This document shows positions 1 to 64,000 of a stretch of DNA of 64,000 nt, piece after piece. Positions within the stretch are counted from its first letter, which is position 1; the number at the start of each line of letters is the position of its first letter. Below the pieces are notes generated by a model. It was not told the origin of the DNA. It saw only the letters and a list, made by a program, of their open reading frames with translations, and did no database searches. The translations under genes and the position numbers were made by a program. Location of the stretch: NCBI GenBank assembly GCA_964460795.1, contig CAYWRU010000001.1:19116-83115 (forward strand), given 5' to 3'. The DNA comes from an uncultured bacterium. GTDB lineage: Bacteria; Omnitrophota; Omnitrophia; Omnitrophales; Aquincolibacteriaceae.

Positions 1-19
1 GTTTTGGCATCTTGCCACC

Positions 20-352
20 TTAGAGTGCTTGTTTAGTTTGCTTCGGCATAGGCGGACCGTCGAATCGGAAATCAACAAGCGCGGCCTTGCTGCCCAGCAT
101 TGCCTTGACCTGATCGATCACTTGCTGATCGTGCTCGTAGCAATGCACTTGTACGGCGCCGCTTTCGAGGCTGGTTCGAATGGAATCAAACACCAACTGC
201 GCGGCATAGTTCGTAGTTTGCTCCGGCGTACGTTGAATGCGTGATTCATTGCACTTGGCGCCAAGCCAGGCCTCAGTGGCGGCAACGCGTTCACCACGGC
301 CGTGTACCGCGTCCATGTCGATAATGTTTACCTTACCGTCCAGACTTTCCAT
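20..352 (-). CDS. hypothetical protein (110 aa)
   Basis: Track ORF. Co-directional with neighbours, 4-nt gap to the upstream gene. No motif recognised. Confidence 0.5.
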   Translation of the reverse strand: MESLDGKVNIIDMDAVHGRGERVAATEAWLGAKCNESRIQRTPEQTTNYAAQLVFDSIRTSLESGAVQVHCYEHDQQVIDQVKAMLGSKAALVDFRFDGPPMPKQTKQAL

Positions 353-356
353 CGTT

Positions 357-608
357 TCACCTAATTAGTGCAGAGCCGGCCGGAGGGGCAGGCAGTTTAA
401 GTAGCTTGACCTTCGGCGGTGTAATGCCGAAGGTCCAGCAGACGCGGTCGAAGTTAGAGTCAGTGACGCGTGAGACTGTTAATCCCCCGCCTTCGTGTTC
501 ACTGGCTATCATCACGACTTCGCCGGCATCGTTCCGAATCACCACAACGCTTGGGTTGTTGATGACTACGGCGTCCATGCCGAGTCCTTGATGGCACTCT
601 ACCCGCAT
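357..608 (-). CDS. hypothetical protein (83 aa)
   Basis: Track ORF, 1-nt gap to the upstream gene. No motif recognised. Confidence 0.5.
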   Translation of the reverse strand: MRVECHQGLGMDAVVINNPSVVVIRNDAGEVVMIASEHEGGGLTVSRVTDSNFDRVCWTFGITPPKVKLLKLPAPPAGSALIR

Positions 609-609
609 A

Positions 610-1251
610 CTACGCTACTTTCCGAGTCTTCGACAGGATGAGACGCATGGCGTCGGCCTTGTCCACGTTCGCTTCAAGCGCATGCAGCGACGGGTCAAAA
701 GCGTAGCTGCTAGTCTTTTCGCCGCCACCGCCACCGCCGGCCGCTAGAGCCGGAGACGCGCCTTGAATCGGCGAGATGCCGCTGATGGCGCTGCCTGGGC
801 CGGCTTGTTGCGTCTGCGTTTGCTGTTGTGCGAACTGCGTTACGTCGTTGGACGTAGCCACCATTTCGCTAGCAGGGATTTGAATACCGAGCGAGTCAGC
901 AATGCGCGCAAGAATCTTGAGGATCTGCAGCAACGTGACGTTAACGTCGATCTTCGGCTTGATGGGCTCTACGCCGCCGGCTCCACCGCCCGCAGCTGCA
1001 CCGCCGCCTTGGCTAAGGCCTTGAATTTGCTGCTGCATGGATTGGATCATTCCCATAAGGGCGTCCCCACCGCCTCCCCCTGCGGGGGCGCCGCCGGCCG
1101 CAGCTGGGTCAGCAGGAGGTGCACCGGCACCGCCAACAGACGGGTCGGTGGGAGGCGCACCGCCGCCACCGCCGCCAGTCATAGCCGCTTGATCAATGAA
1201 AGCTTCTTTTTGTAGCTGCGAAGCCATTTGCAGCAGTTGCGAATTGAGCAT
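610..1251 (-). CDS. Gly/Ala/Pro/Gln-rich low-complexity protein (213 aa)
   Basis: Contains runs such as GGGGGGAPPTDPSVGGAGAPPADPAAAGGAPAGGGGG and QQQTQTQQ, with a more ordinary segment (DVNVTLLQILKILARIADSLGIQIP). Called on composition only. Confidence 0.55.
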   Translation of the reverse strand: MLNSQLLQMASQLQKEAFIDQAAMTGGGGGGAPPTDPSVGGAGAPPADPAAAGGAPAGGGGGDALMGMIQSMQQQIQGLSQGGGAAAGGGAGGVEPIKPKIDVNVTLLQILKILARIADSLGIQIPASEMVATSNDVTQFAQQQTQTQQAGPGSAISGISPIQGASPALAAGGGGGGEKTSSYAFDPSLHALEANVDKADAMRLILSKTRKVA

Positions 1252-1292
1252 GTAAGAGATCTCCCTATTTCAAGCCAGTATATGGCAGCGCC

Positions 1293-1745
1293 TTACGGCG
1301 CGTAATAGATGTCGCGGACGTTGTCATTCTCGTCCAAATAGATGGTAACGTGGTTGGACACTCCTAGGCACCATTCGGCCTCGTTGTTACGGATAATCCA
1401 CATCGAGTGTGGCTGTAGCCGGAAAACAATATCCTCCCACAATCGGTCGCTGAGCGGCTTCCCAAAATGCCGGCCAAACTGGATACCGCCGCCTTTTTTC
1501 ATTGGGCAGCGTTCGAATCGCTCGTGCTGGCATCCAAGGAATCGGCCCCAGTCGGGCTTACCGTACTTCTTTTCGTCTGCCTCCATCTTAGCCAGGATCT
1601 TGTCCGCCTCTTCCTGGCTAAGCGGTTCGGGGCCGAAATGCACAAGCTGCGGTTTGCCTACGATCACGCCGGGGATGGTGCTTAGATCGAATCCTTCCGG
1701 TAACGTGAAACCTACGTAGTCCTTTTCGCTGCCGTCTTTACTCAT
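1293..1745 (-). CDS. hypothetical protein (150 aa)
   Basis: Track ORF is 1293..1757. I chose the ATG at 1745 because it gives an ATGAGTAA overlap with the upstream stop, the same junction seen at 9086. The ATG at 1757 is also possible. Confidence 0.5.
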   Translation of the reverse strand: MSKDGSEKDYVGFTLPEGFDLSTIPGVIVGKPQLVHFGPEPLSQEEADKILAKMEADEKKYGKPDWGRFLGCQHERFERCPMKKGGGIQFGRHFGKPLSDRLWEDIVFRLQPHSMWIIRNNEAEWCLGVSNHVTIYLDENDNVRDIYYAP

Positions 1746-2589
1746 TGTAGTTCCCATAGTGGCTTCGTAACCCGTGTACTATAGCAGGTTGAGCGGCTGC
1801 GAGCATGTAGGTGGGTAGTCCGACAAACGGAGAAAGACGCTTTGCCAGCGGTAGTTTCTTGCCCGCCGCAGCGGCCGCACTGGCCAAAAGGTTAGAGCCG
1901 CGCCGGGAAGCGTCAAATTCCGTATACAGCATAGGCAGAGCGGCGACGCCGCCGGCGATAGCGTTATCGCGTCCGGTCTCGCTGTCGTTTACCAGATACG
2001 AACCAAGCGACGAAGCGCCAAGAAGACCGCGGCTAAGCGCATGCCCTGTCAGCAATCCTTTGCTTTGCATCGAGTGCCCAAGCTCATGCGCCAGTACGCC
2101 GTTGGTGGGCAGCACGCGTTTACCATTATGCGAGTCCAGGCCGACGGTATTGGTGATAGGGTTGAAGTGTGGACCGGCTTTACTGCGCTCGGCCATCCAT
2201 CGCTGAAAGCGCTGCCAAGCATTACCGCCCTCGGGCATGTTCGCCATTTCGGCGACATTTTCATACGAACGCAGCGTAGGTCCGGCGTCCATGTTATGTA
2301 GCCGCGTGAATTGCATCCACGTGTCTTTCCGGCCTAGCCGATTCCTTGTCGAATCAAAGCGTTGCGGCGTGTGCAGTTTGGTCTGCTTGAGCAGCTGCTT
2401 CAAGATAGCGCGATCATCGCCGGCGCTTGGGTCATAGGCCCCGCCGTTCATGCGCCCAAAGCGCCTAACGATGTTCATAAGACCGCCGGCACCGAGGTCC
2501 ATGGCGACCAACCCGCGCAGATAGCCCAGCGGATCTTTACCTTCTTCCGGCGGCTTAGTAAAGCTATCGACAATGTCTTGAAGCGGCAT
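1738..2589 (-). CDS. putative zinc metallopeptidase (HExxH)
   Basis: 283 aa with a zincin motif, VLAHELGHSMQ. No other family signature recognised. Confidence 0.5.
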   Translation of the reverse strand: MPLQDIVDSFTKPPEEGKDPLGYLRGLVAMDLGAGGLMNIVRRFGRMNGGAYDPSAGDDRAILKQLLKQTKLHTPQRFDSTRNRLGRKDTWMQFTRLHNMDAGPTLRSYENVAEMANMPEGGNAWQRFQRWMAERSKAGPHFNPITNTVGLDSHNGKRVLPTNGVLAHELGHSMQSKGLLTGHALSRGLLGASSLGSYLVNDSETGRDNAIAGGVAALPMLYTEFDASRRGSNLLASAAAAAGKKLPLAKRLSPFVGLPTYMLAAAQPAIVHGLRSHYGNYNE

Positions 2590-2590
2590 C

Positions 2591-2869
2591 CTAACCTCTG
2601 CTTCCTTCGCAACACGATTCGTTAATTCGTCCGCAATCCTTGCATTGCAGTTTGGCTCGAATATCTACCAGTTCGCCGCCGCATGCAAGGCACTTAGTGA
2701 CCGCGCGTTCACAAAGTTGTTCAACCAAGTAGCCGTCATGGCGGCGCTGTTCTTCAACCGGATACGGCAATAAGCAGCCGACAGTCTGATAGGCGAAGAA
2801 TTCAAGCATTACCTCCGGTGTCGGTACGTACTTAATTGGCTCACCAAACTCGTCAAGAATATCAGCCAT
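2591..2869 (-). CDS. small zinc-ribbon protein (92 aa)
   Basis: Start moved to the ATG at 2869, giving a TAATG overlap with the RNAP stop. Cysteine pairs CLACGG...CKDCG. The track's longer N-terminus runs into the RNAP gene. Confidence 0.55.
   Translation of the reverse strand: MADILDEFGEPIKYVPTPEVMLEFFAYQTVGCLLPYPVEEQRRHDGYLVEQLCERAVTKCLACGGELVDIRAKLQCKDCGRINESCCEGSRG
2697..2712 (-). repeat. palindromic element copy (intragenic, 1 mismatch)
   Basis: The plus strand reads gtgaccgcgcgttcac. Lies inside the zinc-ribbon gene and encodes CERAVT. Confidence 0.55.
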
Positions 2870-5800
2870 TACTTCTCCATAATCACAACTTTGTCGCGCA
2901 CGTCGATGTCGCCTCGCTGCCATGCATTCCACACGTCTTGCGGATTGCGGAACACACGCGGGCGACGCTCGCTCTTGCCGGCAGTGGCTGCGTAAAGTCC
3001 GCCCACGTATTCCTGGGTAGGAGCGTGAACGGGAGACTTCATGTCCGACGGGCTCAACAGGTTTCGACTAGGCAGCATTCGATCAATCGCCTCTTTACGC
3101 GCTCGATCATCCACAGGAACGTGGAACTGCATAGCGTCGCCGTCGAAGTCGGCACCAAAGCCTTTCGTCACCAACGGGCTAACGCGCAGCGTTGCGCCCT
3201 TAGTTAGTTTAGGGAAGAAGGCCATGATACCGAAACGGTGAAGTACGGGCGCCCGGTTAAGCAGCACAGGCCGTTCCAGCATTTCAGCTTGCATGGCTTC
3301 CCGCGCTAGTTCCGTCTGGTCTTTTACGTGCCGGGCCGCTTCAACCAGCGGCATTCCGCGGCGAGCTAAGTGCCGGATGATAAAGTGCTTGTAGAGATCC
3401 CAGGCTTTTTCCTCAGGAAGTCCCACTTCATCCATGTCTAGGTTCGGGTCGGGCGTAATGGTTGCTCGTCCAACCAAGTCCACCGTCGAACTAATGAGTC
3501 GGCGCTGGACCGTACCAAGCTTTGGAGACGATCCGAAGATATGTCGCAGCAGGCCGCGGACGTTCTTTTCAACAAGCTTAGGATGCGTCGGATCACCGAG
3601 GCCCGTAACCGCTTTGAACGTGTCGTATACGGCCAAGCGCTCATCACCGACATCATCAATCTGCGTCGACAGTTCCCGCAGATTCTTGTTTGCATCGATC
3701 AGTTCCTTGTATAGGTAGTTTGGATCACTTACCAGCGGCAAGCCGGTATCGGACATGGCGCTGATGGGCCGGAAGCGAGGCGGCAGAACAGGCACGCGAT
3801 TAACGAACCAATCCTTCGGGTGAATGCCGAGAGCTTGCGCGGACTTGAGATAACCGAGTTTGCGGATGGCGTGGTCACGTGCCGTCTTGCGCCCGCCGTG
3901 AATCTCGGCTCTGGCTGTAGCAATCTCTTTGGTGATGTTCATCTTGGACAAAGCCTGGCGAATGCCGCTCGGCCCGCTAGAGCCGTCAGGCAGCTTCTCG
4001 CGGCCGGCCAGGATATCCAGGAACTTCTTTTCGGTAAGGTTGAGCATACGGCGAATAGGCTCTTCCATTACCGGGTTCGGCATAGGCTCGTGCAGCTTTA
4101 CAGCGGCCCAGCGATTGCCGTCGTGCCCGCCTGTTAGCGATGGGTCGAACAAGCCGCCCTTTACCGGCTCCATGCCTTTCTCAAGGCGGACGGTATCGCC
4201 GCTGTTGATATTACGGTCGCCGGCAAGCTCATCGATGTCGCTGTCCGTCATAGCCATAACGTGCAGCTTATTGCCTTCCGGTACTACGTTAATGCCGGCT
4301 GCTTTAAGCTCGTTCACGAACTTGTTGTAGATGAGCGGAATCTGCGGCTTCGGCGGCGTTACGCCCTTCATGAACGCAAGCCAGTAGTCCTCGTTACGCT
4401 GGCCGCGAATAGCGCCGGCATCACGCATGACTTCCAAGGCGCCGTGCGACAGCAGGGCGTTCTGGTCCATTAGCGACATACGCTTGGAACCGGTCTCGCC
4501 GCCCTTGGCCGGTTCGCCGGCCATTGTGTAGCCGCCGGTACCGCGACCCTGAGCTTTGGACTCAGATGTGTGGTGCAGCTTCATGAAGAAGCGGTGACCG
4601 GTAAGTACGGCAGGAATAGCGCGGCCAGTCTCCGGATCGGTAACCGTATCCGTGTCGCTAAGGCCGTGCATCTTCAGCTGATCTTGGACGTGAGCCATCA
4701 CGTCGCTGATCTTGTCGAAGTCCAGGATCTTTTGCGGCTGACCGGTTTGCTTGGCGATCTTGCCCAACGCGGCCTCGGCTACCTGCCCCACGTTAACGCG
4801 GGAGATAAGACCGAGCGGGTTGAGCAGAATATCGAACGCATTGCCCTGGCTGTCCTTCGGCATCTGATCATCCGGAACGATATCGGCAATAACGCCCTTA
4901 TCGCCGTAGCGGCCGGAAAGCTTATCGCCCACCTGCATCTGCGCAATGGACTTAACGAGAACGGTGTGGCCGTTCTTTGTCTTCACTACGTCGGTTACTA
5001 GACCGGGAGCATGATGCTTCCATAGTTCGGTGGCGTCCTCGAATCCGGCTTGGCCTTTGCGGTGGACTTTGTTCTGAGCCGACTCGCGCTCCTTGGCCGA
5101 AAGAATGAGCGGATCGCCGAAGTTAACGACCGTGCCAGGTTTAATAACGCCGTCATCGTCAAGATTCGCAATTGTGTTACGGTCGAACTTAGATGGGAAC
5201 AAGCCTAGATACGTGCGCTTGCCGGTCTTATGCTTGTCCGTCAGTTCGATTCCGTGTTGATACATGTGCTCGCTGGACAGCTTCTTGGCCGCAGCTTCGC
5301 TGATAACGAACGCGTCTTCGTAGTTCGCACCGCGGAAAGGCAGATAGCCGGCGTACAGGTTCTTGCCCAGTGCCGCCGTACCGGTCTTGTCCGTGTAGTT
5401 GCTGTACGCCAACAGCTGGCCTGGTTGAACCTGGTCGCCGATGTTTACGGCAGCGGTATTGTGCACGTACGTTTTACGGTTGTACGGGAAATGGTTGTAC
5501 AGCTGCTTGGTGGACGTAGTGCCGTCTGGATGACTGATCGTCATCGAGTCGTTGTCCATAGCCGTCACCCAGCCCGGCTTATCGGCGCGAATAGCGCCCA
5601 TCTGCCGGCCGTGTAGCTCTTCGAACGATTCGTTCTTACCGGGAGCCAATCCCTGCACTAGCGGAGCTTCTGCATCCACAAGCGGCAAAGCCTGTGTGAG
5701 CATGCGGCTACCCATCGCTACGCGCTGACCTTTAACCGCGCTCTTAAGCGGGATGAGGTTTGCGAGCGGACTGAAGGCATTCTCAAAGTGGGGCAGCGTG

Positions 5801-7332
5801 AGTTCGACCTGGTCCCGCGGCATATATTTGATCTTGCCGCCATGCATCGCAACAACACGTTTACCAGGACGGTCAAGTTCCCCTGGAAACGCGACAGCCA
5901 TGTCGGTAACGTCCTGCGGCGACTTCCATTCGGTGGCTCCGGTTTTGACATTAACGAATGGCGAGTAAATGCGACCGTCGCGACCTTTACGCGTTTGGTT
6001 AGCCAGAAAGATATCAACGCCCGCGCGAAGAGATTCCGGCGTGCGAATGGGGTCCATGAACCCGAGGTGCGATGGCTGGACGGATCGAGCTTCATCAGGC
6101 ACGGCTTCAAGCGATGGAATGCCGCCTTCGCCAAGCCGCGTGATACGGGTGAGCTTGTCAAAAATGTCAGCCGGGTTAATTTCTTCGAGACTCTGTCCCA
6201 GCCCCGAACCCAGCAAGGCTGCTTCCAATTGCGACGTAAGGGCTCCAGGTTGTACGTGCTTAAGGGTCCGCGAGAGGCCGGACTTCCATAGCAGGTTGTG
6301 TCGGATACGGCCCGAATCTTTGGTAAACCGCTCACTAAATAGATCCTCTGGTCCCATGACTACTTGGTTAGCGAGGTGATCGCGGTCGTCCGCTTCTTCC
6401 TCGCCGCGAGATACTTTAAGCAGCTTCTGTGTCAGTCGAAGAAGTGCGGCTTTATCGAGTTTGGCGAACGGCTGCCCCAGTGTTCGTTGTGTGATCTCTG
6501 GATCAAGTTCCATTTCATCCATAGCTGCAAGGAGCTTGGTCCGCTGTGTAGGCTCGTCGTCGGTGTCGGCTCGGCCTTTGGCGAGCTTGTCGTAGAGCTT
6601 ACGCAGTACGATGGGATCATCTTTAAGCATGTTGGAGGCAACAAGCTCAGGACCCCACGCTTCACGTAGTTCTTCGTCCTTTGCGCCCATGATGCGCAGC
6701 AGCGGCATGAGCGGAAGTTTCGCTTGGCCCAGGCGCATGTAGAACTGGCCTTTCGCAGGGTCCAAGAAATAGCGATGGCTAGGTCCCTTACCAGGCATAA
6801 TGTTCGCATGTGCTTCGATCTCTCCGTTGTCTTTGATACGGGTAAATACGCCGGGACGCAGACGCATCTGGTTGCCGAGCGTATATTCGTTACCGTTGTG
6901 GATGAATGTACCGCGGTCTGTAAGATACGGCACTCGGGCCACTGTGGACTTGATCTCGTCCAGTACGTTGCCGGTGGCGTTGTCCTTCAGTCGCCATGTG
7001 CCGCGCAAGCGCCGCCCAAGCGTCTTGCCTTCGAGAATGGCGCGCTTCTGGTCGGCAATGCTGTAATCGTCGGGATCGGCATAGTCCACGTCTGCAAGCT
7101 CCAACGTATGGAGCTTGTTCGTGGCCGGCTTCATAGTGCGAGCGGCTTCCAGGACGTTATCGAAGATAAGCTGCCGGCTTTTGGCCGCATCGCCGAATTC
7201 GCGATAGTCCGAACCGTCCGAAGCCGGCATGGGCTTCATAGGCGGCGCAGCCGGTTGCTGCGGCTTTACGACGGAAGCGGGCGTGGAAGCCATCGGGCGG
7301 GACAGCACAGAGAAGGGTTTATCTGCTGGCAC
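2869..7332 (-). CDS. multisubunit-type RNA polymerase, fused beta-like plus beta' N-terminal-half polypeptide (1487 aa)
   Basis: GTG start. Beta motifs appear in order: LTDRGTFIHNGNEYTL..RLRPGVF, TRLGEGGIP..VQPSHLGFMDPIRTPES, GQRVAMGSRMLTQALPL, GANYEDAFVIS, GDKLSGRYGDKGVI..LLNPLGLISRVNVGQV, FMKLHHTSESKAQGRGTGGY..GEPAKGG. Beta' motifs follow: GGLFDP, VLPPRFRP, NRAPVLHRFGIMAFFP, and GADFDGDAMQFHVP at about 3130-3160. Confidence 0.9.
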   Translation of the reverse strand: MPADKPFSVLSRPMASTPASVVKPQQPAAPPMKPMPASDGSDYREFGDAAKSRQLIFDNVLEAARTMKPATNKLHTLELADVDYADPDDYSIADQKRAILEGKTLGRRLRGTWRLKDNATGNVLDEIKSTVARVPYLTDRGTFIHNGNEYTLGNQMRLRPGVFTRIKDNGEIEAHANIMPGKGPSHRYFLDPAKGQFYMRLGQAKLPLMPLLRIMGAKDEELREAWGPELVASNMLKDDPIVLRKLYDKLAKGRADTDDEPTQRTKLLAAMDEMELDPEITQRTLGQPFAKLDKAALLRLTQKLLKVSRGEEEADDRDHLANQVVMGPEDLFSERFTKDSGRIRHNLLWKSGLSRTLKHVQPGALTSQLEAALLGSGLGQSLEEINPADIFDKLTRITRLGEGGIPSLEAVPDEARSVQPSHLGFMDPIRTPESLRAGVDIFLANQTRKGRDGRIYSPFVNVKTGATEWKSPQDVTDMAVAFPGELDRPGKRVVAMHGGKIKYMPRDQVELTLPHFENAFSPLANLIPLKSAVKGQRVAMGSRMLTQALPLVDAEAPLVQGLAPGKNESFEELHGRQMGAIRADKPGWVTAMDNDSMTISHPDGTTSTKQLYNHFPYNRKTYVHNTAAVNIGDQVQPGQLLAYSNYTDKTGTAALGKNLYAGYLPFRGANYEDAFVISEAAAKKLSSEHMYQHGIELTDKHKTGKRTYLGLFPSKFDRNTIANLDDDGVIKPGTVVNFGDPLILSAKERESAQNKVHRKGQAGFEDATELWKHHAPGLVTDVVKTKNGHTVLVKSIAQMQVGDKLSGRYGDKGVIADIVPDDQMPKDSQGNAFDILLNPLGLISRVNVGQVAEAALGKIAKQTGQPQKILDFDKISDVMAHVQDQLKMHGLSDTDTVTDPETGRAIPAVLTGHRFFMKLHHTSESKAQGRGTGGYTMAGEPAKGGETGSKRMSLMDQNALLSHGALEVMRDAGAIRGQRNEDYWLAFMKGVTPPKPQIPLIYNKFVNELKAAGINVVPEGNKLHVMAMTDSDIDELAGDRNINSGDTVRLEKGMEPVKGGLFDPSLTGGHDGNRWAAVKLHEPMPNPVMEEPIRRMLNLTEKKFLDILAGREKLPDGSSGPSGIRQALSKMNITKEIATARAEIHGGRKTARDHAIRKLGYLKSAQALGIHPKDWFVNRVPVLPPRFRPISAMSDTGLPLVSDPNYLYKELIDANKNLRELSTQIDDVGDERLAVYDTFKAVTGLGDPTHPKLVEKNVRGLLRHIFGSSPKLGTVQRRLISSTVDLVGRATITPDPNLDMDEVGLPEEKAWDLYKHFIIRHLARRGMPLVEAARHVKDQTELAREAMQAEMLERPVLLNRAPVLHRFGIMAFFPKLTKGATLRVSPLVTKGFGADFDGDAMQFHVPVDDRARKEAIDRMLPSRNLLSPSDMKSPVHAPTQEYVGGLYAATAGKSERRPRVFRNPQDVWNAWQRGDIDVRDKVVIMEK

Positions 7333-7340
7333 GTTAGTCT

Positions 7341-7386
7341 CTGATAGCTAAAGAAAAGAAGCGTAGGCGGGTTTCCCCGCCTACGC
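7341..7386 (-). terminator. rho-independent terminator followed by conserved TAGCTATCAG box
   Basis: Minus strand reads GCGTAGGCGGGgaaaCCCGCCTACGC then TTCTTTTCTTTAGCTATCAG. It lies between paralog A and the RNAP gene. Confidence 0.75.
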
Positions 7387-7425
7387 ATTCTAGTGCGAAC
7401 ACGGTATTTGAGCCTAGTCTTTCGA

Positions 7426-8031
7426 CTAGAACCCGACGTTGACCGGGTCCGCGGCCTTTTCCTTGGCTTTCCGATCGTTCTCTTCGAGAAGAGCAATGAC
7501 GCGGTCACATTCGGCATTCACTTCTTCGGGCGTAGCCGGACGCCACGTGGTGCCGTGAGCTTTCGCCTTTTCGGTGTTCGGCGCATAGCAGGGCGCGTTA
7601 TTGCCGCGCCGAAGTATGAAGCCTTTGTCGTCGAACTGGCGGCTGGCGCCGCTGGTGGTGCTGCCTTCGAAGAACGCGACTCGGTTCAAGGCGTAGTCGT
7701 GCTGCGACGAATTTCCGGTCATAACGATCGGAAAGCCCTTCGGAAGGTTGTAGGAACCGCCCGACGTAGCAATTCCGGCCGCTGCCGCCAACTTCTCGGG
7801 ATCAAGATCGAACAGAGCGGCTACGACCTGCACCACTCCCGGTGCGTTGGTCAAGAAGTGGGCCTTGGCGAGCCGGGCGGCTTTGATGGCGCGAGCTTCT
7901 TCAGCCGGCAACAAGGCCTCGGCCACGTCTTCGGCCACGGGCGGTTTGTATTCGGCCAACCGCTGGAGCGCCGTAGCGCGCAGATTGTTGACCTGAATGA
8001 CGGTAAGGGTTACGGGATACTCACTAGCCAT
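7426..8031 (-). CDS. hypothetical protein, tandem paralog A (201 aa)
   Basis: ATG at 8031 with AAAGGA upstream; the track ORF starts at a TTG at 8064. Homologous to the 8117..8752 product: NLRA(T/S)AL, HDY(A/G)LNRVAF, WRPAT.EE(V/I)NAECDR, and a C-terminal GF. Confidence 0.65.
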   Translation of the reverse strand: MASEYPVTLTVIQVNNLRATALQRLAEYKPPVAEDVAEALLPAEEARAIKAARLAKAHFLTNAPGVVQVVAALFDLDPEKLAAAAGIATSGGSYNLPKGFPIVMTGNSSQHDYALNRVAFFEGSTTSGASRQFDDKGFILRRGNNAPCYAPNTEKAKAHGTTWRPATPEEVNAECDRVIALLEENDRKAKEKAADPVNVGF

Positions 8032-8116
8032 GTTCTGCAATCCTTTCAAATAACTGAAATTCAAAACAAACTAACGCATACGTAAATCGAACTCGAACTT
8101 GGACGAACTGAACGAC

Positions 8117-8752
8117 TTAGAAGCCGATACCGGCCGTCTCCGGTTTTACAGTTGCGGCGCGCGCCAACGCCATCGCGCGATCACATTCGGCATTGATCTC
8201 TTCGGCAGTGGCCGGGCGCCACGTGTCTTGATACACGCGGCCGCGCTCGAAGAGCGGAGCATGATTGCCTTTGCCAAAAACGCCCTCATCAGAAAACTGC
8301 CAGCAGTGTCCCTGGCGGGTACCGTCCAAGAAGGCGACTCGGTTCAAGCCGTAGTCGTGACCGTTGACATTGGCGATCATAACGATCGCCATGCACTTGT
8401 CCGCGGGTTCGTCGACGAATCGCGGATACGTGCCGGTATCCGTTTCGGGACCCGTATAAATATCCGCGACTTCTACGCCGGCGATTGCGGCGATGAGATG
8501 GGCCAGACCTTTTTGGTGGCCCGAGCCGAAATGCACAGCGGCTTTTGCCATAGCTGCCGACGCGCGCTTGAACGGCAAGCCTTCTTTGTCAGTGCCCGTG
8601 GGCTTGACTTCAGCCGGCTTGTACGAGCGTTCGGCTTTGACGGTGTTGCACTTATCGACACGCGCAAGTGCCGACGCACGCAGATTCTGAATCTGCGTCA
8701 TGACCAGAGTTCGCGAATACCCGCTAGGCGTCCACATAGGTACAGTCTCCAT
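8117..8752 (-). CDS. hypothetical protein, tandem paralog B (211 aa)
   Basis: Shares blocks with 7426..8031 along its whole length. Its upstream intergenic region carries a terminator plus box. Confidence 0.65.
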   Translation of the reverse strand: METVPMWTPSGYSRTLVMTQIQNLRASALARVDKCNTVKAERSYKPAEVKPTGTDKEGLPFKRASAAMAKAAVHFGSGHQKGLAHLIAAIAGVEVADIYTGPETDTGTYPRFVDEPADKCMAIVMIANVNGHDYGLNRVAFLDGTRQGHCWQFSDEGVFGKGNHAPLFERGRVYQDTWRPATAEEINAECDRAMALARAATVKPETAGIGF

Positions 8753-8818
8753 ACAGTGAAAGTAAGAATAGGTAGCTCTCTACCCATTTACTTTGACACT
8801 GCATGGGGCTGTATTTAG

Positions 8819-8858
8819 CTGATAGCTAAAAGAAAGAGAATCACCGGGCTAAGCCCGG
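8819..8858 (-). terminator. rho-independent terminator followed by conserved TAGCTATCAG box
   Basis: Minus strand: CCGGGC-tta-GCCCGG stem, then TTCTCTTTCTTTTAGCTATCAG. Confidence 0.6.
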
Positions 8859-8876
8859 CAATACTCTAATCTTGTT

Positions 8877-9086
8877 TCACCAGTCTACGGGTACGGTGAT
8901 CCCTTCACGCCAATACCCACTGTCGGGATCGGCGGCACGCGCGGCGAATTCAGCCTTTGCCGCTGTTCGATCTTCGGCTTCGCAGCTATCCACTGCGTAA
9001 GCCACGCTGTCATCGGCATTCGGCCGGCTGCTCCACACTTCCATGGCGCAACCGTCGATCTCAACTAGGTAGTAGGTCTTACTCAT
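8877..9086 (-). CDS. hypothetical protein (69 aa)
   Basis: ATG at 9086 gives an ATGAGTAA overlap with the upstream stop. The track ORF starts at 9107. Confidence 0.5.
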   Translation of the reverse strand: MSKTYYLVEIDGCAMEVWSSRPNADDSVAYAVDSCEAEDRTAAKAEFAARAADPDSGYWREGITVPVDW

Positions 9087-9474
9087 GGCCCACACTCCTA
9101 GCGTCACGCATTGCAGCGTGAGCTTGATCCAAGGCTTGAATTATACTCAGCTCCCAATCGGAGATCTGCTTCCAAGTCATTCCTTGAATATCGAGCAGCT
9201 TCGGTCCGCGCCCTCTGTAGAAGCGCATCACGACGCGTACCCAATGCCGGCCCATCACCTGCGCGAACAGACAATCGATCATAGATCGATAGCTGCGCGC
9301 GGCGTGGCGAAAACCAGGGACGTACTTTAACGCCTTCTGGTATTCGGTTTCACGGAGCAATTCCTCGACATGAGGAAAGATGGTCTCGGTAGCGCCACCG
9401 AAGACCAGCAGCTGACGTTGCTGCAATACCGGAGCTTGAACAAGGCACAAGCTCATGCCGAAGCCTAGACCCAT
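9079..9474 (-). CDS. hypothetical protein (131 aa)
   Basis: Start moved to the ATG at 9474, with AGGAG upstream. The track's N-terminal extension to 9525 is encoded by a terminator hairpin. Confidence 0.5.
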   Translation of the reverse strand: MGLGFGMSLCLVQAPVLQQRQLLVFGGATETIFPHVEELLRETEYQKALKYVPGFRHAARSYRSMIDCLFAQVMGRHWVRVVMRFYRGRGPKLLDIQGMTWKQISDWELSIIQALDQAHAAMRDARSVGHE

Positions 9475-9503
9475 ATGGATCTGATCTCCTGGTCTGTGTG
9501 TCT

Positions 9504-9541
9504 GTGAAAAGAGCCTGCCCGGCACAGACTACCGGGCAGGC
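9504..9541 (-). terminator. candidate rho-independent terminator
   Basis: 10-bp stem GCCTGCCCGG/CCGGGCAGGC. On the minus strand it is followed by CTCTTTTCAC, a short T run. Confidence 0.5.
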
Positions 9542-9649
9542 CCCAATCAACGTGCCGTCCAAGACGGCCCGCGACGAACCGGCCGGTTCATCGCGTGTAA
9601 TCGAGAGATATGAGCCTCTCAAGTACTTTACCGCAATTCGCGGTAATAT

Positions 9650-11122
9650 TTAGCTGCCGTGAGTGCGGCTGGCGATGCTGTCACGCAAGCTCTGCGTTTG
9701 CTGCATGTACTCGTCATATGCCGAGTCCAGTTTACCGCGCAGGCCGCTAAGGTTGACTTGGCCTGCGCCGGCTAAAGCAGGGCGGCTGCCGTGCGAGCCT
9801 ACCATGGAACCAAGACCGGCTCCAAGAATGTCGCCGAGACCAAGTCGACTGAACAGCCTACGGCCTGCTAAGGTCTTGGCGCCTGCCACGCCGAGCAAGC
9901 TGCCGGCCAATCCGCTTAGACCTTCGCTTGTAGATGTTTCACCGCGCGTTAGGCCTTCAATAGGTTTGACGCCTCCGTGGATAAACCCACCGATACCGGG
10001 AACCGCGGCCAGTAGATCTTTGCGATCAAATGATTCCTTTTCCTGCGAAACCGGTTCAGCGTACAGCGGCGACGGTTGCGACTCGTACATCTTACGACGA
10101 CGGGCGCTTTGCGCACGGCGCAGAAGTTCCGACTCTTGACGCTTCTTGAAGTGGTTGTAAACCAGCGCAGCCGTAATGGCTCCGCTTCCAAGGGCACCTA
10201 CGCCGTATGCACCTGTAAGAGCACCGGCGGCGTTTGTGTACGTAGTGGGATCGATGGCCGCGGACGCTAGTTCCGAAAAGCCGGCTGTTTTCTCAAGGGC
10301 GCAGAATTGGTCGTATAGGCGATCAAGCTCTACAGCCGCCGACGAATCGGAAGCAGTTTTGCCTTTGTTCTTGTACTCGTTCATCAGCGCCTGTTCGTAT
10401 TCCGTCTGAGCGCTCTCTAGCTCGCCTTCAAGCTCGGCCTTGCGCCGGGAGTCCAGCAGCTTGTCCGCCACCTTCCAGCCGCCGTAGAGGCCTCCCAGGC
10501 CCGCTGCAAGGCCCGCGGGGATAGCCCAGGGGATTCCGGCCGGGGTCACAGCCTGATCGCCCTGCAGGAAGCTCCCAGGGCCTAATAGGCCACCTTCCTT
10601 ATTCAGCCCGCCCACGAGCGCGCCGATACCGCCTCCGGCGCCAGCGCCGTATTGGGCACCTTCTACACCGAAGCGCTTAATTGCCTGATTGCGCATCTGG
10701 CGAATCGCTTTGTCGCCAAAGATGCCCTTGAAGAAATTCATAACGGATGGCCGGGTGCTGTATAGTCCTCGAAGCAATCCAGCCATTCCGCCCAAGCCTG
10801 CGCCCACGCCAAGGCCGACTGCGCCGCCTGTGAGTGTGCGGCCAATAAGTCCTTGGTCCTCAGCCGTCTTGGCCGGAATCGGAATTTGCATGGAGACAGG
10901 GGCGGATGCCGGCCGCTTTTGCTTCTTAATGTTTCGGCGGTAAAGGCCGTGAAGAGCCGATACGCCGCGAGCCGCAGCCCCTACTCCGGCGAGGCCAAGG
11001 CCGGCAAGGCCGAGGCGACGAAGCGTATTCATTTGCATCTGGCGAGCCGTAGCCAATTGAACGGCATCTTCCAGGGAACCAACCTCAATGGCGGCGGATT
11101 TGAGTAGCGACATGCAAAACAT
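9650..11122 (-). CDS. glycine-zipper-rich membrane-associated protein (490 aa)
   Basis: Repeated small-xxx-small hydrophobic segments (GLAGLGLAGVGAAARG, GGAVGLGVGAGLGGMAGLL, GAGAGGGIGALVGG, AGLAAGLGGLYGG) and a charged coiled-coil middle. Confidence 0.6.
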   Translation of the reverse strand: MFCMSLLKSAAIEVGSLEDAVQLATARQMQMNTLRRLGLAGLGLAGVGAAARGVSALHGLYRRNIKKQKRPASAPVSMQIPIPAKTAEDQGLIGRTLTGGAVGLGVGAGLGGMAGLLRGLYSTRPSVMNFFKGIFGDKAIRQMRNQAIKRFGVEGAQYGAGAGGGIGALVGGLNKEGGLLGPGSFLQGDQAVTPAGIPWAIPAGLAAGLGGLYGGWKVADKLLDSRRKAELEGELESAQTEYEQALMNEYKNKGKTASDSSAAVELDRLYDQFCALEKTAGFSELASAAIDPTTYTNAAGALTGAYGVGALGSGAITAALVYNHFKKRQESELLRRAQSARRRKMYESQPSPLYAEPVSQEKESFDRKDLLAAVPGIGGFIHGGVKPIEGLTRGETSTSEGLSGLAGSLLGVAGAKTLAGRRLFSRLGLGDILGAGLGSMVGSHGSRPALAGAGQVNLSGLRGKLDSAYDEYMQQTQSLRDSIASRTHGS

Positions 11123-11204
11123 CCTTGTTTATCGGGACCGGTGCTCGTGACAGCCTAGCAAATATGAGACGGCTAGGAGTAGAGCAGCTACGGCGTAGTA
11201 CAAG

Positions 11205-11315
11205 CTAGAGGTTATCACTGCTGTGATGTTTCTTAAAAACGTACGCTGCTACCAGGGCGATCTGGATAAGCAGTCCAAGTCCAAGCCATAAGAACGGTGT
11301 AAGCGGACCGATCAT
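11205..11315 (-). CDS. small membrane peptide (36 aa)
   Basis: Found manually, below the track cut-off. The ATG is 1 nt after the upstream stop. Sequence MIGPLTPFLWLGLGLLIQIALVAAYVFKKHH. Confidence 0.35.
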   Translation of the reverse strand: MIGPLTPFLWLGLGLLIQIALVAAYVFKKHHSSDNL

Positions 11316-11316
11316 G

Positions 11317-11682
11317 TTAGTCTCCGTTGGGGCCATTTAGCCGGCTTTGGGGGATTTCCATGTGCGGTTCGAGCCATTCGATGTAGACCACCCAGTTCTT
11401 CTTTTCGCGTATAAACTGTCGCTCTACGAACAAGATCTTGTACCACTTGTTGGCGGCACGATCCAGGATTTGCTTGTATACGGCGCGCTGTTCCGGCACT
11501 GATAAGTCGAACGTATCAACCTGAGCATCGTTAACGCGCTCTGCAAGCGCCTCGTACTGGTCTTCCTTGAGGACTACTGCCTTAGGCCCGCGGAACGGTG
11601 CTCCGTCAGTCTTAGCCCGACCCCAAAAGATCTTATCTTGACCCTCACCGCCAATGTCTAGGTATTTGAGGAACGAACCCAT
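11317..11682 (-). CDS. hypothetical protein (121 aa)
   Basis: Track ORF, 1-nt gap to the upstream gene. No motif recognised. Confidence 0.55.
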   Translation of the reverse strand: MGSFLKYLDIGGEGQDKIFWGRAKTDGAPFRGPKAVVLKEDQYEALAERVNDAQVDTFDLSVPEQRAVYKQILDRAANKWYKILFVERQFIREKKNWVVYIEWLEPHMEIPQSRLNGPNGD

Positions 11683-11683
11683 A

Positions 11684-12112
11684 TTAAATCAATGGACGAC
11701 CACGACGCACATTCTGGTTCTTGGAAGCATGCAAAGACGCCGCCATACGAGCACGTTGAGCCAGACGCTTGTGTTCGTCAATTAGCTCCTTGAGTTTTGT
11801 TTCTTCGACGTCTTCATCGTTAACGTCGGTGAGAGCTGCGGCGCCATAACCAAGCCCGGCGCCTGCGGCAATCGGAAGACCAAGAGCCAAGCCCGTGCCT
11901 AGCCCAGTGGTCGTGTGGTAGAGGTTGTCCAGGATGCCGGCGCGCTTGGTGGCCGTAGCGTCCCATAGTGTGCTTGCCGTAGCGCCCTTAACGGCATTAG
12001 TAAGTTCAGCCTGGGCTTGTTTTACGGCCGCAAGAGTTTCGGCCATGTCAAAGCCCTTATCGGCGCAGCCGGCCAAAAAGGCGGCTTTGAAAGTCTCACG
12101 TCGAGTCAGCAT
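11684..12112 (-). CDS. glycine-zipper protein (142 aa)
   Basis: Contains GLGTGLALGLPIAAGAGLGYGAAAL flanked by helical charged regions. Confidence 0.55.
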   Translation of the reverse strand: MLTRRETFKAAFLAGCADKGFDMAETLAAVKQAQAELTNAVKGATASTLWDATATKRAGILDNLYHTTTGLGTGLALGLPIAAGAGLGYGAAALTDVNDEDVEETKLKELIDEHKRLAQRARMAASLHASKNQNVRRGRPLI

Positions 12113-12133
12113 CCTTGCTCTCCTTCTATCGGC

Positions 12134-12538
12134 CTAAGCCGGAAATTCACTCATCCGCTTAGTAGAAGCTTTTGGAATGTTCATGCCAACGCTGATCTGC
12201 TGCGGCAGCCGGCGGATACGGTCCTTAATCATGCTCGGATCGTCGTAAGAACCCTGCTCTCGGGCCTGCCGGATCACTGCGGGAGCTTTCTCGCAGAATT
12301 CCAGGTCCGATTCCAGATATGGCAGGAATTTGTATTCCGGCGTGTTTCTTTTACTATTCCCAAGACGCAGGCGTTTGCCGTTGAAGTCGGAGATAGCCGC
12401 CACACGCTCGGCAGCCACCCGCCAGTGCATGGCCTCGTAGTAGCCGGTCTTTACGTCCTCAACATGCACTAAGCCGTTCTCGGCCCACACTTTGATGTGC
12501 CGCAGGTTCAGTACGTTGTGTTGCCCTAGTATGTACAT
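12134..12538 (-). CDS. hypothetical protein (134 aa)
   Basis: Track ORF. Its start overlaps the upstream stop by 1 nt. Confidence 0.55.
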   Translation of the reverse strand: MYILGQHNVLNLRHIKVWAENGLVHVEDVKTGYYEAMHWRVAAERVAAISDFNGKRLRLGNSKRNTPEYKFLPYLESDLEFCEKAPAVIRQAREQGSYDDPSMIKDRIRRLPQQISVGMNIPKASTKRMSEFPA

Positions 12539-12729
12539 TACTTGCTCTCGTCCTTTTGGATGTACGGCCGCAGTAGCGAAATAGCCAAGTCACTCAGCTC
12601 TGCGTTGGGTAGGTTGACCGGGTCTGCGGCCGATTGCAGCATGTTTGTAACTTGCTGAATCGTCATGTGGCGCCGCATAAGCTCGGCTGTGACGCACAGA
12701 AGCAATTCCTCGGGCTCGAACTTAAACAC
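12538..12729 (-). CDS. hypothetical protein (63 aa)
   Basis: Track ORF, abutting both neighbours. Confidence 0.5.
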   Translation of the reverse strand: MFKFEPEELLLCVTAELMRRHMTIQQVTNMLQSAADPVNLPNAELSDLAISLLRPYIQKDESK

Positions 12730-12984
12730 TTAGTCGCCTCCGCAGTAATAGCCATATGAATCGTACTTACCTTGTCCGGCCCGACGCAAGCTTTGGTCTT
12801 TGACCGGGTAGAACGGAAGGCCCATGCTCGTTATACGCCACCACTTATCGGTGTCGTCGATGCGCACATAAGCGCCGGGCTCCAGCCCCTCCTGTACGGG
12901 GCACACAAACTGAGTAGTCAGGTCATCACGCTTTACGGACAGCTTGACGTGAAGCTCACGTCGTTCGCCTACATCAAAACACAT
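12730..12984 (-). CDS. hypothetical protein (84 aa)
   Basis: Track ORF. A copy of the palindromic element ends 1 nt before its ATG. Confidence 0.5.
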   Translation of the reverse strand: MCFDVGERRELHVKLSVKRDDLTTQFVCPVQEGLEPGAYVRIDDTDKWWRITSMGLPFYPVKDQSLRRAGQGKYDSYGYYCGGD

Positions 12985-12985
12985 A

Positions 12986-13003
12986 TTGCACGCGCGTTCA
13001 CAA
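12986..13003 (-). repeat. palindromic element copy (TGAACGCGCGTGCAAT on minus strand)
   Basis: The plus strand reads ttgcacgcgcgttcacaa. Abuts the start codon of 12730..12984. Confidence 0.7.
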
Positions 13004-13039
13004 AGTAGCGGTTAGTCTTACACCAGTGTACACGAAATG

Positions 13040-13067
13040 AAAAAAGCCGGCCCATTTAGGACCGGCT
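13040..13067 (-). terminator. rho-independent terminator
   Basis: Minus strand: AGCCGG-tcctaaatggg-CCGGCT followed by TTTTTTC. Lies downstream of 13085..13384. Confidence 0.65.
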
Positions 13068-13084
13068 TTGTGCAGCGCACGGCG

Positions 13085-13384
13085 TTACCCGGCGACCTTA
13101 AGCCGCTCGATACGCCGTTGCTCGACGGGCAGCTTCTTGTAGTCGTCGGTAGACAGGACTTTCTTTTGCTCTTCGCTACGTGTGTCATTCACGTACTTGA
13201 TGGCGGCGTTGAGGCCGGCGGTGATGAGCGGCAGGATGGCCAGACCGAGCGGGCTGGTGATGGCGATGCTCGGAATGACGGACTGCACTACGAACGTGAG
13301 AGCGGCGGCTAGCGCCACTAGACTAGTGTCCTTGAGAATCTTGATCAGATCGGACTTAGTCAATTGGAACGGAAAACTACCCAT
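13085..13384 (-). CDS. small two-helix membrane protein (99 aa), holin-like topology
   Basis: Hydrophobic stretches LVALAAALTFVVQSVIPSIAI and LGLAILPLITAGLNAAI, then a charged tail. Called on topology only. Confidence 0.5.
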   Translation of the reverse strand: MGSFPFQLTKSDLIKILKDTSLVALAAALTFVVQSVIPSIAITSPLGLAILPLITAGLNAAIKYVNDTRSEEQKKVLSTDDYKKLPVEQRRIERLKVAG

Positions 13385-13550
13385 GCTTCTTATCCTTTGC
13401 CTTGGAACGGAGTTCGCCTTCCATTCTAGCTGCTACCTTTAGCATTTCAATGAAGGCGGCTTTTTGATCAGGAGACGCTACTTTCTTAAGCCCGGCCTGT
13501 ACGGCACGCGCCACTCTATCAAGCGTTTCGTATGCTTCGTTTTCTAACAT
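13377..13550 (-). CDS. small helical protein (57 aa)
   Basis: Found manually. The ATG at 13550 is 2 nt after the TAGCTATCAG box. The stop overlaps the next ATG (ATGGGTAG). Confidence 0.45.
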   Translation of the reverse strand: MLENEAYETLDRVARAVQAGLKKVASPDQKAAFIEMLKVAARMEGELRSKAKDKKHG

Positions 13551-13552
13551 GG

Positions 13553-13600
13553 CTGATAGCTAAGAAAAAGCGATGGCGGGGCCGAAGCCCCAACCATCGC
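13553..13600 (-). terminator. rho-independent terminator followed by conserved TAGCTATCAG box
   Basis: Minus strand: GCGATGGttGGGGCttcgGCCCCgCCATCGC, then TTTTTCTTAGCTATCAG. Confidence 0.75.
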
Positions 13601-13636
13601 AGTATAGCCGGCGAGTGCGCACTTGTCAGCTACTAA

Positions 13637-14290
13637 CTACGGCGTCTCGTCTAAGACGGTCGGATTAGCACGAAAGCGACTATGCGGCAGCAGGTGCTGG
13701 ATTGCCCGCATAGGCGCGAATATGTGCTTTCCGGTCAACCACGGCAACTTACTCCACTGTGGAAGCTGGAAGAAGTTGATGCCGCCTACGTCCTTTTCAA
13801 TCGTACCCGCAGCTATCGCTACGAGTGCGTAGAAAACCTTGTCATGATAACAAGCGTCTACCATCTCCAGGCGTGTGAGGCCGAAGAAGTTTACAACGAC
13901 GTCGGGCTTAAGCGAGGCCGGCAACTTACGTGGAAACGTAAGCGTATCTTCCGTATACACGCCGAGAGAGAAATCCCACAGCAGCGGCTCTCTTCGAGTC
14001 GGCTCCTGCGGGAGGTTACTCCTCAGCGCGAAATGCATGGCGTTGAGCAAATGCTTTGCCTCAAGGAATGCATCGCCGGCGTACCTCGGAAAGAAATCAA
14101 GAACTTCGAAGGTGCTGTTTTCGAACGTCTTTGATGCTCGGAGCACGTATCGGCGATACGGTCTCCGCGGCATGTCTACCTTGGACGGAACCAAGGCGGT
14201 TTGATCGGGCTTGGCGAACAAGCCCTTGAAGCCGGTGACGACCGAGGCCATGACGGCCGTCACGGTCTCGATAAAGGAACGGCGATTCAA
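13637..14290 (-). CDS. Tat-signal protein (217 aa)
   Basis: N-terminus MNRRSFIETVTAVMASVVTGFKGLFA contains the twin-arginine consensus (RRxF followed by a hydrophobic stretch). Confidence 0.6.
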   Translation of the reverse strand: MNRRSFIETVTAVMASVVTGFKGLFAKPDQTALVPSKVDMPRRPYRRYVLRASKTFENSTFEVLDFFPRYAGDAFLEAKHLLNAMHFALRSNLPQEPTRREPLLWDFSLGVYTEDTLTFPRKLPASLKPDVVVNFFGLTRLEMVDACYHDKVFYALVAIAAGTIEKDVGGINFFQLPQWSKLPWLTGKHIFAPMRAIQHLLPHSRFRANPTVLDETP

Positions 14291-14291
14291 G

Positions 14292-14858
14292 CTAATCTCC
14301 TCGACCCAAAAGGCCCAATATGCCGGCTGCTCCGAGCATGCCGCGCTTAGTGGGCTCCAAGATGACAGGCTGACCGCGCTCCATGAGAATCACGGACACG
14401 CAGTTGCAGACCCAGTGAACTTCTCCCTCGTACGCCCTGTACCAGCTAAGGTCAGGGTCGTGCTCATTGCGCGCTTTAACGAACGCAAGGTTAGCCGATT
14501 CAAATAAGAGCTTTAATTCCTCCGGCGTCTTCCCACGGCAGGCTTCAAAACCCATCACAGCCCCATGTACCAACCGAGCGTAACACGGCTCCGGATATTC
14601 GCGTTTTACGACTTGAATACCGCGGTCGATTACGCGCTCCTGAAATTCCGCTAGGTCCAACTGCTTTGCCTCCATTCCCAGGTGTTTAAGAGCGACGTAC
14701 ATGTTGCTCTGTGGATTTGCATAAGCGGCTACGTAGGGCCTAACCCTGCATGCCGCCATTGCTTCGAACGTATCGTTCACGCACTCGATCACGAACTTCG
14801 ATACCCGTTGGCACAGATAGAACGGCCACAGCATCGCAAACAGGCATATGCGGACCAT
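14292..14858 (-). CDS. hypothetical protein (188 aa)
   Basis: Track ORF with a hydrophobic N-terminus. No motif recognised. Confidence 0.55.
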   Translation of the reverse strand: MVRICLFAMLWPFYLCQRVSKFVIECVNDTFEAMAACRVRPYVAAYANPQSNMYVALKHLGMEAKQLDLAEFQERVIDRGIQVVKREYPEPCYARLVHGAVMGFEACRGKTPEELKLLFESANLAFVKARNEHDPDLSWYRAYEGEVHWVCNCVSVILMERGQPVILEPTKRGMLGAAGILGLLGRGD

Positions 14859-14875
14859 GGCCGCGCTCTCCTTAG

Positions 14876-15355
14876 CTAGGCTTCGAATTCAACTCCACAC
14901 GTACGATTGATGTCGGACGGCCCTTCAACCAGGCTGATCAGATCATCGCGACCAAACTTGAGGTAGGTCGCCCAGAACTGACCGAGCCACAGGGTTGTTT
15001 CCGTCTCCAGCTTCGTCCACTTGAGCACACGAGTTTTACTCACAGGCTCTTTGGCGAAACGGAAGCCGGCCATCAGCCCCTTCATGCGGATGTACGGCCC
15101 GAACATGCGCGTAGACGTAAACGTCCGCATTTCAATGTCCTTGGCGTACGCTTCAGGGCTTTTACCGTCCACGGCGCAGGCGGTGGACACGATGCCGTAA
15201 CGCGGATCTTCGAACTCCATGACGAAGTTCAGAACCCCGCCTACGCCTTCAGGCAACTGGAGCTTAGGCCCCAGCGCTTGAACACTTTTAACACCGGCAA
15301 CACTGAACAAGGCCGTCGAGCCGGTGACGATGGCCATAAACTCACGCCGATCCAT
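14876..15355 (-). CDS. Tat-signal protein (159 aa)
   Basis: Start moved to the ATG at 15355, with GGAG 9 nt upstream. N-terminus MDRREFMAIVTGSTALFSVAGVKSVQA. Confidence 0.6.
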   Translation of the reverse strand: MDRREFMAIVTGSTALFSVAGVKSVQALGPKLQLPEGVGGVLNFVMEFEDPRYGIVSTACAVDGKSPEAYAKDIEMRTFTSTRMFGPYIRMKGLMAGFRFAKEPVSKTRVLKWTKLETETTLWLGQFWATYLKFGRDDLISLVEGPSDINRTCGVEFEA

Positions 15356-15383
15356 AGCGCCAATCTCCAACAGGGTTAAGTAA

Positions 15384-15866
15384 CTAAAGGCGAACAATCC
15401 CGCCGGTTCCGTTGATCATCTTCATGCAATTGTCGAAACCGGTCAGGCTAAACTGGTGCAGAAACCACTCGCAGGTAAACGGGACGCGGTCTTCGCCTTC
15501 CCACTTGGCCAGGTAATTGAAGATGCGCTCGACATGCTCCGTTTTGCCGCAGTAAGCAAGCGTTACGGCAAGCAACGGCGCTTGAGGATGCATGACCTTG
15601 GTGAAGCTGAGAACACGCGCGCACATCTCGATGGCCAACATCTTGGGATTTGGTCCCCAGATGCCGTCGGACAGTTTGCGCCAGTCATACAAGCCGCCGG
15701 CGCCGGAGATGGTGATACTGAAGCTCGCATCAGGCTCGCCCAACGGATTGTGCTTTTGGTTCTCCGGCTTCTCCACGGGGCCGTACGCATTAAGCACGGC
15801 AGGAGTCAATGCGCCCGAACCGGCAAGCGCTGCGATAAACGTACGACGATCCACGGTAACCTCCAT
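15384..15866 (-). CDS. Tat-signal protein (160 aa)
   Basis: N-terminus MEVTVDRRTFIAALAGSGALTPAVLNA. Confidence 0.6.
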   Translation of the reverse strand: MEVTVDRRTFIAALAGSGALTPAVLNAYGPVEKPENQKHNPLGEPDASFSITISGAGGLYDWRKLSDGIWGPNPKMLAIEMCARVLSFTKVMHPQAPLLAVTLAYCGKTEHVERIFNYLAKWEGEDRVPFTCEWFLHQFSLTGFDNCMKMINGTGGIVRL

Positions 15867-15880
15867 GAAAAGAAAGCTGA

Positions 15881-16189
15881 CTAGATAACTACGAGCGGCA
15901 CAGAAAGCCGTGTAGGAAATGTGTGCCCGTTAACGCACACAGAGTTACCGTCAAGTCGGCGCTCGGTGCTTTCGATATCGCCGGCACAGTGCGGACAGAC
16001 CCGCTTCTTAGCGGTATCGTCTTTGAGACGGGCGTCTTCCGGCTCTTTCGGAGTTTTCGCATCAAGAGACTTAAGACTGTGCTCTACGAAGCGAATAATG
16101 ACTTCTTGCGGAGTCATGGACAACATAACCGCCACCAAACCGATCTTGTCGTCGGTCTGGTCGGAGAACTCTACACAAATTATGCCCAA
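15881..16189 (-). CDS. zinc-ribbon protein (102 aa)
   Basis: TTG start. C-terminal CPHCAGD...CVNGH. A palindromic element lies upstream. Confidence 0.5.
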   Translation of the reverse strand: MGIICVEFSDQTDDKIGLVAVMLSMTPQEVIIRFVEHSLKSLDAKTPKEPEDARLKDDTAKKRVCPHCAGDIESTERRLDGNSVCVNGHTFPTRLSVPLVVI

Positions 16190-16213
16190 GGCTGCACCTG
16201 TTGGTTATAAGGA

Positions 16214-16231
16214 TTGCGAACGCGCGTTCAC
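16214..16231 (-). repeat. palindromic element copy
   Basis: The plus strand reads ttgcgaacgcgcgttcac. Lies directly after the stop of 16231..16416 and about 25 nt upstream of the next start. Confidence 0.7.
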
Positions 16232-16416
16232 TAAGTTGTTAAGTCTTTCTTTTCCTTTCGTAGAGAACGGAACATCGGCATTACGGACTGATGCTGCAGT
16301 TCCACCTCGATCTGGATGGTTTGCGTCGGCTCAGGTTTTCGGTCAGCCTGATAACAGATGTAGAAGAGCGCTGATACCCATGCCAGCGCTATGGACCCGA
16401 TTACGAAATCCTTCAC
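16231..16416 (-). CDS. small membrane protein (61 aa)
   Basis: One TM segment (VIGSIALAWVSALFYICY). ATGA-type overlap with the upstream gene. Confidence 0.5.
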   Translation of the reverse strand: MKDFVIGSIALAWVSALFYICYQADRKPEPTQTIQIEVELQHQSVMPMFRSLRKEKKDLTT

Positions 16417-16754
16417 TTAGTCCCTCCTTGTTTGGCCGGCTCAAGATACGCCGGATCAATGTTTGCCTGCGTGAGAATGCGCCGAAGTTGCGCCGTCATC
16501 GTTTCACAATCGCTATACGCTTGAAGTAGAGCGACCTTGGACTGGTTGTCGGCGATCTCTTTACGAACAGCCAGTTCGTTGCGCAGCTTGGCGATTTCGG
16601 CCATCTGCTCCGCGTGCTGTTGATCCAGTTTGACGTACAGGCCGTGGATCTTTTGATGGATGATCTCGTCAAGCGATTGGTAGCCGGCGCCGGCGCATGT
16701 GACTAGCAAGGCAACGACGGAGAGGAATCCGACGAAGAGGACGGTGGATCGCAT
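16413..16754 (-). CDS. N-terminally anchored coiled-coil protein (113 aa), spanin-like topology
   Basis: Strong SD (AAGGAG, 8 nt, ATG). N-terminus MRSTVLFVGFLSVVALLVTCAG, then a heptad-like helix. Confidence 0.55.
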   Translation of the reverse strand: MRSTVLFVGFLSVVALLVTCAGAGYQSLDEIIHQKIHGLYVKLDQQHAEQMAEIAKLRNELAVRKEIADNQSKVALLQAYSDCETMTAQLRRILTQANIDPAYLEPAKQGGTK

Positions 16755-16996
16755 TCTTGTTTCTCCTTGGGTAACGTGGAATGAAGTTCAGATTCGAACG
16801 TGTCTTCGGTAAAAGCTCGGGCAAATATCTCCCATGACAAGTGGTAAGTGATCGGCTTTTCGCAGTGCCGGCACGGTTTGACGACCGACCTAATCTCTAG
16901 AAACGGTACAACTACGCCGGCGCTGGGATAGTTGTTGATCTTGCCGCAGTACGGACAGGGGCAGTTGTAGTGATTGCCTTGCGTGTGGTTAGGCAT
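16703..16996 (-). CDS. zinc-finger protein (97 aa)
   Basis: CPCPYCGK...CRHCEKP. Overlaps the next gene by 52 nt. Confidence 0.5.
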   Translation of the reverse strand: MPNHTQGNHYNCPCPYCGKINNYPSAGVVVPFLEIRSVVKPCRHCEKPITYHLSWEIFARAFTEDTFESELHSTLPKEKQECDPPSSSSDSSPSLPC

Positions 16997-17013
16997 AATG
17001 GGCCTTGGTTTCG

Positions 17014-17049
17014 CATAGATAAAGAAAAAGGACGGCCTAAATGGCCGTC
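17014..17049 (-). terminator. rho-independent terminator with degenerate box
   Basis: Minus strand: GACGGCC-attta-GGCCGTC, then CTTTTTCTTTATCTATG. Confidence 0.65.
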
Positions 17050-17228
17050 CTTACTCACTTACTGTACCGCACTTGGTGGCCGTATTTAGCCGCCTAGTCG
17101 GTTTTCACGTACTGCCATGTACCCATGAAGTAGACGAACGTGACTCGTGTTGATCCGCCAAACGGATCAGTGTAGCTGAACTCTTGCCCTTCCTTGGGAT
17201 TCTCAGGCCATTGGATTTCGTCCACAGC

Positions 17229-18203
17229 TTAACCTCCAAATGCAATTGGGATCACGTTCTTTGCAATGCCGGCCCACATACCGACCTGCTTCAGCTTGTC
17301 TTGGGTCTCCTGAGGAGCCCCTATCAAACCGCCTAAAATCTTGCCCACGGCCCAGCCGCTCATGTAACCGCTGCCCATGCCGGCGGCAATCATGCCCACG
17401 TCCGCGGGGGTAACAAAGGGATTACCAGTGCGCTTAGCTGCGCCGCCTACAAGGCTGGTGAGAGCGACCTGTTCCGGTAGGTCCAGGCGCCCTGCTACGT
17501 CAGGGTCATGCCACACAATGCGATTAAACGCATCCACAGGGATGACGGGGGTCATCCTGGCTCCGGAGGCCCCGAAGTCGGCCGAGGCCTGCTTGGGCGT
17601 TCCTGAGGGGCCTGTAGGGGCGCTGTCGAGCAGGAAGGGGTCGTTGAAGTCCCGGCCGAGGATGCCGGTGTTAGCCAGGCCCCAGAGGAAGCCGGGCGTA
17701 GCCCCTGCCAAGCCGCCTGCAACGGCCAGGCTCTTGCGCAGCTTGCCTCGGCGCCAGTTGTTGGGCAGGGCCTTCTCGCCCAGGTAGCCGAGGCCGTAGC
17801 CCACGCCGGCACCCAATGCTCCTGAGGTGAGCATCGAGGCCAGCGGGCTTGGGCTGTTTGGAATGCCGAAGGTATCGCCTGGGGTGAGGTTCATGGCCTC
17901 GGTCGTATCCCGGATGAGCGGGCTGTACGCAACCTTGATCCAGTCGAGATCTTCGAGGTAGTAGGGCGGCGACACATTGGTCAACACGTCAGGATGCACG
18001 TCGGCTTTTTTTAGCCATTGGGCGACCTGGGCGTTGTCCTCGTCCTCAGCCGTCATCCACAGGCGGTTGTCCACCGTGTTGATGTATGCGCCGGCGCCTT
18101 TCCAGTACGGGAGTGTGCGAATGGCCGATTGGATGTCTTTTGCCGGTTCGCTTAGGGCATCCGTCAGCGTTTCCACCGCACTGTTCACTTCCATCCAGTT
18201 CAT
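17229..18203 (-). CDS. glycine-zipper-rich protein (324 aa)
   Basis: AAGGA sits 8 nt before the ATG. Contains GALGAGVGYGLGYLG, AVAGGLAGATPGFLWGLANTG and MIAAGMGSGYMSGWAVGKILGGLIG. Confidence 0.6.
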   Translation of the reverse strand: MNWMEVNSAVETLTDALSEPAKDIQSAIRTLPYWKGAGAYINTVDNRLWMTAEDEDNAQVAQWLKKADVHPDVLTNVSPPYYLEDLDWIKVAYSPLIRDTTEAMNLTPGDTFGIPNSPSPLASMLTSGALGAGVGYGLGYLGEKALPNNWRRGKLRKSLAVAGGLAGATPGFLWGLANTGILGRDFNDPFLLDSAPTGPSGTPKQASADFGASGARMTPVIPVDAFNRIVWHDPDVAGRLDLPEQVALTSLVGGAAKRTGNPFVTPADVGMIAAGMGSGYMSGWAVGKILGGLIGAPQETQDKLKQVGMWAGIAKNVIPIAFGG

Positions 18204-18438
18204 GTCGTATTCCTTTGCGTGCCCACTCTTTTTGGTAGTACCGGCCGAGCGGGCTATTGTACAGGTAGTCTGCTCGATCGGCCTCCGTCATTGCCATTAG
18301 TTTAACAGCGGCCCTGTTGCGGCCGATACACATCAATGGCACGTGGCAGGCGCTGCATATCGGGTCGCCGGCACGGTAGTTCAGCGCTCTTCGCACAGCC
18401 TTACCGCACAGCATGCAGGCCCATGTCTGGCTAGTCAT
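18046..18438 (-). CDS. zinc-finger protein with long 3' overlap (130 aa)
   Basis: The ATG at 18438 overlaps the upstream stop by 8 nt. CMLCGK...CSAC. The last 158 nt overlap the 17229..18203 gene, so the true end is uncertain. Confidence 0.4.
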   Translation of the reverse strand: MTSQTWACMLCGKAVRRALNYRAGDPICSACHVPLMCIGRNRAAVKLMAMTEADRADYLYNSPLGRYYQKEWARKGIRHELDGSEQCGGNADGCPKRTGKRHPIGHSHTPVLERRRRIHQHGGQPPVDDG

Positions 18439-18652
18439 CCCAATCCTCATCGTCGTCATCGGGGGTACAGTAGCCTTCCCAGTTGTCTACGCCCAAAGCC
18501 TCAAGATGCCGCAGCAGCTTGGAATCGGCCAATAATTCCAGATACTGCGACTTTGGGATAGTGATCATTTCCGGTTTGACGGTGATGGGTGTTTGGGCCT
18601 CTATTTCCGCGGCTTTGCGGAACTCTTCGGCCACCCTGCGAATATCGCTCAT
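18431..18652 (-). CDS. acidic small protein (73 aa)
   Basis: Track ORF with a C-terminal DDDDEDWDD. Confidence 0.5.
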   Translation of the reverse strand: MSDIRRVAEEFRKAAEIEAQTPITVKPEMITIPKSQYLELLADSKLLRHLEALGVDNWEGYCTPDDDDEDWDD

Positions 18653-18870
18653 TCAGGCTCGTGTTCTATTTTGCGTGTTTCGGATCCTAACGTGAATCCC
18701 GGTAAGGCCGTCCTGGGGTGTACTAAGCTAGGAAACTCGAAGTCATCGCATTCGCAGCCCTCTATCAAGCACAGGCAGTAGCTGCCTGCGGGCCTAGCAT
18801 GCGGCATGAAATGCGTCTCATGGTCTTCGCGCAAATGGCCGCATATAGCGCACTTGGCCTTACTGTGCAT
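18649..18870 (-). CDS. Cys/His-rich small protein (73 aa)
   Basis: CAICGHLREDHETH...CLCLIEGCEC. Confidence 0.5.
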   Translation of the reverse strand: MHSKAKCAICGHLREDHETHFMPHARPAGSYCLCLIEGCECDDFEFPSLVHPRTALPGFTLGSETRKIEHEPE

Positions 18871-19210
18871 CTTCGTCTTTGTCCCGGCCCAGATCGTTGA
18901 AGCCGGTCTTTTCGCCTCGGGCCAGCTTCATACGGGCCAGCCGGATGCATTCCTCAAGCTCGCCCATGACCTCGTACGCCGTTTGGTGCTCTCGGGAGTA
19001 GTCCAGCACCTCGTCTTCGCTCAAGTGCTCGCACAACTTGTTACGAGCCGAGCGGTAGTAGTTGAGCCACTTCTCCATCGTCTGCAGATCCGATTCGCTG
19101 AGGTTGTCCTCGTCCATGCAGATGATGTCGGCCGTAAAGCCGCCAATCAGGCGAATCATGTCGGCCGCATAGTCCCGTTTTGCCTTTTCTTTCGCATCCC
19201 ATTCGGACAT
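18860..19210 (-). CDS. hypothetical protein (116 aa)
   Basis: Track ORF, helical and acidic. Confidence 0.55.
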   Translation of the reverse strand: MSEWDAKEKAKRDYAADMIRLIGGFTADIICMDEDNLSESDLQTMEKWLNYYRSARNKLCEHLSEDEVLDYSREHQTAYEVMGELEECIRLARMKLARGEKTGFNDLGRDKDEDAQ

Positions 19211-19215
19211 TGCAT

Positions 19216-19674
19216 CTACCCTTCGTCAGACTGTTGTTGCTTGGGCCGCAGCGTACCGTCCTGGTACAAACCTACTGTCGGCCCAATATCACGAGGCGGA
19301 TGCGTGAAGCAGTGCAGCAATACCGGCCTGGTGCCGATATGCCCGTCTACTTGAACACACGCACCGCCGAAATCTCCCGGCCCTCGCCGAGGCCGACTTA
19401 ACCAGTGCAAATGGTAGTCGGGCTTAAAACACTTAAGCAGTTCAGTCAGGCACAGTGTGTAGCCGGCCGTGTAACACTTACCATCTAGCCGCCCTCCCAT
19501 GATCTCAACCTCGGTGGGAAAGCAGTAGATTTCCCAAGGGGCGTTGGGCTTATCGTCCGGCGCTTGCCAGTACCAGCGAATTTCACCGGATGTCTCCAGC
19601 GGACTCATGGCCCCGATTACACGATCGATTAAACGCTGCATCCAACGCGGCGTGCTGCTCTTTTCCGGCTGCAT
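19216..19674 (-). CDS. hypothetical protein (152 aa)
   Basis: Track ORF. No motif recognised. Confidence 0.55.
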   Translation of the reverse strand: MQPEKSSTPRWMQRLIDRVIGAMSPLETSGEIRWYWQAPDDKPNAPWEIYCFPTEVEIMGGRLDGKCYTAGYTLCLTELLKCFKPDYHLHWLSRPRRGPGDFGGACVQVDGHIGTRPVLLHCFTHPPRDIGPTVGLYQDGTLRPKQQQSDEG

Positions 19675-19765
19675 GTCATCTTCTCCAGTTTGCCAAAAGC
19701 TATTATACGTTTTTGGCCAAATCTACGAAGAAGATCAGTACGCGTGAGACTGAGGGCCGTATCCC

Positions 19766-20203
19766 CTACGAAAAAATTTCCGGTCCGCCGACCTCCGGTT
19801 CACTCCGGTTCGCCTCAGCCTTCGGATAATGCCGTGCAATGATTCGCTCAATATGGCTCGTCCCGACGTGCACGAGCGGCACTTTCAGAAAAGCGCACGC
19901 ACGGTATACCTCTGCATTGATCTCATCGGCGGCGCGGACTATCCAAGGCTCCGGGATAAACATATAGCCGTCATTGATCTTCTTCAGATCAAGAGGATTG
20001 CCTTGCTCGTCCGTCTGAACGAACCCGTGCAGTCCCCTGTCGGCGGCAATTGATTCGGGCGTTTCTTCGGACTTTCGCCAGATATTGTCGACACGCGAGA
20101 AATACTCGATGTACGAGGATTCTGAGACTTGTCGCCATCGAACGCGTTCATCGTCTCCGGTATTCCAGTACTTCGGCCATTTGTTTAACACGCTATCGCT
20201 CAC
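19766..20203 (-). CDS. hypothetical protein (145 aa)
   Basis: Start moved to the GTG at 20203, with AAGGAG 7 nt upstream. The track's longer N-terminus overlaps the upstream gene. Confidence 0.55.
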   Translation of the reverse strand: MSDSVLNKWPKYWNTGDDERVRWRQVSESSYIEYFSRVDNIWRKSEETPESIAADRGLHGFVQTDEQGNPLDLKKINDGYMFIPEPWIVRAADEINAEVYRACAFLKVPLVHVGTSHIERIIARHYPKAEANRSEPEVGGPEIFS

Positions 20204-20384
20204 TCTGTGTCTCCTTAGCGGTTTGTTCCCGTTCTCTGCACTCATTACTGCGAAACTTATCGCCGTTATCGTCGTTAGACGATCCGCAGTCGTACCTGAC
20301 GTACCAATCACCGGTGGCTAGATGTTCCCAGCATGCGGCGGCTGCTCCGCAATCAGGGCAATTCACGCACTCTCCTTTATCCAA
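20193..20384 (-). CDS. zinc-ribbon protein (63 aa)
   Basis: CVNCPDCG...C...C. Confidence 0.5.
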   Translation of the reverse strand: MDKGECVNCPDCGAAAACWEHLATGDWYVRYDCGSSNDDNGDKFRSNECREREQTAKETQSER

Positions 20385-20811
20385 GCTTTTGTATTCGTTG
20401 GTATTCCTCGTACTCCTCCTGCGTCACCTCTACGTTATCGCCGTTACGGCGGATGAATATCCCCGTGCCGGGGCTAGTCTTCTCAGTACCGGCGTTGAAC
20501 CAGCTGGCAATGACGTTCATCCACTCGGCACGGCAACCCTTGCAAACGCGCAGGTTATACGTCTGCATAGGCCTTAATTCGGCATCCGTACGCACAGTAC
20601 CGGAGGACAGCGTAATGGCCGGCCCGTTAGGCACCTGCAATACGCTGGGCTCCTTGGCTTGTACGTATTCCGCCCCTTCAGGCGGAATAAGCACAACTTG
20701 CCGGTCAAACATGATGCCCAGTTCCTCCATGGCGTAGAAACACGCCATATGCAGCGTACGCAGATCTTCAGTCTCTACGCCGCAGCGGGCGCACATTTTT
20801 GACTCCGGCAT
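20377..20811 (-). CDS. zinc-ribbon protein (144 aa)
   Basis: The ATG at 20811 forms a TAATG junction with the upstream small ORF. CARCG...CKGC. Confidence 0.55.
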   Translation of the reverse strand: MPESKMCARCGVETEDLRTLHMACFYAMEELGIMFDRQVVLIPPEGAEYVQAKEPSVLQVPNGPAITLSSGTVRTDAELRPMQTYNLRVCKGCRAEWMNVIASWFNAGTEKTSPGTGIFIRRNGDNVEVTQEEYEEYQRIQKLG

Positions 20812-20981
20812 TACCAATCTCCTAGTTCGTACAGCCCTACTGATATCCAGCTACGTTTGCCGCTTTTCAGGTCTTCTTCAAGCTTTTTCTTCTTTCGTTC
20901 CAGTTCCTTTTTGCGTGCAATTGCAGCCGCATTGACCCAAACAGCCAGGACTATAACGACAGCCCAAAACAACCAGGTCAT
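20811..20981 (-). CDS. small membrane protein (56 aa)
   Basis: Found manually. ATGA overlap with the upstream stop. Sequence MTWLFWAVVIVLAVWVNAAAIARKKELERKKKK. Confidence 0.45.
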   Translation of the reverse strand: MTWLFWAVVIVLAVWVNAAAIARKKELERKKKKLEEDLKSGKRSWISVGLYELGDW

Positions 20982-21322
20982 GGCTGGGCCTCCTCTTTGC
21001 TGCTGATGTCGTCGACGTGCGTAATACGGAAGCCTTCCAAGCAGCCCAAGCGCAGGCCTTCGTGATCGCAGATGACGATGGTGCCTTCTACGGCTTCTTC
21101 TTTCGACAACTCGTGCTCAAGGCTGCATTCCGGGCACTGCCAGCGATGCACCACCAGTGTTTCCACCGTTATGCCCAGAAGCTCATTCGCGGTGCGGGTC
21201 TTTTTCTTTGCCGGCTTGCCGACAATGCACGCTTGACGCTTGGGTTTGGTTTTGGGTTTACCGGCCTTCATAGTCATTGAAAGCGGTATTCCTCGGGTAT
21301 CGGACGTTTCGCGATCTGCCAT
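20978..21322 (-). CDS. zinc-ribbon protein (114 aa)
   Basis: Basic N-terminus, CPECS...C...C. Confidence 0.5.
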   Translation of the reverse strand: MADRETSDTRGIPLSMTMKAGKPKTKPKRQACIVGKPAKKKTRTANELLGITVETLVVHRWQCPECSLEHELSKEEAVEGTIVICDHEGLRLGCLEGFRITHVDDISSKEEAQP

Positions 21323-21326
21323 GACG

Positions 21327-21503
21327 TTATTCCTCTAAGATTTCCGGCTCTCCAAGACTAGTGACTTCTATCTCCTCGTGTACAAACTCGGCCTCGCCTT
21401 TCTGGAACGCTTTAATCGCTTCTTTGGGCGATTCGGCCGTTACTCTGTACTCTTGCCAACCTGATGCTTTCTCTACGGGGACGATCAGTCGGTAGTTATT
21501 CAC
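21327..21503 (-). CDS. small protein (58 aa)
   Basis: Found manually. GTGA overlap with the upstream stop. Sequence VNNYRLIVPVEKASGWQEYRVTAESPKEAIKAFQKGEAEF. Confidence 0.4.
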   Translation of the reverse strand: MNNYRLIVPVEKASGWQEYRVTAESPKEAIKAFQKGEAEFVHEEIEVTSLGEPEILEE

Positions 21504-21958
21504 TTAGTGCTTTGTTTTAGGTGCTTTCTTACTGTTTCACGTACTTTGTCCACGGCATCGTAATCTTGGCCGTGCATAGCGTCCTGAGCTTGAGCCAGTT
21601 CTATGCCTACTTCGTGCAAAGCATCCGTTAAGCGCGCTACTTCGGCCGTTAGTTTTTGGACGTTGGCGTCGCGCTTCCAAATGGTATGGATAGCCTGCGC
21701 TAAGCCGTAGCCAAAGCCGTTCGTCTTCGCTTCCGCTTCCATTTGAGCGCGGGGCTCAATATCGAATTCGGTTTCGATATGCAGCCATGCGCGTTCACGT
21801 TCCGCTAGCAGCGCATCATGCGCCGCTTTCAATTCGCTATAGTCCCGCTCGCTGTACACCATTTCCGGTTTCTCCGCCCCCGCCGCGCCGTAGTCGGCAA
21901 ATGCGCGGAACGGCTTATGCTGCATCTCGGACACGGCTGCTCCTTTGTTAAAGGTCAA
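21500..21958 (-). CDS. coiled-coil protein (152 aa)
   Basis: Track ORF, helical. Confidence 0.55.
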   Translation of the reverse strand: MTFNKGAAVSEMQHKPFRAFADYGAAGAEKPEMVYSERDYSELKAAHDALLAERERAWLHIETEFDIEPRAQMEAEAKTNGFGYGLAQAIHTIWKRDANVQKLTAEVARLTDALHEVGIELAQAQDAMHGQDYDAVDKVRETVRKHLKQSTK

Positions 21959-22069
21959 AGTAAGAAGGACAAGCGGACGCTAATCCAACCTATTTTCAGA
22001 AACGCTCCAAGCCGGCTTTGCTTAGTCCGGTCCCTGTCACTTCAAATGAGACGCAGTATTTATCGTCGG

Positions 22070-22303
22070 TCATAAGCCTCCCGGCTCCTTCAAAACGGTG
22101 AGGCCGGCGGCTTTGAATCCCACCAGCGTCTGAGTCTTGTCATCCTTGGTAACTAAGCCCCACACGATGGTGTAGGAGCTGCCTGAGTAGCCGACGATTT
22201 CCACCGAGCAGCCTACTACTACGGCCGTAGCGACGGTACCGCCCGGCAAACCGCTGTACACTTCTCCTCGTACGGTACGTCCCATCATGCCTGCGAGAAT
22301 CAT
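22070..22303 (-). CDS. hypothetical protein (77 aa)
   Basis: Track ORF. Confidence 0.5.
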   Translation of the reverse strand: MILAGMMGRTVRGEVYSGLPGGTVATAVVVGCSVEIVGYSGSSYTIVWGLVTKDDKTQTLVGFKAAGLTVLKEPGGL

Positions 22304-22328
22304 GGCTTAGGTCCTTTCCAAGAATGAG

Positions 22329-22967
22329 TTAAAAATCAGTATCGGCTTCTCCTTCGTCCGCTTCGGGCGGATTGGTCAGTTCTTCGTATTCAGGGTTACG
22401 TTCCACTACGTGCACCGGCGCAGTGGGTAGGATGAGGATGTCCGGTTTGTGCGTACACACCGTCAGCCCCATGTCGTAGATAGCTTTGTTGACCATGGGG
22501 CTGTCTTTTTCCGTGTACTTGTCGAAGCTCTCCTGCTTAAGCAGCGCGAAGAACACCATGTCCTGGTCGTTGCCCAGCCGCATGTATCCGAACAGCGGAT
22601 AGTCCTTCGGATCCACCGGATTGTCCGGTCCGCCGGCTACTATTCGCACGCATTTGGACGTTACCGGGCCTTTGTCCAACTGGCAGAAGGCCAGAGAGTT
22701 GGGCGTCGGCGGATTGCGTACGGCAAAGCTGTTATTCGCCAGCGGCCCGCCGATGAACCTGTACACGGATAGGCTTTCCTCGTACGCCAGCTCCGTCTCG
22801 CCCAGTTTGTACAGAGCAAGGCGTTTGCCTTCGTCCAGGTAGACGCCCGTGTATCCGCCTACGGTTATGATGCCTTCAAAAGCACCGGCGGGTACCTCGG
22901 TGCCGTCCATAGGCCCGCCGACCGCAACAAGCATTGCTTCCTTGTTGAATTCTTCCTCAAGAGACAT
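22329..22967 (-). CDS. hypothetical protein with GGPxDG-type motifs (212 aa)
   Basis: Contains VGGPMDGTEVP, IGGPLANN and AGGPDNP. The neighbouring 22972..23205 product shares KGGPYDGK. Confidence 0.55.
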   Translation of the reverse strand: MSLEEEFNKEAMLVAVGGPMDGTEVPAGAFEGIITVGGYTGVYLDEGKRLALYKLGETELAYEESLSVYRFIGGPLANNSFAVRNPPTPNSLAFCQLDKGPVTSKCVRIVAGGPDNPVDPKDYPLFGYMRLGNDQDMVFFALLKQESFDKYTEKDSPMVNKAIYDMGLTVCTHKPDILILPTAPVHVVERNPEYEELTNPPEADEGEADTDF

Positions 22968-22971
22968 GCGT

Positions 22972-23205
22972 TTATTTTCCTTTACACTCTGTTAAGAACA
23001 GATCGCGGGCATCGTGCGGCGCGAATAAGGTTTGGAACACGTACTTGTCCTGAGCTACGTCGTAGCCGTAATGCGCCCACTGCTTGCGGCTTTCGGTCAT
23101 AAGCAGCAATTCGTCGCCTTGTGCCGGCTCATCGCCACTGTACGCGGTCAGCTTTCCGTCGTACGGTCCGCCCTTCAATTCAATCTTGCGATCCATGCTT
23201 GTCAT
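22972..23205 (-). CDS. hypothetical protein (77 aa)
   Basis: Track ORF with the GGPYDG motif. Confidence 0.5.
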   Translation of the reverse strand: MTSMDRKIELKGGPYDGKLTAYSGDEPAQGDELLLMTESRKQWAHYGYDVAQDKYVFQTLFAPHDARDLFLTECKGK

Positions 23206-23226
23206 GCCCCATTGTCTGTGTTGTCG

Positions 23227-23553
23227 TTAAAACTCGGATTCTTCCGCGTGACGTAGATTTACGGTGTGCACCATGGACACTAGCAACTGAGTATTCATGT
23301 CCATGATCACGCAGTGACCGTTGTCAACGCGGTGCTTCTTCATCTTTCCCGCGGAATTAGCCCACTCGCTTTGCGAATAGATGCGAGTGATGAAAACGAA
23401 CATACGTGGTTTCTCTTCGCCGTAGCCGAGATACCCGTAATACTTCTTCTTGTCCTCGTCGCTGTAGTCCTTGATGGTCTCCAGGTCGAGGGTTACGACA
23501 TCGCCGCGGCGAATGCGTTGTTTATCTTTTTTCTTGCTCATACTCTGCGTCAC
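23227..23553 (-). CDS. hypothetical protein (108 aa)
   Basis: Track ORF. Confidence 0.5.
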   Translation of the reverse strand: MTQSMSKKKDKQRIRRGDVVTLDLETIKDYSDEDKKKYYGYLGYGEEKPRMFVFITRIYSQSEWANSAGKMKKHRVDNGHCVIMDMNTQLLVSMVHTVNLRHAEESEF

Positions 23554-23956
23554 CTAATAGCTGATTTGTAAACGTGAGGAAGTGTTGGTTGAGTCTTTCT
23601 CGCTGCATGCCTCTTTGAAACGACTCATACATAAAAAAGAAGACACCGATGAGGAGCATAATAAAGCCGGCAATGCCGCTGGTCGTACGCGGCGATAAGT
23701 TGACGGCTTGGAGCACCAAAGATGATCCTGTGCCGACCAATACAGCGCGTACGACCAGCAGCAACCGTTGCATTACATGACCCTCCAGATAGCGCGTAAC
23801 GTGTAGAAAACGGCCTTGGCGAACATCGCCGTAGGCAAAGACACGGACACTGACGCAAACATGAAACCAACTCCCGAAACTAACTACTAACTTCCTCCAT
23901 GGACACGGATAGTCGTTATCCACAAGCACTTGCTTGTTCCTTCCTTTAAGCCGCAC
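23522..23956 (-). CDS. membrane protein (up to 144 aa; start uncertain)
   Basis: GTG start in the track. Two TM segments (LLLVVRAVLVGTGSSLVLQAV, IAGFIMLLIGVFFFMY). Confidence 0.45.
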   Translation of the reverse strand: MRLKGRNKQVLVDNDYPCPWRKLVVSFGSWFHVCVSVRVFAYGDVRQGRFLHVTRYLEGHVMQRLLLVVRAVLVGTGSSLVLQAVNLSPRTTSGIAGFIMLLIGVFFFMYESFQRGMQRERLNQHFLTFTNQLLGDAEYEQEKR

Positions 23957-23980
23957 GTTTCACATACGGCTGGCGAACAA

Positions 23981-24000
23981 TTGTGAACGCGCGTTCACAA
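23981..24000 (-). repeat. palindromic element, perfect 20-bp copy TTGTGAACGCGCGTTCACAA
   Basis: Read directly from the sequence. Intergenic, 25-44 nt upstream of the 23956 start. Confidence 0.8.
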
Positions 24001-24008
24001 TGTGTACG

Positions 24009-24311
24009 TTATTTGTCTTTGGGCAGCACGATTACGATGGGAATCGTAATAACGTAGCCCCTTGCCGTGTTTTGTTTGTTCAGGCACGCAAGTGCGCGGT
24101 ACGTGTAACCTTCAGAAGTGATGTCGATGAGCCACCATCCGTTGCCGGCATCCATGTTTATCTTGGTGCCCTCCGGCAAATATTGCTTTAGTAGCTCGGC
24201 GTTGCGCTCGCGCTCGATTTGAGTGACTTGCTCGGGCGTCAGCTGAATCTTCGGCTGAGCTTCACAGCCCAGCGCCGTCAGCAGAACCAGGCATGCGATC
24301 AGGTATCTCAT
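24009..24311 (-). CDS. lipoprotein (100 aa)
   Basis: MRYLIACLVLLTALG-C, with lipobox LTALGC. Confidence 0.6.
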   Translation of the reverse strand: MRYLIACLVLLTALGCEAQPKIQLTPEQVTQIERERNAELLKQYLPEGTKINMDAGNGWWLIDITSEGYTYRALACLNKQNTARGYVITIPIVIVLPKDK

Positions 24312-24510
24312 CCTTTTCTTCCTTGAGTTTGAGTTCGGCTTTCTCTTCAGCGCGTGTTACTTCGCCCTTATGCCTTCGCGCATTGCCGCACATTGCACAC
24401 GAGCACTGAGCTAGATGGTCAGCCAATGTGGCCTCTTGATCATGCGGATAGATCTTGCGCGCCTTGGCTTTCATGCGCTTACTGTCTTCGCGTCGTCGTG
24501 CTCGTCCCAT
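24262..24510 (-). CDS. basic Cys-containing small protein (82 aa)
   Basis: The ATG at 24510 is 2 nt after the upstream stop. MGRARRRED...CSCAMCGNARRHKGE. Confidence 0.5.
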   Translation of the reverse strand: MGRARRREDSKRMKAKARKIYPHDQEATLADHLAQCSCAMCGNARRHKGEVTRAEEKAELKLKEEKDEIPDRMPGSADGAGL

Positions 24511-24512
24511 AG

Positions 24513-24716
24513 TTAGGTCCAGGTAATAGTGACATGCTGACTGAGCCAATAAAGCAGGCTTACCCACGCTATGGCCCCTGCGATGACCACAAACTGTTCA
24601 TTATCGCCCAGTGAGCTTCTACCGTTTGTGAACGCGTCAATGAGCTTCGCAACGACGGCTCCGGGAAGGGCCAGCAGGATCATGAGGGCCATGTGCAAAA
24701 AAGGAATGATTTCCAC
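24513..24716 (-). CDS. small membrane protein (67 aa)
   Basis: GTG start preceded by AAGGAG. Two TM segments. Confidence 0.5.
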   Translation of the reverse strand: MEIIPFLHMALMILLALPGAVVAKLIDAFTNGRSSLGDNEQFVVIAGAIAWVSLLYWLSQHVTITWT

Positions 24717-24726
24717 GGCTACTCCT

Positions 24727-24759
24727 TAAAACAACGGAGCCGCAGTGGTTAGCTGCGGC
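24727..24759 (-). terminator. candidate rho-independent terminator
   Basis: Minus strand: GCCGCAG-ctaacca-CTGCGGC, then TCCGTTGTTTTAAGGAG. Confidence 0.5.
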
Positions 24760-24777
24760 CCCGTATAGTGTTACTTG

Positions 24778-25308
24778 TTACCGACCTGCGAACTTCTTTC
24801 GATCGGCGGCGATGTATTCATCCGCCTTAGCGATGACCGCTTCCGTCATCGCCCACGTTACGGAATCATCATCATTGAACCCAGTGATGGTGTCGTGACG
24901 AACAGAGCGCTCGTACTCTTTCTGGTTGTAGTAAGGACTGTGATCCGGACGCGCCATCGCGTCTTTGATGTACTGCGCACTGGTGATCGCTATATCGTTC
25001 TTTTCCTTGAACTTCTCGGGGTACATCTCCTTGATGGCATTGAAGATGAAGTTCTCGTACTTCAAACGCAGTTCTTGGTTGATCTCGTCACGAACCTGCG
25101 TCAAACGATGAGCGGCCCCAAGGAGACAGAACGTACGGGCCTCCGGGCTCCATGGGTCCACTTCATCGCAGTGATCTTCGTCGTAAGCCAAAGCCCCTTT
25201 CACCCAGAAGGTGGCGCTCTTGAGGATGTCCCCAAGTCGCTTGGTGGTGTTAAGGCTTTTGATTACGGTCGGCTTCTTGCTTGCGATCTTCGTCATTTTG
25301 GCGATCAA
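24778..25308 (-). CDS. hypothetical protein (176 aa)
   Basis: Track ORF. Overlaps the upstream ORF by about 59 nt. Confidence 0.5.
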   Translation of the reverse strand: MIAKMTKIASKKPTVIKSLNTTKRLGDILKSATFWVKGALAYDEDHCDEVDPWSPEARTFCLLGAAHRLTQVRDEINQELRLKYENFIFNAIKEMYPEKFKEKNDIAITSAQYIKDAMARPDHSPYYNQKEYERSVRHDTITGFNDDDSVTWAMTEAVIAKADEYIAADRKKFAGR

Positions 25309-25453
25309 TTTCTTGTTCGATCTTGGTTACTATCTGGCGAATGTCATCCGGCATTTCCGCTTCAAGTCCCGAGTAGATCAATTTGCCCTTTTCACGGGCT
25401 ACGATCTTTCCGCAATTCCTGATGATCCAAGTGGCAAAGTCCGATGCGCGCAC
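25250..25453 (-). CDS. hypothetical protein (67 aa)
   Basis: GTG at 25453, with GGGAGG 7 nt upstream and 2 nt after the upstream stop. Confidence 0.45.
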   Translation of the reverse strand: MRASDFATWIIRNCGKIVAREKGKLIYSGLEAEMPDDIRQIVTKIEQEIDRQNDEDRKQEADRNQKP

Positions 25454-25455
25454 TA

Positions 25456-25770
25456 CTATTCCTCCCAATCATCCTCGTCCAACCACTCGCGGTAGGCTTC
25501 GGGATCGTAATCAGGAGGGCCGGCAAGCTCGACATCTTCGAACTTGCTGACATCGTCTTTGTAATCGCAGCCGGTATCAAACCGACTCTTATTCATTTCC
25601 TCGGCATCGTGGACCAACCAACCGATGGTGTCCGCAATGTCTTCAGCCGTTGTCCCTGCGTCTTCGCCGGACTCATCCACCGCTTCCATAACGGTTTCGA
25701 GCGTGGCTACGATTCCTTGGGACTTGATTGCCTCGATAAGAAGCATTTTCAACTCGAAGCTCATACGCAC
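25456..25770 (-). CDS. acidic protein (104 aa)
   Basis: Track ORF with a C-terminal WLDEDDWEE. Confidence 0.5.
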   Translation of the reverse strand: MRMSFELKMLLIEAIKSQGIVATLETVMEAVDESGEDAGTTAEDIADTIGWLVHDAEEMNKSRFDTGCDYKDDVSKFEDVELAGPPDYDPEAYREWLDEDDWEE

Positions 25771-25785
25771 TCCTGCGTAAAGCGG

Positions 25786-26370
25786 TTAATTATCGGAGCT
25801 GTGAGGCCCCGGCGGGTCCGGCATAGGTGCGGTTAAACCCGGTGGATTGGCACGAAGAACCTTGGCAATCTGCTCAAACGTACATACTGTATCGTCGGCA
25901 AGATTGCTGCTGAGCCCGTCATTGAGTTCGACAATGTTGGCTTCGCCGGCGCCATCTGCAAAGAATAGCTGGCGAGCCTTGAAGGCCGCAGACTTACGCA
26001 ATTGCTCCGGAACAATTTCCGGAGCCAGTTTCAAACTTGAATTACCGTGGTTTACGACACCCAGCCATTGTTTGACGCGCCACGGTAGATAGCAGATTTC
26101 CCCGTCAAAGTATTTGAGGCCCTTGCTTATTTCAACAGATAGCGCGTGTTCCGGTTCTTCCTTGATGAATACCTCGCACGCTACGCCTAGGCAGCAGTGG
26201 GTCTCAACAGTCACGCCGTCTTTAAGTTCAACGACGCTGGCTAAGTGTCCTCGGCCCTGTTTGTATTTGCCTGACTCAAGGGCTTCATACCATTTCTCGC
26301 GAGCTTGCTCGGGAGTAAGTCTAAATTTGAGAGTCGGCAATTCGGCGCCTTCAACAACAGGCTCAGGCAT
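25786..26370 (-). CDS. hypothetical protein (194 aa)
   Basis: Track ORF. HCCLGVACEVF segment. No family recognised. Confidence 0.55.
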   Translation of the reverse strand: MPEPVVEGAELPTLKFRLTPEQAREKWYEALESGKYKQGRGHLASVVELKDGVTVETHCCLGVACEVFIKEEPEHALSVEISKGLKYFDGEICYLPWRVKQWLGVVNHGNSSLKLAPEIVPEQLRKSAAFKARQLFFADGAGEANIVELNDGLSSNLADDTVCTFEQIAKVLRANPPGLTAPMPDPPGPHSSDN

Positions 26371-26569
26371 TGGCCGGTTCCTCTTTCTTAGGCGGATTGA
26401 GCCACACGCGACCCTTGGTCACCACTTTCGGGAGCGGCTTACCTAGCCGCTTCTTCAGCGCGGCGCGGGCGTCGCCCGGAGTATGCGCTTCGACTTCATG
26501 CTTGGAACCGTCGACGAATTCGTACGAAAAACGATATAAGCGACGTTCCTGCTTCTTGCTGAACAACAT
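26363..26569 (-). CDS. hypothetical protein (68 aa)
   Basis: Track ORF, 8-nt overlap with the next gene. Confidence 0.5.
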   Translation of the reverse strand: MLFSKKQERRLYRFSYEFVDGSKHEVEAHTPGDARAALKKRLGKPLPKVVTKGRVWLNPPKKEEPANA

Positions 26570-26589
26570 GGGCGTCCTTGTCTTAGTTA

Positions 26590-26913
26590 TTAGGAAAGGT
26601 ACAGGTAAACACCGTATGCGACGGCAGCCATGGCTGCTTCAATCGCAAAGAAAATGCAGGCTACCGTAGGCCATGACGGCTCATACGGTGTTTTGCTTTT
26701 TGTTTCATTCAGGTAATCTTCCGCAGCGCCGACAAGCATATCGTCGTCGATATAAAACAAGTCAGCGTTGGTTTTCGAGGCAAGCATGTAAAGCAATTGC
26801 CCCAAACGAAGACTCGGGTTTTTGCTCCAAACGAGCTTTATCGTGCCTAGCACGCTGGAGATTCTGACGGGATCTCTCCCTTGATCTGGATCTCCATTTT
26901 TCCAAAGTTGCAT
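26590..26913 (-). CDS. hypothetical protein with C-terminal TM (107 aa)
   Basis: C-terminus PTVACIFFAIEAAMAAVAYGVYLYL. Confidence 0.5.
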   Translation of the reverse strand: MQLWKNGDPDQGRDPVRISSVLGTIKLVWSKNPSLRLGQLLYMLASKTNADLFYIDDDMLVGAAEDYLNETKSKTPYEPSWPTVACIFFAIEAAMAAVAYGVYLYLS

Positions 26914-26923
26914 GGTGTAACTC

Positions 26924-26955
26924 TAAAAGTATCGGGGCCGTGGAGGTCCGGCCCC
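26924..26955 (-). terminator. candidate terminator
   Basis: GGGGCCG/CGGCCCC stem. The T run on the minus strand is short (ACTTTTAG). Confidence 0.4.
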
Positions 26956-26973
26956 TGTGTTGAACATCGCTAG

Positions 26974-27402
26974 TTAGGCTACTACCGCCAGGCGCGGACG
27001 CCGGCGGCTTCGCTTTCGGCGCGAATCACGCTTATGCAGAACGGAGTCAATTGCGGCTTTCACGTCATCAGACGTTAGTTCGCAATTGGGAAGCGGGTAC
27101 TCTTTGTCGTAATCAAAGCCTTTGGAAATGTGCTCAGCCAAAGCATCCCAGTTGGAGATGACCTGCGCCACCAACTTCCGTATGGCTGCGTGATCCATTC
27201 CTTTGGAAATGCGCGAGATCCAGTAATCGCGCAGAGGGCGATCTTGAACCTCGTGCTCGCTTAACCAATAAACGAGGCACCCTCGGTTTTCGCTGTAGTC
27301 GTAGAAACGACCACGGATCACCTCGTTTGCCTCCAGAGCCGCACGGAGCTTGATTAGAGTTGCGCTCTTAATGAGCGCAAGCAAAGCCAGCAATTCACTC
27401 AC
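26974..27402 (-). CDS. hypothetical protein (142 aa)
   Basis: Track ORF with a basic C-terminus, RRKRSRRRPR. Confidence 0.55.
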   Translation of the reverse strand: MSELLALLALIKSATLIKLRAALEANEVIRGRFYDYSENRGCLVYWLSEHEVQDRPLRDYWISRISKGMDHAAIRKLVAQVISNWDALAEHISKGFDYDKEYPLPNCELTSDDVKAAIDSVLHKRDSRRKRSRRRPRLAVVA

Positions 27403-27433
27403 TGTTAGAGTCCTTCCATGTTTGACGAGGGAA

Positions 27434-27982
27434 CTAAGCGAAGAAACGATGCCGAGGCGTCTTGGCGATCAGAAGAGCAATGTTCTTCGATTGCTGACGC
27501 GCAACACGCCCGCTGGGCGTATCGAGAGTATCGAGCACGTAATGCATGTCGTACAAGTTGCCGAGTTGATACACGGCGTTGTTACGAAAGCGATCGTTAG
27601 GGAGATACAACTGGTCGTATTTGAACGTGACGTCTGCGTCCACAATACCGAGTCGAACTTCCTTCACGATCCCCTTAGCTTGAGGATCGCAGTACGTGTT
27701 ATCCAATCCTTCGGCAATCCAGCTAGCTACCGCCAATGCGGCAACTTCCGGACACGAAGGACGCACGAGAAACTCTTCAAACCACCGAAGAACTCTGGTC
27801 TTACCGGAGACTTCCATCGTTTCGAGAATCTCGTACATAAACGTAAGCGGATACGGAATATCCACTTCGTCTTCAACCTGCTTCGAACGAAGCGGGCCGG
27901 CGAGGTTGTAGGCCGTAAGGCCAAACTCGACGGCAACCGCACCTGATCCGACCATCGATGCCAGAAATGTCCTGCGATCCAT
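27434..27982 (-). CDS. Tat-signal protein (182 aa)
   Basis: N-terminus MDRRTFLASMVGSGAVAVEFGLTA. Confidence 0.6.
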   Translation of the reverse strand: MDRRTFLASMVGSGAVAVEFGLTAYNLAGPLRSKQVEDEVDIPYPLTFMYEILETMEVSGKTRVLRWFEEFLVRPSCPEVAALAVASWIAEGLDNTYCDPQAKGIVKEVRLGIVDADVTFKYDQLYLPNDRFRNNAVYQLGNLYDMHYVLDTLDTPSGRVARQQSKNIALLIAKTPRHRFFA

Positions 27983-27999
27983 GCAAACTACTCCTTATG

Positions 28000-28647
28000 T
28001 CACATGTCATGTGCGCCATGTTCGCGCATCCACTGGTAGTGATCGGCCAATGCCTTCTCGTAGCTACGCTTCTTCCGGTACTCCAAGTATGGAATCCGCA
28101 TAGCCAATACCATTGGAATTGTGACGGCCAAGTTGTACATCATGTGCACCTCCGGCCGTCGTATCACAAAGAGCCACGGTGTCCAGTTGTGGAACGTGCC
28201 CGGTTTAGCGCCCGGACAGTCGCACTCACCGAAGTGACTCATTTTCAGAAGTCCGCCGAATCCGTCCTCCGGTGTTCCATTAAAGAAACCCAGGAATTGG
28301 ATTACGGATATCGGCGTCGCTGCGCCGAAGAAGTTATGCCCTGCTAACGCTTGACCGAACAGCAGGGTGTGCTCAAAGAAATGCCACGCTTGGATGTATG
28401 TTGCAATCATCCACCACTTGCGCGCTCTTCCGGTAAACACGTTGCGAAAATGATACAGCCCGTACAGCATCATTAGCGCATAGGCCCAATGCAGCACTTC
28501 CGTGTGCATGAGCCACGGATACCAAGTACCCAGCAAACCACGGGAGTCGCCCATCCGCATGCCGTAGACATACAACTGGATGACCTGTGCTATGTGCTCC
28601 GCCAAGTGAGCAATACACAGCGCAACGAACACATAGAACAGCCCCAT
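28000..28647 (-). CDS. His-rich polytopic membrane protein (215 aa)
   Basis: At least 5 hydrophobic helices with His clusters: HLAEH, HTEVLH, WHFFEH, HNFFG. Confidence 0.6.
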   Translation of the reverse strand: MGLFYVFVALCIAHLAEHIAQVIQLYVYGMRMGDSRGLLGTWYPWLMHTEVLHWAYALMMLYGLYHFRNVFTGRARKWWMIATYIQAWHFFEHTLLFGQALAGHNFFGAATPISVIQFLGFFNGTPEDGFGGLLKMSHFGECDCPGAKPGTFHNWTPWLFVIRRPEVHMMYNLAVTIPMVLAMRIPYLEYRKKRSYEKALADHYQWMREHGAHDM

Positions 28648-28663
28648 AGCGAAGATTCCTTTC

Positions 28664-29467
28664 TTAAGCGGACCTAGACATGGTTATAAGCCAATTGTGA
28701 GTGCTATCGTCCTCGACACCTTTAATTGCTTCTGGATCCTTCTGCCTGGATGTAAGCAGATTTTTCAACGGCTCAGCCGCGTAAGCGTTTCCGGTTCTTT
28801 TCAACTCTTCCAGCCGGCGTATCTCAAGATCGCGCGCCAGCTGTCGCTCACGTCGTCGCATCTCCGCAATTTCGTTTTTCAGTCTTGTGTTCTCTAGAAC
28901 AATGTCGTTGTTTTTTCGGACAATGTCGTTGTTTTTTCGGACTTCGTTCTTAACCTTGCTCTCGAGAACATCAACCTTTTCTACGATTTCCGTGAGCGCC
29001 TTAAACGACGATTCGGCCTTAACGGCTTCTTCAGCGTTCTGGCGTCGACGCTTTTCAAAGTGCTGTACCCAGGCTTTCTCAACCGATGTCAGCAGCTTAT
29101 CGCTTTCTTCTTGCCATTCAATCATGGCCTTCTGACACGCTGCGTACACTTCCTCAATGCTGGCGTCGGCAGGGCTTGCCACGATAGGTGCCACTTTTTT
29201 GTAGTAGCAAATAAGGCGAGAAGCCGTGTACACCACTGCCACGCCTCGCCCGCTAGTGCCGGGCATCGGTGCAGCAAAGCTCTCTGCGATCTCGGATCGA
29301 CCTTTCCACGCTACTAGCTCGAACAACTGCAGGGATGCGTAGTCATCCGCGCTAGTCCTTACCGCCATCAGCGGCTCTTTGCCTCCGTTTTTGAGGCGGT
29401 TAACAAGGGCCGGCGTAAGTACGTGAATTGCACGCATAGTACCGGCTGCCAATACAATCTTTCGCAT
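28664..29467 (-). CDS. hypothetical protein with C-terminal coiled coil (267 aa)
   Basis: Track ORF. Contains an internal 7-aa duplication, RKNNDIV x2. Confidence 0.55.
   Translation of the reverse strand: MRKIVLAAGTMRAIHVLTPALVNRLKNGGKEPLMAVRTSADDYASLQLFELVAWKGRSEIAESFAAPMPGTSGRGVAVVYTASRLICYYKKVAPIVASPADASIEEVYAACQKAMIEWQEESDKLLTSVEKAWVQHFEKRRRQNAEEAVKAESSFKALTEIVEKVDVLESKVKNEVRKNNDIVRKNNDIVLENTRLKNEIAEMRRRERQLARDLEIRRLEELKRTGNAYAAEPLKNLLTSRQKDPEAIKGVEDDSTHNWLITMSRSA
28899..28940 (-). repeat. perfect 21-bp tandem duplication
   Basis: acaatgtcgttgttttttcgg x2, in frame, encoding RKNNDIV twice. Confidence 0.9.
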
Positions 29468-29484
29468 CCTGCTTACCTCCGTTC

Positions 29485-29667
29485 CTAGTTGTCTGATTTC
29501 AGATCTTTAAGCGCTTCCTTCTGTTCTTCGGTAGCAAACTTCTCAATGAACTTGCCGGGACCGATTTCTTTCTTTCGTTTATCGGACGCAGTCCAACCGA
29601 ACAGCACGGCTTTTTCGACTAAGTCGTTTAGCGCACTTTCAGCTTTAGTTATCCAACGCCATGCCAT
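29485..29667 (-). CDS. hypothetical protein (60 aa)
   Basis: Track ORF. Confidence 0.45.
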   Translation of the reverse strand: MAWRWITKAESALNDLVEKAVLFGWTASDKRKKEIGPGKFIEKFATEEQKEALKDLKSDN

Positions 29668-29674
29668 GTGTATC

Positions 29675-29869
29675 TCAATTTGCCTTGGGAATCAGCCAAT
29701 TCAGATTGTTGCCTACTTGTTTGTTTTCCAGTTCTTTCACGCGCCGCTTAAGATTTTCGAACTTCACATCCGCTGCTTTCACCACATCCTCTGTAGCTTG
29801 ATACAGCGCTTTGAACCTTGCTTCGAGAATCCTTATGCGATGCTCAAAGTTACCGATACTCTCATCCAT
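29675..29869 (-). CDS. coiled-coil small protein (64 aa)
   Basis: Track ORF. Confidence 0.45.
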   Translation of the reverse strand: MDESIGNFEHRIRILEARFKALYQATEDVVKAADVKFENLKRRVKELENKQVGNNLNWLIPKAN

Positions 29870-30284
29870 CGCTTTCCTCTGCGAGTAGCTTTATGCCGTG
29901 CGGTACGGCTGTGCGACGATCAAGGTCGTACGCGACAAATTTGAATTTTCCTTCGGCCATCTTGTCGTGAGTTCCGTCAGGGTTTTCACGAAAACAAGTG
30001 ACGGCCACGTCAACTGATTTAATGCCGGCTTTGACGACCAACGCATGTACGTGGATCAGGTCTTTGATCTCGGCTCCGGCGAAGAATGTGACATCGGTAA
30101 CCTGTACGGTCACTGCGTCGCGTACGCCTGTAGGAGAACTGTATAAGAATCTCCGTACGGCGCACGCCGCTGCGATATCCATTTCCGAAAGCATCTTGCC
30201 GCCAAACACCATGGGCGGCATGTAGTTTGTATCCTGGGGAAACACGACAAAGCTTCCTTGGAAGCTAGTCAGCGTTGTACTCAT
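29862..30284 (-). CDS. acyl-CoA thioesterase, hotdog fold (YciA-like)
   Basis: 140 aa. FPQDTNYMPPMVFGGKMLSEMDIAAACAVRRF..VTVQVTDVTFFAGAEIKDLIHVHA..SVDVAVTCF..GKFKFVAYD. This parallels the YciA/BFIT pattern (P.DTN..G..FGG.LM..MD.A; V.F..P...GD). Confidence 0.7.
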   Translation of the reverse strand: MSTTLTSFQGSFVVFPQDTNYMPPMVFGGKMLSEMDIAAACAVRRFLYSSPTGVRDAVTVQVTDVTFFAGAEIKDLIHVHALVVKAGIKSVDVAVTCFRENPDGTHDKMAEGKFKFVAYDLDRRTAVPHGIKLLAEESDG

Positions 30285-30957
30285 CTTCGACGCGATCTCC
30301 GAAAGTGCTTACTTCTACCAGACTGGTAGGGACGGGGACTTTACCTTCCAGTACGGCGTGCACCAGTCGGGACACTCGCTCTCGCACTGCGTTGAATTGA
30401 TCCAGATATGGAACAGTGTCAATCAGGTTGGCCGCTTCTTGTACTTTGTTCACCAGCAGCAGCGCAACACAGCAGTTGACTTTGTGGCTTGGATCTTCGG
30501 GGTCCAACTCCATGATGAGCTTGCCGTAGTACACGGCATCGGAAAATCGATTTGTAGCCATGCACTGAGCGCTCAGATCGCGCAGCACCATATCCATAGT
30601 CGTCGATTCAATGAAGCCCGGCGGTTTGCCGCCCACGGCTTCAGCCGCTTCGGCGAGCACTCCGCTTTCGCACAATGTCTTGGCGACTTTGTACGCGTCC
30701 TTGAGAATCAAATACGACGACTCGTTTTGGCCGGCCAGATGATGCGCTTTAGCGGCCAACCACATAGCCGGCACATTTAGCGGGTTCATGAATACTACCC
30801 GCTTTAGGAGCTTTGTAGCTTCTACTAAATCGGTATACATAGCTTCCGTGAGTTCAAAGCCTTGGTCCGGATCGTACGCCTTCTGCAGGATAGGGAACAC
30901 AATCTTCTCCGCCGAATCGAACAGAGCGTTGTGAATTTCCGACATCTCTGGATCCAT
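30265..30957 (-). CDS. helical-repeat (TPR-like) protein (230 aa)
   Basis: Repeated amphipathic helix pairs with A/Y/L spacing. Weak call. Confidence 0.45.
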   Translation of the reverse strand: MDPEMSEIHNALFDSAEKIVFPILQKAYDPDQGFELTEAMYTDLVEATKLLKRVVFMNPLNVPAMWLAAKAHHLAGQNESSYLILKDAYKVAKTLCESGVLAEAAEAVGGKPPGFIESTTMDMVLRDLSAQCMATNRFSDAVYYGKLIMELDPEDPSHKVNCCVALLLVNKVQEAANLIDTVPYLDQFNAVRERVSRLVHAVLEGKVPVPTSLVEVSTFGDRVEDEYNAD

Positions 30958-32072
30958 TAGTCTCCCTTTCTACGCACGCCCAGTGCCACAGGATGCCACG
31001 GCACGGGTTTTTCTGTATTGGTGTAATACGCATATTTGACTTTCATCCATTGGCCGATGTACTCGTTTCGATCTATCCAAGCTTGTTGCTTTTCTTCGAT
31101 AGAGCCCGGCGCATATGCCTCGAATTCATGGCCGGCCTTGGTCACCATTTTGAATGTGACCGTAGCGTTGTGCCCAGGCTTGTAGCCTACGATCAAGAAT
31201 TCGTCGTCCTGGAAAGTCTTTACCTTAAGCAGCGAGGTGGAGCGCTTAGGCTCGTACGGAGCTTTACCGTGTCGAAGCATCGAGCCTTCATAGCCGTTGG
31301 CAATGCGGTGCGCTTGCATAGCAAACAAATCGGCTTCTCCGCCGATGCGCACGGTCGATACAAGCTGGACGCATTTCGGCACTTCAAACAAAACCTTTTT
31401 GCACAGCCAGTCGTACCGTTCTTCAAACGGAGCGTCCATCGGCGTGTCGTACACGTTGTACGTGATCTTCAGCGTGTCGTCGCACGGCTTATCAATAAGC
31501 GAATCAATCTTATTAAGGCTAAAACCGTGGCAATATAGTTCGCCGTCTAGCGCTTCGCCGGCTCTAAGTAGATCGGACAGAACGTCCGAAATATGCGGAA
31601 GGTTGAACACGCTCCCGCGGCGGCTTGTAAGAGAGACGGACTTGCCTTCTTTGCGCGCTATGCACCGATAGCCGTCAAGCTTCGGTTGTTCAAAGGCCGA
31701 GGACCAATCGACCTTATCTTTGTGCTTCTCGTACGGATGCGCTAGCATCGGCGACAGCGCGCGCTTATCGCCGGATGTCTCTACGTCCTCAGCGTAATGG
31801 CTGCGATCGCGCTGATGCTTCCACCGGCTTTGTGCATCCTTAATCGCCTGCTCGTACGGCGTTGTAGCGTTTTTCTTACCTATGTTCTTGCCTTCAAGAA
31901 CAGGAACTATCTGTACCTGCTTTTTACCGCCTTGTAGCCCGTACTCAATTCGAACTGCCGCCGTGCCGTCTTTTGCCTCTAGTGCCTGTACGTGCCATTC
32001 CTGTATCTCGCCTTTGCTTGTCTTTTTGTAAAGCATCGGCAATTTGACTTTCTGAAGCTTCTTAGTAGCCAC
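30957..32072 (-). CDS. ATP-dependent DNA ligase (371 aa)
   Basis: Motif I QPKLDGYRCIA, III ALDGELYCHG, IV YEGSMLRH, V SLLKVK. Start moved to the GTG at 32072 because the track's N-terminal extension is encoded by a terminator hairpin. Confidence 0.85.
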   Translation of the reverse strand: MATKKLQKVKLPMLYKKTSKGEIQEWHVQALEAKDGTAAVRIEYGLQGGKKQVQIVPVLEGKNIGKKNATTPYEQAIKDAQSRWKHQRDRSHYAEDVETSGDKRALSPMLAHPYEKHKDKVDWSSAFEQPKLDGYRCIARKEGKSVSLTSRRGSVFNLPHISDVLSDLLRAGEALDGELYCHGFSLNKIDSLIDKPCDDTLKITYNVYDTPMDAPFEERYDWLCKKVLFEVPKCVQLVSTVRIGGEADLFAMQAHRIANGYEGSMLRHGKAPYEPKRSTSLLKVKTFQDDEFLIVGYKPGHNATVTFKMVTKAGHEFEAYAPGSIEEKQQAWIDRNEYIGQWMKVKYAYYTNTEKPVPWHPVALGVRRKGD

Positions 32073-32083
32073 GGTACTCCTGT

Positions 32084-32114
32084 AAATAAAGAAAGGCGAA
32101 CCATTTGGTTCGCC
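32084..32114 (-). terminator. rho-independent terminator
   Basis: Minus strand: GGCGAACC-aaat-GGTTCGCC, then TTTCTTTATTTAC. Confidence 0.7.
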
Positions 32115-32174
32115 CCTAGAGCTAATAGTAACGCCGTAGGGCGTCAATAATGATGCCGCGATATGGTCTTCAAT

Positions 32175-32768
32175 TTAGTGCGGATTCACCTCTGTCGGCT
32201 TTGCCGGAAACCAGCGCCCTTTGTGGATCACATGAGCGCTTCCGTTCCATCGACTCTTAAACCAAGGCCAAGGTCGCCACTGTTCTTGTTGAGTAGCATT
32301 AGGATCTACGAACTTTACGTACCATCTTCCGTCCTCAGCCTCGTATATGTCGGTAAGAACGATGGCGTGATTGCCCCATATAGGGCGACGGTACTTGTCA
32401 TAGCCGAAAGGTACGGCGATGCACACGATCGGAGTATGGCCTTTTTCAACGGCTTCGGTAAGAAACCAATCGTTGGCTTTATCGCTGTTGTAAGAAAATG
32501 GCGTGTTTGTCTTAAACAGCCAGTACAGCATGTCCTCTTTGGACGCGCCATCGTCTCTACCTGTGCCGTCTATGGTTACCCATTCGCGCATGTTGTGCAG
32601 GTGTGTGAGATTGTTCTCTCGGCCTACCATTTCTAGGCAGCAAAACCAACAAAGCCCGATTCCCACGTCCACATTAGGGACACGGTTCTCGGGCTTTATC
32701 TCTCCGGCTTTAGCCGGCAGGCTAAACGGCAGCGCAAACGCCACCGCGAGAAGCAATCTGTACAGCAT
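32175..32768 (-). CDS. secreted papain-like cysteine peptidase candidate (197 aa)
   Basis: Signal peptide MLYRLLLAVAFALPFSLPAKA. Cys in IGLCWFCC and His in GNHAIVLTD, arranged as a Cys...His pair. Confidence 0.4.
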   Translation of the reverse strand: MLYRLLLAVAFALPFSLPAKAGEIKPENRVPNVDVGIGLCWFCCLEMVGRENNLTHLHNMREWVTIDGTGRDDGASKEDMLYWLFKTNTPFSYNSDKANDWFLTEAVEKGHTPIVCIAVPFGYDKYRRPIWGNHAIVLTDIYEAEDGRWYVKFVDPNATQQEQWRPWPWFKSRWNGSAHVIHKGRWFPAKPTEVNPH

Positions 32769-32770
32769 GG

Positions 32771-33070
32771 CTAATCACCATAGTCTTCGGCTAACCCGAG
32801 CCCCCAGTCTTCATCATCCTCTTCATCGTCTTCAAGCTCAGTAGGCTCGGAGTGGTGATGGCATTCGAACTCTTCCTTGCACTCGCTGCACTTGCAGGTA
32901 TCCGGGTACTTGTAGAAGCTGCCTTCTTCGTAGATCTCAATACCTAGCTCGTCTTTGAGTTCTTCGATGTCCTCTGCCGACAACTCAATAGCCTTGCCGG
33001 CAATGAAGTTCAGTGTGCCGCATTCGGAGCACACCCAACTGTACGCCGGATGCATTTCTGCTTTCTTCAC
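32771..33070 (-). CDS. zinc-ribbon protein with acidic tail (99 aa)
   Basis: CSECGT...CKCSECK, followed by ELEDDEEDDEDW. Confidence 0.5.
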   Translation of the reverse strand: MKKAEMHPAYSWVCSECGTLNFIAGKAIELSAEDIEELKDELGIEIYEEGSFYKYPDTCKCSECKEEFECHHHSEPTELEDDEEDDEDWGLGLAEDYGD

Positions 33071-33861
33071 GGTAAGGCCCTCTTAGGCATGTGGTATCGG
33101 AATCCGGTTCGTTTGTTTCTTACGCTGGCCATGCCTTTGTCTTGACCTACTTCCCATCCGGCCGGATGCCGGCCCATGAGCGTACGTAGCAAGTGATGCT
33201 TGGCCTGGTATTGTTTGGCGTCGCTTAACCGTTTGACCTTCTTCAGTTCATCGACTGATGCGTCCTGTGACTGCTTATCCAGAGATTCTTCGAGTGACAT
33301 TACGAACGCGCGGAGACAATCCGCTTTATAGCTTAGATCGCCCAACGCTTCTGAGATCTTTGCGACCTCGTTTTCTTGCAGTACCTTGGTTTTGCGAATA
33401 GCGAAGGTTAGATGAAACGGAAGCTCTTCACCATTGCGTGTAGGCATCGACGGAAGACCATAGCTGCGCCGTAGAGCAGACAAGTCAGGCGAGCGAATCT
33501 CTACAAACCACACACGGCTTACGCCGTTCCAGCCGGCAGGGTTAACGGTCTTTACCGGGCCAAGCTGATACGTGAATTCGTGGCCCCGTTCGGTGATGGC
33601 GTTTACACCGCCGATGCCCTCTAACTCATCTGGCCGCATGACCGAAATGTGGGCATTTAGAATCCCATCTTTTAGGGGGAGTTCAATACCCGGCTCGCCT
33701 AGCGCGTCGAATAGGCCGCGGGCAATGGCGTTGGGCACCGAGAGTAGTACCCACCCACTCTTCGACGCGTACAGGCGTCCTACGAGCCCATACGTGGATT
33801 CAGCGGCTGCTCCGACCTTGCAGAGACAGCCGTGAGCTTGAGCGATATCGTAAACATCCAT
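33067..33861 (-). CDS. 2H phosphoesterase-superfamily protein with C-terminal extension (264 aa)
   Basis: Two H-x-[ST]-x motifs 79 residues apart: H71-I-S-V and H150-L-T-F. C-terminal roughly 100 aa are helical and basic. Confidence 0.55.
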   Translation of the reverse strand: MDVYDIAQAHGCLCKVGAAAESTYGLVGRLYASKSGWVLLSVPNAIARGLFDALGEPGIELPLKDGILNAHISVMRPDELEGIGGVNAITERGHEFTYQLGPVKTVNPAGWNGVSRVWFVEIRSPDLSALRRSYGLPSMPTRNGEELPFHLTFAIRKTKVLQENEVAKISEALGDLSYKADCLRAFVMSLEESLDKQSQDASVDELKKVKRLSDAKQYQAKHHLLRTLMGRHPAGWEVGQDKGMASVRNKRTGFRYHMPKRALP

Positions 33862-33891
33862 ACCTATATTCCCTGGTTTACCAGATTTGAT

Positions 33892-34236
33892 TTATCGCTG
33901 AATCTTGTTGCCAGGATGATTGATGATCTGAATGTTCTCAAGCCGCTCGATACGCTTGTCGATTTCAGCCAATTTGCCTTTGACTTCTGGCGTTGTAAGG
34001 TCTTCGCGCAGCGCTTTGATTTCCACCCGTACACGCTCTTCAACTTGAGCTGTGCGCTCAATCCAGCGGCGGTCCATGTCAACCAACTCTGACCGCATAT
34101 TCAATTGTACCGAGTAGAGCGAAGCCACTGTCGTAGCCACGCCGGCCACGACAATACCAAGCAAGCTGAAGAACGTCTTTAGATCGAAGGTAACGCGAGT
34201 AAGCGGTCCGTTATTGTGCTCTTGTTCTGCGCTCAT
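33892..34236 (-). CDS. TM plus coiled-coil protein (114 aa)
   Basis: TM segment FFSLLGIVVAGVATTVASLYSV. Confidence 0.55.
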   Translation of the reverse strand: MSAEQEHNNGPLTRVTFDLKTFFSLLGIVVAGVATTVASLYSVQLNMRSELVDMDRRWIERTAQVEERVRVEIKALREDLTTPEVKGKLAEIDKRIERLENIQIINHPGNKIQR

Positions 34237-34239
34237 GTT

Positions 34240-34615
34240 TAACCCTCATGGCTGTCATGCGACCCCTCCGGTATCCCCTAACCGGAGTCCGGCTACTGCG
34301 GTGAACCGCAGCAGTTCGCGGTAACGAATCGGTACAGCTACCGCTCCACCTTACACGCCCCGGCGTCACCATGGCGTGCTTTCCTAGCCAAGCCGGTACA
34401 TCCTGTAACCGGCCCAACCTCCTAACCTGCCAGTACCTTTGGCAAAGTCGCATGAGGCCCATTTATCCTAATCGGCTGGGCCAGACCGTCCTATATAGAT
34501 TATCGGCGCTGCGGCTATCAGCTTCAACCAGCCCGAAGGCCTGTGGGTCATTCTAGGGCACTGAATCCGCAGGCTACTATTGCCCTTTATTCGCGGTATT
34601 ACCCGCCGACAATTG
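34240..34615 (-). ncRNA. candidate structured ncRNA or long structured leader (class unknown)
   Basis: 376 nt without a credible ORF in an otherwise gap-free genome. At least 9 local hairpins of 5-7 bp, including a C(UUCG)G tetraloop on the minus strand. Possible long-range GACCC/GGGTC closure. Confidence 0.4.
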
Positions 34616-35305
34616 TTATTCTTCCCGGCTTAGGTCGTCGAACATAACTTCCAGTTCCATGTCACCGATTCTGTCGCGGAGATCCGCTAGCTCTTTTTCA
34701 AGGAAAGCGATGCGTTTATCCTTCTCGTCACCCTCCTCAATAACTCCGTTGATTCGTTTAGCGTACGAATCAAGTTGGCCGAAGATGTATTCTTCGCGCG
34801 AAGGAATAAAGTCCTTGTTAGTATTCCACGGCTGCGGAACAAGGATGGCGTATCCGCCGGCTTCTCGGAAAGGGTCTACCTTGTGATCGTTGTCGTCTAC
34901 CAAGATAGTCTGCGGTGTAGCGCAGAATTCTTTGCGCGGACCAATCAAGTAATCACGGCAGTTGAATCCGCCGAAATGCTTCTGCATCCACTTGAGCTTG
35001 CCTGAAGCCGAAGTAGGGTGCGCGCTGGACGATGTAAGGAAGATTGTCTCACCTAGCGCTCGACACTCTTTCCACAGACGCTTAGCCCACGGCGTAAGCT
35101 CGATATCCAACCAGAAGTCTTCGCCGGCGGCGTCAATGCGTTTCCAGATGCCTGCTCGCTGCTCGCTTGTCAGGTGGTGCTTGCTCCACTGGCCGATGGC
35201 GTCAACAAGATCGGGCCGCTCTGCAGCCATTAGTCGAGCGGCTGCGCCGCAGAAGTCGCCCATCACTCCGTCAATGTCCAAACAGATTCTCAATTTCTTC
35301 TTCAT
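34616..35305 (-). CDS. HAD-family 5'(3')-deoxyribonucleotidase-like (229 aa)
   Basis: Motif I ICLDIDGVMGDF (DxDxV), motif II FLTSSS, motif IV ILVDDNDHKV. C-terminal coiled coil. Confidence 0.65.
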   Translation of the reverse strand: MKKKLRICLDIDGVMGDFCGAAARLMAAERPDLVDAIGQWSKHHLTSEQRAGIWKRIDAAGEDFWLDIELTPWAKRLWKECRALGETIFLTSSSAHPTSASGKLKWMQKHFGGFNCRDYLIGPRKEFCATPQTILVDDNDHKVDPFREAGGYAILVPQPWNTNKDFIPSREEYIFGQLDSYAKRINGVIEEGDEKDKRIAFLEKELADLRDRIGDMELEVMFDDLSREE

Positions 35306-36195
35306 TTCTTCTCCGAACTTTCTAACTCGTTCTCAACTTCGTCTGGTAATTTGTTCCATAAATCCAGCCCTGACCAGTGTTCGATGAAATCTACATCAAT
35401 GCGGTACTGCTGCGCCCAGGCTTCTCGAAGATCGAGAACCTCGTTAGGCAAGCAATAAGACCATATGTAGGGCTTGTCACCGAACTCTGCGAGCATGCAC
35501 TTAGCAAAGTGCGTTGGTACGGCCACATGATTAGGGCCGATTAGTTTGTACGTTACTGTGTCGTTTTCCGGCTTCCCTTGTTCTTCCGGTAAAGCCGGCA
35601 AGTACATCGGAATTGTGACCACCCAGATTTCTTCAACATCCTCTCGCTCCAGCATGTCTTTGCAATAAAGCTCTAGCCGTCGCCAAGGTCCACGATTGAA
35701 GCTGGGATTCTGCGGAGACACATTACGCAGATTGAACGTGGAGTCAATCAACGGCTGTGTTGCACGATGGGCGTCGGCCGAAGCCAAGTGACCGCGGTCA
35801 TAACCTGATCCGATGTAGTCTTTGAGCGATGCGCGCACTTCAACAGGTACAGAGGTATCTTCGTAGAAGTCACTGTTCTGTCGTTCGCCTAGCCCCTGAT
35901 ACGACTGTCGAGTAATGCGCTCCATTACCCACAAGGCATTGCGAGTACGCGGATCGTATGCAGCCAGGAAATCGCCAATACGCTCATATGCTGGTGACGG
36001 TGCGCCCCATTGAGACACTTTTGCCATAGCATCAGCATCAAACGGCACAGCCGGAGGCGCTTTGATAGCCTCCGGCTGTTGTGCTTTGCTGTCAGAGCTT
36101 ATGGTCTTAACGATGGCGCCTACGATCATCCAGAAGCCCACGAAGGCGCACAAGCAGAATACGATGTGTAAGCCGTGCCATTTACTTTGTTTCAT
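35302..36195 (-). CDS. membrane-anchored DNA/RNA non-specific endonuclease (EndoG/NucA family)
   Basis: ATG at 36195, a 14-nt overlap with the upstream gene. TM segment LHIVFCLCAFVGFWMIVGAIV. Catalytic GSGYDRGHLAS and NVSPQNPSFNRGPWRRLE. Confidence 0.8.
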   Translation of the reverse strand: MKQSKWHGLHIVFCLCAFVGFWMIVGAIVKTISSDSKAQQPEAIKAPPAVPFDADAMAKVSQWGAPSPAYERIGDFLAAYDPRTRNALWVMERITRQSYQGLGERQNSDFYEDTSVPVEVRASLKDYIGSGYDRGHLASADAHRATQPLIDSTFNLRNVSPQNPSFNRGPWRRLELYCKDMLEREDVEEIWVVTIPMYLPALPEEQGKPENDTVTYKLIGPNHVAVPTHFAKCMLAEFGDKPYIWSYCLPNEVLDLREAWAQQYRIDVDFIEHWSGLDLWNKLPDEVENELESSEKK

Positions 36196-37075
36196 AGTTT
36201 TTCCAAAACTCCTCAATGGCCTCTTGCCAGGTAGGCAGCTTAGGCCCGCCGGCGTCTTCAATGAACTTTGTGTTGTCTAGGACCACGCAGCCAGGATGCG
36301 CCCATTCGCTTAGCCCGCTGTCATAGTCGTGTACCGGCACGGGAATCGGTGTAAAGGCAATAGGTCCGCGCGCCAGGTGTTCAGCAAACTGGAAAGCCGA
36401 ACACGAATCCTGATTAGTTACGTTGTAGATGCCTGACAGGAATTCGTTATGGTGCGTAACCAGATACTTGATTGCTTTGGCCAAGTGCGGCAGGTACGTG
36501 AACGAGATCCGATGATCATTAGGCACTTCGAGTTTTCGCGCAATCTGACCACGCTCCAACATGACATGCGCAATAGAACGCTTGCTTGGGCGATCATACG
36601 AATTAAACAGCGTCGATGTACGAAGTACCCAGTAGCGGAAGCCGTTCTTCCAATAGTCGGGACACAAGCATTGGCCCATCCGCAGTACAGCGTGTTCACC
36701 GGCAATCTGTGCAAAGCCTTTCCAACTGCGCGATTTAACGGGAGAGCTTTCAGACAGCAGCTTATTTGTATAGAGACCTGAGAAGACCTTATCAGAGCTG
36801 ATGTTGATGAACTTAGCGCCCACTGCCGCACTGGCTTTGAGCAAGTTATCAACACCTGTGCTCAATACGTCCCACTGATAGTTGTTATCAGAGCCGCAAT
36901 GCGGCGCAGCCGTGTTGATTACAAACTCCGGCCGCAAGCTGTAAACGGCTTCCGTAACCTTGTCAGCCTTGGTGATATCCAATTGCTCACGAGTTTTTGG
37001 AAGCGTATCCGGCAATAGCTTGACCAACGCCTGGCCAAGTTGGCTGTTAGCACCGGTGATAAGGATCTTCGTCAT
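36182..37075 (-). CDS. NAD(P)-dependent sugar reductase/epimerase (RmlD-like)
   Basis: N-terminal Rossmann MTKILITGANSQLGQAL. Length and layout resemble dTDP-4-dehydrorhamnose reductase. Confidence 0.65.
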   Translation of the reverse strand: MTKILITGANSQLGQALVKLLPDTLPKTREQLDITKADKVTEAVYSLRPEFVINTAAPHCGSDNNYQWDVLSTGVDNLLKASAAVGAKFINISSDKVFSGLYTNKLLSESSPVKSRSWKGFAQIAGEHAVLRMGQCLCPDYWKNGFRYWVLRTSTLFNSYDRPSKRSIAHVMLERGQIARKLEVPNDHRISFTYLPHLAKAIKYLVTHHNEFLSGIYNVTNQDSCSAFQFAEHLARGPIAFTPIPVPVHDYDSGLSEWAHPGCVVLDNTKFIEDAGGPKLPTWQEAIEEFWKNYETK

Positions 37076-37093
37076 ATGGTTCCTATTTGATGT

Positions 37094-37324
37094 CTAGCCG
37101 GTAGCGTTGCGGTATTCTTTGCACTTGTGGGCGCCGCTATCTCCGAACAACCTCCAGCCGCGTGATGTTAGCACCCACTGCAGCCCTTGAAGTCCGCAGT
37201 ATCGGCATGTGGGGCTTTTAGGCGTCGACAGCTTTGCGCTGTACGATCCGTCTTCGTAATCGGCCTCCCAATCCCAGTAGTCCTGTAACGACTCATCCAG
37301 GTGGTCGTCTGCATGTTGTCCCAT
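37094..37324 (-). CDS. small Cys-containing protein (76 aa)
   Basis: CRYCGL...H.C. Start/stop junction with the next gene. Confidence 0.5.
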   Translation of the reverse strand: MGQHADDHLDESLQDYWDWEADYEDGSYSAKLSTPKSPTCRYCGLQGLQWVLTSRGWRLFGDSGAHKCKEYRNATG

Positions 37325-38151
37325 TAGTAGATCGTAATTTGCGATGGGTTAATGAACTGCCGATCAAAGCCGGCCTGGGCCATCCCTTGGTGCAAACATA
37401 CGTGCTCACAATCGGTCCCGGCATAGCAGGCGGACTTGTATGCATCCATCCTATAAACGCCTAATCCCCCAAAGCACGATTTAACAGGCACCACTGGATC
37501 GCCCAGGCGCGGCAACCACGGGTTGACTTGTCGCGCCGTCAACGGCGTATAGTCCGGATTGCGAAAGGCCCACACATCGTAGTGAACCCAGTTACCTAGT
37601 TTTCCCTTTGCCCACGAAACTGAGCCCATAAAGTCCCAGTCATTGTGGCCGATGGTATTAGCGATTCCGTCTACGCTCCAACAGCCGCTAAGGTCAGTAT
37701 CAGCTACAATCACGTAGTCGTAGTCGCCGTACTTAGCCAAAGCCTCTTTGCGGCAACGGTTGCGGTAATCAGCCAGATCAGCCATACGGCCAAGCTCTCG
37801 TGTAGCCGGCCAATGTTTGCGATTAAGCTGCTCGCTAATGATGTTCACGCGAGGGCTGATACTAGCCCACTCTTTGAGACGAGCAGGTGTGTCGTCTTTG
37901 CTGTCATTTTCAAAGATCACAACAGCATAGTCTTTGAACTTCTGCCCCGTGGCCTCGATCAACTCAATAGTCTGGTCTAAGCGATCGCCAAGGCTACGAG
38001 CCAAGCCGCAGATAACGACTCGGCTGTTTTCCATGCGCTTGTAGCCTTCCTTGACGTAAGCGTGGTAAGCCTCTTTGTTTGGCTCAAACATGCGGCCGGC
38101 AGGCGGCAGTAGATTGAGCATGTCGAAAGATTGTGCACGCGCGTTCAACAT
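37324..38151 (-). CDS. putative GT-A glycosyltransferase (275 aa)
   Basis: VVIFENDSKDDT and VIVADTDL (DxD). A palindromic element overlaps its start codon. Confidence 0.45.
   Translation of the reverse strand: MLNARAQSFDMLNLLPPAGRMFEPNKEAYHAYVKEGYKRMENSRVVICGLARSLGDRLDQTIELIEATGQKFKDYAVVIFENDSKDDTPARLKEWASISPRVNIISEQLNRKHWPATRELGRMADLADYRNRCRKEALAKYGDYDYVIVADTDLSGCWSVDGIANTIGHNDWDFMGSVSWAKGKLGNWVHYDVWAFRNPDYTPLTARQVNPWLPRLGDPVVPVKSCFGGLGVYRMDAYKSACYAGTDCEHVCLHQGMAQAGFDRQFINPSQITIY
38131..38150 (-). repeat. palindromic element copy
   Basis: The plus strand reads ttgtgcacgcgcgttcaaca. Covers codons 1-7 of 37324..38151. Confidence 0.7.
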
Positions 38152-38152
38152 C

Positions 38153-38815
38153 TTATTCTCCGGCCTTGTCGCGGGCTTCTTTTAGCAACGCTTTTACGAG
38201 CATATGCAGGACTTCGTTTCGCTCCTTTAGGTACGTCAACTGTTCCTTCCGTTCCTCCTCGGGCAAACCAACAAGGTACGCGGCAGTCTTTTCGGCCTCG
38301 ATCATAAGCTGTTCAGGAGTGATCGGCCGGCCTAGGTACGGCTTAAGGATGTCTGGGCGCTGCGTGGACTTTTGCGCGCGCAGTGTTGCTGTAAGGTTGC
38401 CTGACTCGTAATCGCGTAAGATTTTAACAATCTGCCACCGGCTGCGCGTGTAATGCCGACCGTAGCGTTGTCCGAGATCCGTTCGATCGTCAAGGTAGTC
38501 AAAGCTTCGCTCATCGTATGCCCGCTTATGTGTTGGATCGATCCAGAAGTTGCGACTGGTGTAGTGCGGCACTTGTACTGTGATTTCACAGCCGTCGCGC
38601 AGTATCAGGTGCGCTTCGTTGAAGAACGAGATGTAATCATCAAGATGCTCAAGCACGTCGATGGCCAGGATTTCGTCAACCGTGTCGATGGACCACGGCC
38701 AGGGCGTCTTATTCAGATCGTGGACTACATCTACACCTTCGTGGTCAGATACGTCCACGTTGCAATACCCTTCGCGGATATCGCCTCCGCAACCCAGGTT
38801 AAGCTTTAGTGACAT
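38153..38815 (-). CDS. SAM-dependent methyltransferase (220 aa)
   Basis: Motif I LNLGCGGDIREGYCNVD and post-I/II region VDEILAIDVLEHL. Confidence 0.7.
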   Translation of the reverse strand: MSLKLNLGCGGDIREGYCNVDVSDHEGVDVVHDLNKTPWPWSIDTVDEILAIDVLEHLDDYISFFNEAHLILRDGCEITVQVPHYTSRNFWIDPTHKRAYDERSFDYLDDRTDLGQRYGRHYTRSRWQIVKILRDYESGNLTATLRAQKSTQRPDILKPYLGRPITPEQLMIEAEKTAAYLVGLPEEERKEQLTYLKERNEVLHMLVKALLKEARDKAGE

Positions 38816-39612
38816 CGCGTATGCACAACTCCGTATTGGTTGGTAAGGACGCTGGACAGTACAAACTTCTCGTCTTCAGACAAGTGCCATACGCCGTACA
38901 TGTCTGGATCGGCGTATCGCTGCATGATGTGCTTGTGATCCCAAGTATTAGCGCCATGGTAGAACCGCATATACAGTTCCGGTCCCGGCGTCTTACCTGG
39001 GGCATTGTCGATGATCGTCGTCTTAGGAAAGTGATCAAGCAGGAAATGCGAGTCCTCGTGACGGGATTCCGATCGATACCGATACGGACTGCACGATTTG
39101 CGCACGTAGAGGTTGTTGGGCAGGTTTTGGAATGGCACAGGTACTTCGGTCACAATGGCATGCCGTGGGAAGCACACTGTTCCTGGAATGCCTGGAATCT
39201 TACCTGTCCACCGAATGGCATAGGCCGAATCGTTAACAAAGCTATATCGAATCTGCCAGTTCAGGAGGGTGGGCTGATCATACTCGTAGTCAGCCATCTG
39301 AACAGTTATGCGATCTGGGCCGTACCAGTCGTCGTCGTCCCACTGAATACACCAGTCGCCGGCAGCGTTGTCGACGGCTACGTTGCGAAGGTCGCCTAGG
39401 TTGCGACCGCCCGGCAAGAAGATTTCTTTGATTTGGGCGTTGGTACGAAATTCGTCGTCGTCAAGAGTCAACGGCTCGGGGCCGTCGTTGACGATGATTA
39501 GTTCTTTGTTTTCGTACGTTTGCGCTAAGAAAGACCGTATAGCGGCCTTAACGAGATGCTGGCGACCGGGCTTACCCGTCACCATTAGTGCGCTGACTAG
39601 AGGTTGATGCAC
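38806..39612 (-). CDS. family-2-like glycosyltransferase (268 aa)
   Basis: VSALMVTGKPGRQHLVKAAIRSFLAQTYENKELIIVNDG and GDWCIQWDDDDW. Paralogous block in 58846..59508. Confidence 0.65.
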   Translation of the reverse strand: MHQPLVSALMVTGKPGRQHLVKAAIRSFLAQTYENKELIIVNDGPEPLTLDDDEFRTNAQIKEIFLPGGRNLGDLRNVAVDNAAGDWCIQWDDDDWYGPDRITVQMADYEYDQPTLLNWQIRYSFVNDSAYAIRWTGKIPGIPGTVCFPRHAIVTEVPVPFQNLPNNLYVRKSCSPYRYRSESRHEDSHFLLDHFPKTTIIDNAPGKTPGPELYMRFYHGANTWDHKHIMQRYADPDMYGVWHLSEDEKFVLSSVLTNQYGVVHTRCH

Positions 39613-39823
39613 AAGCCGCTCCGTCTAAGAAACAGAATTGGCGGCGTCCTTTCCGTTTCCAGTGTCGTTTGATCGACGCTGGCGCGTCCCCTTGCACGTA
39701 ACAAATTGATCCATCAGTTCGTTGATACTCATCAACTGGCTGATTTAAGTCAAAGCCGGCGTCTTGCATCAAAGCAATAAGGCCGGTAGCTAGGTCCGCG
39801 TCGGGCTGAACAATAAGCATCAT
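39572..39823 (-). CDS. hypothetical protein (83 aa)
   Basis: Track ORF, 41-nt overlap with the next gene. Confidence 0.45.
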   Translation of the reverse strand: MMLIVQPDADLATGLIALMQDAGFDLNQPVDEYQRTDGSICYVQGDAPASIKRHWKRKGRRQFCFLDGAACASTSSQRTNGDG

Positions 39824-39877
39824 GCTGGTTTCTCCCTGCGCCTAATTCTGACCTCACTTCGGTCGATCGTCAATGGG

Positions 39878-39921
39878 CTGAGGGCTAAAAAGAAGGAAGA
39901 CGTGGCCGGGTCGCCCCGGCC
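39878..39921 (-). terminator. rho-independent terminator with degenerate box (TTTTTAGCCCTCAG)
   Basis: GGCCGGG-tcgc-CCCGGCC stem. On the minus strand it is followed by TCTTCCTTCTTTTTAGCCCTCAG. Confidence 0.6.
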
Positions 39922-39967
39922 CCGCCCCCTTTTTACCCGGTTTCTAACGTGTTGCGATCAGGATGGA

Positions 39968-40450
39968 TTACGCCGCGTCTGACAACTGCGCCGAATCTTC
40001 ATCCTGATCTTCTTCTTCGTCGCCTTCGACGTAGCGCAGGGAATCCGTGACATCGTCGTCAAGGTCCCAGTCGGGGTCGTCGTGGCTACTCGGAATGCGA
40101 TCTGCGAACTCGTCCCAATCGATGCCGCGCAAATCGTCTTCGTAGGCAACGCCGGAGGACCGAGCGTATCCTTCGATTTCACGATAATCCGCGTTTTCTT
40201 CATCAAGATCATCGCAATCGGTGAAAACGGGTTTACCGTCTTGTCGAAACACGATCGCATCGACGCGATGATCTGTACCGTACAAAATCCGCTCCATCAC
40301 CAGCCCGTAGCTATCGGGATTCGCTAGGCTGTGGATTTGCATCATTTCTTCCGCTGCAGATTCCTGCTCCGAGAGCTTAGGAATATTGACGACCAGCGGC
40401 TTCTTGGTCGCCTTTAGTGGGGCCTTCTTGCTGGAAACGACTCTCTCCAT
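39968..40450 (-). CDS. acidic protein (160 aa)
   Basis: Track ORF, D/E-rich C-terminal half. Confidence 0.55.
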   Translation of the reverse strand: MERVVSSKKAPLKATKKPLVVNIPKLSEQESAAEEMMQIHSLANPDSYGLVMERILYGTDHRVDAIVFRQDGKPVFTDCDDLDEENADYREIEGYARSSGVAYEDDLRGIDWDEFADRIPSSHDDPDWDLDDDVTDSLRYVEGDEEEDQDEDSAQLSDAA

Positions 40451-40598
40451 AGGGTCGAACCTACTTTCTGCTTAGGATTTCTGGGAAAACCCTGCGGGCT
40501 GACCGGTTCCGCCTCATACGGTTCCGGGGCCATGTACCTTGTTTTTCAAAGATACGTTTAACTCAACACGCTAGATGCGATAGACGCCGGGCGGGGTC

Positions 40599-40766
40599 TT
40601 AGCGCAAGATCTCAACTCTGTACTCGACGCGAGCCGTCAAGTCGCCGTTGGTTCGATTGTCGAACCGGTTCGAGTATTCGGCGCCCAAGCTGAGCGCTTC
40701 TCTCGATGATGTGCAGCCGGCGAAAAGCATAACGATTATCGCGATAGCGATGAAAAACCTACGCAT
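40599..40766 (-). CDS. small lipoprotein (55 aa)
   Basis: ATG at 40766: MRRFFIAIAIIVMLFAG-C, with lipobox LFAGC. The track's 137-aa version adds an implausible N-terminus. Confidence 0.55.
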   Translation of the reverse strand: MRRFFIAIAIIVMLFAGCTSSREALSLGAEYSNRFDNRTNGDLTARVEYRVEILR

Positions 40767-40824
40767 AAAAATCCCCTTGTGACTGAACTGCCGGGTTGTA
40801 ACTGCCAAATTTTTCGAACGCAGA

Positions 40825-41016
40825 CTAGGACTCGATTTCAGCCTCCCGTTCCATCTGAGCATCTTTTCGCCTGTAATGCCGACAATCAGCGCGATCGATA
40901 ATCGGTCGCATCGGCCTGCTGAACAGCAGGTCGTCGTCATCCATGTAATCCACACTTGATGCGTACACCATGTGTGTGATCGGTTCAGGCGAATCATCCT
41001 TGCTTCGTGCAATCAT
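40825..41016 (-). CDS. hypothetical protein (63 aa)
   Basis: Track ORF. Confidence 0.4.
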   Translation of the reverse strand: MIARSKDDSPEPITHMVYASSVDYMDDDDLLFSRPMRPIIDRADCRHYRRKDAQMEREAEIES

Positions 41017-41061
41017 CGTGCCGTCCTTTGGGAAACTAACTACAGGCCATCCGTGTACCCG

Positions 41062-41265
41062 CTAGAGCCTTATGACGTTGATGGCGCATGGCCCGCTACG
41101 TCCTTGACCCATCTCGAAGCTAACTCGATCGCCTAGCTTAAGGTCGTCGAATTGCCGCTCGATAACACCGCTGCCGTTGAAAAATACATCGGACCCTTGA
41201 TCATCAGCTTCAATGAAGCCATAGCCTTTTCCTTGGTTAATGTGTACAACGGTTCCGTAATGCAT
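41062..41265 (-). CDS. cold-shock domain protein (CspA family, 67 aa)
   Basis: ATG at 41265. GTVVHINQGKGYGFIEADDQGSDVFFNGS..LKLGDRVSF carries the RNP1-like KGYGFI and RNP2-like VFF motifs. Confidence 0.85.
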   Translation of the reverse strand: MHYGTVVHINQGKGYGFIEADDQGSDVFFNGSGVIERQFDDLKLGDRVSFEMGQGRSGPCAINVIRL

Positions 41266-41275
41266 AGCAGTCCTT

Positions 41276-41476
41276 CTAACGCGACAACAGTCGTGGCGGC
41301 TGCAAGTGATCGATTGGGTACTCCGGATAGTCGTCCGAGAAATACTCCAACCAATCTTCTTCCGTCCACGCCTCGCTGTCGTCAGACACCACATCCTCTT
41401 CTCCGCTGTCAGGCGGGCATTGTCCACGGATGGCATAAGACAATGTCGTACAGTCCTCTGTGATTTGGTGCCCCAC
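41276..41476 (-). CDS. acidic small protein (66 aa)
   Basis: Track ORF, immediately downstream of the E1-like gene. Confidence 0.45.
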   Translation of the reverse strand: MGHQITEDCTTLSYAIRGQCPPDSGEEDVVSDDSEAWTEEDWLEYFSDDYPEYPIDHLQPPRLLSR

Positions 41477-41491
41477 GCGCTTCCCCTTTGC

Positions 41492-42214
41492 TTAGGTTAC
41501 GACTGGTTCAGCGGCTGCAACTGCCGGCTCAGTATTGGCGTCAAAGTCAGCTACAGTCAATTCGCCGGCCAGCAAGTTGAGACTCATATCGCGGTCTACA
41601 TCGTAACCGCGCAAATATCGAGTGAACTGCTGGATCATAAGGCCGGCGGCGATGCCTGACGTATAGATCGTGCTCCGAGCGGTACAAGCGCCTTGCTGCG
41701 CTTGCTCAGGAGCGAACAACGTCTTCGGATAGTACTTGGCGTCAGGATCACTGCTGACGGCCAGAATACGCATGACTTCTCCAAGCATTCGCCCATCGGC
41801 ATAGAAGCGGCTAGCTTTACCGCCGTTCTCCCAGATGGACTGGCGAACCTTGATCGAATCGACGCAGCAGAACATCTGCGGCTTTGAATACTTGCCGCGA
41901 TATACGTCGTCAATTGCCGTGACTTCACATTCGGGATCAATTTCCAGTAATGCCGCTTTCAGAGCTTCGACTTTCTTCATTCCCACATCCGCAAGGCGGT
42001 AGCCTTGGGTAGTTCGGTTGTGGTCTTCGACAGTGTCGAAGTCGATAATCGTCAAACGCCGAACACCCATGGCGACCAACTGAATGGCCACCTGTCGTCC
42101 GATTGCGCCTACGCCGATTACCGCAATGTTAGCCTCTGCCATCTTCGCCGCCGGGACAAAGCCCGACTGGCGAATGAAACGATCAGTAGGCTTAGTCGAC
42201 GAATCCGTCATCAT
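41492..42214 (-). CDS. ThiF/MoeB/E1-like adenylating enzyme (240 aa)
   Basis: RFIRQSGF..ANIAVIGVGAIGRQVAIQLVAMGVRRLTIIDFDTVEDHNRTTQ, i.e. a Rossmann GxGxxG plus the D..N..R of E1-like enzymes. Overlaps the JAB gene by 23 nt. Confidence 0.8.
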   Translation of the reverse strand: MMTDSSTKPTDRFIRQSGFVPAAKMAEANIAVIGVGAIGRQVAIQLVAMGVRRLTIIDFDTVEDHNRTTQGYRLADVGMKKVEALKAALLEIDPECEVTAIDDVYRGKYSKPQMFCCVDSIKVRQSIWENGGKASRFYADGRMLGEVMRILAVSSDPDAKYYPKTLFAPEQAQQGACTARSTIYTSGIAAGLMIQQFTRYLRGYDVDRDMSLNLLAGELTVADFDANTEPAVAAAEPVVT

Positions 42215-43649
42215 GCCCTCCTAGCATGTGCGCCGACGCCATTTGTCCTTCGGACTCTTCGGCAGCGTCGGCTTGTTGATTGTGGTCAGCAATTTCCTGT
42301 ACTGACATCGAGTTGACTTCGGACTCCCAAGCGGCGAGTTCTCGCTCAAGTTCCGCTTCGTCCTCAGCCTCGTCCGGTTGAATGATGGCGTCGATTTCGA
42401 TGTCGGCATTGCGTTTTTGCTCAGCCTCTTCGAAACGCTCCCAATCAGCGTCTGTGATTTCTTCAAGCGGCTTGTCGCCGAAGAACTTGGAAGCACGCTC
42501 GTTTAGACTGATTGTGCGATCATCGTCGTCATCGTCGTCATCTTCCGAATCCGGAACGGTCGGATCGTCCAAATCACCGATGCTGTACATCGATGTGATG
42601 ACGTCTTCCGCCATTTCTTCCCAGCGAAGGAGTTCGCCTTCCTCCCACTCTTCTTGAGTGAGCGTATGTATGTCCTTCGCATTGAGTTCAGCGATGCGAT
42701 CACCGCGAGCAATCCATGCGCCGGACTCTTCTTTCGCCACACGTCGGAGGATGGTCTTCCAGCCGTCCAGCGTGAGGCTGTCCGGACACGAATTGGCGAT
42801 GTAATCGTCGGCGGCAGCGGCCTTGGCATCTTCTTCGTCTTTGCGTAGACGGCGAGCTTCTTCCGCGTCCTCCGCGCTTACTTGATCCCGATACGTCGTA
42901 ATAGGAGGTAAGCCGCGTGTTTGATAAACGGAAGGAAGCCGGTGCCCTGGGATTCCGTTGACATCAAGGGCTTCTCCGTCATCGGAGAAGATTTGTCCTT
43001 GGCGAACGGCACTGCGACTGATGTGAGGATGCGCGACCCCTTTCGAGGGCGCCGGCGTCCAAACCTCCCGCGAGCAGCAGTCTTCGTACTCAGCAATCCA
43101 TTCGTCATAGTTGACGCCCGGAAATGCGCAATCGGTGGTAACTTCCACCGGCAGCGTCATGGCGTAACCGGGGCCAGCCGTGTACTTAAGCCGGCAATAT
43201 GTATCACCGCCCTTAGCGATGATGAACATGACGGACCAAGCTGGAGCACCAAAGCATTTGGCGAACGTAGCTTCGTCAACTCCGGACGGCGATGGCGAAG
43301 AACCAGGGTGAGTATGGATCCATACTCGGAAGCACTGATCCATCGTGTAGCCAAGTTCGGCCATATCTTCGACGTACGCATTTACTGCGTCTTCGTCGAA
43401 TTCGACGGTAACCGAACTGCACACCTGTTTGATCATCATCACATCTTCGATGAACAGCGGGTTGTCCGCTGCGCCGACACCGAAGAAGCCTACCTCGGTA
43501 TCGCCGAGATCGCGAATGAATTTGAGCTTAGCCCAGGCGTATGGGCTAAAGACGATCTTGTTTCGAAGCTTCGGGGGCTCCGGTACGAAATACTTCGCGA
43601 CCTTCATGGGAGTAACTGATTTGCCCTTCGACGCTACGTTAGGACTCAT
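42192..43649 (-). CDS. JAB/MPN+ (JAMM) metalloprotease with long acidic C-terminal extension
   Basis: Exact JAMM signature: DTE90VGFF...H150-T-H-PGSSPSP-S160-GV-D163 (nt 43275-43316). I chose the ATG at 43649, an 11-nt overlap with the E2-like stop. The track start is 43763. Confidence 0.75.
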   Translation of the reverse strand: MSPNVASKGKSVTPMKVAKYFVPEPPKLRNKIVFSPYAWAKLKFIRDLGDTEVGFFGVGAADNPLFIEDVMMIKQVCSSVTVEFDEDAVNAYVEDMAELGYTMDQCFRVWIHTHPGSSPSPSGVDEATFAKCFGAPAWSVMFIIAKGGDTYCRLKYTAGPGYAMTLPVEVTTDCAFPGVNYDEWIAEYEDCCSREVWTPAPSKGVAHPHISRSAVRQGQIFSDDGEALDVNGIPGHRLPSVYQTRGLPPITTYRDQVSAEDAEEARRLRKDEEDAKAAAADDYIANSCPDSLTLDGWKTILRRVAKEESGAWIARGDRIAELNAKDIHTLTQEEWEEGELLRWEEMAEDVITSMYSIGDLDDPTVPDSEDDDDDDDDRTISLNERASKFFGDKPLEEITDADWERFEEAEQKRNADIEIDAIIQPDEAEDEAELERELAAWESEVNSMSVQEIADHNQQADAAEESEGQMASAHMLGGHDDGFVD

Positions 43650-45078
43650 CGTTGTACTCTCGATGGTTGTATTGGAAGTATGGGGTGTGGCCGTAGGCTG
43701 TTCCGCGCGCTTCTGCGACAGACTCTTGTCTTTGTTCTTCCGACGTTTGTTCTTCCGTCCCATTGGCTTCCTTTGCCTCTTCTGCTTCGTCTACTTCAGC
43801 AATTGCTTCCGCGATTACGGATTCAATTTTGATAGGGGACGACGGAATTGTTAGAGTTTCAGTGGATTCTTGATTCAACGCCTCGGCTTCAGCGTCTTCG
43901 GCAGCTTTCGCTTTGGCTTCAATTTCTTCGTCGATCTGCTCCATGCACCGTTCGCACATGGCCTTGCCGGCAAACTGCTTATGCTCGGGCGCATCTTCCG
44001 GGCATGTCCAGCCGTGCTGATTGGTTTCAGCTAGACAGGCTGTGCAGCATGTCCTGTCGCACTTTGCGCATTTACCAACACAGTCGTCGGAATTCGAGCA
44101 AGTCGACTCAGAGCAAGCGTCGCACGTAGTGCGGCAGTTAGAGCAAAGCGAATTACTGCACCAAACGCAGGTGGCCGTGCAGCCGGCGCACGCGATGCGT
44201 TCATGGCATCCTTGGCACGAGTAATCTTCGCCGTACGTAGGATCGCCACAGTCATCACAATATGGCGCATTATCATCGTCCTCGTCGTCATCGCTTTCAT
44301 CCCAGACGTCCATTTCGTGGTACGCTGCGCCTGGGTTGTACACGCGAAGAATAGCCAACCACATGGTTAGCGCGTCTACGATAAGGCCTTCGTCCAAGGC
44401 GGTAGAGATAACTCCACCATGGTCGCCTTCGCATAGAACGCCGCCAGACATGTGCGGATGATAGTAACCGTGACCGGACCGAGAGTCTTCACTCATTGGC
44501 GTCACGTTCATAGGCCGCGACCGGCTATACTCCCACAGGTTCATGCGGATGCAGAACTGGCCCATATTCATCTTGGCCGGCTTGCCGTTCAGATCCGTGT
44601 AATCAAGCGTAATCTCTTCAGTGATCACCTCGATGTACGTTTTGGCTGCCGTATTACCGCGATAGAATTTGCATGACACGAACGGTACATCGCGCATGTC
44701 GCGCAGCTTTTTGAGATCGTGGAGGATGCCGTTAACATCGGACGAAGCATCAACGAAGCTGTTTCGCCGTTCTAACTCGGAAGCAATGATAACGATCTCC
44801 GCATGCGCATCGCGCAGAGCGTTAACAAGCTTCTGGTTTTCGGCTTTCGCCGCTTCGGCGTCCCCTTTTGACTGCGCCTTTTCCAACGCTGCTGTTAAAG
44901 TTACGACCGTGTCCCAGCGGCTTTCCATCATGCGCCAGTTAATAGGCGTTAGTGGGCTGCTTTTCTGGGCGCCGTACTTATATGTCTCACGTTCCGGAAT
45001 TTGCTCGGCGATTTTCTTGGCCATGAGAAGAAGCTGCTTATCGCTAAGCGTTACTTCTTCAAAGCCGGCTAAAGTCAA
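43639..45078 (-). CDS. E2 (UBC)-like protein fused to CxxC-rich zinc module (479 aa)
   Basis: TTG start with AGGAG upstream. UBC-like core around aa 115-255: FCIRMNLWEY..PMNV..YHPHMSGGVLC216EG..LIVDALTMWLAILRVYNP. Nine CxxC pairs in aa 274-378. Acidic tail. Confidence 0.55.
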   Translation of the reverse strand: MTLAGFEEVTLSDKQLLLMAKKIAEQIPERETYKYGAQKSSPLTPINWRMMESRWDTVVTLTAALEKAQSKGDAEAAKAENQKLVNALRDAHAEIVIIASELERRNSFVDASSDVNGILHDLKKLRDMRDVPFVSCKFYRGNTAAKTYIEVITEEITLDYTDLNGKPAKMNMGQFCIRMNLWEYSRSRPMNVTPMSEDSRSGHGYYHPHMSGGVLCEGDHGGVISTALDEGLIVDALTMWLAILRVYNPGAAYHEMDVWDESDDDEDDDNAPYCDDCGDPTYGEDYSCQGCHERIACAGCTATCVWCSNSLCSNCRTTCDACSESTCSNSDDCVGKCAKCDRTCCTACLAETNQHGWTCPEDAPEHKQFAGKAMCERCMEQIDEEIEAKAKAAEDAEAEALNQESTETLTIPSSPIKIESVIAEAIAEVDEAEEAKEANGTEEQTSEEQRQESVAEARGTAYGHTPYFQYNHREYNDES

Positions 45079-45088
45079 GGTTCTCTCC

Positions 45089-45123
45089 TAGCTAAAAAAG
45101 ACGGGGCGGCTTTCGCCGCCCCG
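45089..45123 (-). terminator. rho-independent terminator with TAGCTA box between Ubl and E2-like genes
   Basis: Minus strand: CGGGGCGGC-gaaa-GCCGCCCCG, then TCTTTTTTAGCTAGGAG. Confidence 0.7.
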
Positions 45124-45162
45124 CCCGTGATTCAACCTAGGCCCGGCTGCTCCGCAGCGGGG

Positions 45163-45420
45163 TTAGGCTACGAGGGCGCCCTCGATCTTTTGCGGCGTCA
45201 CAGTGACGGAGTCGCCGTCCTTCAACGTAGCGCCAGCCGAGGTGCTCTCTCGGTTGACCTTCACGTTGAAACGCTCAAAAGCGACCGAGGCCGACACGCC
45301 GAGCTTCGTCTCCAGAAGCTGGCCTACCGTATAGTTCGCAGGCACTTCGATGTTATCGACACCGCCGCCCGTGTTGCTGTTCAAAAACCGAATCTTGACC
45401 GTTTCGAAACCGCTACCCAT
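45163..45420 (-). CDS. ubiquitin-like beta-grasp protein (ThiS/MoaD-like, 85 aa)
   Basis: VKIRFL..NIEVPANYTVGQLLETKL..FNVKVNRE..ATLKDGDSVTVTPQKIEG-ALVA. The spacing matches the beta-grasp pattern, with a Gly near the C-terminus followed by a 4-residue tail. Confidence 0.6.
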   Translation of the reverse strand: MGSGFETVKIRFLNSNTGGGVDNIEVPANYTVGQLLETKLGVSASVAFERFNVKVNRESTSAGATLKDGDSVTVTPQKIEGALVA

Positions 45421-45491
45421 GATGTGTTTTCTCTTACAAAGTTACTGAATTGTTTTACTGCGTGGGGATGTCCGGTCAATGACATATCCAG

Positions 45492-46151
45492 TTAGAAGCC
45501 CGTTAAACTGACTTTCTTTGGCCGTTGCGCTTTGCGCGTGCTTGGGCCTTTTACCCTATTAGCACGACACCGATACGAACCCGTGCTGTCAAATTCCTCA
45601 GTGAGCCAGCCTTGTCGCCGCAGGTTGTACAACTCTTGTACGGCGATATGTGTTTCAACGGCTTTGCGCTCAAACGCGGAATCGACCTCTGAATTTATCG
45701 GCAGCTTATTACGCTTCTGCAGCCAGGTAACCAACTCCGGCACGTTAGCCTTGTGTCCTACCGCATCGGCGATTTCAGACAAAGTGTGCCATTCGTAATC
45801 CGATCGGAGATACTCCCGAACGGCTTCAGTGGTTATACCGTAATCGCTTTTGGTCTCGCGCTCCTTCACTGGAAGAAACTTTAACGTCAGCGTATTTCCG
45901 GATCCGCGCACTTCTACGCTATGTCCTTTGATAAGCTTTTTAACGTAGTCTTGCGCGAATAATGTGCGACCCATTCGTTGCTTTTGATCGCCTGTCAGCT
46001 TACTACCGTCAATGTTTCGCTTTGGCTCATAATGCCGATAAGCGTGCATCGCTTCTTCTGCCGACATAATCTTAGCGACACGTATAACCGCGTCGCTTTG
46101 ACCGATCCAGTCGTTGCCGATTGCTTCCCTAACTAGTAACTGGTGAGGCAT
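45492..46151 (-). CDS. hypothetical protein, possible winged-helix C-terminus (219 aa)
   Basis: WHTLSEIADAVGH..VTWLQKR and ELYNLRRQGWL. Weak call. Confidence 0.5.
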   Translation of the reverse strand: MPHQLLVREAIGNDWIGQSDAVIRVAKIMSAEEAMHAYRHYEPKRNIDGSKLTGDQKQRMGRTLFAQDYVKKLIKGHSVEVRGSGNTLTLKFLPVKERETKSDYGITTEAVREYLRSDYEWHTLSEIADAVGHKANVPELVTWLQKRNKLPINSEVDSAFERKAVETHIAVQELYNLRRQGWLTEEFDSTGSYRCRANRVKGPSTRKAQRPKKVSLTGF

Positions 46152-47238
46152 TTTTGTTCATCAGTCGTTCGCATGTTGCATGCACTCGACGTATGGCGCT
46201 ATCCATGGTGTTAATTTGCGCCATGTTCATTCCACCCATAGAGCCATACGAGGACATTCGGCTTTCGTACTTGTCGTTCAACTTATCAAACATGCGACAA
46301 GCTTTCATGAACTCGTCAAATGCGATTTCGTCTCGCGATCGTTTCTTTTTGGTTCGGCTTTCAGCTAACGAGCCGGGTTCCTCGTTGGCGTACTTTTCCG
46401 ACAGCGCTTCAGCCACACTAAGCCGAACTTGGACTTCGGCATGCTTGGACACTTCTTTGATCATGGCGTCCAATTGCCGGCCGTTCAAACTGCCTGTCAC
46501 GACGGCGTACGCTAATGCATAGAGCGTTTCATGCTCGTCGCGGAAGCAATACAGGCTGGCTAGCATCTCGTCGGTAAACACCGCGCTATCAGCCTTAATC
46601 ACTTCCATTGCTACCAGCTTGGCGTGAATAGCGTCGGCATGCAGCGAGGCGTAGAGGTCTTCTACTTTTACGCCGCTGGCGTCGGCCGCGTCTGTTGCCG
46701 GCACTTTGTTTTCACAAAGTTCTTTAGCGAACTGCAGGCACTCGTTGTACGTCGGCGGCATACCGTGGGTGCGGTTGGCGTCGCGGGCGAAACGCTTCAA
46801 GAGATCCGGAGTATACGTGCCTTCTTCAAGAACGTACGCTTCGATGTATTCAAACTTAGCCTTGATAGCAGCGGTAATGCGCTGGTTGCCGGACAAAGTC
46901 GAATACATGCCATTGCCTAGCCGTACCAGTACAGGGCGCGGGAATCGATCGTAATTCGGTTTCGCCATGTCGACGAAATACCGAGTTACGGCATCTTTTA
47001 CGATGGTTCCGTCGGGTCGAGGATTGATACCGAGGCTATGTTCCCGGTCAACAGATGTGAGTGGAACGATTTCAATTTTGACTGGAAATCGATATTTAGC
47101 CAGAAGCGACTCGGCCATTAAACATGGCCCCCAGTGCGACTGCACCGAACACTGGGTTTCAAGCGGCAACGTCCGTGTTTGATGAATTTGCGTTGCAGGA
47201 GTTGCGGCAACCAGCCGATCTCCAAGGGTGACGGACAT
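46129..47238 (-). CDS. ParB/Srx N-terminal-domain-like protein (369 aa)
   Basis: SD GAGGAAAA. VKIEIVPLTSVD...PVLVRLGNGMYSTLSGNQRITAAIKA resembles the ParB-type GxxR..A box. Confidence 0.5.
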   Translation of the reverse strand: MSVTLGDRLVAATPATQIHQTRTLPLETQCSVQSHWGPCLMAESLLAKYRFPVKIEIVPLTSVDREHSLGINPRPDGTIVKDAVTRYFVDMAKPNYDRFPRPVLVRLGNGMYSTLSGNQRITAAIKAKFEYIEAYVLEEGTYTPDLLKRFARDANRTHGMPPTYNECLQFAKELCENKVPATDAADASGVKVEDLYASLHADAIHAKLVAMEVIKADSAVFTDEMLASLYCFRDEHETLYALAYAVVTGSLNGRQLDAMIKEVSKHAEVQVRLSVAEALSEKYANEEPGSLAESRTKKKRSRDEIAFDEFMKACRMFDKLNDKYESRMSSYGSMGGMNMAQINTMDSAIRRVHATCERLMNKNASPVTS

Positions 47239-47260
47239 TCGAGAATTTTCCTCGGGTGTG

Positions 47261-47288
47261 AAACAAAAAACGCAGCAATAGCTGCGTT
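47261..47288 (-). terminator. rho-independent terminator
   Basis: Minus strand: AACGCAGC-tatt-GCTGCGTT, then TTTTGTTT. It ends the ORF-free region downstream of the AAA gene. Confidence 0.7.
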
Positions 47289-47607
47289 ACACAATTATTG
47301 TGACGCGCGTAGGAAGAGAATTTAGACCTACGCGAAAGAAAAAATGGGAGCTAGATGGGCACACCTAGGCCGGTTGCGGAAAGGTACGCATTCGTGCCAT
47401 GGTTCTAGATCGGTCGGATGGATCGATGGAGCCCTACCGGAAGGTGAGGCGATCTCTTCTAGTGCCCATCCGGGTCATGTCGCACAGTGGCTTCTCCGGT
47501 ATTGCATGACCGACGTTGTTAGGAAACGTCATAACAAGGATGTATGTAGGATTTACTAACCTCCACTGTATCCTTGCCAGCTCACTCCCACACGTATTGG
47601 AGCCAAC
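47289..47607 (-). ncRNA. candidate structured ncRNA or long 3'UTR (class unknown)
   Basis: 319 nt without an ORF, lying between the AAA stop and a terminator. Long-range 9-bp helix GATGGGCAC/GTGCCCATC plus several 6-8-bp hairpins. Strand not settled. Confidence 0.3.
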
Positions 47608-49002
47608 CTAGGCTAAGTGGTCAATAGCCCGCGCAGCCGCTAGTTCTTCGGTGTCGGCAATTTGATTGGCTATTTCGATACATCTGTTTTGGAACTCGGC
47701 ACCGGTCTCACCATCGCCGGCAGCAACCGCCTTATCGATCATGTCGGGCCAATCCACCAAAATCCGTGTCGCCAGTTTACGGCGCCCGGCTTCATTCAGA
47801 GGCAGCATCTCGACTTTGTAATCGACGCGCCCGTCCCGCACCAAAGCGCTATCCAATTTGGATGCGTCGTTAACGGTAAGAATTACAATAATACCATCGC
47901 GACGTTTAACGCCGTCAATAGTATTGATGAATGTACGAAACGATACGCCGCCGGCGATTGTTTCGTCTTTGTTAAATACGCGGTCTATGTCTTCGAACAA
48001 AGCGATGCACGGAGTGAATGCAGTGACCTTGTTCCAAGCGGCCGTAAACTCATGCGTATGCATGCTGGACAAATCAATAGAGTACAAGCGGAGGTCCAGC
48101 GAATACGCTATAGCTTGAGCAAATGCCGACTTACCGGTACCAGGAAGCCCGTACAATTGCATACCGCGCTGCCACGGCAGTCCGCGGTCTTTGTACCACT
48201 TCTCCGAGCGGAACCAATGCTGTATTCGCTTTAACGCTAATTCAGCCTGATCCGGTAACCACATGTCTTTAATCGGATCGCCGGAGGATTTGTATTGATC
48301 CAAGGTTTTCTTGTCGTGAACAAGCGTTCTTACATGCTCGAACCGACGCAACCCATGGCCCATACCTATCGCCGTAATAAGCTCGTTTACGTCGCCTTGC
48401 CCGCCGCTTTGACCGGACGAAGGCTCGCGGACTACCGTGTTGTTTTGTCCGTAAGATCCAGTTAGATGCGTGATACAGTAGCGCTCTTTAAGCTCAGGGT
48501 CTCTCTTATCCTCATCGGCGGCTAACCTGTTGTAGGCTTCGACAATATGTGCCTCTACGTCGAACGTGCCGCGTAAATAAGTGATGGAGACGCAGTTAGG
48601 CGACCTGGCCGTGCTGCCGGCGGGTGCCGGAGCGACGCCGCCGTTAGATGTACCACTGCCTAAGTGATCAGGTATGGCATTTGTTACCCATACCGGAATC
48701 CAGCCTTTCCAGAACAGAACGCCGGCCGGACCCATTCGCTCAAACGGGATTGTACGATATTTGGACTCTATCGGCACATAAGCTCTATCGGAGCCATAAC
48801 GCGCCGGTCCAAGCTTGGTCGTCTTGTATTTATCTTGAAGCACTACAAGAAGAACGTAACCAACCTGATCGTTTACTTCGGCGGTCATGATGAAGTAGTT
48901 CACTACAGACAACAGCATTAGTCGCGCCCGGCTCCAGGCTGCAATAAGCAAACCAGAGCTAGCGGCGAGAATGCCGACCCAAATTCCTTTTGATGTGTCC
49001 AT
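47608..49002 (-). CDS. BCS1-like membrane-anchored AAA+ ATPase (464 aa)
   Basis: N-terminal TM IWVGILAASSGLLIAAW. Walker A GLPGTGKSAF, Walker B ALFEDIDRVF. VSFRTFINTIDGV and RDGRVDYKVEM resemble Bcs1 (LTFSGLLNALDGV, RPGRVD). Confidence 0.7.
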   Translation of the reverse strand: MDTSKGIWVGILAASSGLLIAAWSRARLMLLSVVNYFIMTAEVNDQVGYVLLVVLQDKYKTTKLGPARYGSDRAYVPIESKYRTIPFERMGPAGVLFWKGWIPVWVTNAIPDHLGSGTSNGGVAPAPAGSTARSPNCVSITYLRGTFDVEAHIVEAYNRLAADEDKRDPELKERYCITHLTGSYGQNNTVVREPSSGQSGGQGDVNELITAIGMGHGLRRFEHVRTLVHDKKTLDQYKSSGDPIKDMWLPDQAELALKRIQHWFRSEKWYKDRGLPWQRGMQLYGLPGTGKSAFAQAIAYSLDLRLYSIDLSSMHTHEFTAAWNKVTAFTPCIALFEDIDRVFNKDETIAGGVSFRTFINTIDGVKRRDGIIVILTVNDASKLDSALVRDGRVDYKVEMLPLNEAGRRKLATRILVDWPDMIDKAVAAGDGETGAEFQNRCIEIANQIADTEELAAARAIDHLA

Positions 49003-49010
49003 CCGAATCC

Positions 49011-49057
49011 ATAGCTAAAGAGTAAGAAAGACGGGGTGGCCGTTTCCGACCACCCCG
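49011..49057 (-). terminator. rho-independent terminator followed by TAGCTAT box
   Basis: Minus strand: CGGGGTGG..CCACCCCG stem, then TCTTTCTTACTCTTTAGCTATGG. Confidence 0.65.
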
Positions 49058-49093
49058 CTTAGTTGTTATCCACACTGCTTCCAGATTTGGCGA

Positions 49094-49921
49094 TTAGCCG
49101 TGCGTGATCATCTGGTTATGCACCGTGCCTTCCGGCGCCGGCGCGGGCAGAGACACGGACTGCATACCGTTTCGGCTAGCGCGGATCTTTTCGAGCAGCG
49201 CGTGCGTATCGGCTTTCTTCGCATCTTCGGCATCCTTCGCTTCAGCAAGCAGGCGATCGGCGCTTTGGCCGTTCATGTCCGCTACGCCGAGCGAAGTATA
49301 GACCTGCGTGTTGAGCGCGGCCTTTGCTTTCTTGTATTCTTCGTCTTCGAAACCGCCGTTGACGGAATCGCCGATAAGAGCAAGGGAGGCGTTGGTCGCG
49401 TTCGAGATCTGCAGGCGAAGTTGCTTGTTTTCGGCGTCTTTCCGTTCGGCATCGATCGCTTCTTTCGCGGCCTTGATGATGAGCTTCTGGTTGCCGACCT
49501 GCGAGGTCAGATTTTCCAGAGTTTTACGCTCTGCCTGGATTCGCTTCTGCAGCGAGTCCAAATCAGCGACGTAGTTCATCAGCGTGCCGTTCTTATCGCC
49601 TTCCGGCGACTGGTCGATCAAATTGATACGGTTGAGAAGCCTCTGTTCCTCTTGCGTCATCTGCGTCAGAGCTTCTTGCGACTGCATCATCATGCCTCGC
49701 AGAGTCCCTAGCGCGATGTCCGCTGCTTTCATTTTTGCAGCCTGTTCATCGATCTTCTGAGCGACTACGGCTGCGGGATCGGTATTGAGAAGCGCATTGC
49801 TTGCTTTACCGATCTTAGCCCGACCAAAGGTCACGATGGACCAGAAGGCCGGACGGTTGAGTACGAAAATCACCGACAAGGCGCCGGCAACAAAAATCAA
49901 AGACGTTTCGATAATACCCAA
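49094..49921 (-). CDS. PspA/IM30-like coiled-coil protein with N-terminal TM (275 aa)
   Basis: TTG start with AGGAG upstream. IGKASNALLNTDPAAVVAQKIDEQAAKMKAADIALGTL parallels the PspA N-terminal helix (NANINALLEKAEDP..). Long heptad region. Confidence 0.45.
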   Translation of the reverse strand: MGIIETSLIFVAGALSVIFVLNRPAFWSIVTFGRAKIGKASNALLNTDPAAVVAQKIDEQAAKMKAADIALGTLRGMMMQSQEALTQMTQEEQRLLNRINLIDQSPEGDKNGTLMNYVADLDSLQKRIQAERKTLENLTSQVGNQKLIIKAAKEAIDAERKDAENKQLRLQISNATNASLALIGDSVNGGFEDEEYKKAKAALNTQVYTSLGVADMNGQSADRLLAEAKDAEDAKKADTHALLEKIRASRNGMQSVSLPAPAPEGTVHNQMITHG

Positions 49922-49946
49922 AACGGAGTCTCCTACTCGTTAAAGA

Positions 49947-49965
49947 TTGTGAACGCGCGTTCAAG
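49947..49965 (-). repeat. palindromic element copy
   Basis: The plus strand reads ttgtgaacgcgcgttcaag. Overlaps the stop of 49961..50269 and lies about 25-45 nt upstream of the PspA-like start. Confidence 0.75.
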
Positions 49966-50269
49966 ATCCGAAGTTTGGAGCGGACTGGGTCCCGCACCCT
50001 GGGCACTGCGTAGCGTACTTGTACTTCATAGTGCCGCATACGCCGCAGCGGGTCTGGTTACCCTGAGCCCCTGTAATAGGATTGGCCCGCTGCTGCTGAC
50101 TGGCTCGGTACGAATTGTCCGCATTGATGAAGCTTTGCATCACGCTTTCGAGGCTTGGCTGCGGTGCCGGCTTGGGCGCCGTAAGACGAGCAACCCCGAA
50201 CCCAATGCCGACCAAAACAACCAACACAAGGACCGCAATGCCGGCCACCACGAACTTGTTGCGAAACAT
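49961..50269 (-). CDS. TM plus zinc-ribbon protein (102 aa)
   Basis: TM VVAGIAVLVLVVLVGIGFGV. C-terminal CGVCGT...CPGCGT. Confidence 0.6.
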   Translation of the reverse strand: MFRNKFVVAGIAVLVLVVLVGIGFGVARLTAPKPAPQPSLESVMQSFINADNSYRASQQQRANPITGAQGNQTRCGVCGTMKYKYATQCPGCGTQSAPNFGS

Positions 50270-50343
50270 AGCTTATCTCCCCAAACTAAGTGCGACCAAT
50301 TCGGGCCGCGCGATGCGGCCGCAAAATGCATGGCCGCTATACG

Positions 50344-51033
50344 TTAATCAGTCAAAACTGCTTCGCGTCGAAGTGCGTAACCGAATTCGACTCGGTACGT
50401 ACTATTGTTTTCGTGCTCAACGAACGCATACTGCACGATGTCGACGCCGTCCAATTGCGTCTTTCGGCTGTAATCCCAAACGGACACGTACCGCTTAGTT
50501 ACTTCATCCGTCTCAACCTTTCCGCTGCCATCGGTATCGGCAATGTCAGTGACCGTGCCCATGATGGCTTTACGTCGGCCGTCAAGTCGCGAGTAATGCG
50601 ATTGGACGCCGTCGGTTTCGATGATGAACTTACCTTCGGGATCTTCTAGAGCGCCGGCAATGCCTGAGTCGGCTTCAGCCTCTTCGTGCAAGTGCAAAGC
50701 GATCAGGTACAGCTTGCCGTACTTTTTGTATGCACGAAGTCGGATAGCTTGGTCCATGCCGTCTTTAGAGCCGATGAGCGAATAATCGCACCACTGCTCT
50801 CCGGAGATGCTGGATTCAAACTGACTCAATTTCGTGACGCGAAACTGGACACCGGTGAAATCGATTCCTTCCAACCTCACGGGGTATCCCACCAACAATT
50901 CCAACGGATTGAAGACAGTGTCTTCTGTCCGCTTAGGCTGGGCGGGTGGAGCGGGCGACGCAGCCGGCTTTGAGCCAAACAACGCCACCAAGAACTTCCA
51001 CCCTCTAACAAGCAGGCTGATAATCCAGGCCAT
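50344..51033 (-). CDS. N-terminally anchored protein of unknown function (229 aa)
   Basis: TM MAWIISLLVRGWKFLVALF, then a beta-rich domain. No motif named with confidence. Confidence 0.55.
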   Translation of the reverse strand: MAWIISLLVRGWKFLVALFGSKPAASPAPPAQPKRTEDTVFNPLELLVGYPVRLEGIDFTGVQFRVTKLSQFESSISGEQWCDYSLIGSKDGMDQAIRLRAYKKYGKLYLIALHLHEEAEADSGIAGALEDPEGKFIIETDGVQSHYSRLDGRRKAIMGTVTDIADTDGSGKVETDEVTKRYVSVWDYSRKTQLDGVDIVQYAFVEHENNSTYRVEFGYALRREAVLTD

Positions 51034-51047
51034 GCGTTCCTTTCGAG

Positions 51048-51620
51048 TTAGAACCCATTACGCGCTTTGGCTACCATGATCACCAAAGCAAGAAGTAGTA
51101 CAGTCAGCAAAACCCATCCAAAGACTTTTGCGGCTTTTTCTTGAGCCGCTTGTTCTTCTGGCGTCAACGGTTTGGGCGGAGCGCTTGATACGGTAGACGA
51201 CGGTTTGTCATCGTCATCGGAATCCCATCCCCAGAAAATCACACTGGGCGAGCTAGAAGTGGATGATCCGCTGCTTGACTTACTTGTCGTCGAAGGCGAA
51301 GAGCTTGTAGTGCTTTTCTTATCGCTCGTAGATCCCCAGGACCATGTGCTTCCGCCGCCGCTGGATTTGGTCGATCCGCTGTAGCTTGGGCTGCTGGACT
51401 TGGTTGAGCCGCCGGAGTAGGTGCTCGACTTGGAGCCGCCTGAATACGTGCTCGACTTAGAGCTGCCCCCGCTGTAGCTGGAGGAGCTTTTACTGCCTCC
51501 GCTATAACTGGACGAACTGCGCGACGACCCGCCCGAATAAGAGCTTTTGCCTGCGCTCCATGCTTCGATCGGGGCAAGGACTAAGGCCACGGACAAAAGG
51601 ACTGCTAGAAACCGATTCAT
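51048..51620 (-). CDS. Ser/Gly-repeat membrane protein (190 aa)
   Basis: Signal peptide, about 6 repeats of S-S-Y-S-G-G-S-x-K-S, DSDDDDK, and a C-terminal TM VFGWVLLTVLLLALVIMV. Confidence 0.6.
   Translation of the reverse strand: MNRFLAVLLSVALVLAPIEAWSAGKSSYSGGSSRSSSSYSGGSKSSSSYSGGSSKSSTYSGGSKSSTYSGGSTKSSSPSYSGSTKSSGGGSTWSWGSTSDKKSTTSSSPSTTSKSSSGSSTSSSPSVIFWGWDSDDDDKPSSTVSSAPPKPLTPEEQAAQEKAAKVFGWVLLTVLLLALVIMVAKARNGF
51336..51551 (-). repeat. coding tandem repeats (about 27-30 nt units, SSYSGGSKS)
   Basis: Imperfect tandem units read in the DNA and in the protein. Confidence 0.7.
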
Positions 51621-51622
51621 CG

Positions 51623-52540
51623 CTACTCCTTAGCGGTGGGGGCAACTGCTGTCGCCGGAACGGTAATGAAAGGAAGCTGCGTGTCACCGCTCATAAATTG
51701 CGGCATTTTGCCGTCCCACTTTTCCAGCGCTCGATACTGGAGAAGAGCCGGTGTAAGAGACTTGGTAATGGAATCGTTAGCCTGGGCTACGCCGAGCGCT
51801 TCGGTCTTTTTGGCTTCAGCCAGACCAGTAGCTTGCTCTTTGGCTTGCTCGGCTTCAGCCTTAATCTGTTCGACCTTTTCACGAGCAGCGGCAGCGGATT
51901 GTTGAGCCTCAATGGTGCGGTTAATAGCCGCTTCGATATTTGGAGGCCAACGCAGCGCGCCGATGAATGTCACCATGTCGATTTCAAAGTCATCACCGAT
52001 TTCTTCAATCAGGCGTTTCTTAGCGTCGACCAGCAACTTTTCGCGACCAGGGCCGTACAGGTCTTTGAGCGTCATCGAGCCGGCAAGGTTGTTGATGGCA
52101 TCGCGGATCTTGCCGCGCATGAACTCACGCACGACCTTTTCCTTGTCTTCAATGCCGCGCAGTTTTACGAAAACGTGCGGGATGCGCTCCCGTTTGATTT
52201 GGTAGTTTGCAGCAACGTCCGCGCCGATCTGCACGCCTTCACAGCTGAACGTGATACCTTCATCCGTGGGCGAGCCCTCGTTGTTATCCTTGGTCCAGAT
52301 GGCTCGGAGCATGTAGTTCGGGTACACGTAGATGCGCGTGGTCCAGTCGTTGTACCATACGCGACCGGTTTCAATCGTGATGTTATCGACACCGCGATCC
52401 TCGCCGTAGAGCGGAACCTTGATGCCGACGTGGCCCGGTTCGATCAGCTCACTGCTGCAGCCGGTGATAACCGGCGTAATAACCATACCACCGACGAGAA
52501 GACCCAAAACAAGGATCACTCGCGCTTTCAGATAATTCAT
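51623..52540 (-). CDS. SPFH/Band-7 (prohibitin/flotillin-like) lipoprotein (305 aa)
   Basis: Lipobox VITGC. GHVGIKVPLYGEDRGV..ETGRVWYN..YVYP is SPFH-like. C-terminal AQQSAAAAREKVEQIKAEAEQAKEQA helix. Confidence 0.7.
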   Translation of the reverse strand: MNYLKARVILVLGLLVGGMVITPVITGCSSELIEPGHVGIKVPLYGEDRGVDNITIETGRVWYNDWTTRIYVYPNYMLRAIWTKDNNEGSPTDEGITFSCEGVQIGADVAANYQIKRERIPHVFVKLRGIEDKEKVVREFMRGKIRDAINNLAGSMTLKDLYGPGREKLLVDAKKRLIEEIGDDFEIDMVTFIGALRWPPNIEAAINRTIEAQQSAAAAREKVEQIKAEAEQAKEQATGLAEAKKTEALGVAQANDSITKSLTPALLQYRALEKWDGKMPQFMSGDTQLPFITVPATAVAPTAKE

Positions 52541-52555
52541 GCCTTCACTCCGTTA

Positions 52556-52771
52556 TTATTCTTTTTCCTTAATCAGTACGCGCAGCAGGGCTCGCACCCA
52601 GTAAACCGCGATAATGATATCCAGAAAGAAGATGCCGATGGTTCCGAGTACGCCGAGCATCGACGTATTACTGGCTCGAGATACCATGTTTGTCGTATAC
52701 GTAGTACCTGCGATGGTACTGATAACGACGAGAATGGCGATAAACGCCAGGCCGATGAGTTTCGGCAACAT
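52556..52771 (-). CDS. small two-TM membrane protein (71 aa)
   Basis: Track ORF. TAATG junction with the upstream small ORF. Confidence 0.5.
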   Translation of the reverse strand: MLPKLIGLAFIAILVVISTIAGTTYTTNMVSRASNTSMLGVLGTIGIFFLDIIIAVYWVRALLRVLIKEKE

Positions 52772-52950
52772 TAGGTAACACTTTCTTTGAGAGCTTTGAG
52801 CTTGAAGCGGGCGCGCTTCAATTTCTCTTTTGTCTTTTTGACCTCATCCTTGCTCACGTTTGCCAGGAAGTTTTCAGAGGCCAAGCGCCGTTCCAGGAAT
52901 TTGACGTACTCCGTTTCGTGCTGCAGTTGCTGCTCAATTCGCTTGTTCAT
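52771..52950 (-). CDS. small helical basic protein (59 aa)
   Basis: Found manually. MNKRIEQQLQHETEYVKFLERRL. Confidence 0.4.
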   Translation of the reverse strand: MNKRIEQQLQHETEYVKFLERRLASENFLANVSKDEVKKTKEKLKRARFKLKALKESVT

Positions 52951-53151
52951 GTTAAACCTCGCGGGGCCTAGGTCTCCGTCCCCCTCAGTCCGTCACGCCC
53001 TAGGCCCCGCGCACAATTTTTACTGTCGGCCGAGAAGAGGCTTCAGATCACAGGCAAACAAGTAATCTAGGTAGTCCCGGAATTCGCTATCAGACATAGC
53101 GCTGATTTCTTCCGGTGAAACTAGATCAAAGTCTCTGCGGCCGACTGCTCT

Positions 53152-54012
53152 CTAGCCGCCGTGGTTTTCGGCAAGCTCGCCAAGCTGCTTCACGCGCTCG
53201 GCCACCTTTTCGTAAGTGTCCTGTTGAAGCGCAACCGCGCCGATCAGGAGTTCTTTCATCTGTGCGAACGTGAAACCGTCCGACAGTTCGACGAGATGCG
53301 TAATCTTCTCGTCGTCCAGTTCACCTTGGCTGAGCTGCGTGACGTACTTTGTCCGAATGTTCTTCGGCACCGGCCCAACTTCAATCTGGCGATCAATGCG
53401 CGACGGGCGATACAGGATACGCGCCGGAATGGCGTTCAGGTCGTTGGCCGTGGCCAAGTACATGATGCCGTTGCGTGTGGTTCCGAAACCGTCGAGGATT
53501 TTCAACCACCAGTCTTCAAGGCGGGCGTTGTTCTTGAGCAACGAATCGAAGTCGTCCATGATCGCCAACATAGGGCGATCCGGCTCGTACTGGTTGAGCT
53601 TGTTGAAGCAGCCGTAGAACCCGTCCGGTTTTTCGTTGACGATGGCGACGAGGCCGTCCATCTTGATGATCTTGCCGGCGAACTGGCGAACGATGGCCGT
53701 TTTGCCTGTGCCAGGAGGGCCGTGCAATACGATGCCGCGTTTGTGGGTGAGGCCCCATTTGCGGTATCGGGGCGCTGCCGCCCAGAAGGCCTTGAACTCT
53801 TGGAAGAGCGTCGTGACGCGTTCGTCGTCGTCGCTTTCCACGAGCATGTCTTCTTGTGCCTTATCTTGTTCGGCGTGTACGTTGCCGAACATATCGCGGG
53901 AGAAACGATAGGCGCCGGCCGGAAGGCGATCCGGCATGCGTTCTTTCTGCTGCAGAGCCGAGGTCATGAAAGAGTTGTCACCGGTCATCTGCCAAGCAAT
54001 CTGCGCGCTCAT
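53152..54012 (-). CDS. classical AAA+ ATPase (286 aa)
   Basis: Walker A LHGPPGTGKTAI, Walker B AIMDDFDSLL, second region of homology YRPSRIDRQIEV. Confidence 0.8.
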   Translation of the reverse strand: MSAQIAWQMTGDNSFMTSALQQKERMPDRLPAGAYRFSRDMFGNVHAEQDKAQEDMLVESDDDERVTTLFQEFKAFWAAAPRYRKWGLTHKRGIVLHGPPGTGKTAIVRQFAGKIIKMDGLVAIVNEKPDGFYGCFNKLNQYEPDRPMLAIMDDFDSLLKNNARLEDWWLKILDGFGTTRNGIMYLATANDLNAIPARILYRPSRIDRQIEVGPVPKNIRTKYVTQLSQGELDDEKITHLVELSDGFTFAQMKELLIGAVALQQDTYEKVAERVKQLGELAENHGG

Positions 54013-54072
54013 TTAGAGACTCCATTCAAATTAAACGGTTCAACTGAATTGCCTATTCAAAGTTGTCGCGGG

Positions 54073-54798
54073 CTATAGCCCGAATGTTTTTGCCAACAAG
54101 TTAACGCTGAGCGTCAACATTGGCTGATGTTTGGGCGAGGAAGCAATGGCTTGCTTGACCTGATCACCTAGCTGCACAGAGTCGCAGATAGGGAAGTAAT
54201 CGCACCAAGAATGCACGGCTGCCGATACGTCAGCGCCTTTATCGCTGACATCTTCGGCAAGTATGCCGGCGGCGATGAGTACGTACTTGTTTCCGTCGTC
54301 TATCTGCTTTTGCAGATTAGGCCGAATGATGTCGTACTGATCCTGTAGCCGAATCTTAAGCAGCTTCTCTCCGATGTAGGCTTTGGAGTGGAGGGCAACT
54401 AATCCGTTTATGTAACGGTTGCCGTCAGCGGCCTCCCAAGGGCCATCGGACATATGCCATGCGACGGCTACGCCGTCCAGCAAGCCTTTGCCTGAAAACG
54501 AAGTAAGAGCAAGCTCATTGGCCTTTTCCTTTGTTAGGACAAAGTTCTGCTTGCCGTTGCAATACCACGACAGCTCGCCTTCCATAAGGTGACACTGTTC
54601 GATGGTAAGCTCGCCGGATGCGAACAAACCCGACGCAATGTACTCGTATAGCGTCAACCCGATGCTTCTGACAAAGTCGACTTCTTTTGGGTCAGTACCG
54701 GCCGGCAGCGATGCCGTGATTGCGCGGTCGGTGAGTCCAAAAGGCGTCGGAACAAACGATTGCTCCATGTGAAATTTCCGTGAGGTATGGATGACCAA
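54073..54798 (-). CDS. hypothetical protein (up to 241 aa; start uncertain)
   Basis: Track ORF with a TTG start. The alternative ATG is at 54768. Confidence 0.5.
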   Translation of the reverse strand: MVIHTSRKFHMEQSFVPTPFGLTDRAITASLPAGTDPKEVDFVRSIGLTLYEYIASGLFASGELTIEQCHLMEGELSWYCNGKQNFVLTKEKANELALTSFSGKGLLDGVAVAWHMSDGPWEAADGNRYINGLVALHSKAYIGEKLLKIRLQDQYDIIRPNLQKQIDDGNKYVLIAAGILAEDVSDKGADVSAAVHSWCDYFPICDSVQLGDQVKQAIASSPKHQPMLTLSVNLLAKTFGL

Positions 54799-54830
54799 AT
54801 ATTGTGACGCCCTAAAGGGCGTTATTTAGT

Positions 54831-55382
54831 CTAATAGGCTCTAACCTCCCATATGACGGCGTTACGGTACGGTATACAACCTACGGCCTTATCAAAGGCG
54901 GAAAACTCAACAGCGCCGTCCGGATGGTCATCTAGAAGCTCCATCAGGTCGTCATAGCTATTAGGCCACAGGTGCCGCTGAAGCAGCATCTTGGCGCGAA
55001 GACCTGTAGCCGTTAGCGAAGCTTTCCTGTTAATGGCGTCACGAAGCGCTATACCGCGTTCCGTGCTGTACTGCAGGTCCAAGCCGGTCGTCTGCCTGGA
55101 AAGCTCTCCCTGGATCAATAAGAGATCGTCAGGGGGCGTTTCATTGAAGTGGAAGTTCTCCGGCGGTTCAACCAAGGGCCACTTCTCTCGAAGCGCGTCT
55201 ACAGGCTGACCGTAAACAAAAAGGCCGGCAGTTTTTACGTGCCGGCAGGAGACCTTCCCGTGATATTCGCTGTCACATAGGGCAGCGTATGTTGTCCAAG
55301 TTCGCAGTTTATTGCCGAAAGCACCTTGTTCGTACATTCGGCGAAACTCGACCTTTGACTTGGGCGTCAAATGTATTGACAT
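54831..55382 (-). CDS. hypothetical protein (183 aa)
   Basis: Track ORF, 16-nt overlap with the upstream HD gene. Confidence 0.55.
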   Translation of the reverse strand: MSIHLTPKSKVEFRRMYEQGAFGNKLRTWTTYAALCDSEYHGKVSCRHVKTAGLFVYGQPVDALREKWPLVEPPENFHFNETPPDDLLLIQGELSRQTTGLDLQYSTERGIALRDAINRKASLTATGLRAKMLLQRHLWPNSYDDLMELLDDHPDGAVEFSAFDKAVGCIPYRNAVIWEVRAY

Positions 55383-55978
55383 AGCCTCTCAAGAAATTCA
55401 GCAGCAGCGTGATCAGGCGACCAGCACTCGATCTTGATGCTGTCTAGTAGCACAATGTCGGGCGTCCAACCCCAACCCTCACCTTTGCTCGGCATAAGTA
55501 CTTCAGCCTCGGCGCGAAGTACTAAGTTGTCGGCAAGCTTTATTGCTTTGTGGATTGCTTCTGAATCCACAATATCAAACTTCCGGCGAATCGCGTCCAT
55601 GATCGTCGTCTCAAGCTGGTGGTAGTTTGTTACCAGCGGCTTCAACGGACGAGGAAGATCAACAAGGTATGCCTCACTTGCGTCGTGCATCAAGCCGGCC
55701 AAAGCCAGCTTTGCGCCCGACGTTCCGCTATCCATAAACATTCCGAACGCGCGTTCAATAAGGTCATGGACATGGCAGCAGTGCTCGGCCACCGAATAAA
55801 ACCTATTCGTGTGGCCGGCATATCGGCACTGCTTAGAAAGAGCCAAGGCAATGTCGGCTACGATGATATCTTCGTTTTTCGGGTTTAAGATATCGAATCG
55901 AACTCCGGAATTGCACTCAATGAAACCGCCCCCATGAAGGTTGCCGGTTACGTCAATCTCTCTAATTACTGCAGTCAT
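55367..55978 (-). CDS. HD-domain phosphohydrolase (YfbR-like 5'-nucleotidase type)
   Basis: H..HD and downstream D: RFYSVAEHCCHVHD and LMHDASEAYLVDLPRPLK. Confidence 0.7.
   Translation of the reverse strand: MTAVIREIDVTGNLHGGGFIECNSGVRFDILNPKNEDIIVADIALALSKQCRYAGHTNRFYSVAEHCCHVHDLIERAFGMFMDSGTSGAKLALAGLMHDASEAYLVDLPRPLKPLVTNYHQLETTIMDAIRRKFDIVDSEAIHKAIKLADNLVLRAEAEVLMPSKGEGWGWTPDIVLLDSIKIECWSPDHAAAEFLERLCQYI
55743..55758 (-). repeat. palindromic element copy (intragenic)
   Basis: The plus strand reads ccgaacgcgcgttcaa. Lies inside the HD gene and encodes IERAFG. Confidence 0.6.
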
Positions 55979-55989
55979 TCATTCTCCAA

Positions 55990-57306
55990 TTACCACCGAC
56001 CGCCTGTATTAGGTACGCCGAACGATGCGCGGTCGTTGAAGTCGCCGCGCTCAGTCAAGATATCGCTGTAGCGTCGAATACACTGAGCCGCATCTTCGCG
56101 GTTCGAGGCAGGAAGGTGTGGGTCTTCGATCTCTCGCAAATACACTTCTTTGTCAGGCGTAATCGGAATTGGCTGAAGGATATCGCTATCCATTCCCTTT
56201 GGCGACACGTAGGCAAGAAAGCCAACAGGGCGCTGGTTCGATCCAAGCTTGATACGAGCGTTGCGCTGCAGTCCGCCTGTGGTATCGAACGGGAGTCCCA
56301 CAATTCGTTCCAGATCGACGGACAGCCAGTGCGTGTGGCCGGAGAGAACCCGGCGATACTGCTCGTTAGGCTGCATCTGACGCTGCTTGACGATGATTTC
56401 GTCCTTTACAGCGTTGATGAAAGATGGGGAATTTGGGCTGGTATTGGAATGCCCGAAGCCGTGACGAACCAAGGCATTGTACGTGCCAACGTCCGCAAGG
56501 TTAGCGGTTACACAGTCCCAGCTTAACTTGAAGTCCACGTTCTCAAGCGGGGCGCATAGGTTCTTAAGCGTCAAGAACAGCGTTTCGGACATGGACACGT
56601 TGTTTGCGTAATCGTGGTTACCACGCATTACATACCAACGAACCGGCGCTTTGGTGATCTTACGAAGGCTAGTAAGGAAGTCAAAAGCCTTAACGGCGCC
56701 GACTTGTACTTGCTCATTTACGTCGCAAGTCACCATGTCCAAATCCTGCTCACGGTAAATACCGCGGCCGGCCACCCAGTCGTCACCGGCTATGATTTGG
56801 ATTCGTTCCGGAAGATACTGTTCCACCAAGACGAGAAACTTCTCATGCAAACAACGACCGCATGATAGGAGATGGTTAGCATCTCCGTAATGGTGATCGG
56901 AAGCACGAAGAGTAAGTACGCCGCCCGTTCGGCTAGTGCTCTCAGCATGTTGAGCCCAGGTAAGTTGTTGACGAAGTCGAGCATTCTCTTGCTCAAGTTC
57001 GTGGATACGGCCGCGATCGGCGGCACGAGTATCGATTGGCGGATTTAAGGCATTAGCCTCAAGAACAGCCTGACGGCGCTGCGCAGTGGTCATCACCGGC
57101 ACGGCCGGCACTGTCGCAACTACTTGTTCTTGTCCTGCTTTCTCAGCGTCCTTGCGCAGCATGTACCAAGCGGTACGAACTGCTGCATACGTCCGGCCCA
57201 AACGAAGAGCACATTGCCCATACGGAACCGGCGGGTCCTGTGTCCGAAGAGAATGCAGAAGATTGAGATCTGCGTCGGACCAAGGAGTGTTCTGAAGATC
57301 AGCCAT
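55990..57306 (-). CDS. Myb/SANT-like N-terminal domain fused to calcineurin-like metallophosphoesterase (438 aa)
   Basis: N-terminus WSDADLNLL..LGRTYAAVRTAWYMLRK. Phosphoesterase motifs LRASDHHYGD, IIAGDDWVAGR, RGNHDY, SGHTHW. Confidence 0.75.
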   Translation of the reverse strand: MADLQNTPWSDADLNLLHSLRTQDPPVPYGQCALRLGRTYAAVRTAWYMLRKDAEKAGQEQVVATVPAVPVMTTAQRRQAVLEANALNPPIDTRAADRGRIHELEQENARLRQQLTWAQHAESTSRTGGVLTLRASDHHYGDANHLLSCGRCLHEKFLVLVEQYLPERIQIIAGDDWVAGRGIYREQDLDMVTCDVNEQVQVGAVKAFDFLTSLRKITKAPVRWYVMRGNHDYANNVSMSETLFLTLKNLCAPLENVDFKLSWDCVTANLADVGTYNALVRHGFGHSNTSPNSPSFINAVKDEIIVKQRQMQPNEQYRRVLSGHTHWLSVDLERIVGLPFDTTGGLQRNARIKLGSNQRPVGFLAYVSPKGMDSDILQPIPITPDKEVYLREIEDPHLPASNREDAAQCIRRYSDILTERGDFNDRASFGVPNTGGRW

Positions 57307-57603
57307 TAAGGTCTCCTGGCTAAGGATGAATTCACACCAAGTATATCAGGTGAATTCATCTCCGCTAGGAGTCGGCTAGAGACTTTCCAAAATAAATTAG
57401 ACGGCGCCCCACCATTCAAGATCTTCTAGATCAAGGTCGCTCGGGTCTTCGTCCATGTCATAGTCGTTACGAATGACGTATTGGTTTACCATGGCTTGGC
57501 TCCTTTGACTGGTTCCCGAAACAGGAACCCAATCTAGGAGCCGGCCGTAGGCTTCTCAACAGGCATTCTTTGTGCCGACAAAATTGCCTTACCTGGACGC
57601 TTA

Positions 57604-57864
57604 TCAGTTGTCCAGATTGCCCATTCGTACTGGCGGATTGGAGAGATTGCGCACAGGGGAGCGACTTGGATTTCGAATAAACCGCCTTGACGCGGCCAAG
57701 ACCGGTGTAGCCAGGTCTTGGGTTTCTTCGTCGCTTTCGTCGTAGAAATGACGGTACAAAAGTACGCAGCGGCCGGCCCCGTACATCGGCGGCTCGACAA
57801 CAAGCGGTGTGAGATCAAAGTGACCGTCGTCGTCAAAAAACCAAAATAGACGCGCTACTGTCAT
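57604..57864 (-). CDS. hypothetical protein (86 aa)
   Basis: ATGA overlap with the upstream stop. Preferred over the alternative-frame ORF 57534..57836. Confidence 0.45.
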   Translation of the reverse strand: MTVARLFWFFDDDGHFDLTPLVVEPPMYGAGRCVLLYRHFYDESDEETQDLATPVLAASRRFIRNPSRSPVRNLSNPPVRMGNLDN

Positions 57865-58841
57865 TGTGAGTCTCGCGAAACAAGCTTACGCCAGTAGCGC
57901 ATGCTTCCGTTGATCGAAGCCTGTACGGTGACGACGGCCGTCTCACCCTCGCCTACACGATCCGTGTTCTCATCGTACTTGTAGCTGCCCGTGCTTCCGA
58001 TTTCGGTCATAGCCGTATTGGATACCAGATCGGAACCGTCGGACCGATTGGTAACGGTGATGCTAGGCGACGTGATGCCGGATGTTTGCATGACGCCGTT
58101 TCGGTACCACGTTACGGTGTATTCGTCTTGGCTGTTGGCATCATCCACCACAAAGTCGACGTACGCGGCGTAGACGTCTTCTTCATCGCCAAGCAAGACG
58201 CCGTTTGTGCCTACGTTACCGCCGGCCGGCATGATAGCCGCACCAGCCGCAGTATACGCAAGAACAGGGCCGGTCGAGCTTACGGTTGGCACATAGGCAG
58301 GTGTGACGACGTACACGCTGGTCGTGTCTGGTGTCGTATTCCAAGCGTTTTCAACCGTAGCTGCTTTCGTAGTGCCGTTGTAGTCCGAAACAATGCGAGT
58401 CTGGCCTACGCCGGTTCCGCTAACGATCGTGACATATGCGCGGTTATACGTATCGTCGGTTGCACTGGCGGTAGCGGCCAAAGTGATGGAGCTAGAAGCT
58501 CCGGCCTGCGCTGTACCATAATGCGGCGAGCGAATCGTATCGTTTACGTCATAAGGCAGGATGTAGATGCTTTCGACCAGTACCGTCTGCGTTACGCCTG
58601 ACAGCGTCACGGAGGCGACTATATGCAGAGTCGTAGAGTTGGCCGTGCTGCTGCTGGTCGCATAAGTTCCGTAGTAGATGCCCGTACCGGCACTGGTGAA
58701 GTTCGTAGGACCGGCTACGGACGAGTACGAGGACGACCTGATGGTAAAGGTCGGAGTTGAGTCGGCGTTTACGTTGGCTCCGGTGTCGTCGTGCGTAGTG
58801 AGAAGAAACGCAACGGTAGTGCCGGCTTTGACGGTAATCAT
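57861..58841 (-). CDS. fibre/receptor-binding-like structural protein, paralog 1 (326 aa)
   Basis: S/T/A/G-rich and beta-rich. The C-terminal roughly 110 aa are homologous to 62703..63329: (E/R)Y(T/A)V.W(Y/F).NGV, SP(S/T)ITVT, G(S)(M/T)RYW.K.VSRDS. Confidence 0.55.
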   Translation of the reverse strand: MITVKAGTTVAFLLTTHDDTGANVNADSTPTFTIRSSSYSSVAGPTNFTSAGTGIYYGTYATSSSTANSTTLHIVASVTLSGVTQTVLVESIYILPYDVNDTIRSPHYGTAQAGASSSITLAATASATDDTYNRAYVTIVSGTGVGQTRIVSDYNGTTKAATVENAWNTTPDTTSVYVVTPAYVPTVSSTGPVLAYTAAGAAIMPAGGNVGTNGVLLGDEEDVYAAYVDFVVDDANSQDEYTVTWYRNGVMQTSGITSPSITVTNRSDGSDLVSNTAMTEIGSTGSYKYDENTDRVGEGETAVVTVQASINGSMRYWRKLVSRDSQ

Positions 58842-58845
58842 AGTG

Positions 58846-59508
58846 CTATCCTTGCATGCCTAATTTCTGAGCCAATGCGACCGAGTAGTTGCGCCACTCC
58901 CACTCCGGCCCTTCCGGATAGACCGAGTTAAAGCTGCGCACCAGACCCAACACCTGCGACACAAAGTGGTACTTCCAACCGAAGTGGATCAGGTAATAAG
59001 CCATTCGCCAGTCGCTGTACCACCAGCCTCGTTCGATTTTATCTGAAATGCTCTGCCAAGCGGTACGTCGAATAGCCCAGAAAGAACCGCCGAGTCTCGT
59101 AACTTGCTCGGGCTTAACGATAGGCTGTCCGCGCTTGAGAATATAGACCGATTTGTCAGTCATGTCTCCGCCAAGCCGCAAAAACAAGGTCGAACCTGAG
59201 ACTAGCCCGACTTCCGGGGACATGGCTTCAAAATTGACCGGCTGGAAATACCACAGGTCGTCATCATCGACGTTTACGACCCAGTCGCCTACGGATTCGT
59301 CCAGTAAGCGGTAGCGCACTTCGCCGGCTTCTTCTGGGTTGTTGGTACCGGGAATGATGCGAACTCTTGGAATGGCGCGTAACTGCGCTAGTTCGTCTTC
59401 GGTCAAAGACGGCGCAGCCGCGATAAGAAACTCGACGTACGCAGGCATGATCCTTATTACGTGGTCGACAGCCTGCATCATTAGATGCGGCTTGCTGGCC
59501 ATCATCAT
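58846..59508 (-). CDS. GT-A glycosyltransferase-like (220 aa)
   Basis: ATG at 59508, 4 nt after the upstream stop. VGDWVVNVDDDDLWY is paralogous to GDWCIQWDDDDWY of 38806..39612. Confidence 0.5.
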   Translation of the reverse strand: MMMASKPHLMMQAVDHVIRIMPAYVEFLIAAAPSLTEDELAQLRAIPRVRIIPGTNNPEEAGEVRYRLLDESVGDWVVNVDDDDLWYFQPVNFEAMSPEVGLVSGSTLFLRLGGDMTDKSVYILKRGQPIVKPEQVTRLGGSFWAIRRTAWQSISDKIERGWWYSDWRMAYYLIHFGWKYHFVSQVLGLVRSFNSVYPEGPEWEWRNYSVALAQKLGMQG

Positions 59509-59512
59509 CAAG

Positions 59513-60214
59513 CTATAGGTACTGCTCAAGTTCCGTTCCTTTCCAGGCAGCGCAAAGTTCATCGTAGTTTGAAATAGCCTCTGGAAGACTGCGCGTAGCT
59601 TGCTTGCGAGTGCGTGGATAAACGTCCATCACCGGCACCTCCAGAAATCGCTGGATAGAGTTAAGCGTGCCGGGAATATCGGCCACCATGTCTTCATAGA
59701 ATACGACCAAATTGGGTCGATCCTTGTAGCGCTCTTGCCACAGCAGCGATTGTTTCAAATCCCAACGAATAAACTTTGCAGCCAAAATTGGATCAACCTG
59801 TACCGCCGGCTCGGGTTCCAGGCTTGGATAGCGATTGCTCCACACCCCGGTTTTGGTAGCGGTAAGACCAGAGACGTAGCCTTTCAAAAGATTCCGTCGA
59901 CGAAGATGCAGCAGTTGGATGTCGCTGCGGTTGTCTACGAAAGTCCAGAAAGCTTCCGAAGGCTCATGTTCTAGCATGCCCGGCGCGCACGGAAGTACCA
60001 CGGCTGTATCGTCCGGAACGGCCAAAGCCTCTCTGTTGAAGCAACGCTCGCCAAGTTGGTAGTTAGTGAGATTGCGGACGAACACGTGTCGCTTTGCCGG
60101 ATCAGGCTCGGAGAACAGTTGCTCATGTGTAAATACGTGCGGGTTCTTTTCCAACGACGTGAGAATGAGAAACGTACCCTTGCGGCCGTTTGTCGCCATT
60201 ACCGTATTAGTCAT
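59513..60214 (-). CDS. sulfotransferase-like protein (233 aa)
   Basis: LHLRRRNLLKGYVS, LVVFYEDMVADIPGTLNSIQRFLEVP and RKQATRSLPEAISNYDEL resemble Stf0/Sulfotransfer_3 blocks. The 5'-PSB loop is not clear. Confidence 0.4.
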   Translation of the reverse strand: MTNTVMATNGRKGTFLILTSLEKNPHVFTHEQLFSEPDPAKRHVFVRNLTNYQLGERCFNREALAVPDDTAVVLPCAPGMLEHEPSEAFWTFVDNRSDIQLLHLRRRNLLKGYVSGLTATKTGVWSNRYPSLEPEPAVQVDPILAAKFIRWDLKQSLLWQERYKDRPNLVVFYEDMVADIPGTLNSIQRFLEVPVMDVYPRTRKQATRSLPEAISNYDELCAAWKGTELEQYL

Positions 60215-60828
60215 AACCAGCTACCTGCCCAGTGATGTACAGCGTAAGCATCCGGAAACTGCTCATGCCGTCGATGATGTTCGTTCCAAGCATATGGATA
60301 GAACAGCTGTGGTCCGTATGCTTTTACGTCCGGTGAGTCTTTGAATTGAGACCAAGCTTCGGTGAGCAGTCCCGGCCCGGTTGATTTGGCTTGATGTAGA
60401 TCAGAAGCGATTCGAGCCGGCAACAGTTCGATGGCCTTTTCCACCAAAGGATGGCCTGGTGCGGCTGCAATAAAGCCGGCCGATAGCATGTTCTCTTGCT
60501 CGCCAGCGCCTACGAAGTCGTATCCGACTAGAAGCGATTCGACGTTACGCTGACACAAGAAGTCAGTATCCAGGTAAACGCCGCCAAACCGGTGCAGTAC
60601 CTCGTAACGTACGATGTCGGACAGCTGTGCCAGGTTTCGAGCCAGCGGCACGGAGTCGGCGTTGCGCATCTCTGCAAGCTGTGCAAGGTCGGACCAGTGC
60701 ACCATGGTCCAATCAGGGTGATGCTCTAACCAGCTGCATCCGTAGTCTACGAACTCTTGCGGCATCGGCTTACCGCCGAGCCACACACGGTGGAAGACCT
60801 TGGGGATTCGTAATTCTCCGTTACCCAT
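60211..60828 (-). CDS. DXD-motif glycosyltransferase (Gly_transf_sug/GT32-like, 205 aa)
   Basis: IPKVFHRVWLGGKPMP..W..HPDW and SDIVRYEVLHRFGGVYLDTDF. Confidence 0.65.
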   Translation of the reverse strand: MGNGELRIPKVFHRVWLGGKPMPQEFVDYGCSWLEHHPDWTMVHWSDLAQLAEMRNADSVPLARNLAQLSDIVRYEVLHRFGGVYLDTDFLCQRNVESLLVGYDFVGAGEQENMLSAGFIAAAPGHPLVEKAIELLPARIASDLHQAKSTGPGLLTEAWSQFKDSPDVKAYGPQLFYPYAWNEHHRRHEQFPDAYAVHHWAGSWL

Positions 60829-61448
60829 CTGCAAAGCTCGTTGGTGTCTGGATGGAACTCTTTACGGATATCGGAATCTGAGAGGTCGGTGATGCAGAGG
60901 TTAGGAGAAGCCACAAACACTCTGTCGTCACCTGAGTACAGCTCGGCCAGTATGGCGTCCGCCGTCTTCTGCAGTTTGACGTATTCGTCGATGATTTTCG
61001 AGTACTCGGACCGAGCTATCAGCATGGCCCAGGTGCCGTATGTGTGACACGGACGATAGAACCCCTCAATACAGCTGGGCACGACACCGCTCCAATCGAG
61101 TTGTGTAGCTCCTAGGTAGACGAGTTTCCAGTCCGGCAATTTGTCCAACCGACTTGCTTCGGTTTTGAAATCACGGTGAAGCAACACATCATCTTCAAAT
61201 ACGGCGATGCGCTCATAGCCTTTGGCCGCTGCATCTTGCAATACGGCGGCGTGAGTCAAAAGACAGCCGGCTGCACCAGGCGTACGCAACGTGTTTGTGT
61301 CGTAGCTGCTTTGTTCAATCAGTTGGCCGTCTATAGCAGAAAACCGCTCGGCAGTTAGGCCGGCGGTTTCTAGCTGCTTTGAAATGTGCATCCATCGGTC
61401 GGTACGGCGGTCTAGATTGACGCCGTAGATATGGTCTACAGGCAGCAT
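60747..61448 (-). CDS. family-25-like glycosyltransferase (233 aa)
   Basis: IYGVNLDRRTDRWMHISKQLETAGLTAERFSAIDG matches the GT25 N-terminal signature. Overlaps the next gene by about 82 nt. Confidence 0.65.
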   Translation of the reverse strand: MLPVDHIYGVNLDRRTDRWMHISKQLETAGLTAERFSAIDGQLIEQSSYDTNTLRTPGAAGCLLTHAAVLQDAAAKGYERIAVFEDDVLLHRDFKTEASRLDKLPDWKLVYLGATQLDWSGVVPSCIEGFYRPCHTYGTWAMLIARSEYSKIIDEYVKLQKTADAILAELYSGDDRVFVASPNLCITDLSDSDIRKEFHPDTNELCRWVTENYESPRSSTVCGSAVSRCRKSS

Positions 61449-62692
61449 TAGCTGTGCCAGCCGCCGTCGTAGTAATTGCCGCCACCGACAATATTGCCGA
61501 GCTTAGTTGATATAAAGCTAAGGTATGTGTTGATGTCACCACTTTGACCGGAATTGCCGCCCTGCGCGTCTGCGCTGTTCAGGACTGTGGAACTTCGAAG
61601 GTAAATATTACCGCCGACAGAGGTATACGCACCTCCACACTGACCACCAGTTGAGCTGAGATTGTAGGCGCACGAGTTGTACAAAGTTATAGGCCCGCCG
61701 TCGCCGCCGTCATTGTCAGGCAAACCAGAGCCACCATTATTGCCGCACGCGCCGCCGCCGGAAGCAAGCGTAGCGCCAGGTAAATAGGTACCATGCGCGA
61801 CAACACTACCACCGGGGCCGCCTACGCCTCCGGAACCGGCTCCAGTCAGGTACATGTCCGGTCCGTCGCCGTTGCCGGCTCCGCCACCGTATGCAGCAAT
61901 AATCGTGCTAGTTAAGGTAGGCGCAGCTGTTACTCCAACGAGATATACGATTCCGCCCGCTCCACCGGTACCGCCGGTTAGTGCACCGCCTCCAGGGCCG
62001 GATGCCGCGGTCCCGGCCCCGCCGTTTGCGTAAATGACCGTAGAATCATTGGCTATGAAACTGTTGTAAACACGTACAGTTCCACCTAGTCCGCCCTCGG
62101 TTCCGGCGCTAGTGCCAGTTAGTGTTCCGCCGCCGCCGCCGGAACAATATACGTTTCCAGATATGATGCAATTGTTGAATTCAATTGAGCCGGCCGAATA
62201 TCCGGTACCATTATTGGCTCCAACGGTACCACTGGCGTAGACCGCCGTAGATGTCAGGCTATTTAGTTTGACTTCACCACCTGAGCCCGCCGTCGGCGTA
62301 GCCAGCACATTAGCGATTTGCAAAGATGACGGCGAACCAAGGTTGGTGACATGAACTGAGTTACTCGCCCCCGTGGTCTCAATAGTGCCGATAGAAGCGT
62401 ATGAATAACCAGTAAGACCGCAAAGTGGCAGGATCGTGATGACGATAGCGCCGGCTGTCGTAATACCGGCATAGGTAGAAGCCTTTGCAGCCAACAAAAA
62501 GAAACGACCACCGTCATCAAATGCCGCCTGCATAGTGGCATAGGGAAGCGAAAGATCGCCGACAGTTCCGGTAGTGTCGTTGCCGTTTACAGCATCAACC
62601 AAGACTGCTCCGTTTACCGGGATGTCGGTAATACCGCCGCCACCGCCGCCGGCTGGAACAAACGCACCACCTGGTGTTCGAATAAAAGGCAT
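61448..62692 (-). CDS. glycine-rich beta-helix-like fibre protein (414 aa)
   Basis: Gly blocks (GGGGGI, GGAGGIVYLVG, GGGAGNGDGPDMYLTGAGSGGVGGPGGSVVAHG, GGSGLPDNDGGDGGPITLYN) alternate with short beta-strand-like segments. ATG overlaps the upstream stop. Confidence 0.55.
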   Translation of the reverse strand: MPFIRTPGGAFVPAGGGGGGITDIPVNGAVLVDAVNGNDTTGTVGDLSLPYATMQAAFDDGGRFFLLAAKASTYAGITTAGAIVITILPLCGLTGYSYASIGTIETTGASNSVHVTNLGSPSSLQIANVLATPTAGSGGEVKLNSLTSTAVYASGTVGANNGTGYSAGSIEFNNCIISGNVYCSGGGGGTLTGTSAGTEGGLGGTVRVYNSFIANDSTVIYANGGAGTAASGPGGGALTGGTGGAGGIVYLVGVTAAPTLTSTIIAAYGGGAGNGDGPDMYLTGAGSGGVGGPGGSVVAHGTYLPGATLASGGGACGNNGGSGLPDNDGGDGGPITLYNSCAYNLSSTGGQCGGAYTSVGGNIYLRSSTVLNSADAQGGNSGQSGDINTYLSFISTKLGNIVGGGNYYDGGWHS

Positions 62693-62702
62693 TGTCTATT
62701 CC

Positions 62703-63329
62703 TTAGCTTCCAGAATCTCGGGATACCCACTTGGACCAGTAGCGCGTCGAGCCGTCGATGGTCGCAGCAACCAATACTTCAGCCTGTTCGCCTGTTGGAA
62801 TGCGCGCTCCGCCTGTAGCCGTACGCACCAGCATTCCAGATGCCACATCCGTCATGGCCTGCGCTGAAATCAAAACAGTGCCGGTCTGCTGTGTAACTGT
62901 GATAGTTGGGGAAACAACTACAGTAACACGTACGCCGTTTTTGAACCACCGTACGGCGTAACGATCAGTCGTATCGTCTTGATCCCGTGTAAACCGAATG
63001 TCAGCCGAGTACAGTACCTCAGCGGCGCCTAGCTTGGTGCCATCGGTATTTTGGTACACGCGGATAGGGGCGGATTCGCACCGATGTGTCGTAGCAGTAT
63101 CGGTCAGATAGACGTCATGCACAGCGATGCACGTGCCGGATTCAAAGATGTGCGCGGTATGCCACCCTGAAATGGACTCAGCGATAGTGGCCGTATACAG
63201 GCCTTTACGGTTTGTGGCTTCCGTGAGCGTGTCACCGGACCCATTGGCGATAGTGTCCGAGCCGTACGGGAAAAGCTTGACCGTAAGCGAGAGAGCCGTC
63301 TCAGCGCGGACTTCTAGAGTTTGAGCCAT
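62703..63329 (-). CDS. fibre/receptor-binding-like structural protein, paralog 2 (208 aa)
   Basis: C-terminal domain homologous to 57861..58841. Confidence 0.55.
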   Translation of the reverse strand: MAQTLEVRAETALSLTVKLFPYGSDTIANGSGDTLTEATNRKGLYTATIAESISGWHTAHIFESGTCIAVHDVYLTDTATTHRCESAPIRVYQNTDGTKLGAAEVLYSADIRFTRDQDDTTDRYAVRWFKNGVRVTVVVSPTITVTQQTGTVLISAQAMTDVASGMLVRTATGGARIPTGEQAEVLVAATIDGSTRYWSKWVSRDSGS

Positions 63330-63369
63330 AGTTCCTCCATAGACGTGAACAGGCGATTACAACAGCATA

Positions 63370-63555
63370 CTAGCTGGGGTCTGTCTCTTTAAGCCCGAAC
63401 ACGAAGGAACCGTCGGTATCAACCTTCATATAGGCCTTGAGCCGACCTGTTCGAATATCGGCGATAAGCGCGCGAATGTCGGCAATTAGCTCATCGGCGC
63501 CAAAGCCGCGAAATACGCCTTTATCAAGAATCGGCTCGGATTTGTTTTCTGACAT
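63370..63555 (-). CDS. hypothetical protein (61 aa)
   Basis: Track ORF. Confidence 0.45.
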   Translation of the reverse strand: MSENKSEPILDKGVFRGFGADELIADIRALIADIRTGRLKAYMKVDTDGSFVFGLKETDPS

Positions 63556-63563
63556 TGCTCACC

Positions 63564-63603
63564 AATAGGTAAAGAAAAGGGCCGTCGAATGACGACCCCT
63601 TTC
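63564..63603 (-). terminator. candidate terminator with degenerate box
   Basis: Imperfect stem GGGgCCGTC-gaat-GACGaCCC. On the minus strand it is followed by CTTTTCTTTACCTATTGG. Confidence 0.45.
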
Positions 63604-63650
63604 TCATGTTACCGCCATCCTAGCCAACAGTCCAGGATGGCAGCGCATCT

Positions 63651-63953
63651 CTAGCTTTGGGCGGTCGCCGCTTCTTGAGCCGACGCCGAAAGCTCTTTCT
63701 GTTCAACGTCCGTAGCCGGAGTTTCAACGACGTGGGTCGCCGGTTCCGTTTCTTCGGTTTCCATGACCACGAGGCCGGCCCGTTTGAGAACGGTGACGGC
63801 TGCGCGATACTGGTCGCTGCCGACCTCGTAGAATCGCAAGAGGTCATGCACCAGCTGCTCACCGCTGTTGGTGCCTTGACTTATTTGCAGGTGAAGCATG
63901 GACCGATTGATCAGCTCCGCCGCCCAGTGGCTGGGAGCGAACTGATCAAACAC
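63651..63953 (-). CDS. hypothetical protein (100 aa)
   Basis: Track ORF. Preferred over the overlapping Arg/Ser-rich frame 63620..63862. Confidence 0.45.
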   Translation of the reverse strand: MFDQFAPSHWAAELINRSMLHLQISQGTNSGEQLVHDLLRFYEVGSDQYRAAVTVLKRAGLVVMETEETEPATHVVETPATDVEQKELSASAQEAATAQS

Positions 63954-64000
63954 GGGCAGGTCGGTTGCCTGATAGCCGGCAGCTAGAAACGCCCCGACGA

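Follow-up and report, generated by a model that had tools for sequence, protein, structure and literature searches.

On balance, we favor the explanation that the non-coding gap described here is transcribed and holds two domains, a portable phage RNA, here named module A, and a lineage-restricted operon leader, here named module B. The gap lies in a stretch of 64,000 nucleotides (the window), and comparison with its relatives indicates that it consists of two independent RNA domains, module A at 34499-34613 and module B at 34241-34482. Module A would be a new widespread structured RNA class, absent from the standard catalogue and present in dozens of cultured phages; it occurs in phages of E. 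coli K-12 and is therefore directly testable. Features that rarely occur together are combined in it, namely circular permutation, settings as varied as tRNA arrays, operon gaps and an intron loop, and a nested homing-endonuclease gene. This combination points to an autonomous RNA machine or a domain that binds a ligand, with a target common to very different bacteria. If catalytic, module A would add a ribozyme class, and binding to a host factor or small molecule would make it a possible RNA-based tool of takeover or counter-defence. Module B, found together with a phage CsrA and placed before a membrane-protein/2H-phosphoesterase operon, suggests that large phages come equipped with post-transcriptional control circuits of their own. 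That module A is an unrecognised catalytic RNA class in many phage lineages and, separately, that module B and CsrA are the first phage-encoded Csr-type pair are readings that we consider rather unlikely. Covariance models of both permutations would in any case let annotators label a recurrent "empty" phage gap, and would correct split-gene annotations such as that of the intron-containing Klebsiella phage DNA polymerase.

A structured gap with two predicted domains

The non-coding gap spans 34237-34615 (379 nt) and is flanked by minus-strand genes at 33892-34236 and 34616-35305. In the original prediction it was described as free of open reading frames except for an Arg-rich 83-aa frame overlapping the next gene, and this proved correct, the only other frame being one of 61 aa on the plus strand. 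The contig carries a tRNA with a CUA anticodon, but hidden coding by amber recoding was rejected, since reading TAG as sense gave no convincing frame. A small protein encoded in relatives had been named as a finding that would speak against an RNA; no conserved ORF was found. The minus strand of the gap folds at -161.5 kcal/mol (z = -4.5), a value equalled by none of 100 shuffled sequences, and the plus strand gave z = -4.2, again with 0 of 100 shuffles equal to it.

The expectation that no known class would fit was borne out. None of the 4227 covariance models of Rfam 15 reached its gathering score anywhere in the window, and within the gap nothing was detected even at E<=10. A weak snoR79 match (E 6.5) was seen at 34703-34735, inside the neighbouring gene. 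ARAGORN reported neither tRNA nor tmRNA in the window, which excluded these identities for the gap RNA, and detected 16 tRNAs elsewhere on contig C1. Five identities considered from short sequence resemblances, namely tmRNA, RNase P RNA, Y RNA, a sarcin-ricin-loop mimic and hammerhead, were dropped because the order of elements or the helices misfit and no model matches. The 3-kb neighbourhood gave no blastn match against phages, and searching IMG/VR with the flanking proteins returned no close relatives.

All nine hairpins listed in the original prediction were found on the minus strand, each corresponding to a helix that covaries in relatives. AGGGCA/UGCCCU is P2 and GGCC-UUCG-GGCU is H3 of module A, and the remaining seven are H1-H7 of module B. 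The long-range GACCC/GGGTC closing helix proposed along with them is contradicted by the relatives, as GACCC carriers without a downstream GGGUC exist. More specifically, module A has GACCC as an invariant element, unpaired or part of the core, also in members lacking the downstream GGGUC, and GGGUC is part of the covarying closing helix of module B itself (UCAUGCGACUU/GGGUCGCAUGA). A single RNA closed by GACCC/GGGUC was rejected on these sequences, which also contradict the minimum free energy fold. The idea of a novel structured minus-strand RNA stood, then, as regards structure, lack of a matching class and covariation, which supports every helix, and had to be revised as regards unity, the gap holding not one RNA but two separable domains. 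They are separable because one relative, L163, has module B without module A, and module B was absent from all other module A carriers screened. Structures, family membership, distribution and genomic contexts of the two modules could be established directly from the sequences compared. The gap would be transcribed together with the flanking minus-strand genes, giving the two independent RNA domains; from covariation, G-U pairs and gene orientation we infer its transcribed strand, transcript ends and stability.

Structure of module A

Module A is a compact H-type pseudoknot domain of ~100 nt with ~35 near-invariant bases and A-rich junctions. Its elements in the window are the following.

34499-34613, minus strand: whole pseudoknotted domain in standard strand order, with P0 (family alignment)
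34604-34613, minus strand: P0 5' strand AUUGUCGGCG, pairing with 34499-34508 (10 bp)
34499-34508, minus strand: P0 3' strand CGCCGAUAAU, pairing with 34604-34613
34555-34586, minus strand: P2 hairpin, AGGGCA (34581-34586) with UGCCCU (34555-34560)
34567-34572, minus strand: pseudoknot 5' strand CUGCGG, pairing with CCGCAG at 34509-34514
34509-34514, minus strand: pseudoknot 3' strand CCGCAG, pairing with CUGCGG at 34567-34572
34561-34563, minus strand: CAG, pairing with CUG at 34519-34521, a 3-bp extension of the pseudoknot
34519-34529, minus strand: near-invariant GGUUGAAGCUG, containing the CUG partner of CAG (invariant in the 13-member alignment)
34530-34541, minus strand: H3 hairpin GGCC-UUCG-GGCU (4 of 5 pairs covary)
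34541-34554, minus strand: near-invariant junction AGAAUGACCCACAG, family consensus YGAAAGACCCRCAG (family alignments)

We defined module A by the succession GAAnAAG, P2, AGUA, pseudoknot 5' strand (PK5'), AAAC-NAG, P2', YGAAAGACCCRCAG and H3, followed by a 3' part (GGUUGAAG-N'UN'-UUAGG and the pseudoknot 3' strand, PK3') and a covarying pseudoknot. The window copy has all of these elements, with CUGCGG/CCGCAG as its pseudoknot, and its covariance-model match covers 34505-34594 (80.9 bits, E 3e-19).

Judged by the aligned sequences, every helix of module A covaries. P2, whose loop contains the pseudoknot 5' strand and CAG as well as a conserved AGUA (34575-34578), has 5 of its 6 pairs changed on both sides among 21 members. 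P2 and H3 together are paired in 90.9% of cells (64% in shuffles), and 59 cells carry double changes. The pseudoknot strands are complementary in each member, with a pair of sequences particular to it; in a permutation test the summed helix length was 137, compared with 94.7 +/- 4.4, and 0 of 20000 permutations reached as high a value. The CAG/CUG extension, separated from the pseudoknot by a conserved 4x4 internal loop (AAAC/UUAG type), covaries among members as CAG/CUG, GAG/CUC, CUG/CAG and AAG/CUU. P0 directly adjoins the pseudoknot 3' strand and shows a compensatory change in the relative L159 (AUCGGCA/UGCCGAU); equivalent helices differing in sequence occur in 9 lineages, and this closing helix is an optional part of the family. 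The start of the junction AGAAUGACCCACAG, between P2 and GACCC, is a variable insertion site. H3, a variable hairpin, is the stem that is opened in a circularly permuted form of the module, whose helix order is S, PK3', hairpin, P2, PK5', P2', S'. In this form both ends of the RNA lie in the H3 stem (S), whose 7 pairs all covary, as do all 5 pairs of the pseudoknot, and 97.2% of cells are paired.

Distribution and genomic settings of module A

More than 25 distinct members of module A were found in viral contigs, prophage-like bacterial regions and cultured phages, as a single copy per genome and with one copy in the whole assembly of the window. The standard order occurs in cultured phages of Brevundimonas, Rhizobium and Microbacterium, and the circularly permuted one in phages of Escherichia, Klebsiella, Proteus, Erwinia, Pectobacterium and Pseudomonas. 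Matches fell in 38 and 50 cultured-phage records, nearly all without annotation at that place. Carriers include T4-like, T5-like, rV5-like, jumbo and temperate phages, and their hosts span from 37% to 69% GC. The original prediction spoke of homologous regions in related phages; module A is not private to this phage and is part of a large phage-wide family. Rfam returned nothing overlapping module A in ten other members, nothing relevant in the Kikimora gap, and, on a permuted copy, only its host intron. These scans indicate that module A is a large, uncatalogued, phage-specific RNA family matched by no Rfam 15 family. GGUUGAAGCUG was the anchor in scans of sequence collections. An exact pattern, too strict, gave no matches, and in looser scans of metagenome and viral contigs chance matches predominated, with just 2 and 5 new members passing the covariance model. 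A literature search for the conserved words of module A or for such a motif found nothing relevant.

Two Brevundimonas sister phages show a clean 112-nt difference at the module, which is present in Bambus and absent from Marchewka. As far as the compared genomes tell, module A behaves as a portable self-contained unit, gained and lost as a block of ~112 nt and found in two circular permutations. At its variable junction an HNH endonuclease ORF is inserted in L009, and extra hairpins occur in L007, L191 and a Flavobacterium phage. Another HNH gene was seen near module A in a Rhizobium phage. In some temperate phages the module lies near an integrase gene or a tRNA-like attachment-site fragment.

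The permuted form is often found between two tRNA genes. In mogra, Hena1, Stubb, Milchi and RaK2, tRNAs lie within a few nt of the module, which in mogra (a T4-like Mosigvirus) sits between tRNA-Met and tRNA-Arg; in mogra, Hena1, Milchi and RaK2 it begins 3-5 nt past the tRNA CCA end. In Klebsiella phage VLCpiM5b, motif C of the DNA polymerase is interrupted by a group I intron, and a permuted copy is the 83-nt extension of its P6a. The copy of Microbacterium phage BAjuniper comes after the last gene of its unit and is followed by a terminator hairpin and convergent genes, so that there is no downstream gene to regulate. Overall, module A rides on abundant or processed transcripts, namely tRNA arrays, an intron loop, 3' UTRs before terminators and operon gaps. 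The genes downstream of it are unrelated among carriers, and no protein gene co-occurring with it was found across very different carrier phages. A search for CsrA in module A carriers found none, as expected.

Conservation of this kind could in principle reside in the DNA, as a promoter, a recombination site, the target of a homing endonuclease or an overlooked gene for a small protein. The two HNH genes, one within a member and one nearby, and the copies close to integrase genes or attachment-site fragments would fit such an element, and a sigma-70-like TTGAAG-17-GATAAT overlaps the 3' part of module A. However, the promoter and terminator scan gave matches at chance level only (1 promoter found versus 1.1 expected), family members do not share the -10 hexamer, and there is neither a conserved ORF nor one opened by TAG recoding. 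Compensatory changes in five helices and the pseudoknot, together with strand-specific G-U pairs, are signatures of a folded RNA, and a DNA-level explanation appears very improbable.

Possible roles of module A

For both modules we infer expression, processing, binding partners and regulatory effect. The mechanism that we tentatively prefer for module A is that its fold would be released or retained as a stable small RNA, whose conserved surface would bind a factor or ligand that very different hosts share, rather than acting as a classical 5'-UTR switch. Phage-borne RNAs located, like module A, at tRNA arrays and with a function likewise unassigned are GOLLD, ROOL and T4 rnaC/rnaD ("species 1 and 2"). 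They are co-transcribed, tRNA processing presumably releasing them, and the mogra copy of module A occupies the same slot. The Rfam models of GOLLD and ROOL do not match module A, which is much smaller (~100 nt) and, unlike all of these RNAs, occurs also far from tRNAs and inside an intron. T4 rnaC/rnaD were rejected as members of the family, the unfiltered module A model scoring at most 6.5 bits (E>1) on the T4 tRNA region.

The P6a copy of VLCpiM5b resembles other insertions in intron loops, such as the ORFs in P6a of T4 td/nrdB and GIR1 in twin-ribozyme introns, and a further parallel is the HNH gene hosted by a free-standing member, L009; unlike these insertions, most module A copies are not in introns. 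Module A as a group I intron was rejected: RF00028 matched neither the gap nor ten other members, a P4-P6 domain is missing, the gap lies between complete genes, and there is nothing between the P2 5' and pseudoknot 5' strands, the place expected for P4-P6. In the positive control RF00028 detected the VLCpiM5b intron at 69.8 bits, with module A being only its P6a insertion.

Alternatively, module A might be a new small self-cleaving or otherwise catalytic RNA that cuts polycistronic and tRNA-array transcripts, for example at the 3' trailer of an upstream tRNA or so as to cut the upstream nucleotidase mRNA away from module B and its operon. Its natural circular permutation, with either P0 or H3 open, mirrors hammerhead and twister, and the permuted copies 3-5 nt after a tRNA CCA resemble the theta ribozymes, which are HDV-like and tRNA-associated and for which 3'-trailer processing has been proposed (PMC10879173). 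Like hammerhead, twister and theta, module A is small, found in phages and intergenic regions, circularly permuted by an open stem and placed downstream of tRNA 3' ends. It fills phage intergenic gaps without a consistent downstream gene, and its conservation across hosts of 37%-69% GC fits a function independent of host factors. It differs from the three ribozymes in helix topology, in the identity of the conserved bases and in having more invariant ones. The HDV-like/theta fold (P1-P2-P3-P1'-P4-P2') was specifically rejected: the helix order of module A, A B hairpin C B' C' A', is not that of the HDV-like nested double pseudoknot, neither HDV-type nor other ribozyme models of Rfam match it, and there is no room for P3 because only ~6 nt lie between the pseudoknot 5' and P2 3' strands. 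Small self-cleaving ribozymes typically have 10-15 conserved bases, a number exceeded by the ~35 near-invariant bases of module A. Moreover, in the P6a copy, located in the intron of an essential DNA polymerase gene, fast self-cleavage would precede splicing. On the whole, catalysis is somewhat unlikely, though a serious rival. Were it catalytic, module A would cut tRNA-array and operon transcripts and, inside the group I intron, would be a second ribozyme.

We also considered a cis-acting, riboswitch-like aptamer in which a ligand-dependent pseudoknot either masks a ribosome-binding site or gives rise to a terminator and so controls what lies downstream, in this case module B with its operon. 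The H-type pseudoknot, with an H-type fold, coaxial stems and a hairpin in a long loop, is like that of SAM-II/SAM-V and preQ1-II, and many of its junction bases are conserved. As in these riboswitches, the 3' strand overlaps a Shine-Dalgarno sequence in a few members: in L016 and L029 the Shine-Dalgarno site of the next gene lies within or adjoins the pseudoknot 3' strand, and in L012 and L036 a U-run follows this strand directly. Several copies in lytic phages lie among genes of nucleotide metabolism, the neighbours of module A including ribonucleotide reductase followed by ThyX or a deoxyribosyltransferase, DNA polymerase and, in this window, NT5C. Yet the downstream genes are mutually unrelated, with none in common, which sets module A apart from SAM-II/SAM-V and preQ1-II, as does the lack of any Rfam match. 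Many copies stand between two tRNAs, in an intron loop or at operon 3' ends, where BAjuniper offers only a terminator and convergent genes, and 260 nt lie between the window copy and the next start codon. Furthermore, in the circularly permuted form the parts are made in the reverse order, and a co-transcriptional switch depends on this order. A consistent 5' UTR place before related genes together with an expression platform, which would characterize a riboswitch, was not found for module A, and this reading seems improbable. The preferred reading, a stable small RNA that would bind a shared host factor or ligand, is the one we tentatively retain.

Module B, a lineage-restricted leader

Module B is, on comparative grounds, a lineage-restricted leader RNA. 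It precedes the gene for a 114-aa membrane protein, and its elements in the window are as follows.

34241-34482, minus strand: module B, seven hairpins, a long-range closing helix and a Shine-Dalgarno hairpin (four-lineage alignment)
34445-34455, minus strand: closing helix 5' strand UCAUGCGACUU, pairing with 34255-34265 (11 bp)
34255-34265, minus strand: closing helix 3' strand GGGUCGCAUGA, pairing with 34445-34455
34386-34419, minus strand: hairpin H3, whose loop UACAGGAUGU contains CAGGAUG (the stem covaries)
34420-34427, minus strand: unpaired linker GGUUAGGA, running into GGU (invariant in all lineages)
34234-34253, minus strand: helix 9, a small hairpin partly over the Shine-Dalgarno sequence GAGGG, followed by the AUG of the 114-aa gene

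In the alignment of four lineages 98% of cells are paired and 21 pairs are changed on both sides, and none of 500 shuffles was as good. The closing helix carries compensatory changes in L159 (CAUGCAAC/GUUGCAUG), L163 (CAUGUGAC/GUCACAUG) and L346 (GUGCUGAAAG/CUUUCAGCAC). In the loop of H3, AGGA is kept in 4 of 4 lineages while the stem covaries, the equivalent loop of L346 being CAGGGAUG. The Shine-Dalgarno hairpin (helix 9) is a weak helix with one double change. Module B, single-copy in the assembly, was found on four related contigs, one of them without module A, and in the distant relative L346, where the architecture is kept. It always lies directly upstream of an operon encoding a small membrane protein and a 2H phosphoesterase, a synteny that persists down to 44% protein identity. 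Rfam gave no match on the divergent module B of L163, and a 15-mer used as a probe, GGYAGGTTAGGAGGT, gave 47 matches, none of which was module B.

Module B and a phage CsrA

The contig that carries module B also encodes a canonical CsrA of 62 aa (C1:147162-147323; PF02599, 75 bits), the only one in the assembly, and in samples that hold module B relatives CsrA is 98% identical. Module B is rich in unpaired UAGGR/AGGA motifs, with 12 AGG versus 3.1, 5 UAGG versus 0.54 and 5 AGGA versus 0.76 per contig window, counts in the top 0.1-0.2% of contig windows. The copy studied here has 9 GGA and 5 AGGA in 259 nt. The consensus structure leaves about six conserved UAGGR/AGGA sites unpaired, among them GGUUAGGA, CUAGGAAAG, GUAAGGUGGAG, GCCGGACUC and UAGGGGAU (loop of H7, 34273-34280), and the CAGGAUG of the H3 loop corresponds to the CsrB repeat consensus. 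The mechanism that we put forward for module B, with rather low confidence, is that the phage's own CsrA would bind the UAGGR/AGGA sites exposed by its helices, so that binding would control translation of the operon or the leader would titrate CsrA as CsrB/RsmZ do. The GGA enrichment is moderate, and several other contig windows reach 5 UAGGR sites; one GGA site is lost in L163. The co-occurrence of CsrA and module B in close relatives is expected from shared ancestry alone.

Module B may, instead, not be a CsrA target. It could be a leader whose Shine-Dalgarno-like UAAGGAGG mimics, imagined as standby or sponge sites, act on the ribosome, or a large ligand-sensing operon leader. The conserved sites UUAGGAGGU, UAAGGUGGAG and UAGGGGAU are near-complements of the 16S rRNA 3' end and are equally good as Shine-Dalgarno mimics. 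Module B always stands before one and the same operon, including in L346, in which CsrA was not detected; this absence means little because the L346 contig is a fragment of 11.6 kb. The closing helix and multi-branch fold are unlike the hairpin string of CsrB/RsmZ. On the other hand, the phage carries its own CsrA, and a CAGGAUG or CAGGGAUG loop in a covarying hairpin is the classical CsrA site. A leader independent of CsrA is somewhat unlikely in our view, and action of the phage CsrA through module B, itself of rather low confidence, remains the preferred reading.

With respect to CsrB/RsmZ-type RNAs, module B has multiple exposed GGA motifs and a CsrA in the same genetic system, and it lacks homology to the Csr/Rsm families, no Csr/Rsm model matching it. 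Many unpaired GGA/AGGA motifs, the CAGGAUG loop and a CsrA in the genome bring it close to CsrB, CsrC and RsmX/Y/Z; in contrast to these, it has a closed multi-branch fold, is fused to an operon as its leader and holds ~4 GGA per 100 nt, compared with 5-6 in Csr/Rsm RNAs. As in mRNA leaders bound by CsrA, one of its sites lies at the Shine-Dalgarno sequence.

The gap holds two separable RNA modules

The minus-strand gap at 34237-34615 had been described in the original prediction as an ORF-free stretch harboring one candidate structured RNA. The features discussed here are the following:

34616-35305, minus strand, NT5C-type nucleotidase gene, upstream neighbor of the gap
34499-34613, minus strand, module A
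34241-34482, minus strand, module B
33892-34236, minus strand, gene of a 114-aa protein with one membrane segment, downstream neighbor of the gap

No credible reading frame was found, as had been claimed, but the gap measures 379 nt and not 376 nt, and the 83-aa Arg-rich ORF overlapping the next gene is not its sole frame, a 61-aa plus-strand ORF being the only other one. Reading TAG as sense across the gap added no credible frame. Strong structure was confirmed on the minus strand (-161.5 kcal/mol, z = -4.5), with a folding z of -4.2 on the plus strand. The supposed novelty also held, since Rfam gave no match at the gathering score in the window and none at E<=10 in the gap; ARAGORN detected no tRNA or tmRNA in the window. 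Both modules are missing from Rfam 15, and no paper describing either was found in open-access text.

Syntenic contigs were reached through homologues of the 114-aa protein. The same 380-nt gap is present in L158 (94% protein identity) and in L159, L160 and L162 (79%), while the 265-nt gap of a further relative, L163 (66%), can be aligned only with the 3' two-thirds of ours. Module A (the 5' third) can therefore be separated from module B (the 3' two-thirds), and the idea of a single RNA had to be given up. Covariation, proposed earlier as a check, was found in relatives as compensatory changes in both modules. The hexamers CUGCGG and CCGCAG are common to the module A pseudoknot (34567-34572/34509-34514) and to hairpin H6 of module B (34293-34314, CUGCGG-UUCA-CCGCAG), so that the two modules could in principle swap partners; L163 lacks module A, and its H6 differs in sequence.

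Module A is a pseudoknotted domain widespread in phages

The only blastn match between the gap and GenBank phages spans 46 nt and falls within an unannotated gap of ~450 nt in a tRNA array of Brevundimonas jumbo phage Kikimora. Kikimora and the window share compensated stems and the core GAAnGACCCACAGGCC-loop-GGCUGGUUGAAGCUG. Further members were gathered by core-anchored pattern scans followed by a covariance-model filter (the window copy scores 80.9 bits) and occur also in IMG/VR contigs, in metagenomes and in prophage-like regions of Methylobacterium, Afipia, a gammaproteobacterial MAG and a Bdellovibrionales MAG. Member numbers are to be read as minimum values, because the scans relied on exact anchors of one junction subtype. 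Searching by blastn with one member matched at least 38 cultured-phage records, and with a permuted member at least 50, nearly all in stretches annotated as "none".

Consensus of module A
5' part: [P0 5' strand]-GAAnAAG-P2 5' strand-nnAGUA-PK5'-nAAAC-CAG-P2 3' strand-YGAAAGACCCRCAG
3' part (after YGAAAGACCCRCAG): H3 hairpin-GGUUGAAG-CUG-UUAGG-PK3'-[P0 3' strand]

Of the P2 and H3 cells, 90.9% are paired against 64.0% in shuffles, with 59 double-change cells against 23.2, and none of 500 shuffles was as good. The alignments behind the pair counts owe part of their fit to the structure (A4 through the model, A8 through the choice of columns); less biased are the slide controls and the test in which loop and tail strings were permuted without alignment. 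All 22 non-redundant members compared carry complementary pseudoknot strands of their own, such as GUGAGC/GCUCGC, GUUCCAUU/GAUGGAAU, AAUAGCC/GGCUAUU and, in the window, CUGCGG/CCGCAG; their summed helix length is 137 versus 94.7 +/- 4.4 with permuted tails (0 of 20000 as high). A 3-bp extension of the pseudoknot covaries as well (CAG/CUG, GAG/CUC, CUG/CAG, AAG/CUU). The closing helix P0 directly adjoins PK3' in nine lineages whose P0 sequences all differ; in the window it comprises 10 bp, and its sequence change in L159 is compensatory.

Module A occurs in two strand orders and many contexts

The standard order is found in the Rhizobium RHph_N28_1 group (76 bits, adjoining an HNH gene), Brevundimonas phages and Microbacterium phage BAjuniper. 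In the permuted order, seen in many other phages, the H3 stem is open and bears the ends (helix S), P0 is closed as a hairpin or short linker, and the ...GCUC-UUAGG-PK3' strand is placed 5' of P2. An alignment of seven members of this form has 97.2% of cells paired (0/500 shuffles as good), with double changes in 7/7 S pairs and 5/5 pseudoknot pairs. Among the permuted carriers are T4-like phages (mogra of Escherichia and its relatives), T5-like ones (Proteus Stubb/PM135, Pectobacterium My1, Klebsiella KpGranit), rV5-like ones (Erwinia Hena1, Klebsiella Mydovirus) and others (Pectobacterium PM2; Pseudomonas Milchi; the jumbo phages RaK2, K64-1 and Hallingskeid), and Vibrio and Flavobacterium phages bring further junction subtypes.

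Many copies lie beside tRNA genes: in mogra the module occupies the 101-nt gap from tRNA-Met to tRNA-Arg, in Hena1 it is flanked by tRNA-Gly and tRNA-Glu, and in Stubb by tRNA-Glu and tRNA-Ile. In Milchi and Klebsiella phage RaK2, the permuted module starts 3-5 nt after a sequence with a tRNA-like T-arm and a CCA end (L340:575-660 and L345:1150-1185, respectively) that is not annotated as tRNA. In operon gaps it begins 2-25 nt past the stop codon of genes for DNA polymerase B, ribonucleotide reductase, PhoH, integrase or, in the window, NT5C, and the genes 3' of it are unrelated to each other. In BAjuniper it follows the last gene of its unit and precedes a terminator hairpin and convergent genes.

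Two CDSs are annotated for the family-A DNA polymerase of Klebsiella phage VLCpiM5b. As an uninterrupted homologue reads ...IYYH/DEYQL..., a ~340-nt intervening sequence (L334, ON602729.1 ~28524-28863) splits polymerase motif C (YH/DE); it is a group I intron by Rfam (69.8 bits, E 7e-18), with permuted module A as an 83-nt insertion in its P6a loop. The first 16 annotated residues of the second CDS are intron-encoded.

The module itself accepts insertions between P2 and GACCC, namely an extra hairpin in two fetched loci (L007, L191) and a Flavobacterium phage, and a 137-aa HNH endonuclease gene (phrog_2255, E 4e-30) in locus L009, where the two halves of the interrupted module retain the complementary pseudoknot AUUUAGC/GCUAAAU. 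Genomes carry a single copy; what looks like a second one in L009 is the other half of this split module. The sister phages Bambus and Marchewka have near-identical flanks around a 112-nt indel made of module A and its upstream hairpin.

Two further sequences were also observed. TnpB guide RNAs run beyond the 3' end of their gene, and in locus L069 a TnpB/IS605 OrfB-like ORF, whose product has a zinc-ribbon motif at its C terminus, stops 133 nt 5' of a module A copy; it is probably an unrelated insertion. An unannotated element of ~190 nt after tRNA-Gly, ending in a U-run (L002:2611-2801, minus strand, with equivalents in L003-L006), is kept from Brevundimonas jumbo phages to Caulobacter phage CcrColossus, where part of it carries a hypothetical CDS annotation; the element has no Rfam match and is probably another small RNA.

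Possible roles of module A

Known classes were compared with the module. Rfam gave no match for the window, other members or a permuted copy, ARAGORN reported no tRNA or tmRNA, and comparison with the T4 region ruled out rnaC/rnaD. A group I intron was rejected (no RF00028 match, no P4-P6 domain, intact genes on both sides), as was an HDV-like fold, in which the helices follow another order and which needs a P3 for which module A has no space. A conventional 5'-UTR riboswitch was discarded as well, downstream genes being unrelated or absent, the order permuted and many copies tRNA-flanked or intronic.

The family behaves like a domain that is portable, folds autonomously and has an unusually large invariant surface. 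Its conservation spans GC contents of 37% to 69% and phages infecting Proteobacteria, Bacteroidota and Actinobacteria, which argues for either self-contained chemistry or a partner that all these hosts have in common. We tentatively favor a stable small RNA that would be released and act by binding, in line with its carriage on processed or abundant transcripts, its tolerance in the intron of an essential gene and its ~35 invariant bases. Circular permutation and placement 3-5 nt past tRNA 3' ends would fit a new self-cleaving or processing ribozyme, which we consider somewhat less likely; the placement parallels that of theta ribozymes, for which trimming of tRNA 3' trailers was proposed (PMC10879173). 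A cis switch, to which a Shine-Dalgarno site or U-run at PK3' in a few members would point, appears improbable.

Module B is a multi-hairpin RNA and a probable leader

The RNAalifold consensus of four lineages comprises seven hairpins within an 11-bp long-range helix and a small hairpin over the Shine-Dalgarno site. Compensatory double changes affect 21 of the 75 predicted pairs, a level of covariation reached by 0/500 shuffles; 98.0% of cells are paired versus 91.1% in shuffles and 32-47% after sliding the partners by 1-3 columns. The closing helix, CAUGCGAC/GUCGCAUG in the window, reads CAUGCAAC/GUUGCAUG in L159 and CAUGUGAC/GUCACAUG in L163. A pattern scan with AGCCGGACUC...UAGGGGAU recovered a distant relative, L346, which retains this helix, compensated at five positions (GUGCUGAAAG/CUUUCAGCAC), along with H2, H7 and the conserved linkers. 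The gene of the 114-aa protein is followed by a 2H phosphoesterase and then an ATP-dependent ligase, and in L346 the module again lies 5' of small membrane proteins and a 2H phosphoesterase (44% identity). It is single-copy in the assembly and absent from all other fetched loci.

The 114-aa protein has an N-terminal membrane segment and then a long helical coiled-coil-like region, resembling the inner-membrane spanin component of phage lysis systems; Pfam gave no family and the best PHROGs match only E 0.0035.

Conserved unpaired purine motifs are GGUUAGGAGGU, CUAGGAAAG, GUAAGGUGGAG, GCCGGACUC, the H7 loop UAGGGGAU and the H3 loop UACAGGAUGU, which L346 replaces by CAGGGAUG. When every 259-nt window of the contig is ranked, module B falls within the top 0.1-0.2% for AGG (12 vs 3.1), UAGG (5 vs 0.54) and AGGA (5 vs 0.76); a count of 5 UAGGR sites is attained by other windows too. 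A canonical CsrA (62 aa, PF02599, 75 bits), the sole homologue in the 3.7-Mb assembly, is encoded on the same contig outside the window (C1:147162-147323; L279:4136-4324, minus strand), directly downstream of an RNA polymerase alpha-CTD-like small-protein gene (PF03118). This gene pair is kept in related contigs, and a 98%-identical CsrA is present in samples holding module B relatives. As the leader of the membrane-protein/2H-phosphoesterase operon, module B might be bound by CsrA or contain a sponge for it, a reading we hold with considerable doubt; a leader that is directed at the ribosome or senses a ligand would be about as likely.

Contig C1 (174.7 kb, in an assembly of 176 contigs), of which the window covers positions 19116-83115, has a GC content of 53.8% versus ~47% in other large contigs and 16 tRNA genes; judged by these features and its gene content, it most probably stems from a large phage and was binned together with a bacterial genome. 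One of its tRNAs, at C1:157924-157998 outside the window, has a CUA anticodon (an amber suppressor, labeled "Pyl" by ARAGORN), so that TAG might be recoded in some of the genome.

Follow-up and report, generated by a model that had tools for sequence, protein, structure and literature searches.

Several described systems resemble parts of the four-gene cassette reported here. Bacterial Bil operons encode a ubiquitin-like protein (Ubl), an E2, a JAB deubiquitinase and an E1 in four separate genes, and their E1, BilD, is a multidomain enzyme with IAD, AAD and CYS domains (10.1101/2023.09.26.559546). The CYS domain is mobile, and the modifier BilA has an obligatory terminal Gly and often a double beta-grasp. 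Type II CBASS follows the same E1/E2 plus JAB logic, and its Cap2 fuses E2 to E1 and conjugates the CD-NTase itself; Bub (6E/DUF6527) systems combine divergent bacterial Ubl, E1 and E2 proteins with a peptidase, and their Ubl requires processing. Archaeal SAMP/UbaA/HvJAMM1 and the ThiS-ThiF and MoaD-MoeB pairs use a minimal single-domain E1 on a small ThiS/MoaD-like beta-grasp protein; they have no E2, double as sulfur carriers and end in GG, and in archaea deconjugation is supplied by a JAMM enzyme. The PRTRC cassettes of plasmids and ICEs are mobile and built on a ThiF-type E1. Phage-encoded Ubl and JAB pairs without E1 or E2 have also been described (Iyer et al. 2006, PMC1779556), and for proteins I and K of lambda tail assembly, cleavage of the Ubl by the JAB was proposed; these lambda/T1 proteins (TAPI and TAPK) are encoded in the tail gene cluster, and some versions carry a C-terminal extension after the Ubl.

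The cassette lies in a 64-kb stretch of DNA (hereafter the window), and its gene order, Ubl-E2-JAB-E1, is that of bilA-bilB-bilC-bilD, as a preliminary description of the stretch had pointed out; a thioester cascade of the same logic is predicted. Shared gene order alone, however, does not imply Bil membership, and the term "Bil-like" applied in that description was rejected on E1 architecture, PADLOC negatives and the Ubl C-terminus: the E1 has 240 aa and one domain of ThiF type whereas BilD is multidomain, PADLOC gave no match for the Ubl or the E2-like protein, and the Ubl, a single beta-grasp, ends in KIEGA plus a tail rather than in Gly. The cassette further differs from Bil in its E2-like protein, which joins an HPH-x6-C core to a multi-zinc domain and escapes defense HMMs, and in its carrier, a phage-like genome. 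Type II CBASS provides the best PADLOC match of the E1 adenylation domain (E 1e-16) and the JAB is distantly Cap3-like, but the cassette keeps E1 and E2 separate and has a dedicated Ubl, with no CD-NTase or effector. Unlike Bub, it shows a conserved Cys in both E1 (C177) and E2 (C216) and has a separate JAMM peptidase; unlike the archaeal and sulfur-carrier pairs, it has a strictly linked E2-like protein and a Ubl ending in GA; and in contrast to the lambda/T1 pair, a full cascade is located among early/replication genes. The E1 scored 23 bits against the 145-bit PRTRC_ThiF cut-off, and no PRTRC model matched any of eight proteins (four from the cassette, two upstream and two downstream).

Gene layout and predicted products

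As first described, four co-directional genes occupy the minus strand from 45420 down to 41492: the Ubl (85 aa; 45163..45420), the E2-like protein (479 aa; 43639..45078, with a TTG start preceded by an AGGAGA ribosome-binding site), a JAB/JAMM metallopeptidase (42192..43649) and a minimal ThiF/MoeB-type E1 (240 aa; 41492..42214). The motifs singled out earlier (YHPHMSGGVLCEG with C216, HTHPGSSPSPSGVD, IAVIGVGAIGRQV and DFDTVEDHNRTTQ) were all found. The genes are not chance ORFs: homologous families exist for all four, and the order Ubl-E2like-JAB-E1 recurs on unrelated contigs, with L017, L018, L020 and 37 fully scored loci as examples. The E2-like and JAB genes overlap by 11 nt and the JAB and E1 genes by 23 nt, which we read as translational coupling of the three. 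Where the JAB gene begins is ambiguous. Its longest reading frame, 523 aa from 43763, shares 125 nt with the E2-like gene, and the start at Met39 (485 aa, giving the 11-nt overlap) is favored by a gene caller and by the related contig L018. Between the Ubl and E2-like genes lies an intrinsic-terminator-like hairpin (45099..45126, minus strand; 12-bp stem with 10 G-C pairs, then TTTTTT) with an RNA fold of -49 kcal/mol (z = -4.9; 0 of 200 shuffles were equally stable), and L018 has a hairpin of other sequence at the same position (9947-9974). It is probably a partial terminator giving surplus Ubl transcript.

Profile matches identify the Ubl as a beta-grasp modifier precursor with the C-terminus ...TPQKIEGA-LVA. 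The beta-grasp assignment made earlier is borne out by the family profile (A6), which aligned with ThiS/MoaD/ubiquitin at an hhalign probability of 93% (E 2.6e-7), and by PDB profile matches to MoaD, SAMP2 and PF1061; the match to Pfam ThiS (3e-3) is under the Pfam cut-off. K78, G81 and A82 are invariant in 38 homologs and the C-terminal KIEGA pattern is conserved across 120, 19 of which stop exactly at GA while the remainder carry tails. Two of the 120 are head-to-tail Ubl-Ubl fusions, which would need processing. JAB trimming had been proposed after Gly81; cleavage after Ala82 appears more likely. The conserved KIEGA often forms the C-terminus itself.

The JAB protein does carry an exact JAMM signature, H150-x-H152-x7-S160-x2-D163 (523-aa numbering; 43275-43316), with E90 as the upstream Glu, and has a long acidic C-terminal extension. 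It matched PADLOC JAB (2.5e-7) and Pfam Prok-JAB (1.8e-3); like the Ubl it falls under the Pfam gathering score, but its homolog in L017 clears the Prok-JAB cut-off. Weak alignments to the Rpn11 and Prp8 MPN domains cover the motif. Assignment of the 240-aa protein to the ThiF/MoeB/E1 type was likewise upheld (Pfam ThiF, 5e-23; PDB matches TcdA, Uba1, MoeB and UBA5). This E1 is a single adenylation domain with no rhodanese, zinc or CYS domain, and features a GxGxxG at aa 34-39, Arg15, Asp119 and a crossover-loop Cys177. Across 87 cassette-linked homologs R15, G34, G36, D58, N66, K81 and D119 are invariant, G39 and D60 are conserved at 99% and C177 at 97%.

From its N-terminus the E2-like protein consists of a helical region (aa 1-127), a UBC-like core (aa 128-265; 44284..44697, minus strand), a multi-CxxC zinc-binding domain with ∼8 Cys pairs (aa 272-380; 43939..44265, minus strand) and a disordered acidic tail. 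The core contains HPH (aa 207-209; 44452-44460, minus strand) and the candidate catalytic Cys216 (44431-44433, minus strand); in 81 sequences HPH-x6-Cys is invariant (H207, P208, H209, C216), as are G173, L244 and Y247. AlphaFold model confidence (pLDDT) was 81.5 for the full-length protein and 90.4 for the core alone. Foldseek against the PDB returned no match to the core at E < 1e-3 (best TM ∼0.5); the best matches include UbcH7 (TM 0.48–0.50, probability 0.84), Ubc2, UbcA1, Tsg101 UEV and UBE2F, all at E > 0.1, and the head of the list is enriched in UBC and UEV entries. Alignment with six canonical E2s (hhalign E 6.4e-4, probability 28%) aligned HPH with HPN and brought the Cys of each into register. 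The protein had no match in Pfam, PADLOC, NCBIfam or PDB sequences, and none of the 81 family members matched Pfam UQ_con or Prok-E2. The alignment agrees with the HPN-type register and C216 proposed earlier; together, the model and the profile alignment, at values below significance thresholds, point to a divergent UBC/E2 fold. The Cys columns of the zinc domain are nearly invariant and the region was modeled confidently as beta-hairpins; aa 272-302 weakly matched ZZ (p62), and a few family members match Pfam B-box (3e-5) or ZZ (1.6e-4). We regard this domain as a candidate substrate-recognition or E3-like module. With its ThiF match, exact JAMM signature, beta-grasp and UBC-like hints, the set of four proteins has the make-up of a cascade for conjugating and deconjugating a Ubl, as the preliminary description had proposed.

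Family distribution and genomic context

The E2-like family (HPH-x6-C) is previously unnamed and has no Pfam or NCBIfam model. The cassette is not peculiar to this contig, a point missed in the preliminary description: it belongs to a large family found in Planctomycetota and on IMG/VR contigs, with analogs in cultured phages. The family comprises 323 representatives at 50% identity and occurs in at least 120 loci of species-representative genomes, nearly all Planctomycetota, and on 29 IMG/VR contigs of 4.8–208 kb (29 of 37 motif loci were confirmed); its loci mostly have Ubl, JAB and E1 adjoining. All three partners were detected at 37 of 160 E2-like matches despite short loci, and a Ubl was present at 86 of the 99 genome loci with enough flank. 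A Foldseek search of BFVD gave six viral proteins at E < 1e-3. Cellular copies are patchy and sometimes multi-copy within one genome; 11 cellular loci adjoin large serine recombinases, and one homologous cassette adjoins an integrase and two serine recombinases.

Analogous Ubl(..SGA)-X-JAB-ThiF clusters adjoin primase and UDG genes in the cultured Flavobacterium phage FpV4 (Fipvunavirus) and in the crAss-like phage genome cr128_1, where the Ubl is fused to a 100–200-aa C-terminal region after ...SGA. In 15 related contigs from IMG/VR and in 29 records of Flavobacterium phages, this type of cluster is fixed in the replication gene block. Sequence comparison gave no significant similarity between the HPH-type E2-like protein and the "HSH" middle protein of these clusters (hhalign E 0.18), and the link between them rests on Foldseek matches (E 2e-3 to 0.07). 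No paper was found on the E2-like family, the cassette or the FpV4/crAss analogs, or on any comparable cascade encoded by a phage, in agreement with what had been stated initially.

The replicon resembles a large phage, as was originally noted, in its fused beta/beta' RNAP, phage-type ligase and co-directional ORFs. Over 96% of its length the RNAP shares 31% identity with the enzyme of Salmonella phage Arash, and its full-length matches (spanning 94–96% of the protein) come from cultured 180–187-kb phages, namely Arash and Vibrio phages D181, D148 and D69. A total of 71 co-directional ORFs, mostly ORFans, cover 82% of the window, which also encodes a dNMP phosphatase and an exonuclease. From the phage gene context first reported, RNAP and ligase were recovered but the fibers were not, with no structural-protein PHROG among the 72 window ORFs. 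The capsid, portal and terminase genes by which viral origin was to be checked, and tail genes as well, were not found in the 64-kb window or in ∼10 kb beyond it (covered by a near-identical contig); the whole contig is 174.7 kb. Without such hallmark genes, a viral origin of the replicon is likely but unproven.

A classical-clade AAA+ ATPase (464 aa; 47608..49002, minus strand; Pfam AAA 5e-18), with Cdc48, FtsH, PAN and Mpa as nearest NCBIfam models, is encoded 2.2 kb upstream of the cassette. Homologs lie upstream of the E2-like gene in L018 and at 13 of the 41 genome loci whose upstream DNA was long enough, making it a recurrent but non-universal neighbor. Two genes of 369 aa and 219 aa (45492..47238, minus strand) separate the AAA+ gene from the Ubl gene; both are lineage-specific and gave no family matches, and their homologs were found only in the syntenic contig L018.

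Alternative readings and proposed role

We think it fairly probable that the cassette is a self-contained Ubl conjugation and deconjugation module on a large phage-like genome, serving the phage's own infection cycle. The same chemistry could instead have a defensive role, with the cassette working like Bil in antiviral defense or superinfection exclusion by tagging and disabling the virion proteins of rival phages. Among bacterial operons with Ubl, E1, E2 and JAB genes, the known ones (Bil, type II CBASS) serve antiphage defense, the gene order is identical to bilABCD, and the patchy, in part multi-copy cellular cassettes, with 11 loci beside large serine recombinases, look like typical mobile defense cargo; these cellular copies could be defense systems, like Bil. 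For the window's cassette a defensive role is possible but doubtful: the PADLOC models miss the Ubl and E2-like protein and match the E1 only through the adenylation part of CBASS Cap2, the E1 architecture is unlike BilD, and the fixed position of the Fipvunavirus/crAss-like analogs in the replication block suits a core phage function better than accessory defense cargo. If the replicon were a plasmid, integrative element or bacterial island, the cassette would be merely another cellular Ubl operon. The lack of phage structural genes in the region surveyed, the abundance of the family in Planctomycetota chromosomes and the homologous cassette beside an integrase and serine recombinases would fit; yet the full-length RNAP matches in cultured phages, the phage-type ligase, dNMP phosphatase and exonuclease, the dense single-strand coding by ORFans, the 29 viral contigs with the same family and a search that found no plasmid match make this unlikely.

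Two further readings dispense with conjugation. The Ubl might be a cleavable N-terminal or stand-alone chaperone-like domain cut by the JAB, with the 479-aa protein serving otherwise, as the phage Ubl and JAB pairs lacking E1 and E2, the C-terminal region of the FpV4/cr128_1 Ubl and the sub-threshold E2 fold evidence would allow. Simple cleavage leaves no role for an ever-present E1 with an intact ATP site and conserved Cys, and offers no ready explanation for an invariant HPH-x6-C in a UBC-like model, so that we consider this reading quite improbable. Alternatively, E1 and Ubl could form a ThiS/ThiF- or MoaD/MoeB-type sulfur-carrier pair whose thiocarboxylate serves to make a thiolated cofactor, nucleotide or natural product; the best E1 family matches are ThiF, MoeB and TcdA, weak Ubl matches are ThiS and MoaD, and cultured-phage records name the homolog "thiamine biosynthesis protein ThiF". 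This is very improbable given E1 scores far under equivalog cut-offs (ThiF 81.9 vs 159), the missing rhodanese domain, the absence of a ThiG, ThiH or MoaE partner from window family scans and from cassette-adjacent conserved families, a Ubl terminus of GA plus tail rather than GG, the tandem Ubl fusions, and the strict linkage of the pair to both a JAMM peptidase and a UBC-like protein with a Cys.

For the proposed phage conjugation module, the gene content, motifs, synteny, distribution and folds (at the confidence given) are shown above, whereas the enzymatic steps, cleavage site, targets and role are inferred. The 85-aa Ubl would be produced in excess, because the partial terminator comes after its gene. 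The JAMM peptidase would cut off the C-terminal LVA and expose the ...KIEGA end, which the ThiF-type E1, probably a homodimer, would adenylate and probably load onto Cys177. The Ubl would then be handed to Cys216 of the divergent UBC-like protein, whose fused multi-zinc domain may pick the target, in which case it would work as E2 and E3 in one. Finally, the Ubl would land on a target amino group, a step the JAB enzyme could reverse. The modified target may be a phage or host protein, and the cascade would serve the phage's own infection cycle rather than a borrowed Bil-type defense, because the family is frequent in uncultured viral contigs and has analogs in the replication blocks of Flavobacterium and crAss-like phages.

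Architecture of the cassette

Four long minus-strand ORFs lie within positions 41492-45420, as the preliminary description had claimed: the Ubl gene (85 aa; 45420-45163), the E2-like gene (479 aa; 45078-43639), which starts with TTG and has AGGAGA upstream, the JAB ORF (523 aa in its longest form; 43763-42192) and the E1 gene (240 aa; 42214-41492). The JAB protein most likely starts at Met39 (position 43649), giving 485 aa, since this is the start chosen by the gene caller on an identical short contig; the sister contig L018 likewise has no long overlap at the E2-like/JAB junction. With the Met39 start, the E2-like, JAB and E1 genes overlap by 11 nt and 23 nt, which suggests that the three may be translationally coupled. 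The gap between the Ubl and E2-like genes holds a strong terminator-like hairpin (45126-45099; 12-bp stem, 10 G-C pairs, T6) with a fold energy of z = -4.9, and L018 carries a hairpin of different sequence at the equivalent position. We infer that the hairpin would act as a partial terminator, leaving Ubl message in excess of enzyme message. The 369-aa and 219-aa genes upstream have homologues only in L018 and are not part of the conserved neighbourhood of the cassette.

The window Ubl alone gave a weak ThiS match at best. Comparison of the Ubl family alignment (A6, 38 members) with a ThiS/MoaD/ubiquitin mini-alignment resulted in an hhalign probability of 93% (E 2.6e-7), and the family profile matched MoaD, SAMP2, PF1061 and a TGS domain in the PDB. 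Conservation among the 38 members is highest at the C-terminus, where K78, G81 and A82 are invariant; the protein is a beta-grasp modifier with a conserved small-residue end, which reads GA and not GG. Across 120 homologues, ...KIEGA is the exact terminus in 19 and is followed by 1-4 added residues in most others, the window Ubl having the tail LVA. The mature modifier is therefore more likely to end at Ala82 than at Gly81, the residue after which JAB trimming had been proposed, and we infer, as the obvious reading, that the precursor would be processed by the linked JAB. Two of the 120 homologues are head-to-tail Ubl-Ubl fusions (…KIEGAA-RLLFINNDGGGF… and …KVEGAVE-MIKVLYINNDG…), an arrangement that is polyubiquitin-like. 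Several others have tails of 20-50 aa with a common W-E-P-x-x-G-S motif, which may in part be other-frame read-through of the start of the E2-like gene.

The E2-like protein had no match in Pfam, PADLOC, NCBIfam or PDB sequences, and none in PHROGs at E < 1e-3; sequence searches of the PDB with the single protein and with the family profile returned nothing meaningful. With aa 1-262 as the query, exhaustive searching with HMMER retrieved 323 representatives at 50% identity. Residues G173, H207, P208, H209, C216, L244 and Y247 are invariant among 81 homologues, which also share a C-terminal array of CxxC pairs; when compared with Pfam, these 81 members gave no UQ_con or Prok-E2 match, only occasional B-box, ZZ and Siva zinc-finger matches. 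With the full-length model, matches to the long N-terminal helices swamped the Foldseek results and made them uninformative; the core (aa 108-268) was modelled separately using AlphaFold (pLDDT 90.4). The core model runs from a helix through a beta-meander and the HPH loop to Cys216 and further helices, which is the UBC order. UBC and UEV entries crowd the top of its Foldseek list against the PDB (E 0.14-1.6; TM at most 0.50), a list in which no entry reached E < 1e-3; UbcH7 aligned with a TM of 0.48-0.50 and a probability of 0.84, and further top entries were Ubc2, UbcA1, Tsg101, UBE2F, UBE2R1, Ube2V1 and Ube2g2. An hhalign comparison of the family profile with six canonical E2s (E 6.4e-4, probability 28%) paired HPH with HPN, Cys216 with the catalytic Cys and NPxS with NPxxP. 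The 479-aa protein can be regarded, with moderate support, as a putative divergent UBC-like E2.

The JAB protein contains an exact JAMM motif, as expected of an isopeptidase (E90, H150-x-H152-x7-S160-x2-D163), and its JAB domain is followed by ∼300 residues of acidic, helical extension. It matched the PADLOC JAB model at 2.5e-7 and fell under the cut-off of Pfam Prok-JAB, which its homologue in L017, another contig with the same gene order, exceeded. The E1 consists of a single ThiF domain (aa 23-205 of 240; Pfam ThiF, 5e-23), free of rhodanese, zinc or inserted CYS domains, and its nearest relatives by PDB sequence are TcdA, Uba1, MoeB and UBA5. Among 87 E1 homologues adjoining an E2-like gene, there is no variation at R15, G34, G36, D58, N66, K81 and D119; conservation is 99% at G39 and D60 and 97% at C177. 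The adenylation site (Arg finger, GxGxxG, Mg-binding Asp) is thus intact and accompanied by a candidate catalytic Cys; in our alignment, C177 falls at the position of ThiF C184 and MoeB C187.

Probable viral setting and distribution

The window is probably viral in origin. It encodes a 1487-aa RNA polymerase (2869-7332, minus strand) that fuses beta (Rpb2 domains) to N-terminal beta' (Rpb1 domains 1-2), and the closest full-length relatives of this protein are found in cultured phages of 180-187 kb (Arash, Vibrio D181, D148 and D69), with 31% identity over 96% of its length to Salmonella phage Arash and ∼30% to the 187-kb Vibrio phages. A phage-type ATP-dependent ligase, an exonuclease and a dNMP phosphatase are also encoded, and the 71 ORFs of at least 110 aa, most of them without a family, all lie on the minus strand and occupy 82% of the window. 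Of the phage context first described for the cassette, the RNA polymerase and ligase were borne out; virion genes were not found in the window, which is part of a 174.7-kb contig, or in the 10 kb beyond it, with no capsid, portal, terminase or tail gene among 72 ORFs of the 64-kb window compared with PHROGs and no structural gene in the 10 kb past the polymerase in a near-identical contig. In the near-identical contig L179, a separate 648-aa gene for Rpb1 domain 5 is located ∼3 kb downstream of the polymerase (17323-19269).

Directly downstream of the E1 gene is a gene for a 124-aa cold-shock protein with a C-terminal CSD (41062-41436, minus strand; phrog_729), and L018 keeps a cold-shock gene at the same place (a 75-aa CSD protein by gene call). 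A sugar-modification block follows on the same strand (34600-39612), including a GT2 glycosyltransferase (38806-39612) and PHROG matches to a nucleotide-sugar epimerase and a glucosyltransferase; it is syntenic with L018 genes for a GT2 enzyme, a CAP59-type mannosyltransferase, an epimerase and NT5C. L018, an 82-kb contig, is the closest relative overall, with synteny from the AAA+ gene through the glycosyltransferases.

Species-representative genomes were searched using a degenerate DNA pattern for HPHV-x4-LCEG[DE], resulting in at least 120 E2-like loci, and the family HMM confirmed 120 of 120. Among the matches listed, 76 of 80 were from Planctomycetota (Planctomycetaceae, Pirellulales, Phycisphaerae and relatives). 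In 86 of the 99 genome loci with enough flank, a Ubl gene lies ahead of the E2-like gene; JAB and E1 come after it. About a third of the loci share an upstream set consisting of a classical-clade AAA+ ATPase (13 of 41), a DUF1257 protein, a 320-aa helical protein and a 70-aa protein; the window homologue of the AAA+ gene is at 47608-49002 (minus strand), and a pairing of the Ubl with an unfoldase is a possibility raised by the recurring AAA+ gene, often with the DUF1257 protein. A second classical-clade AAA+ ATPase is encoded in the window at 53152-54012 (minus strand). Large serine recombinases are found just upstream in 11 loci, and L020, another contig with the same gene order, also has a tyrosine integrase; these recombinase genes beside some cellular copies suggest that some cellular cassettes reside in mobile elements. 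Matches outside Planctomycetota were rare (L026, L076 and L088, from Candidatus Shapirobacteria, a Nitrososphaerota archaeon and Verrucomicrobiota MAGs); horizontal transfer is one possible explanation, and binned viral contigs or contamination during binning are others.

A search of IMG/VR for related loci from a single protein found none; a less strict pattern matched 37 loci. True E2-like genes were present at 29 of these, on contigs of 4.8-208 kb that mostly also encode Ubl, JAB and E1; the E1 is 28-46% identical to that of the window. Neither INPHARED phages nor PLSDB plasmids yielded a BLAST match to the cassette DNA or the E2-like proteins. On the 138-kb viral contig L177 (IMGVR_UViG_3300047585_000208; 642-4148), three consecutive ORFs match the E2-like profile (1e-28, 5e-27 and 4e-24), which is a local triplication of the gene. 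Lastly, in L008 (IMGVR_UViG_3300037493_004552; 7909-8736) the E2-like gene appears to be split by an in-frame stop just past ...GYQHPHIQSN and the entire locus is in short ORFs; a stop codon may be reassigned in this contig.

Look-alike clusters in known phages

With the E1 as query, ThiF homologues came up in phages of Flavobacterium psychrophilum (Fipvunavirus; 29 records, from FpV1-4, FpV20, FpV21 and FPSV isolates), in three crAss-like genomes (cr85_1, cr106_1 and cr128_1) and in Dulem virus 41; 15 contigs of IMG/VR also carry one. For the cultured phiCrAss001, the annotation of a record points to a possible homologue. In FpV4 and cr128_1 the ThiF gene is the fourth of a cluster that comprises a 200-290-aa protein with a Ubl-looking N-terminal ∼90 residues ending ...K-x-K-S-G-A/G, a 400-435-aa protein with an H-S-H ... 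C-x-G motif, and a JAB (HSHx7SGTD), and that shares a gene block with primase, UDG and exonuclease genes. The putative Ubl is an N-terminal domain in FpV4 gp53 (L021, 1634-2503) and cr128_1 gp086 (L180, 1156-1761), with an extension of 100-200 aa after it. The resemblance of K-x-K-S-G-A/G to the K-I-E-G-A of the window family suggests that the two may have a JAB cleavage site in common.

By profile comparison, the FpV4-type middle protein (gp52 family) was not significantly similar to the E2-like profile (hhalign, E 0.18), and the N-terminus of FpV4 gp53 gave no alignment with the Ubl profile. Foldseek of the E2-like core against BFVD retrieved six uncultured-virus proteins (E 7e-7 to 3e-4), a crAss-like virus protein (1.4e-3), the 435-aa cr128_1 protein (0.07) and a 420-aa entry (2e-3) that equals FpV4 gp52 in length, the match to gp52 being by length alone. 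Based on these structural matches, the synteny and the common K-x-x-G-A end, a link between the E2-like family and the FpV4/crAss middle protein is plausible.

Relation to known systems and proposed role in infection

The cassette had been called Bil-like, and it is predicted to work like Bil; it failed three tests of Bil membership, namely E1 architecture, Ubl terminus and HMM membership. BilD is a multidomain E1 with IAD, AAD and CYS domain (10.1101/2023.09.26.559546), whereas the window E1 has one ThiF domain in 240 aa; the Bil Ubl has an obligatory C-terminal Gly (10.1101/2023.09.04.556158), whereas the window family ends ...KIEGA; and the PADLOC defence HMMs matched neither the Ubl nor the E2-like protein with any family at E up to 1. 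The cassette differs from type II CBASS Cap2/Cap3 in that the E1 and E2-like genes are separate, with no E2-E1 fusion and no CD-NTase, and no nucleotidyltransferase was found among the neighbours scanned with Pfam, PHROGs and NCBIfam. In contrast to Bub, it conserves a Cys rather than a Ser, and its peptidase is a JAMM enzyme. PRTRC was considered on account of ThiF and a possible upstream ParB-like gene and was rejected: PRTRC_ThiF scored only 23.2 bits against a cut-off of 144.75, the other PRTRC models (A-F, ParB) matched none of the 8 proteins tested, and the 369-aa upstream protein had no ParB match. None of the five E1/E2/JAB operon types of Iyer et al. 2006 (PMC1779556) has an HPH-type E2 with a zinc tail, and a survey of 224 jumbo phages from the same laboratory mentions no Ubl system (PMC7824862). 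In line with the preliminary description, no account of a phage-encoded E1/E2/JAB/Ubl cascade was found in the freely accessible literature searched, so that an earlier one is possible. What is new here is the E2 family, the Ubl terminus and the viral carriage.

The predicted steps of the cascade rest on established E1, E2 and JAMM chemistry together with the conserved residues. The E1 and Ubl are unlikely to be a sulfur-carrier pair of the ThiS/ThiF or MoaD/MoeB type, as the E1 falls short of every equivalog cut-off (ThiF, 81.9 bits versus 159; MoeB, 46.8 versus 376), the Ubl ends in GA and not GG, and the pair is strictly linked to a JAB and a Cys-bearing E2-like protein; furthermore, neither the family scans of the window nor the families conserved beside the cassette included a sulfur-transfer or synthase partner. 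A defensive, Bil-like function is a live rival. We favour a role in which the cassette would serve the phage's own infection cycle, because in two lytic-type phage groups the look-alike clusters are a constant part of the replication modules, and because the window cassette appears to be old in its lineage and lies among early-type genes. Its proteins are 43-68% identical to those of the sister phage, and the E2-like protein is only ∼25-30% identical to cellular E2-like proteins.

It is possible, and we advance it tentatively, that several unrelated lineages of prokaryotic viruses (a jumbo-type phage, probably of Planctomycetota; Fipvunavirus of Flavobacterium; and some human-gut crAss-like phages) encode a complete Ubl conjugation system in their early/replication gene set, built on an unrecognised UBC-like E2 family. 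Infection of bacteria would then normally include a “viral ubiquitylation” of proteins of the host or the phage, and some of the loci may pair the system with an AAA+ unfoldase of Cdc48/PAN type that acts on the tagged proteins.

Ubl conjugation in bacteria is currently known as host defence, in Bil, type II CBASS and probably Bub. If the reading of the cassette is true, a full cascade encoded by a phage would put this chemistry in the hands of the virus as well, as is the case for viruses of eukaryotes, and would define a new E2 family in which an HPH-x6-C active site is fused to zinc fingers and which is paired with an unusual ...GA Ubl terminus. Since look-alike clusters occur in cultured, genetically tractable Flavobacterium phages (FpV1-4, FpV20 and FpV21), as well as in a gut crAss-like genome, role and targets would be directly testable. 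Very few phages of Planctomycetota are known, and the E2-like family would serve as a marker tying an uncultured 175-kb phage to this phylum.
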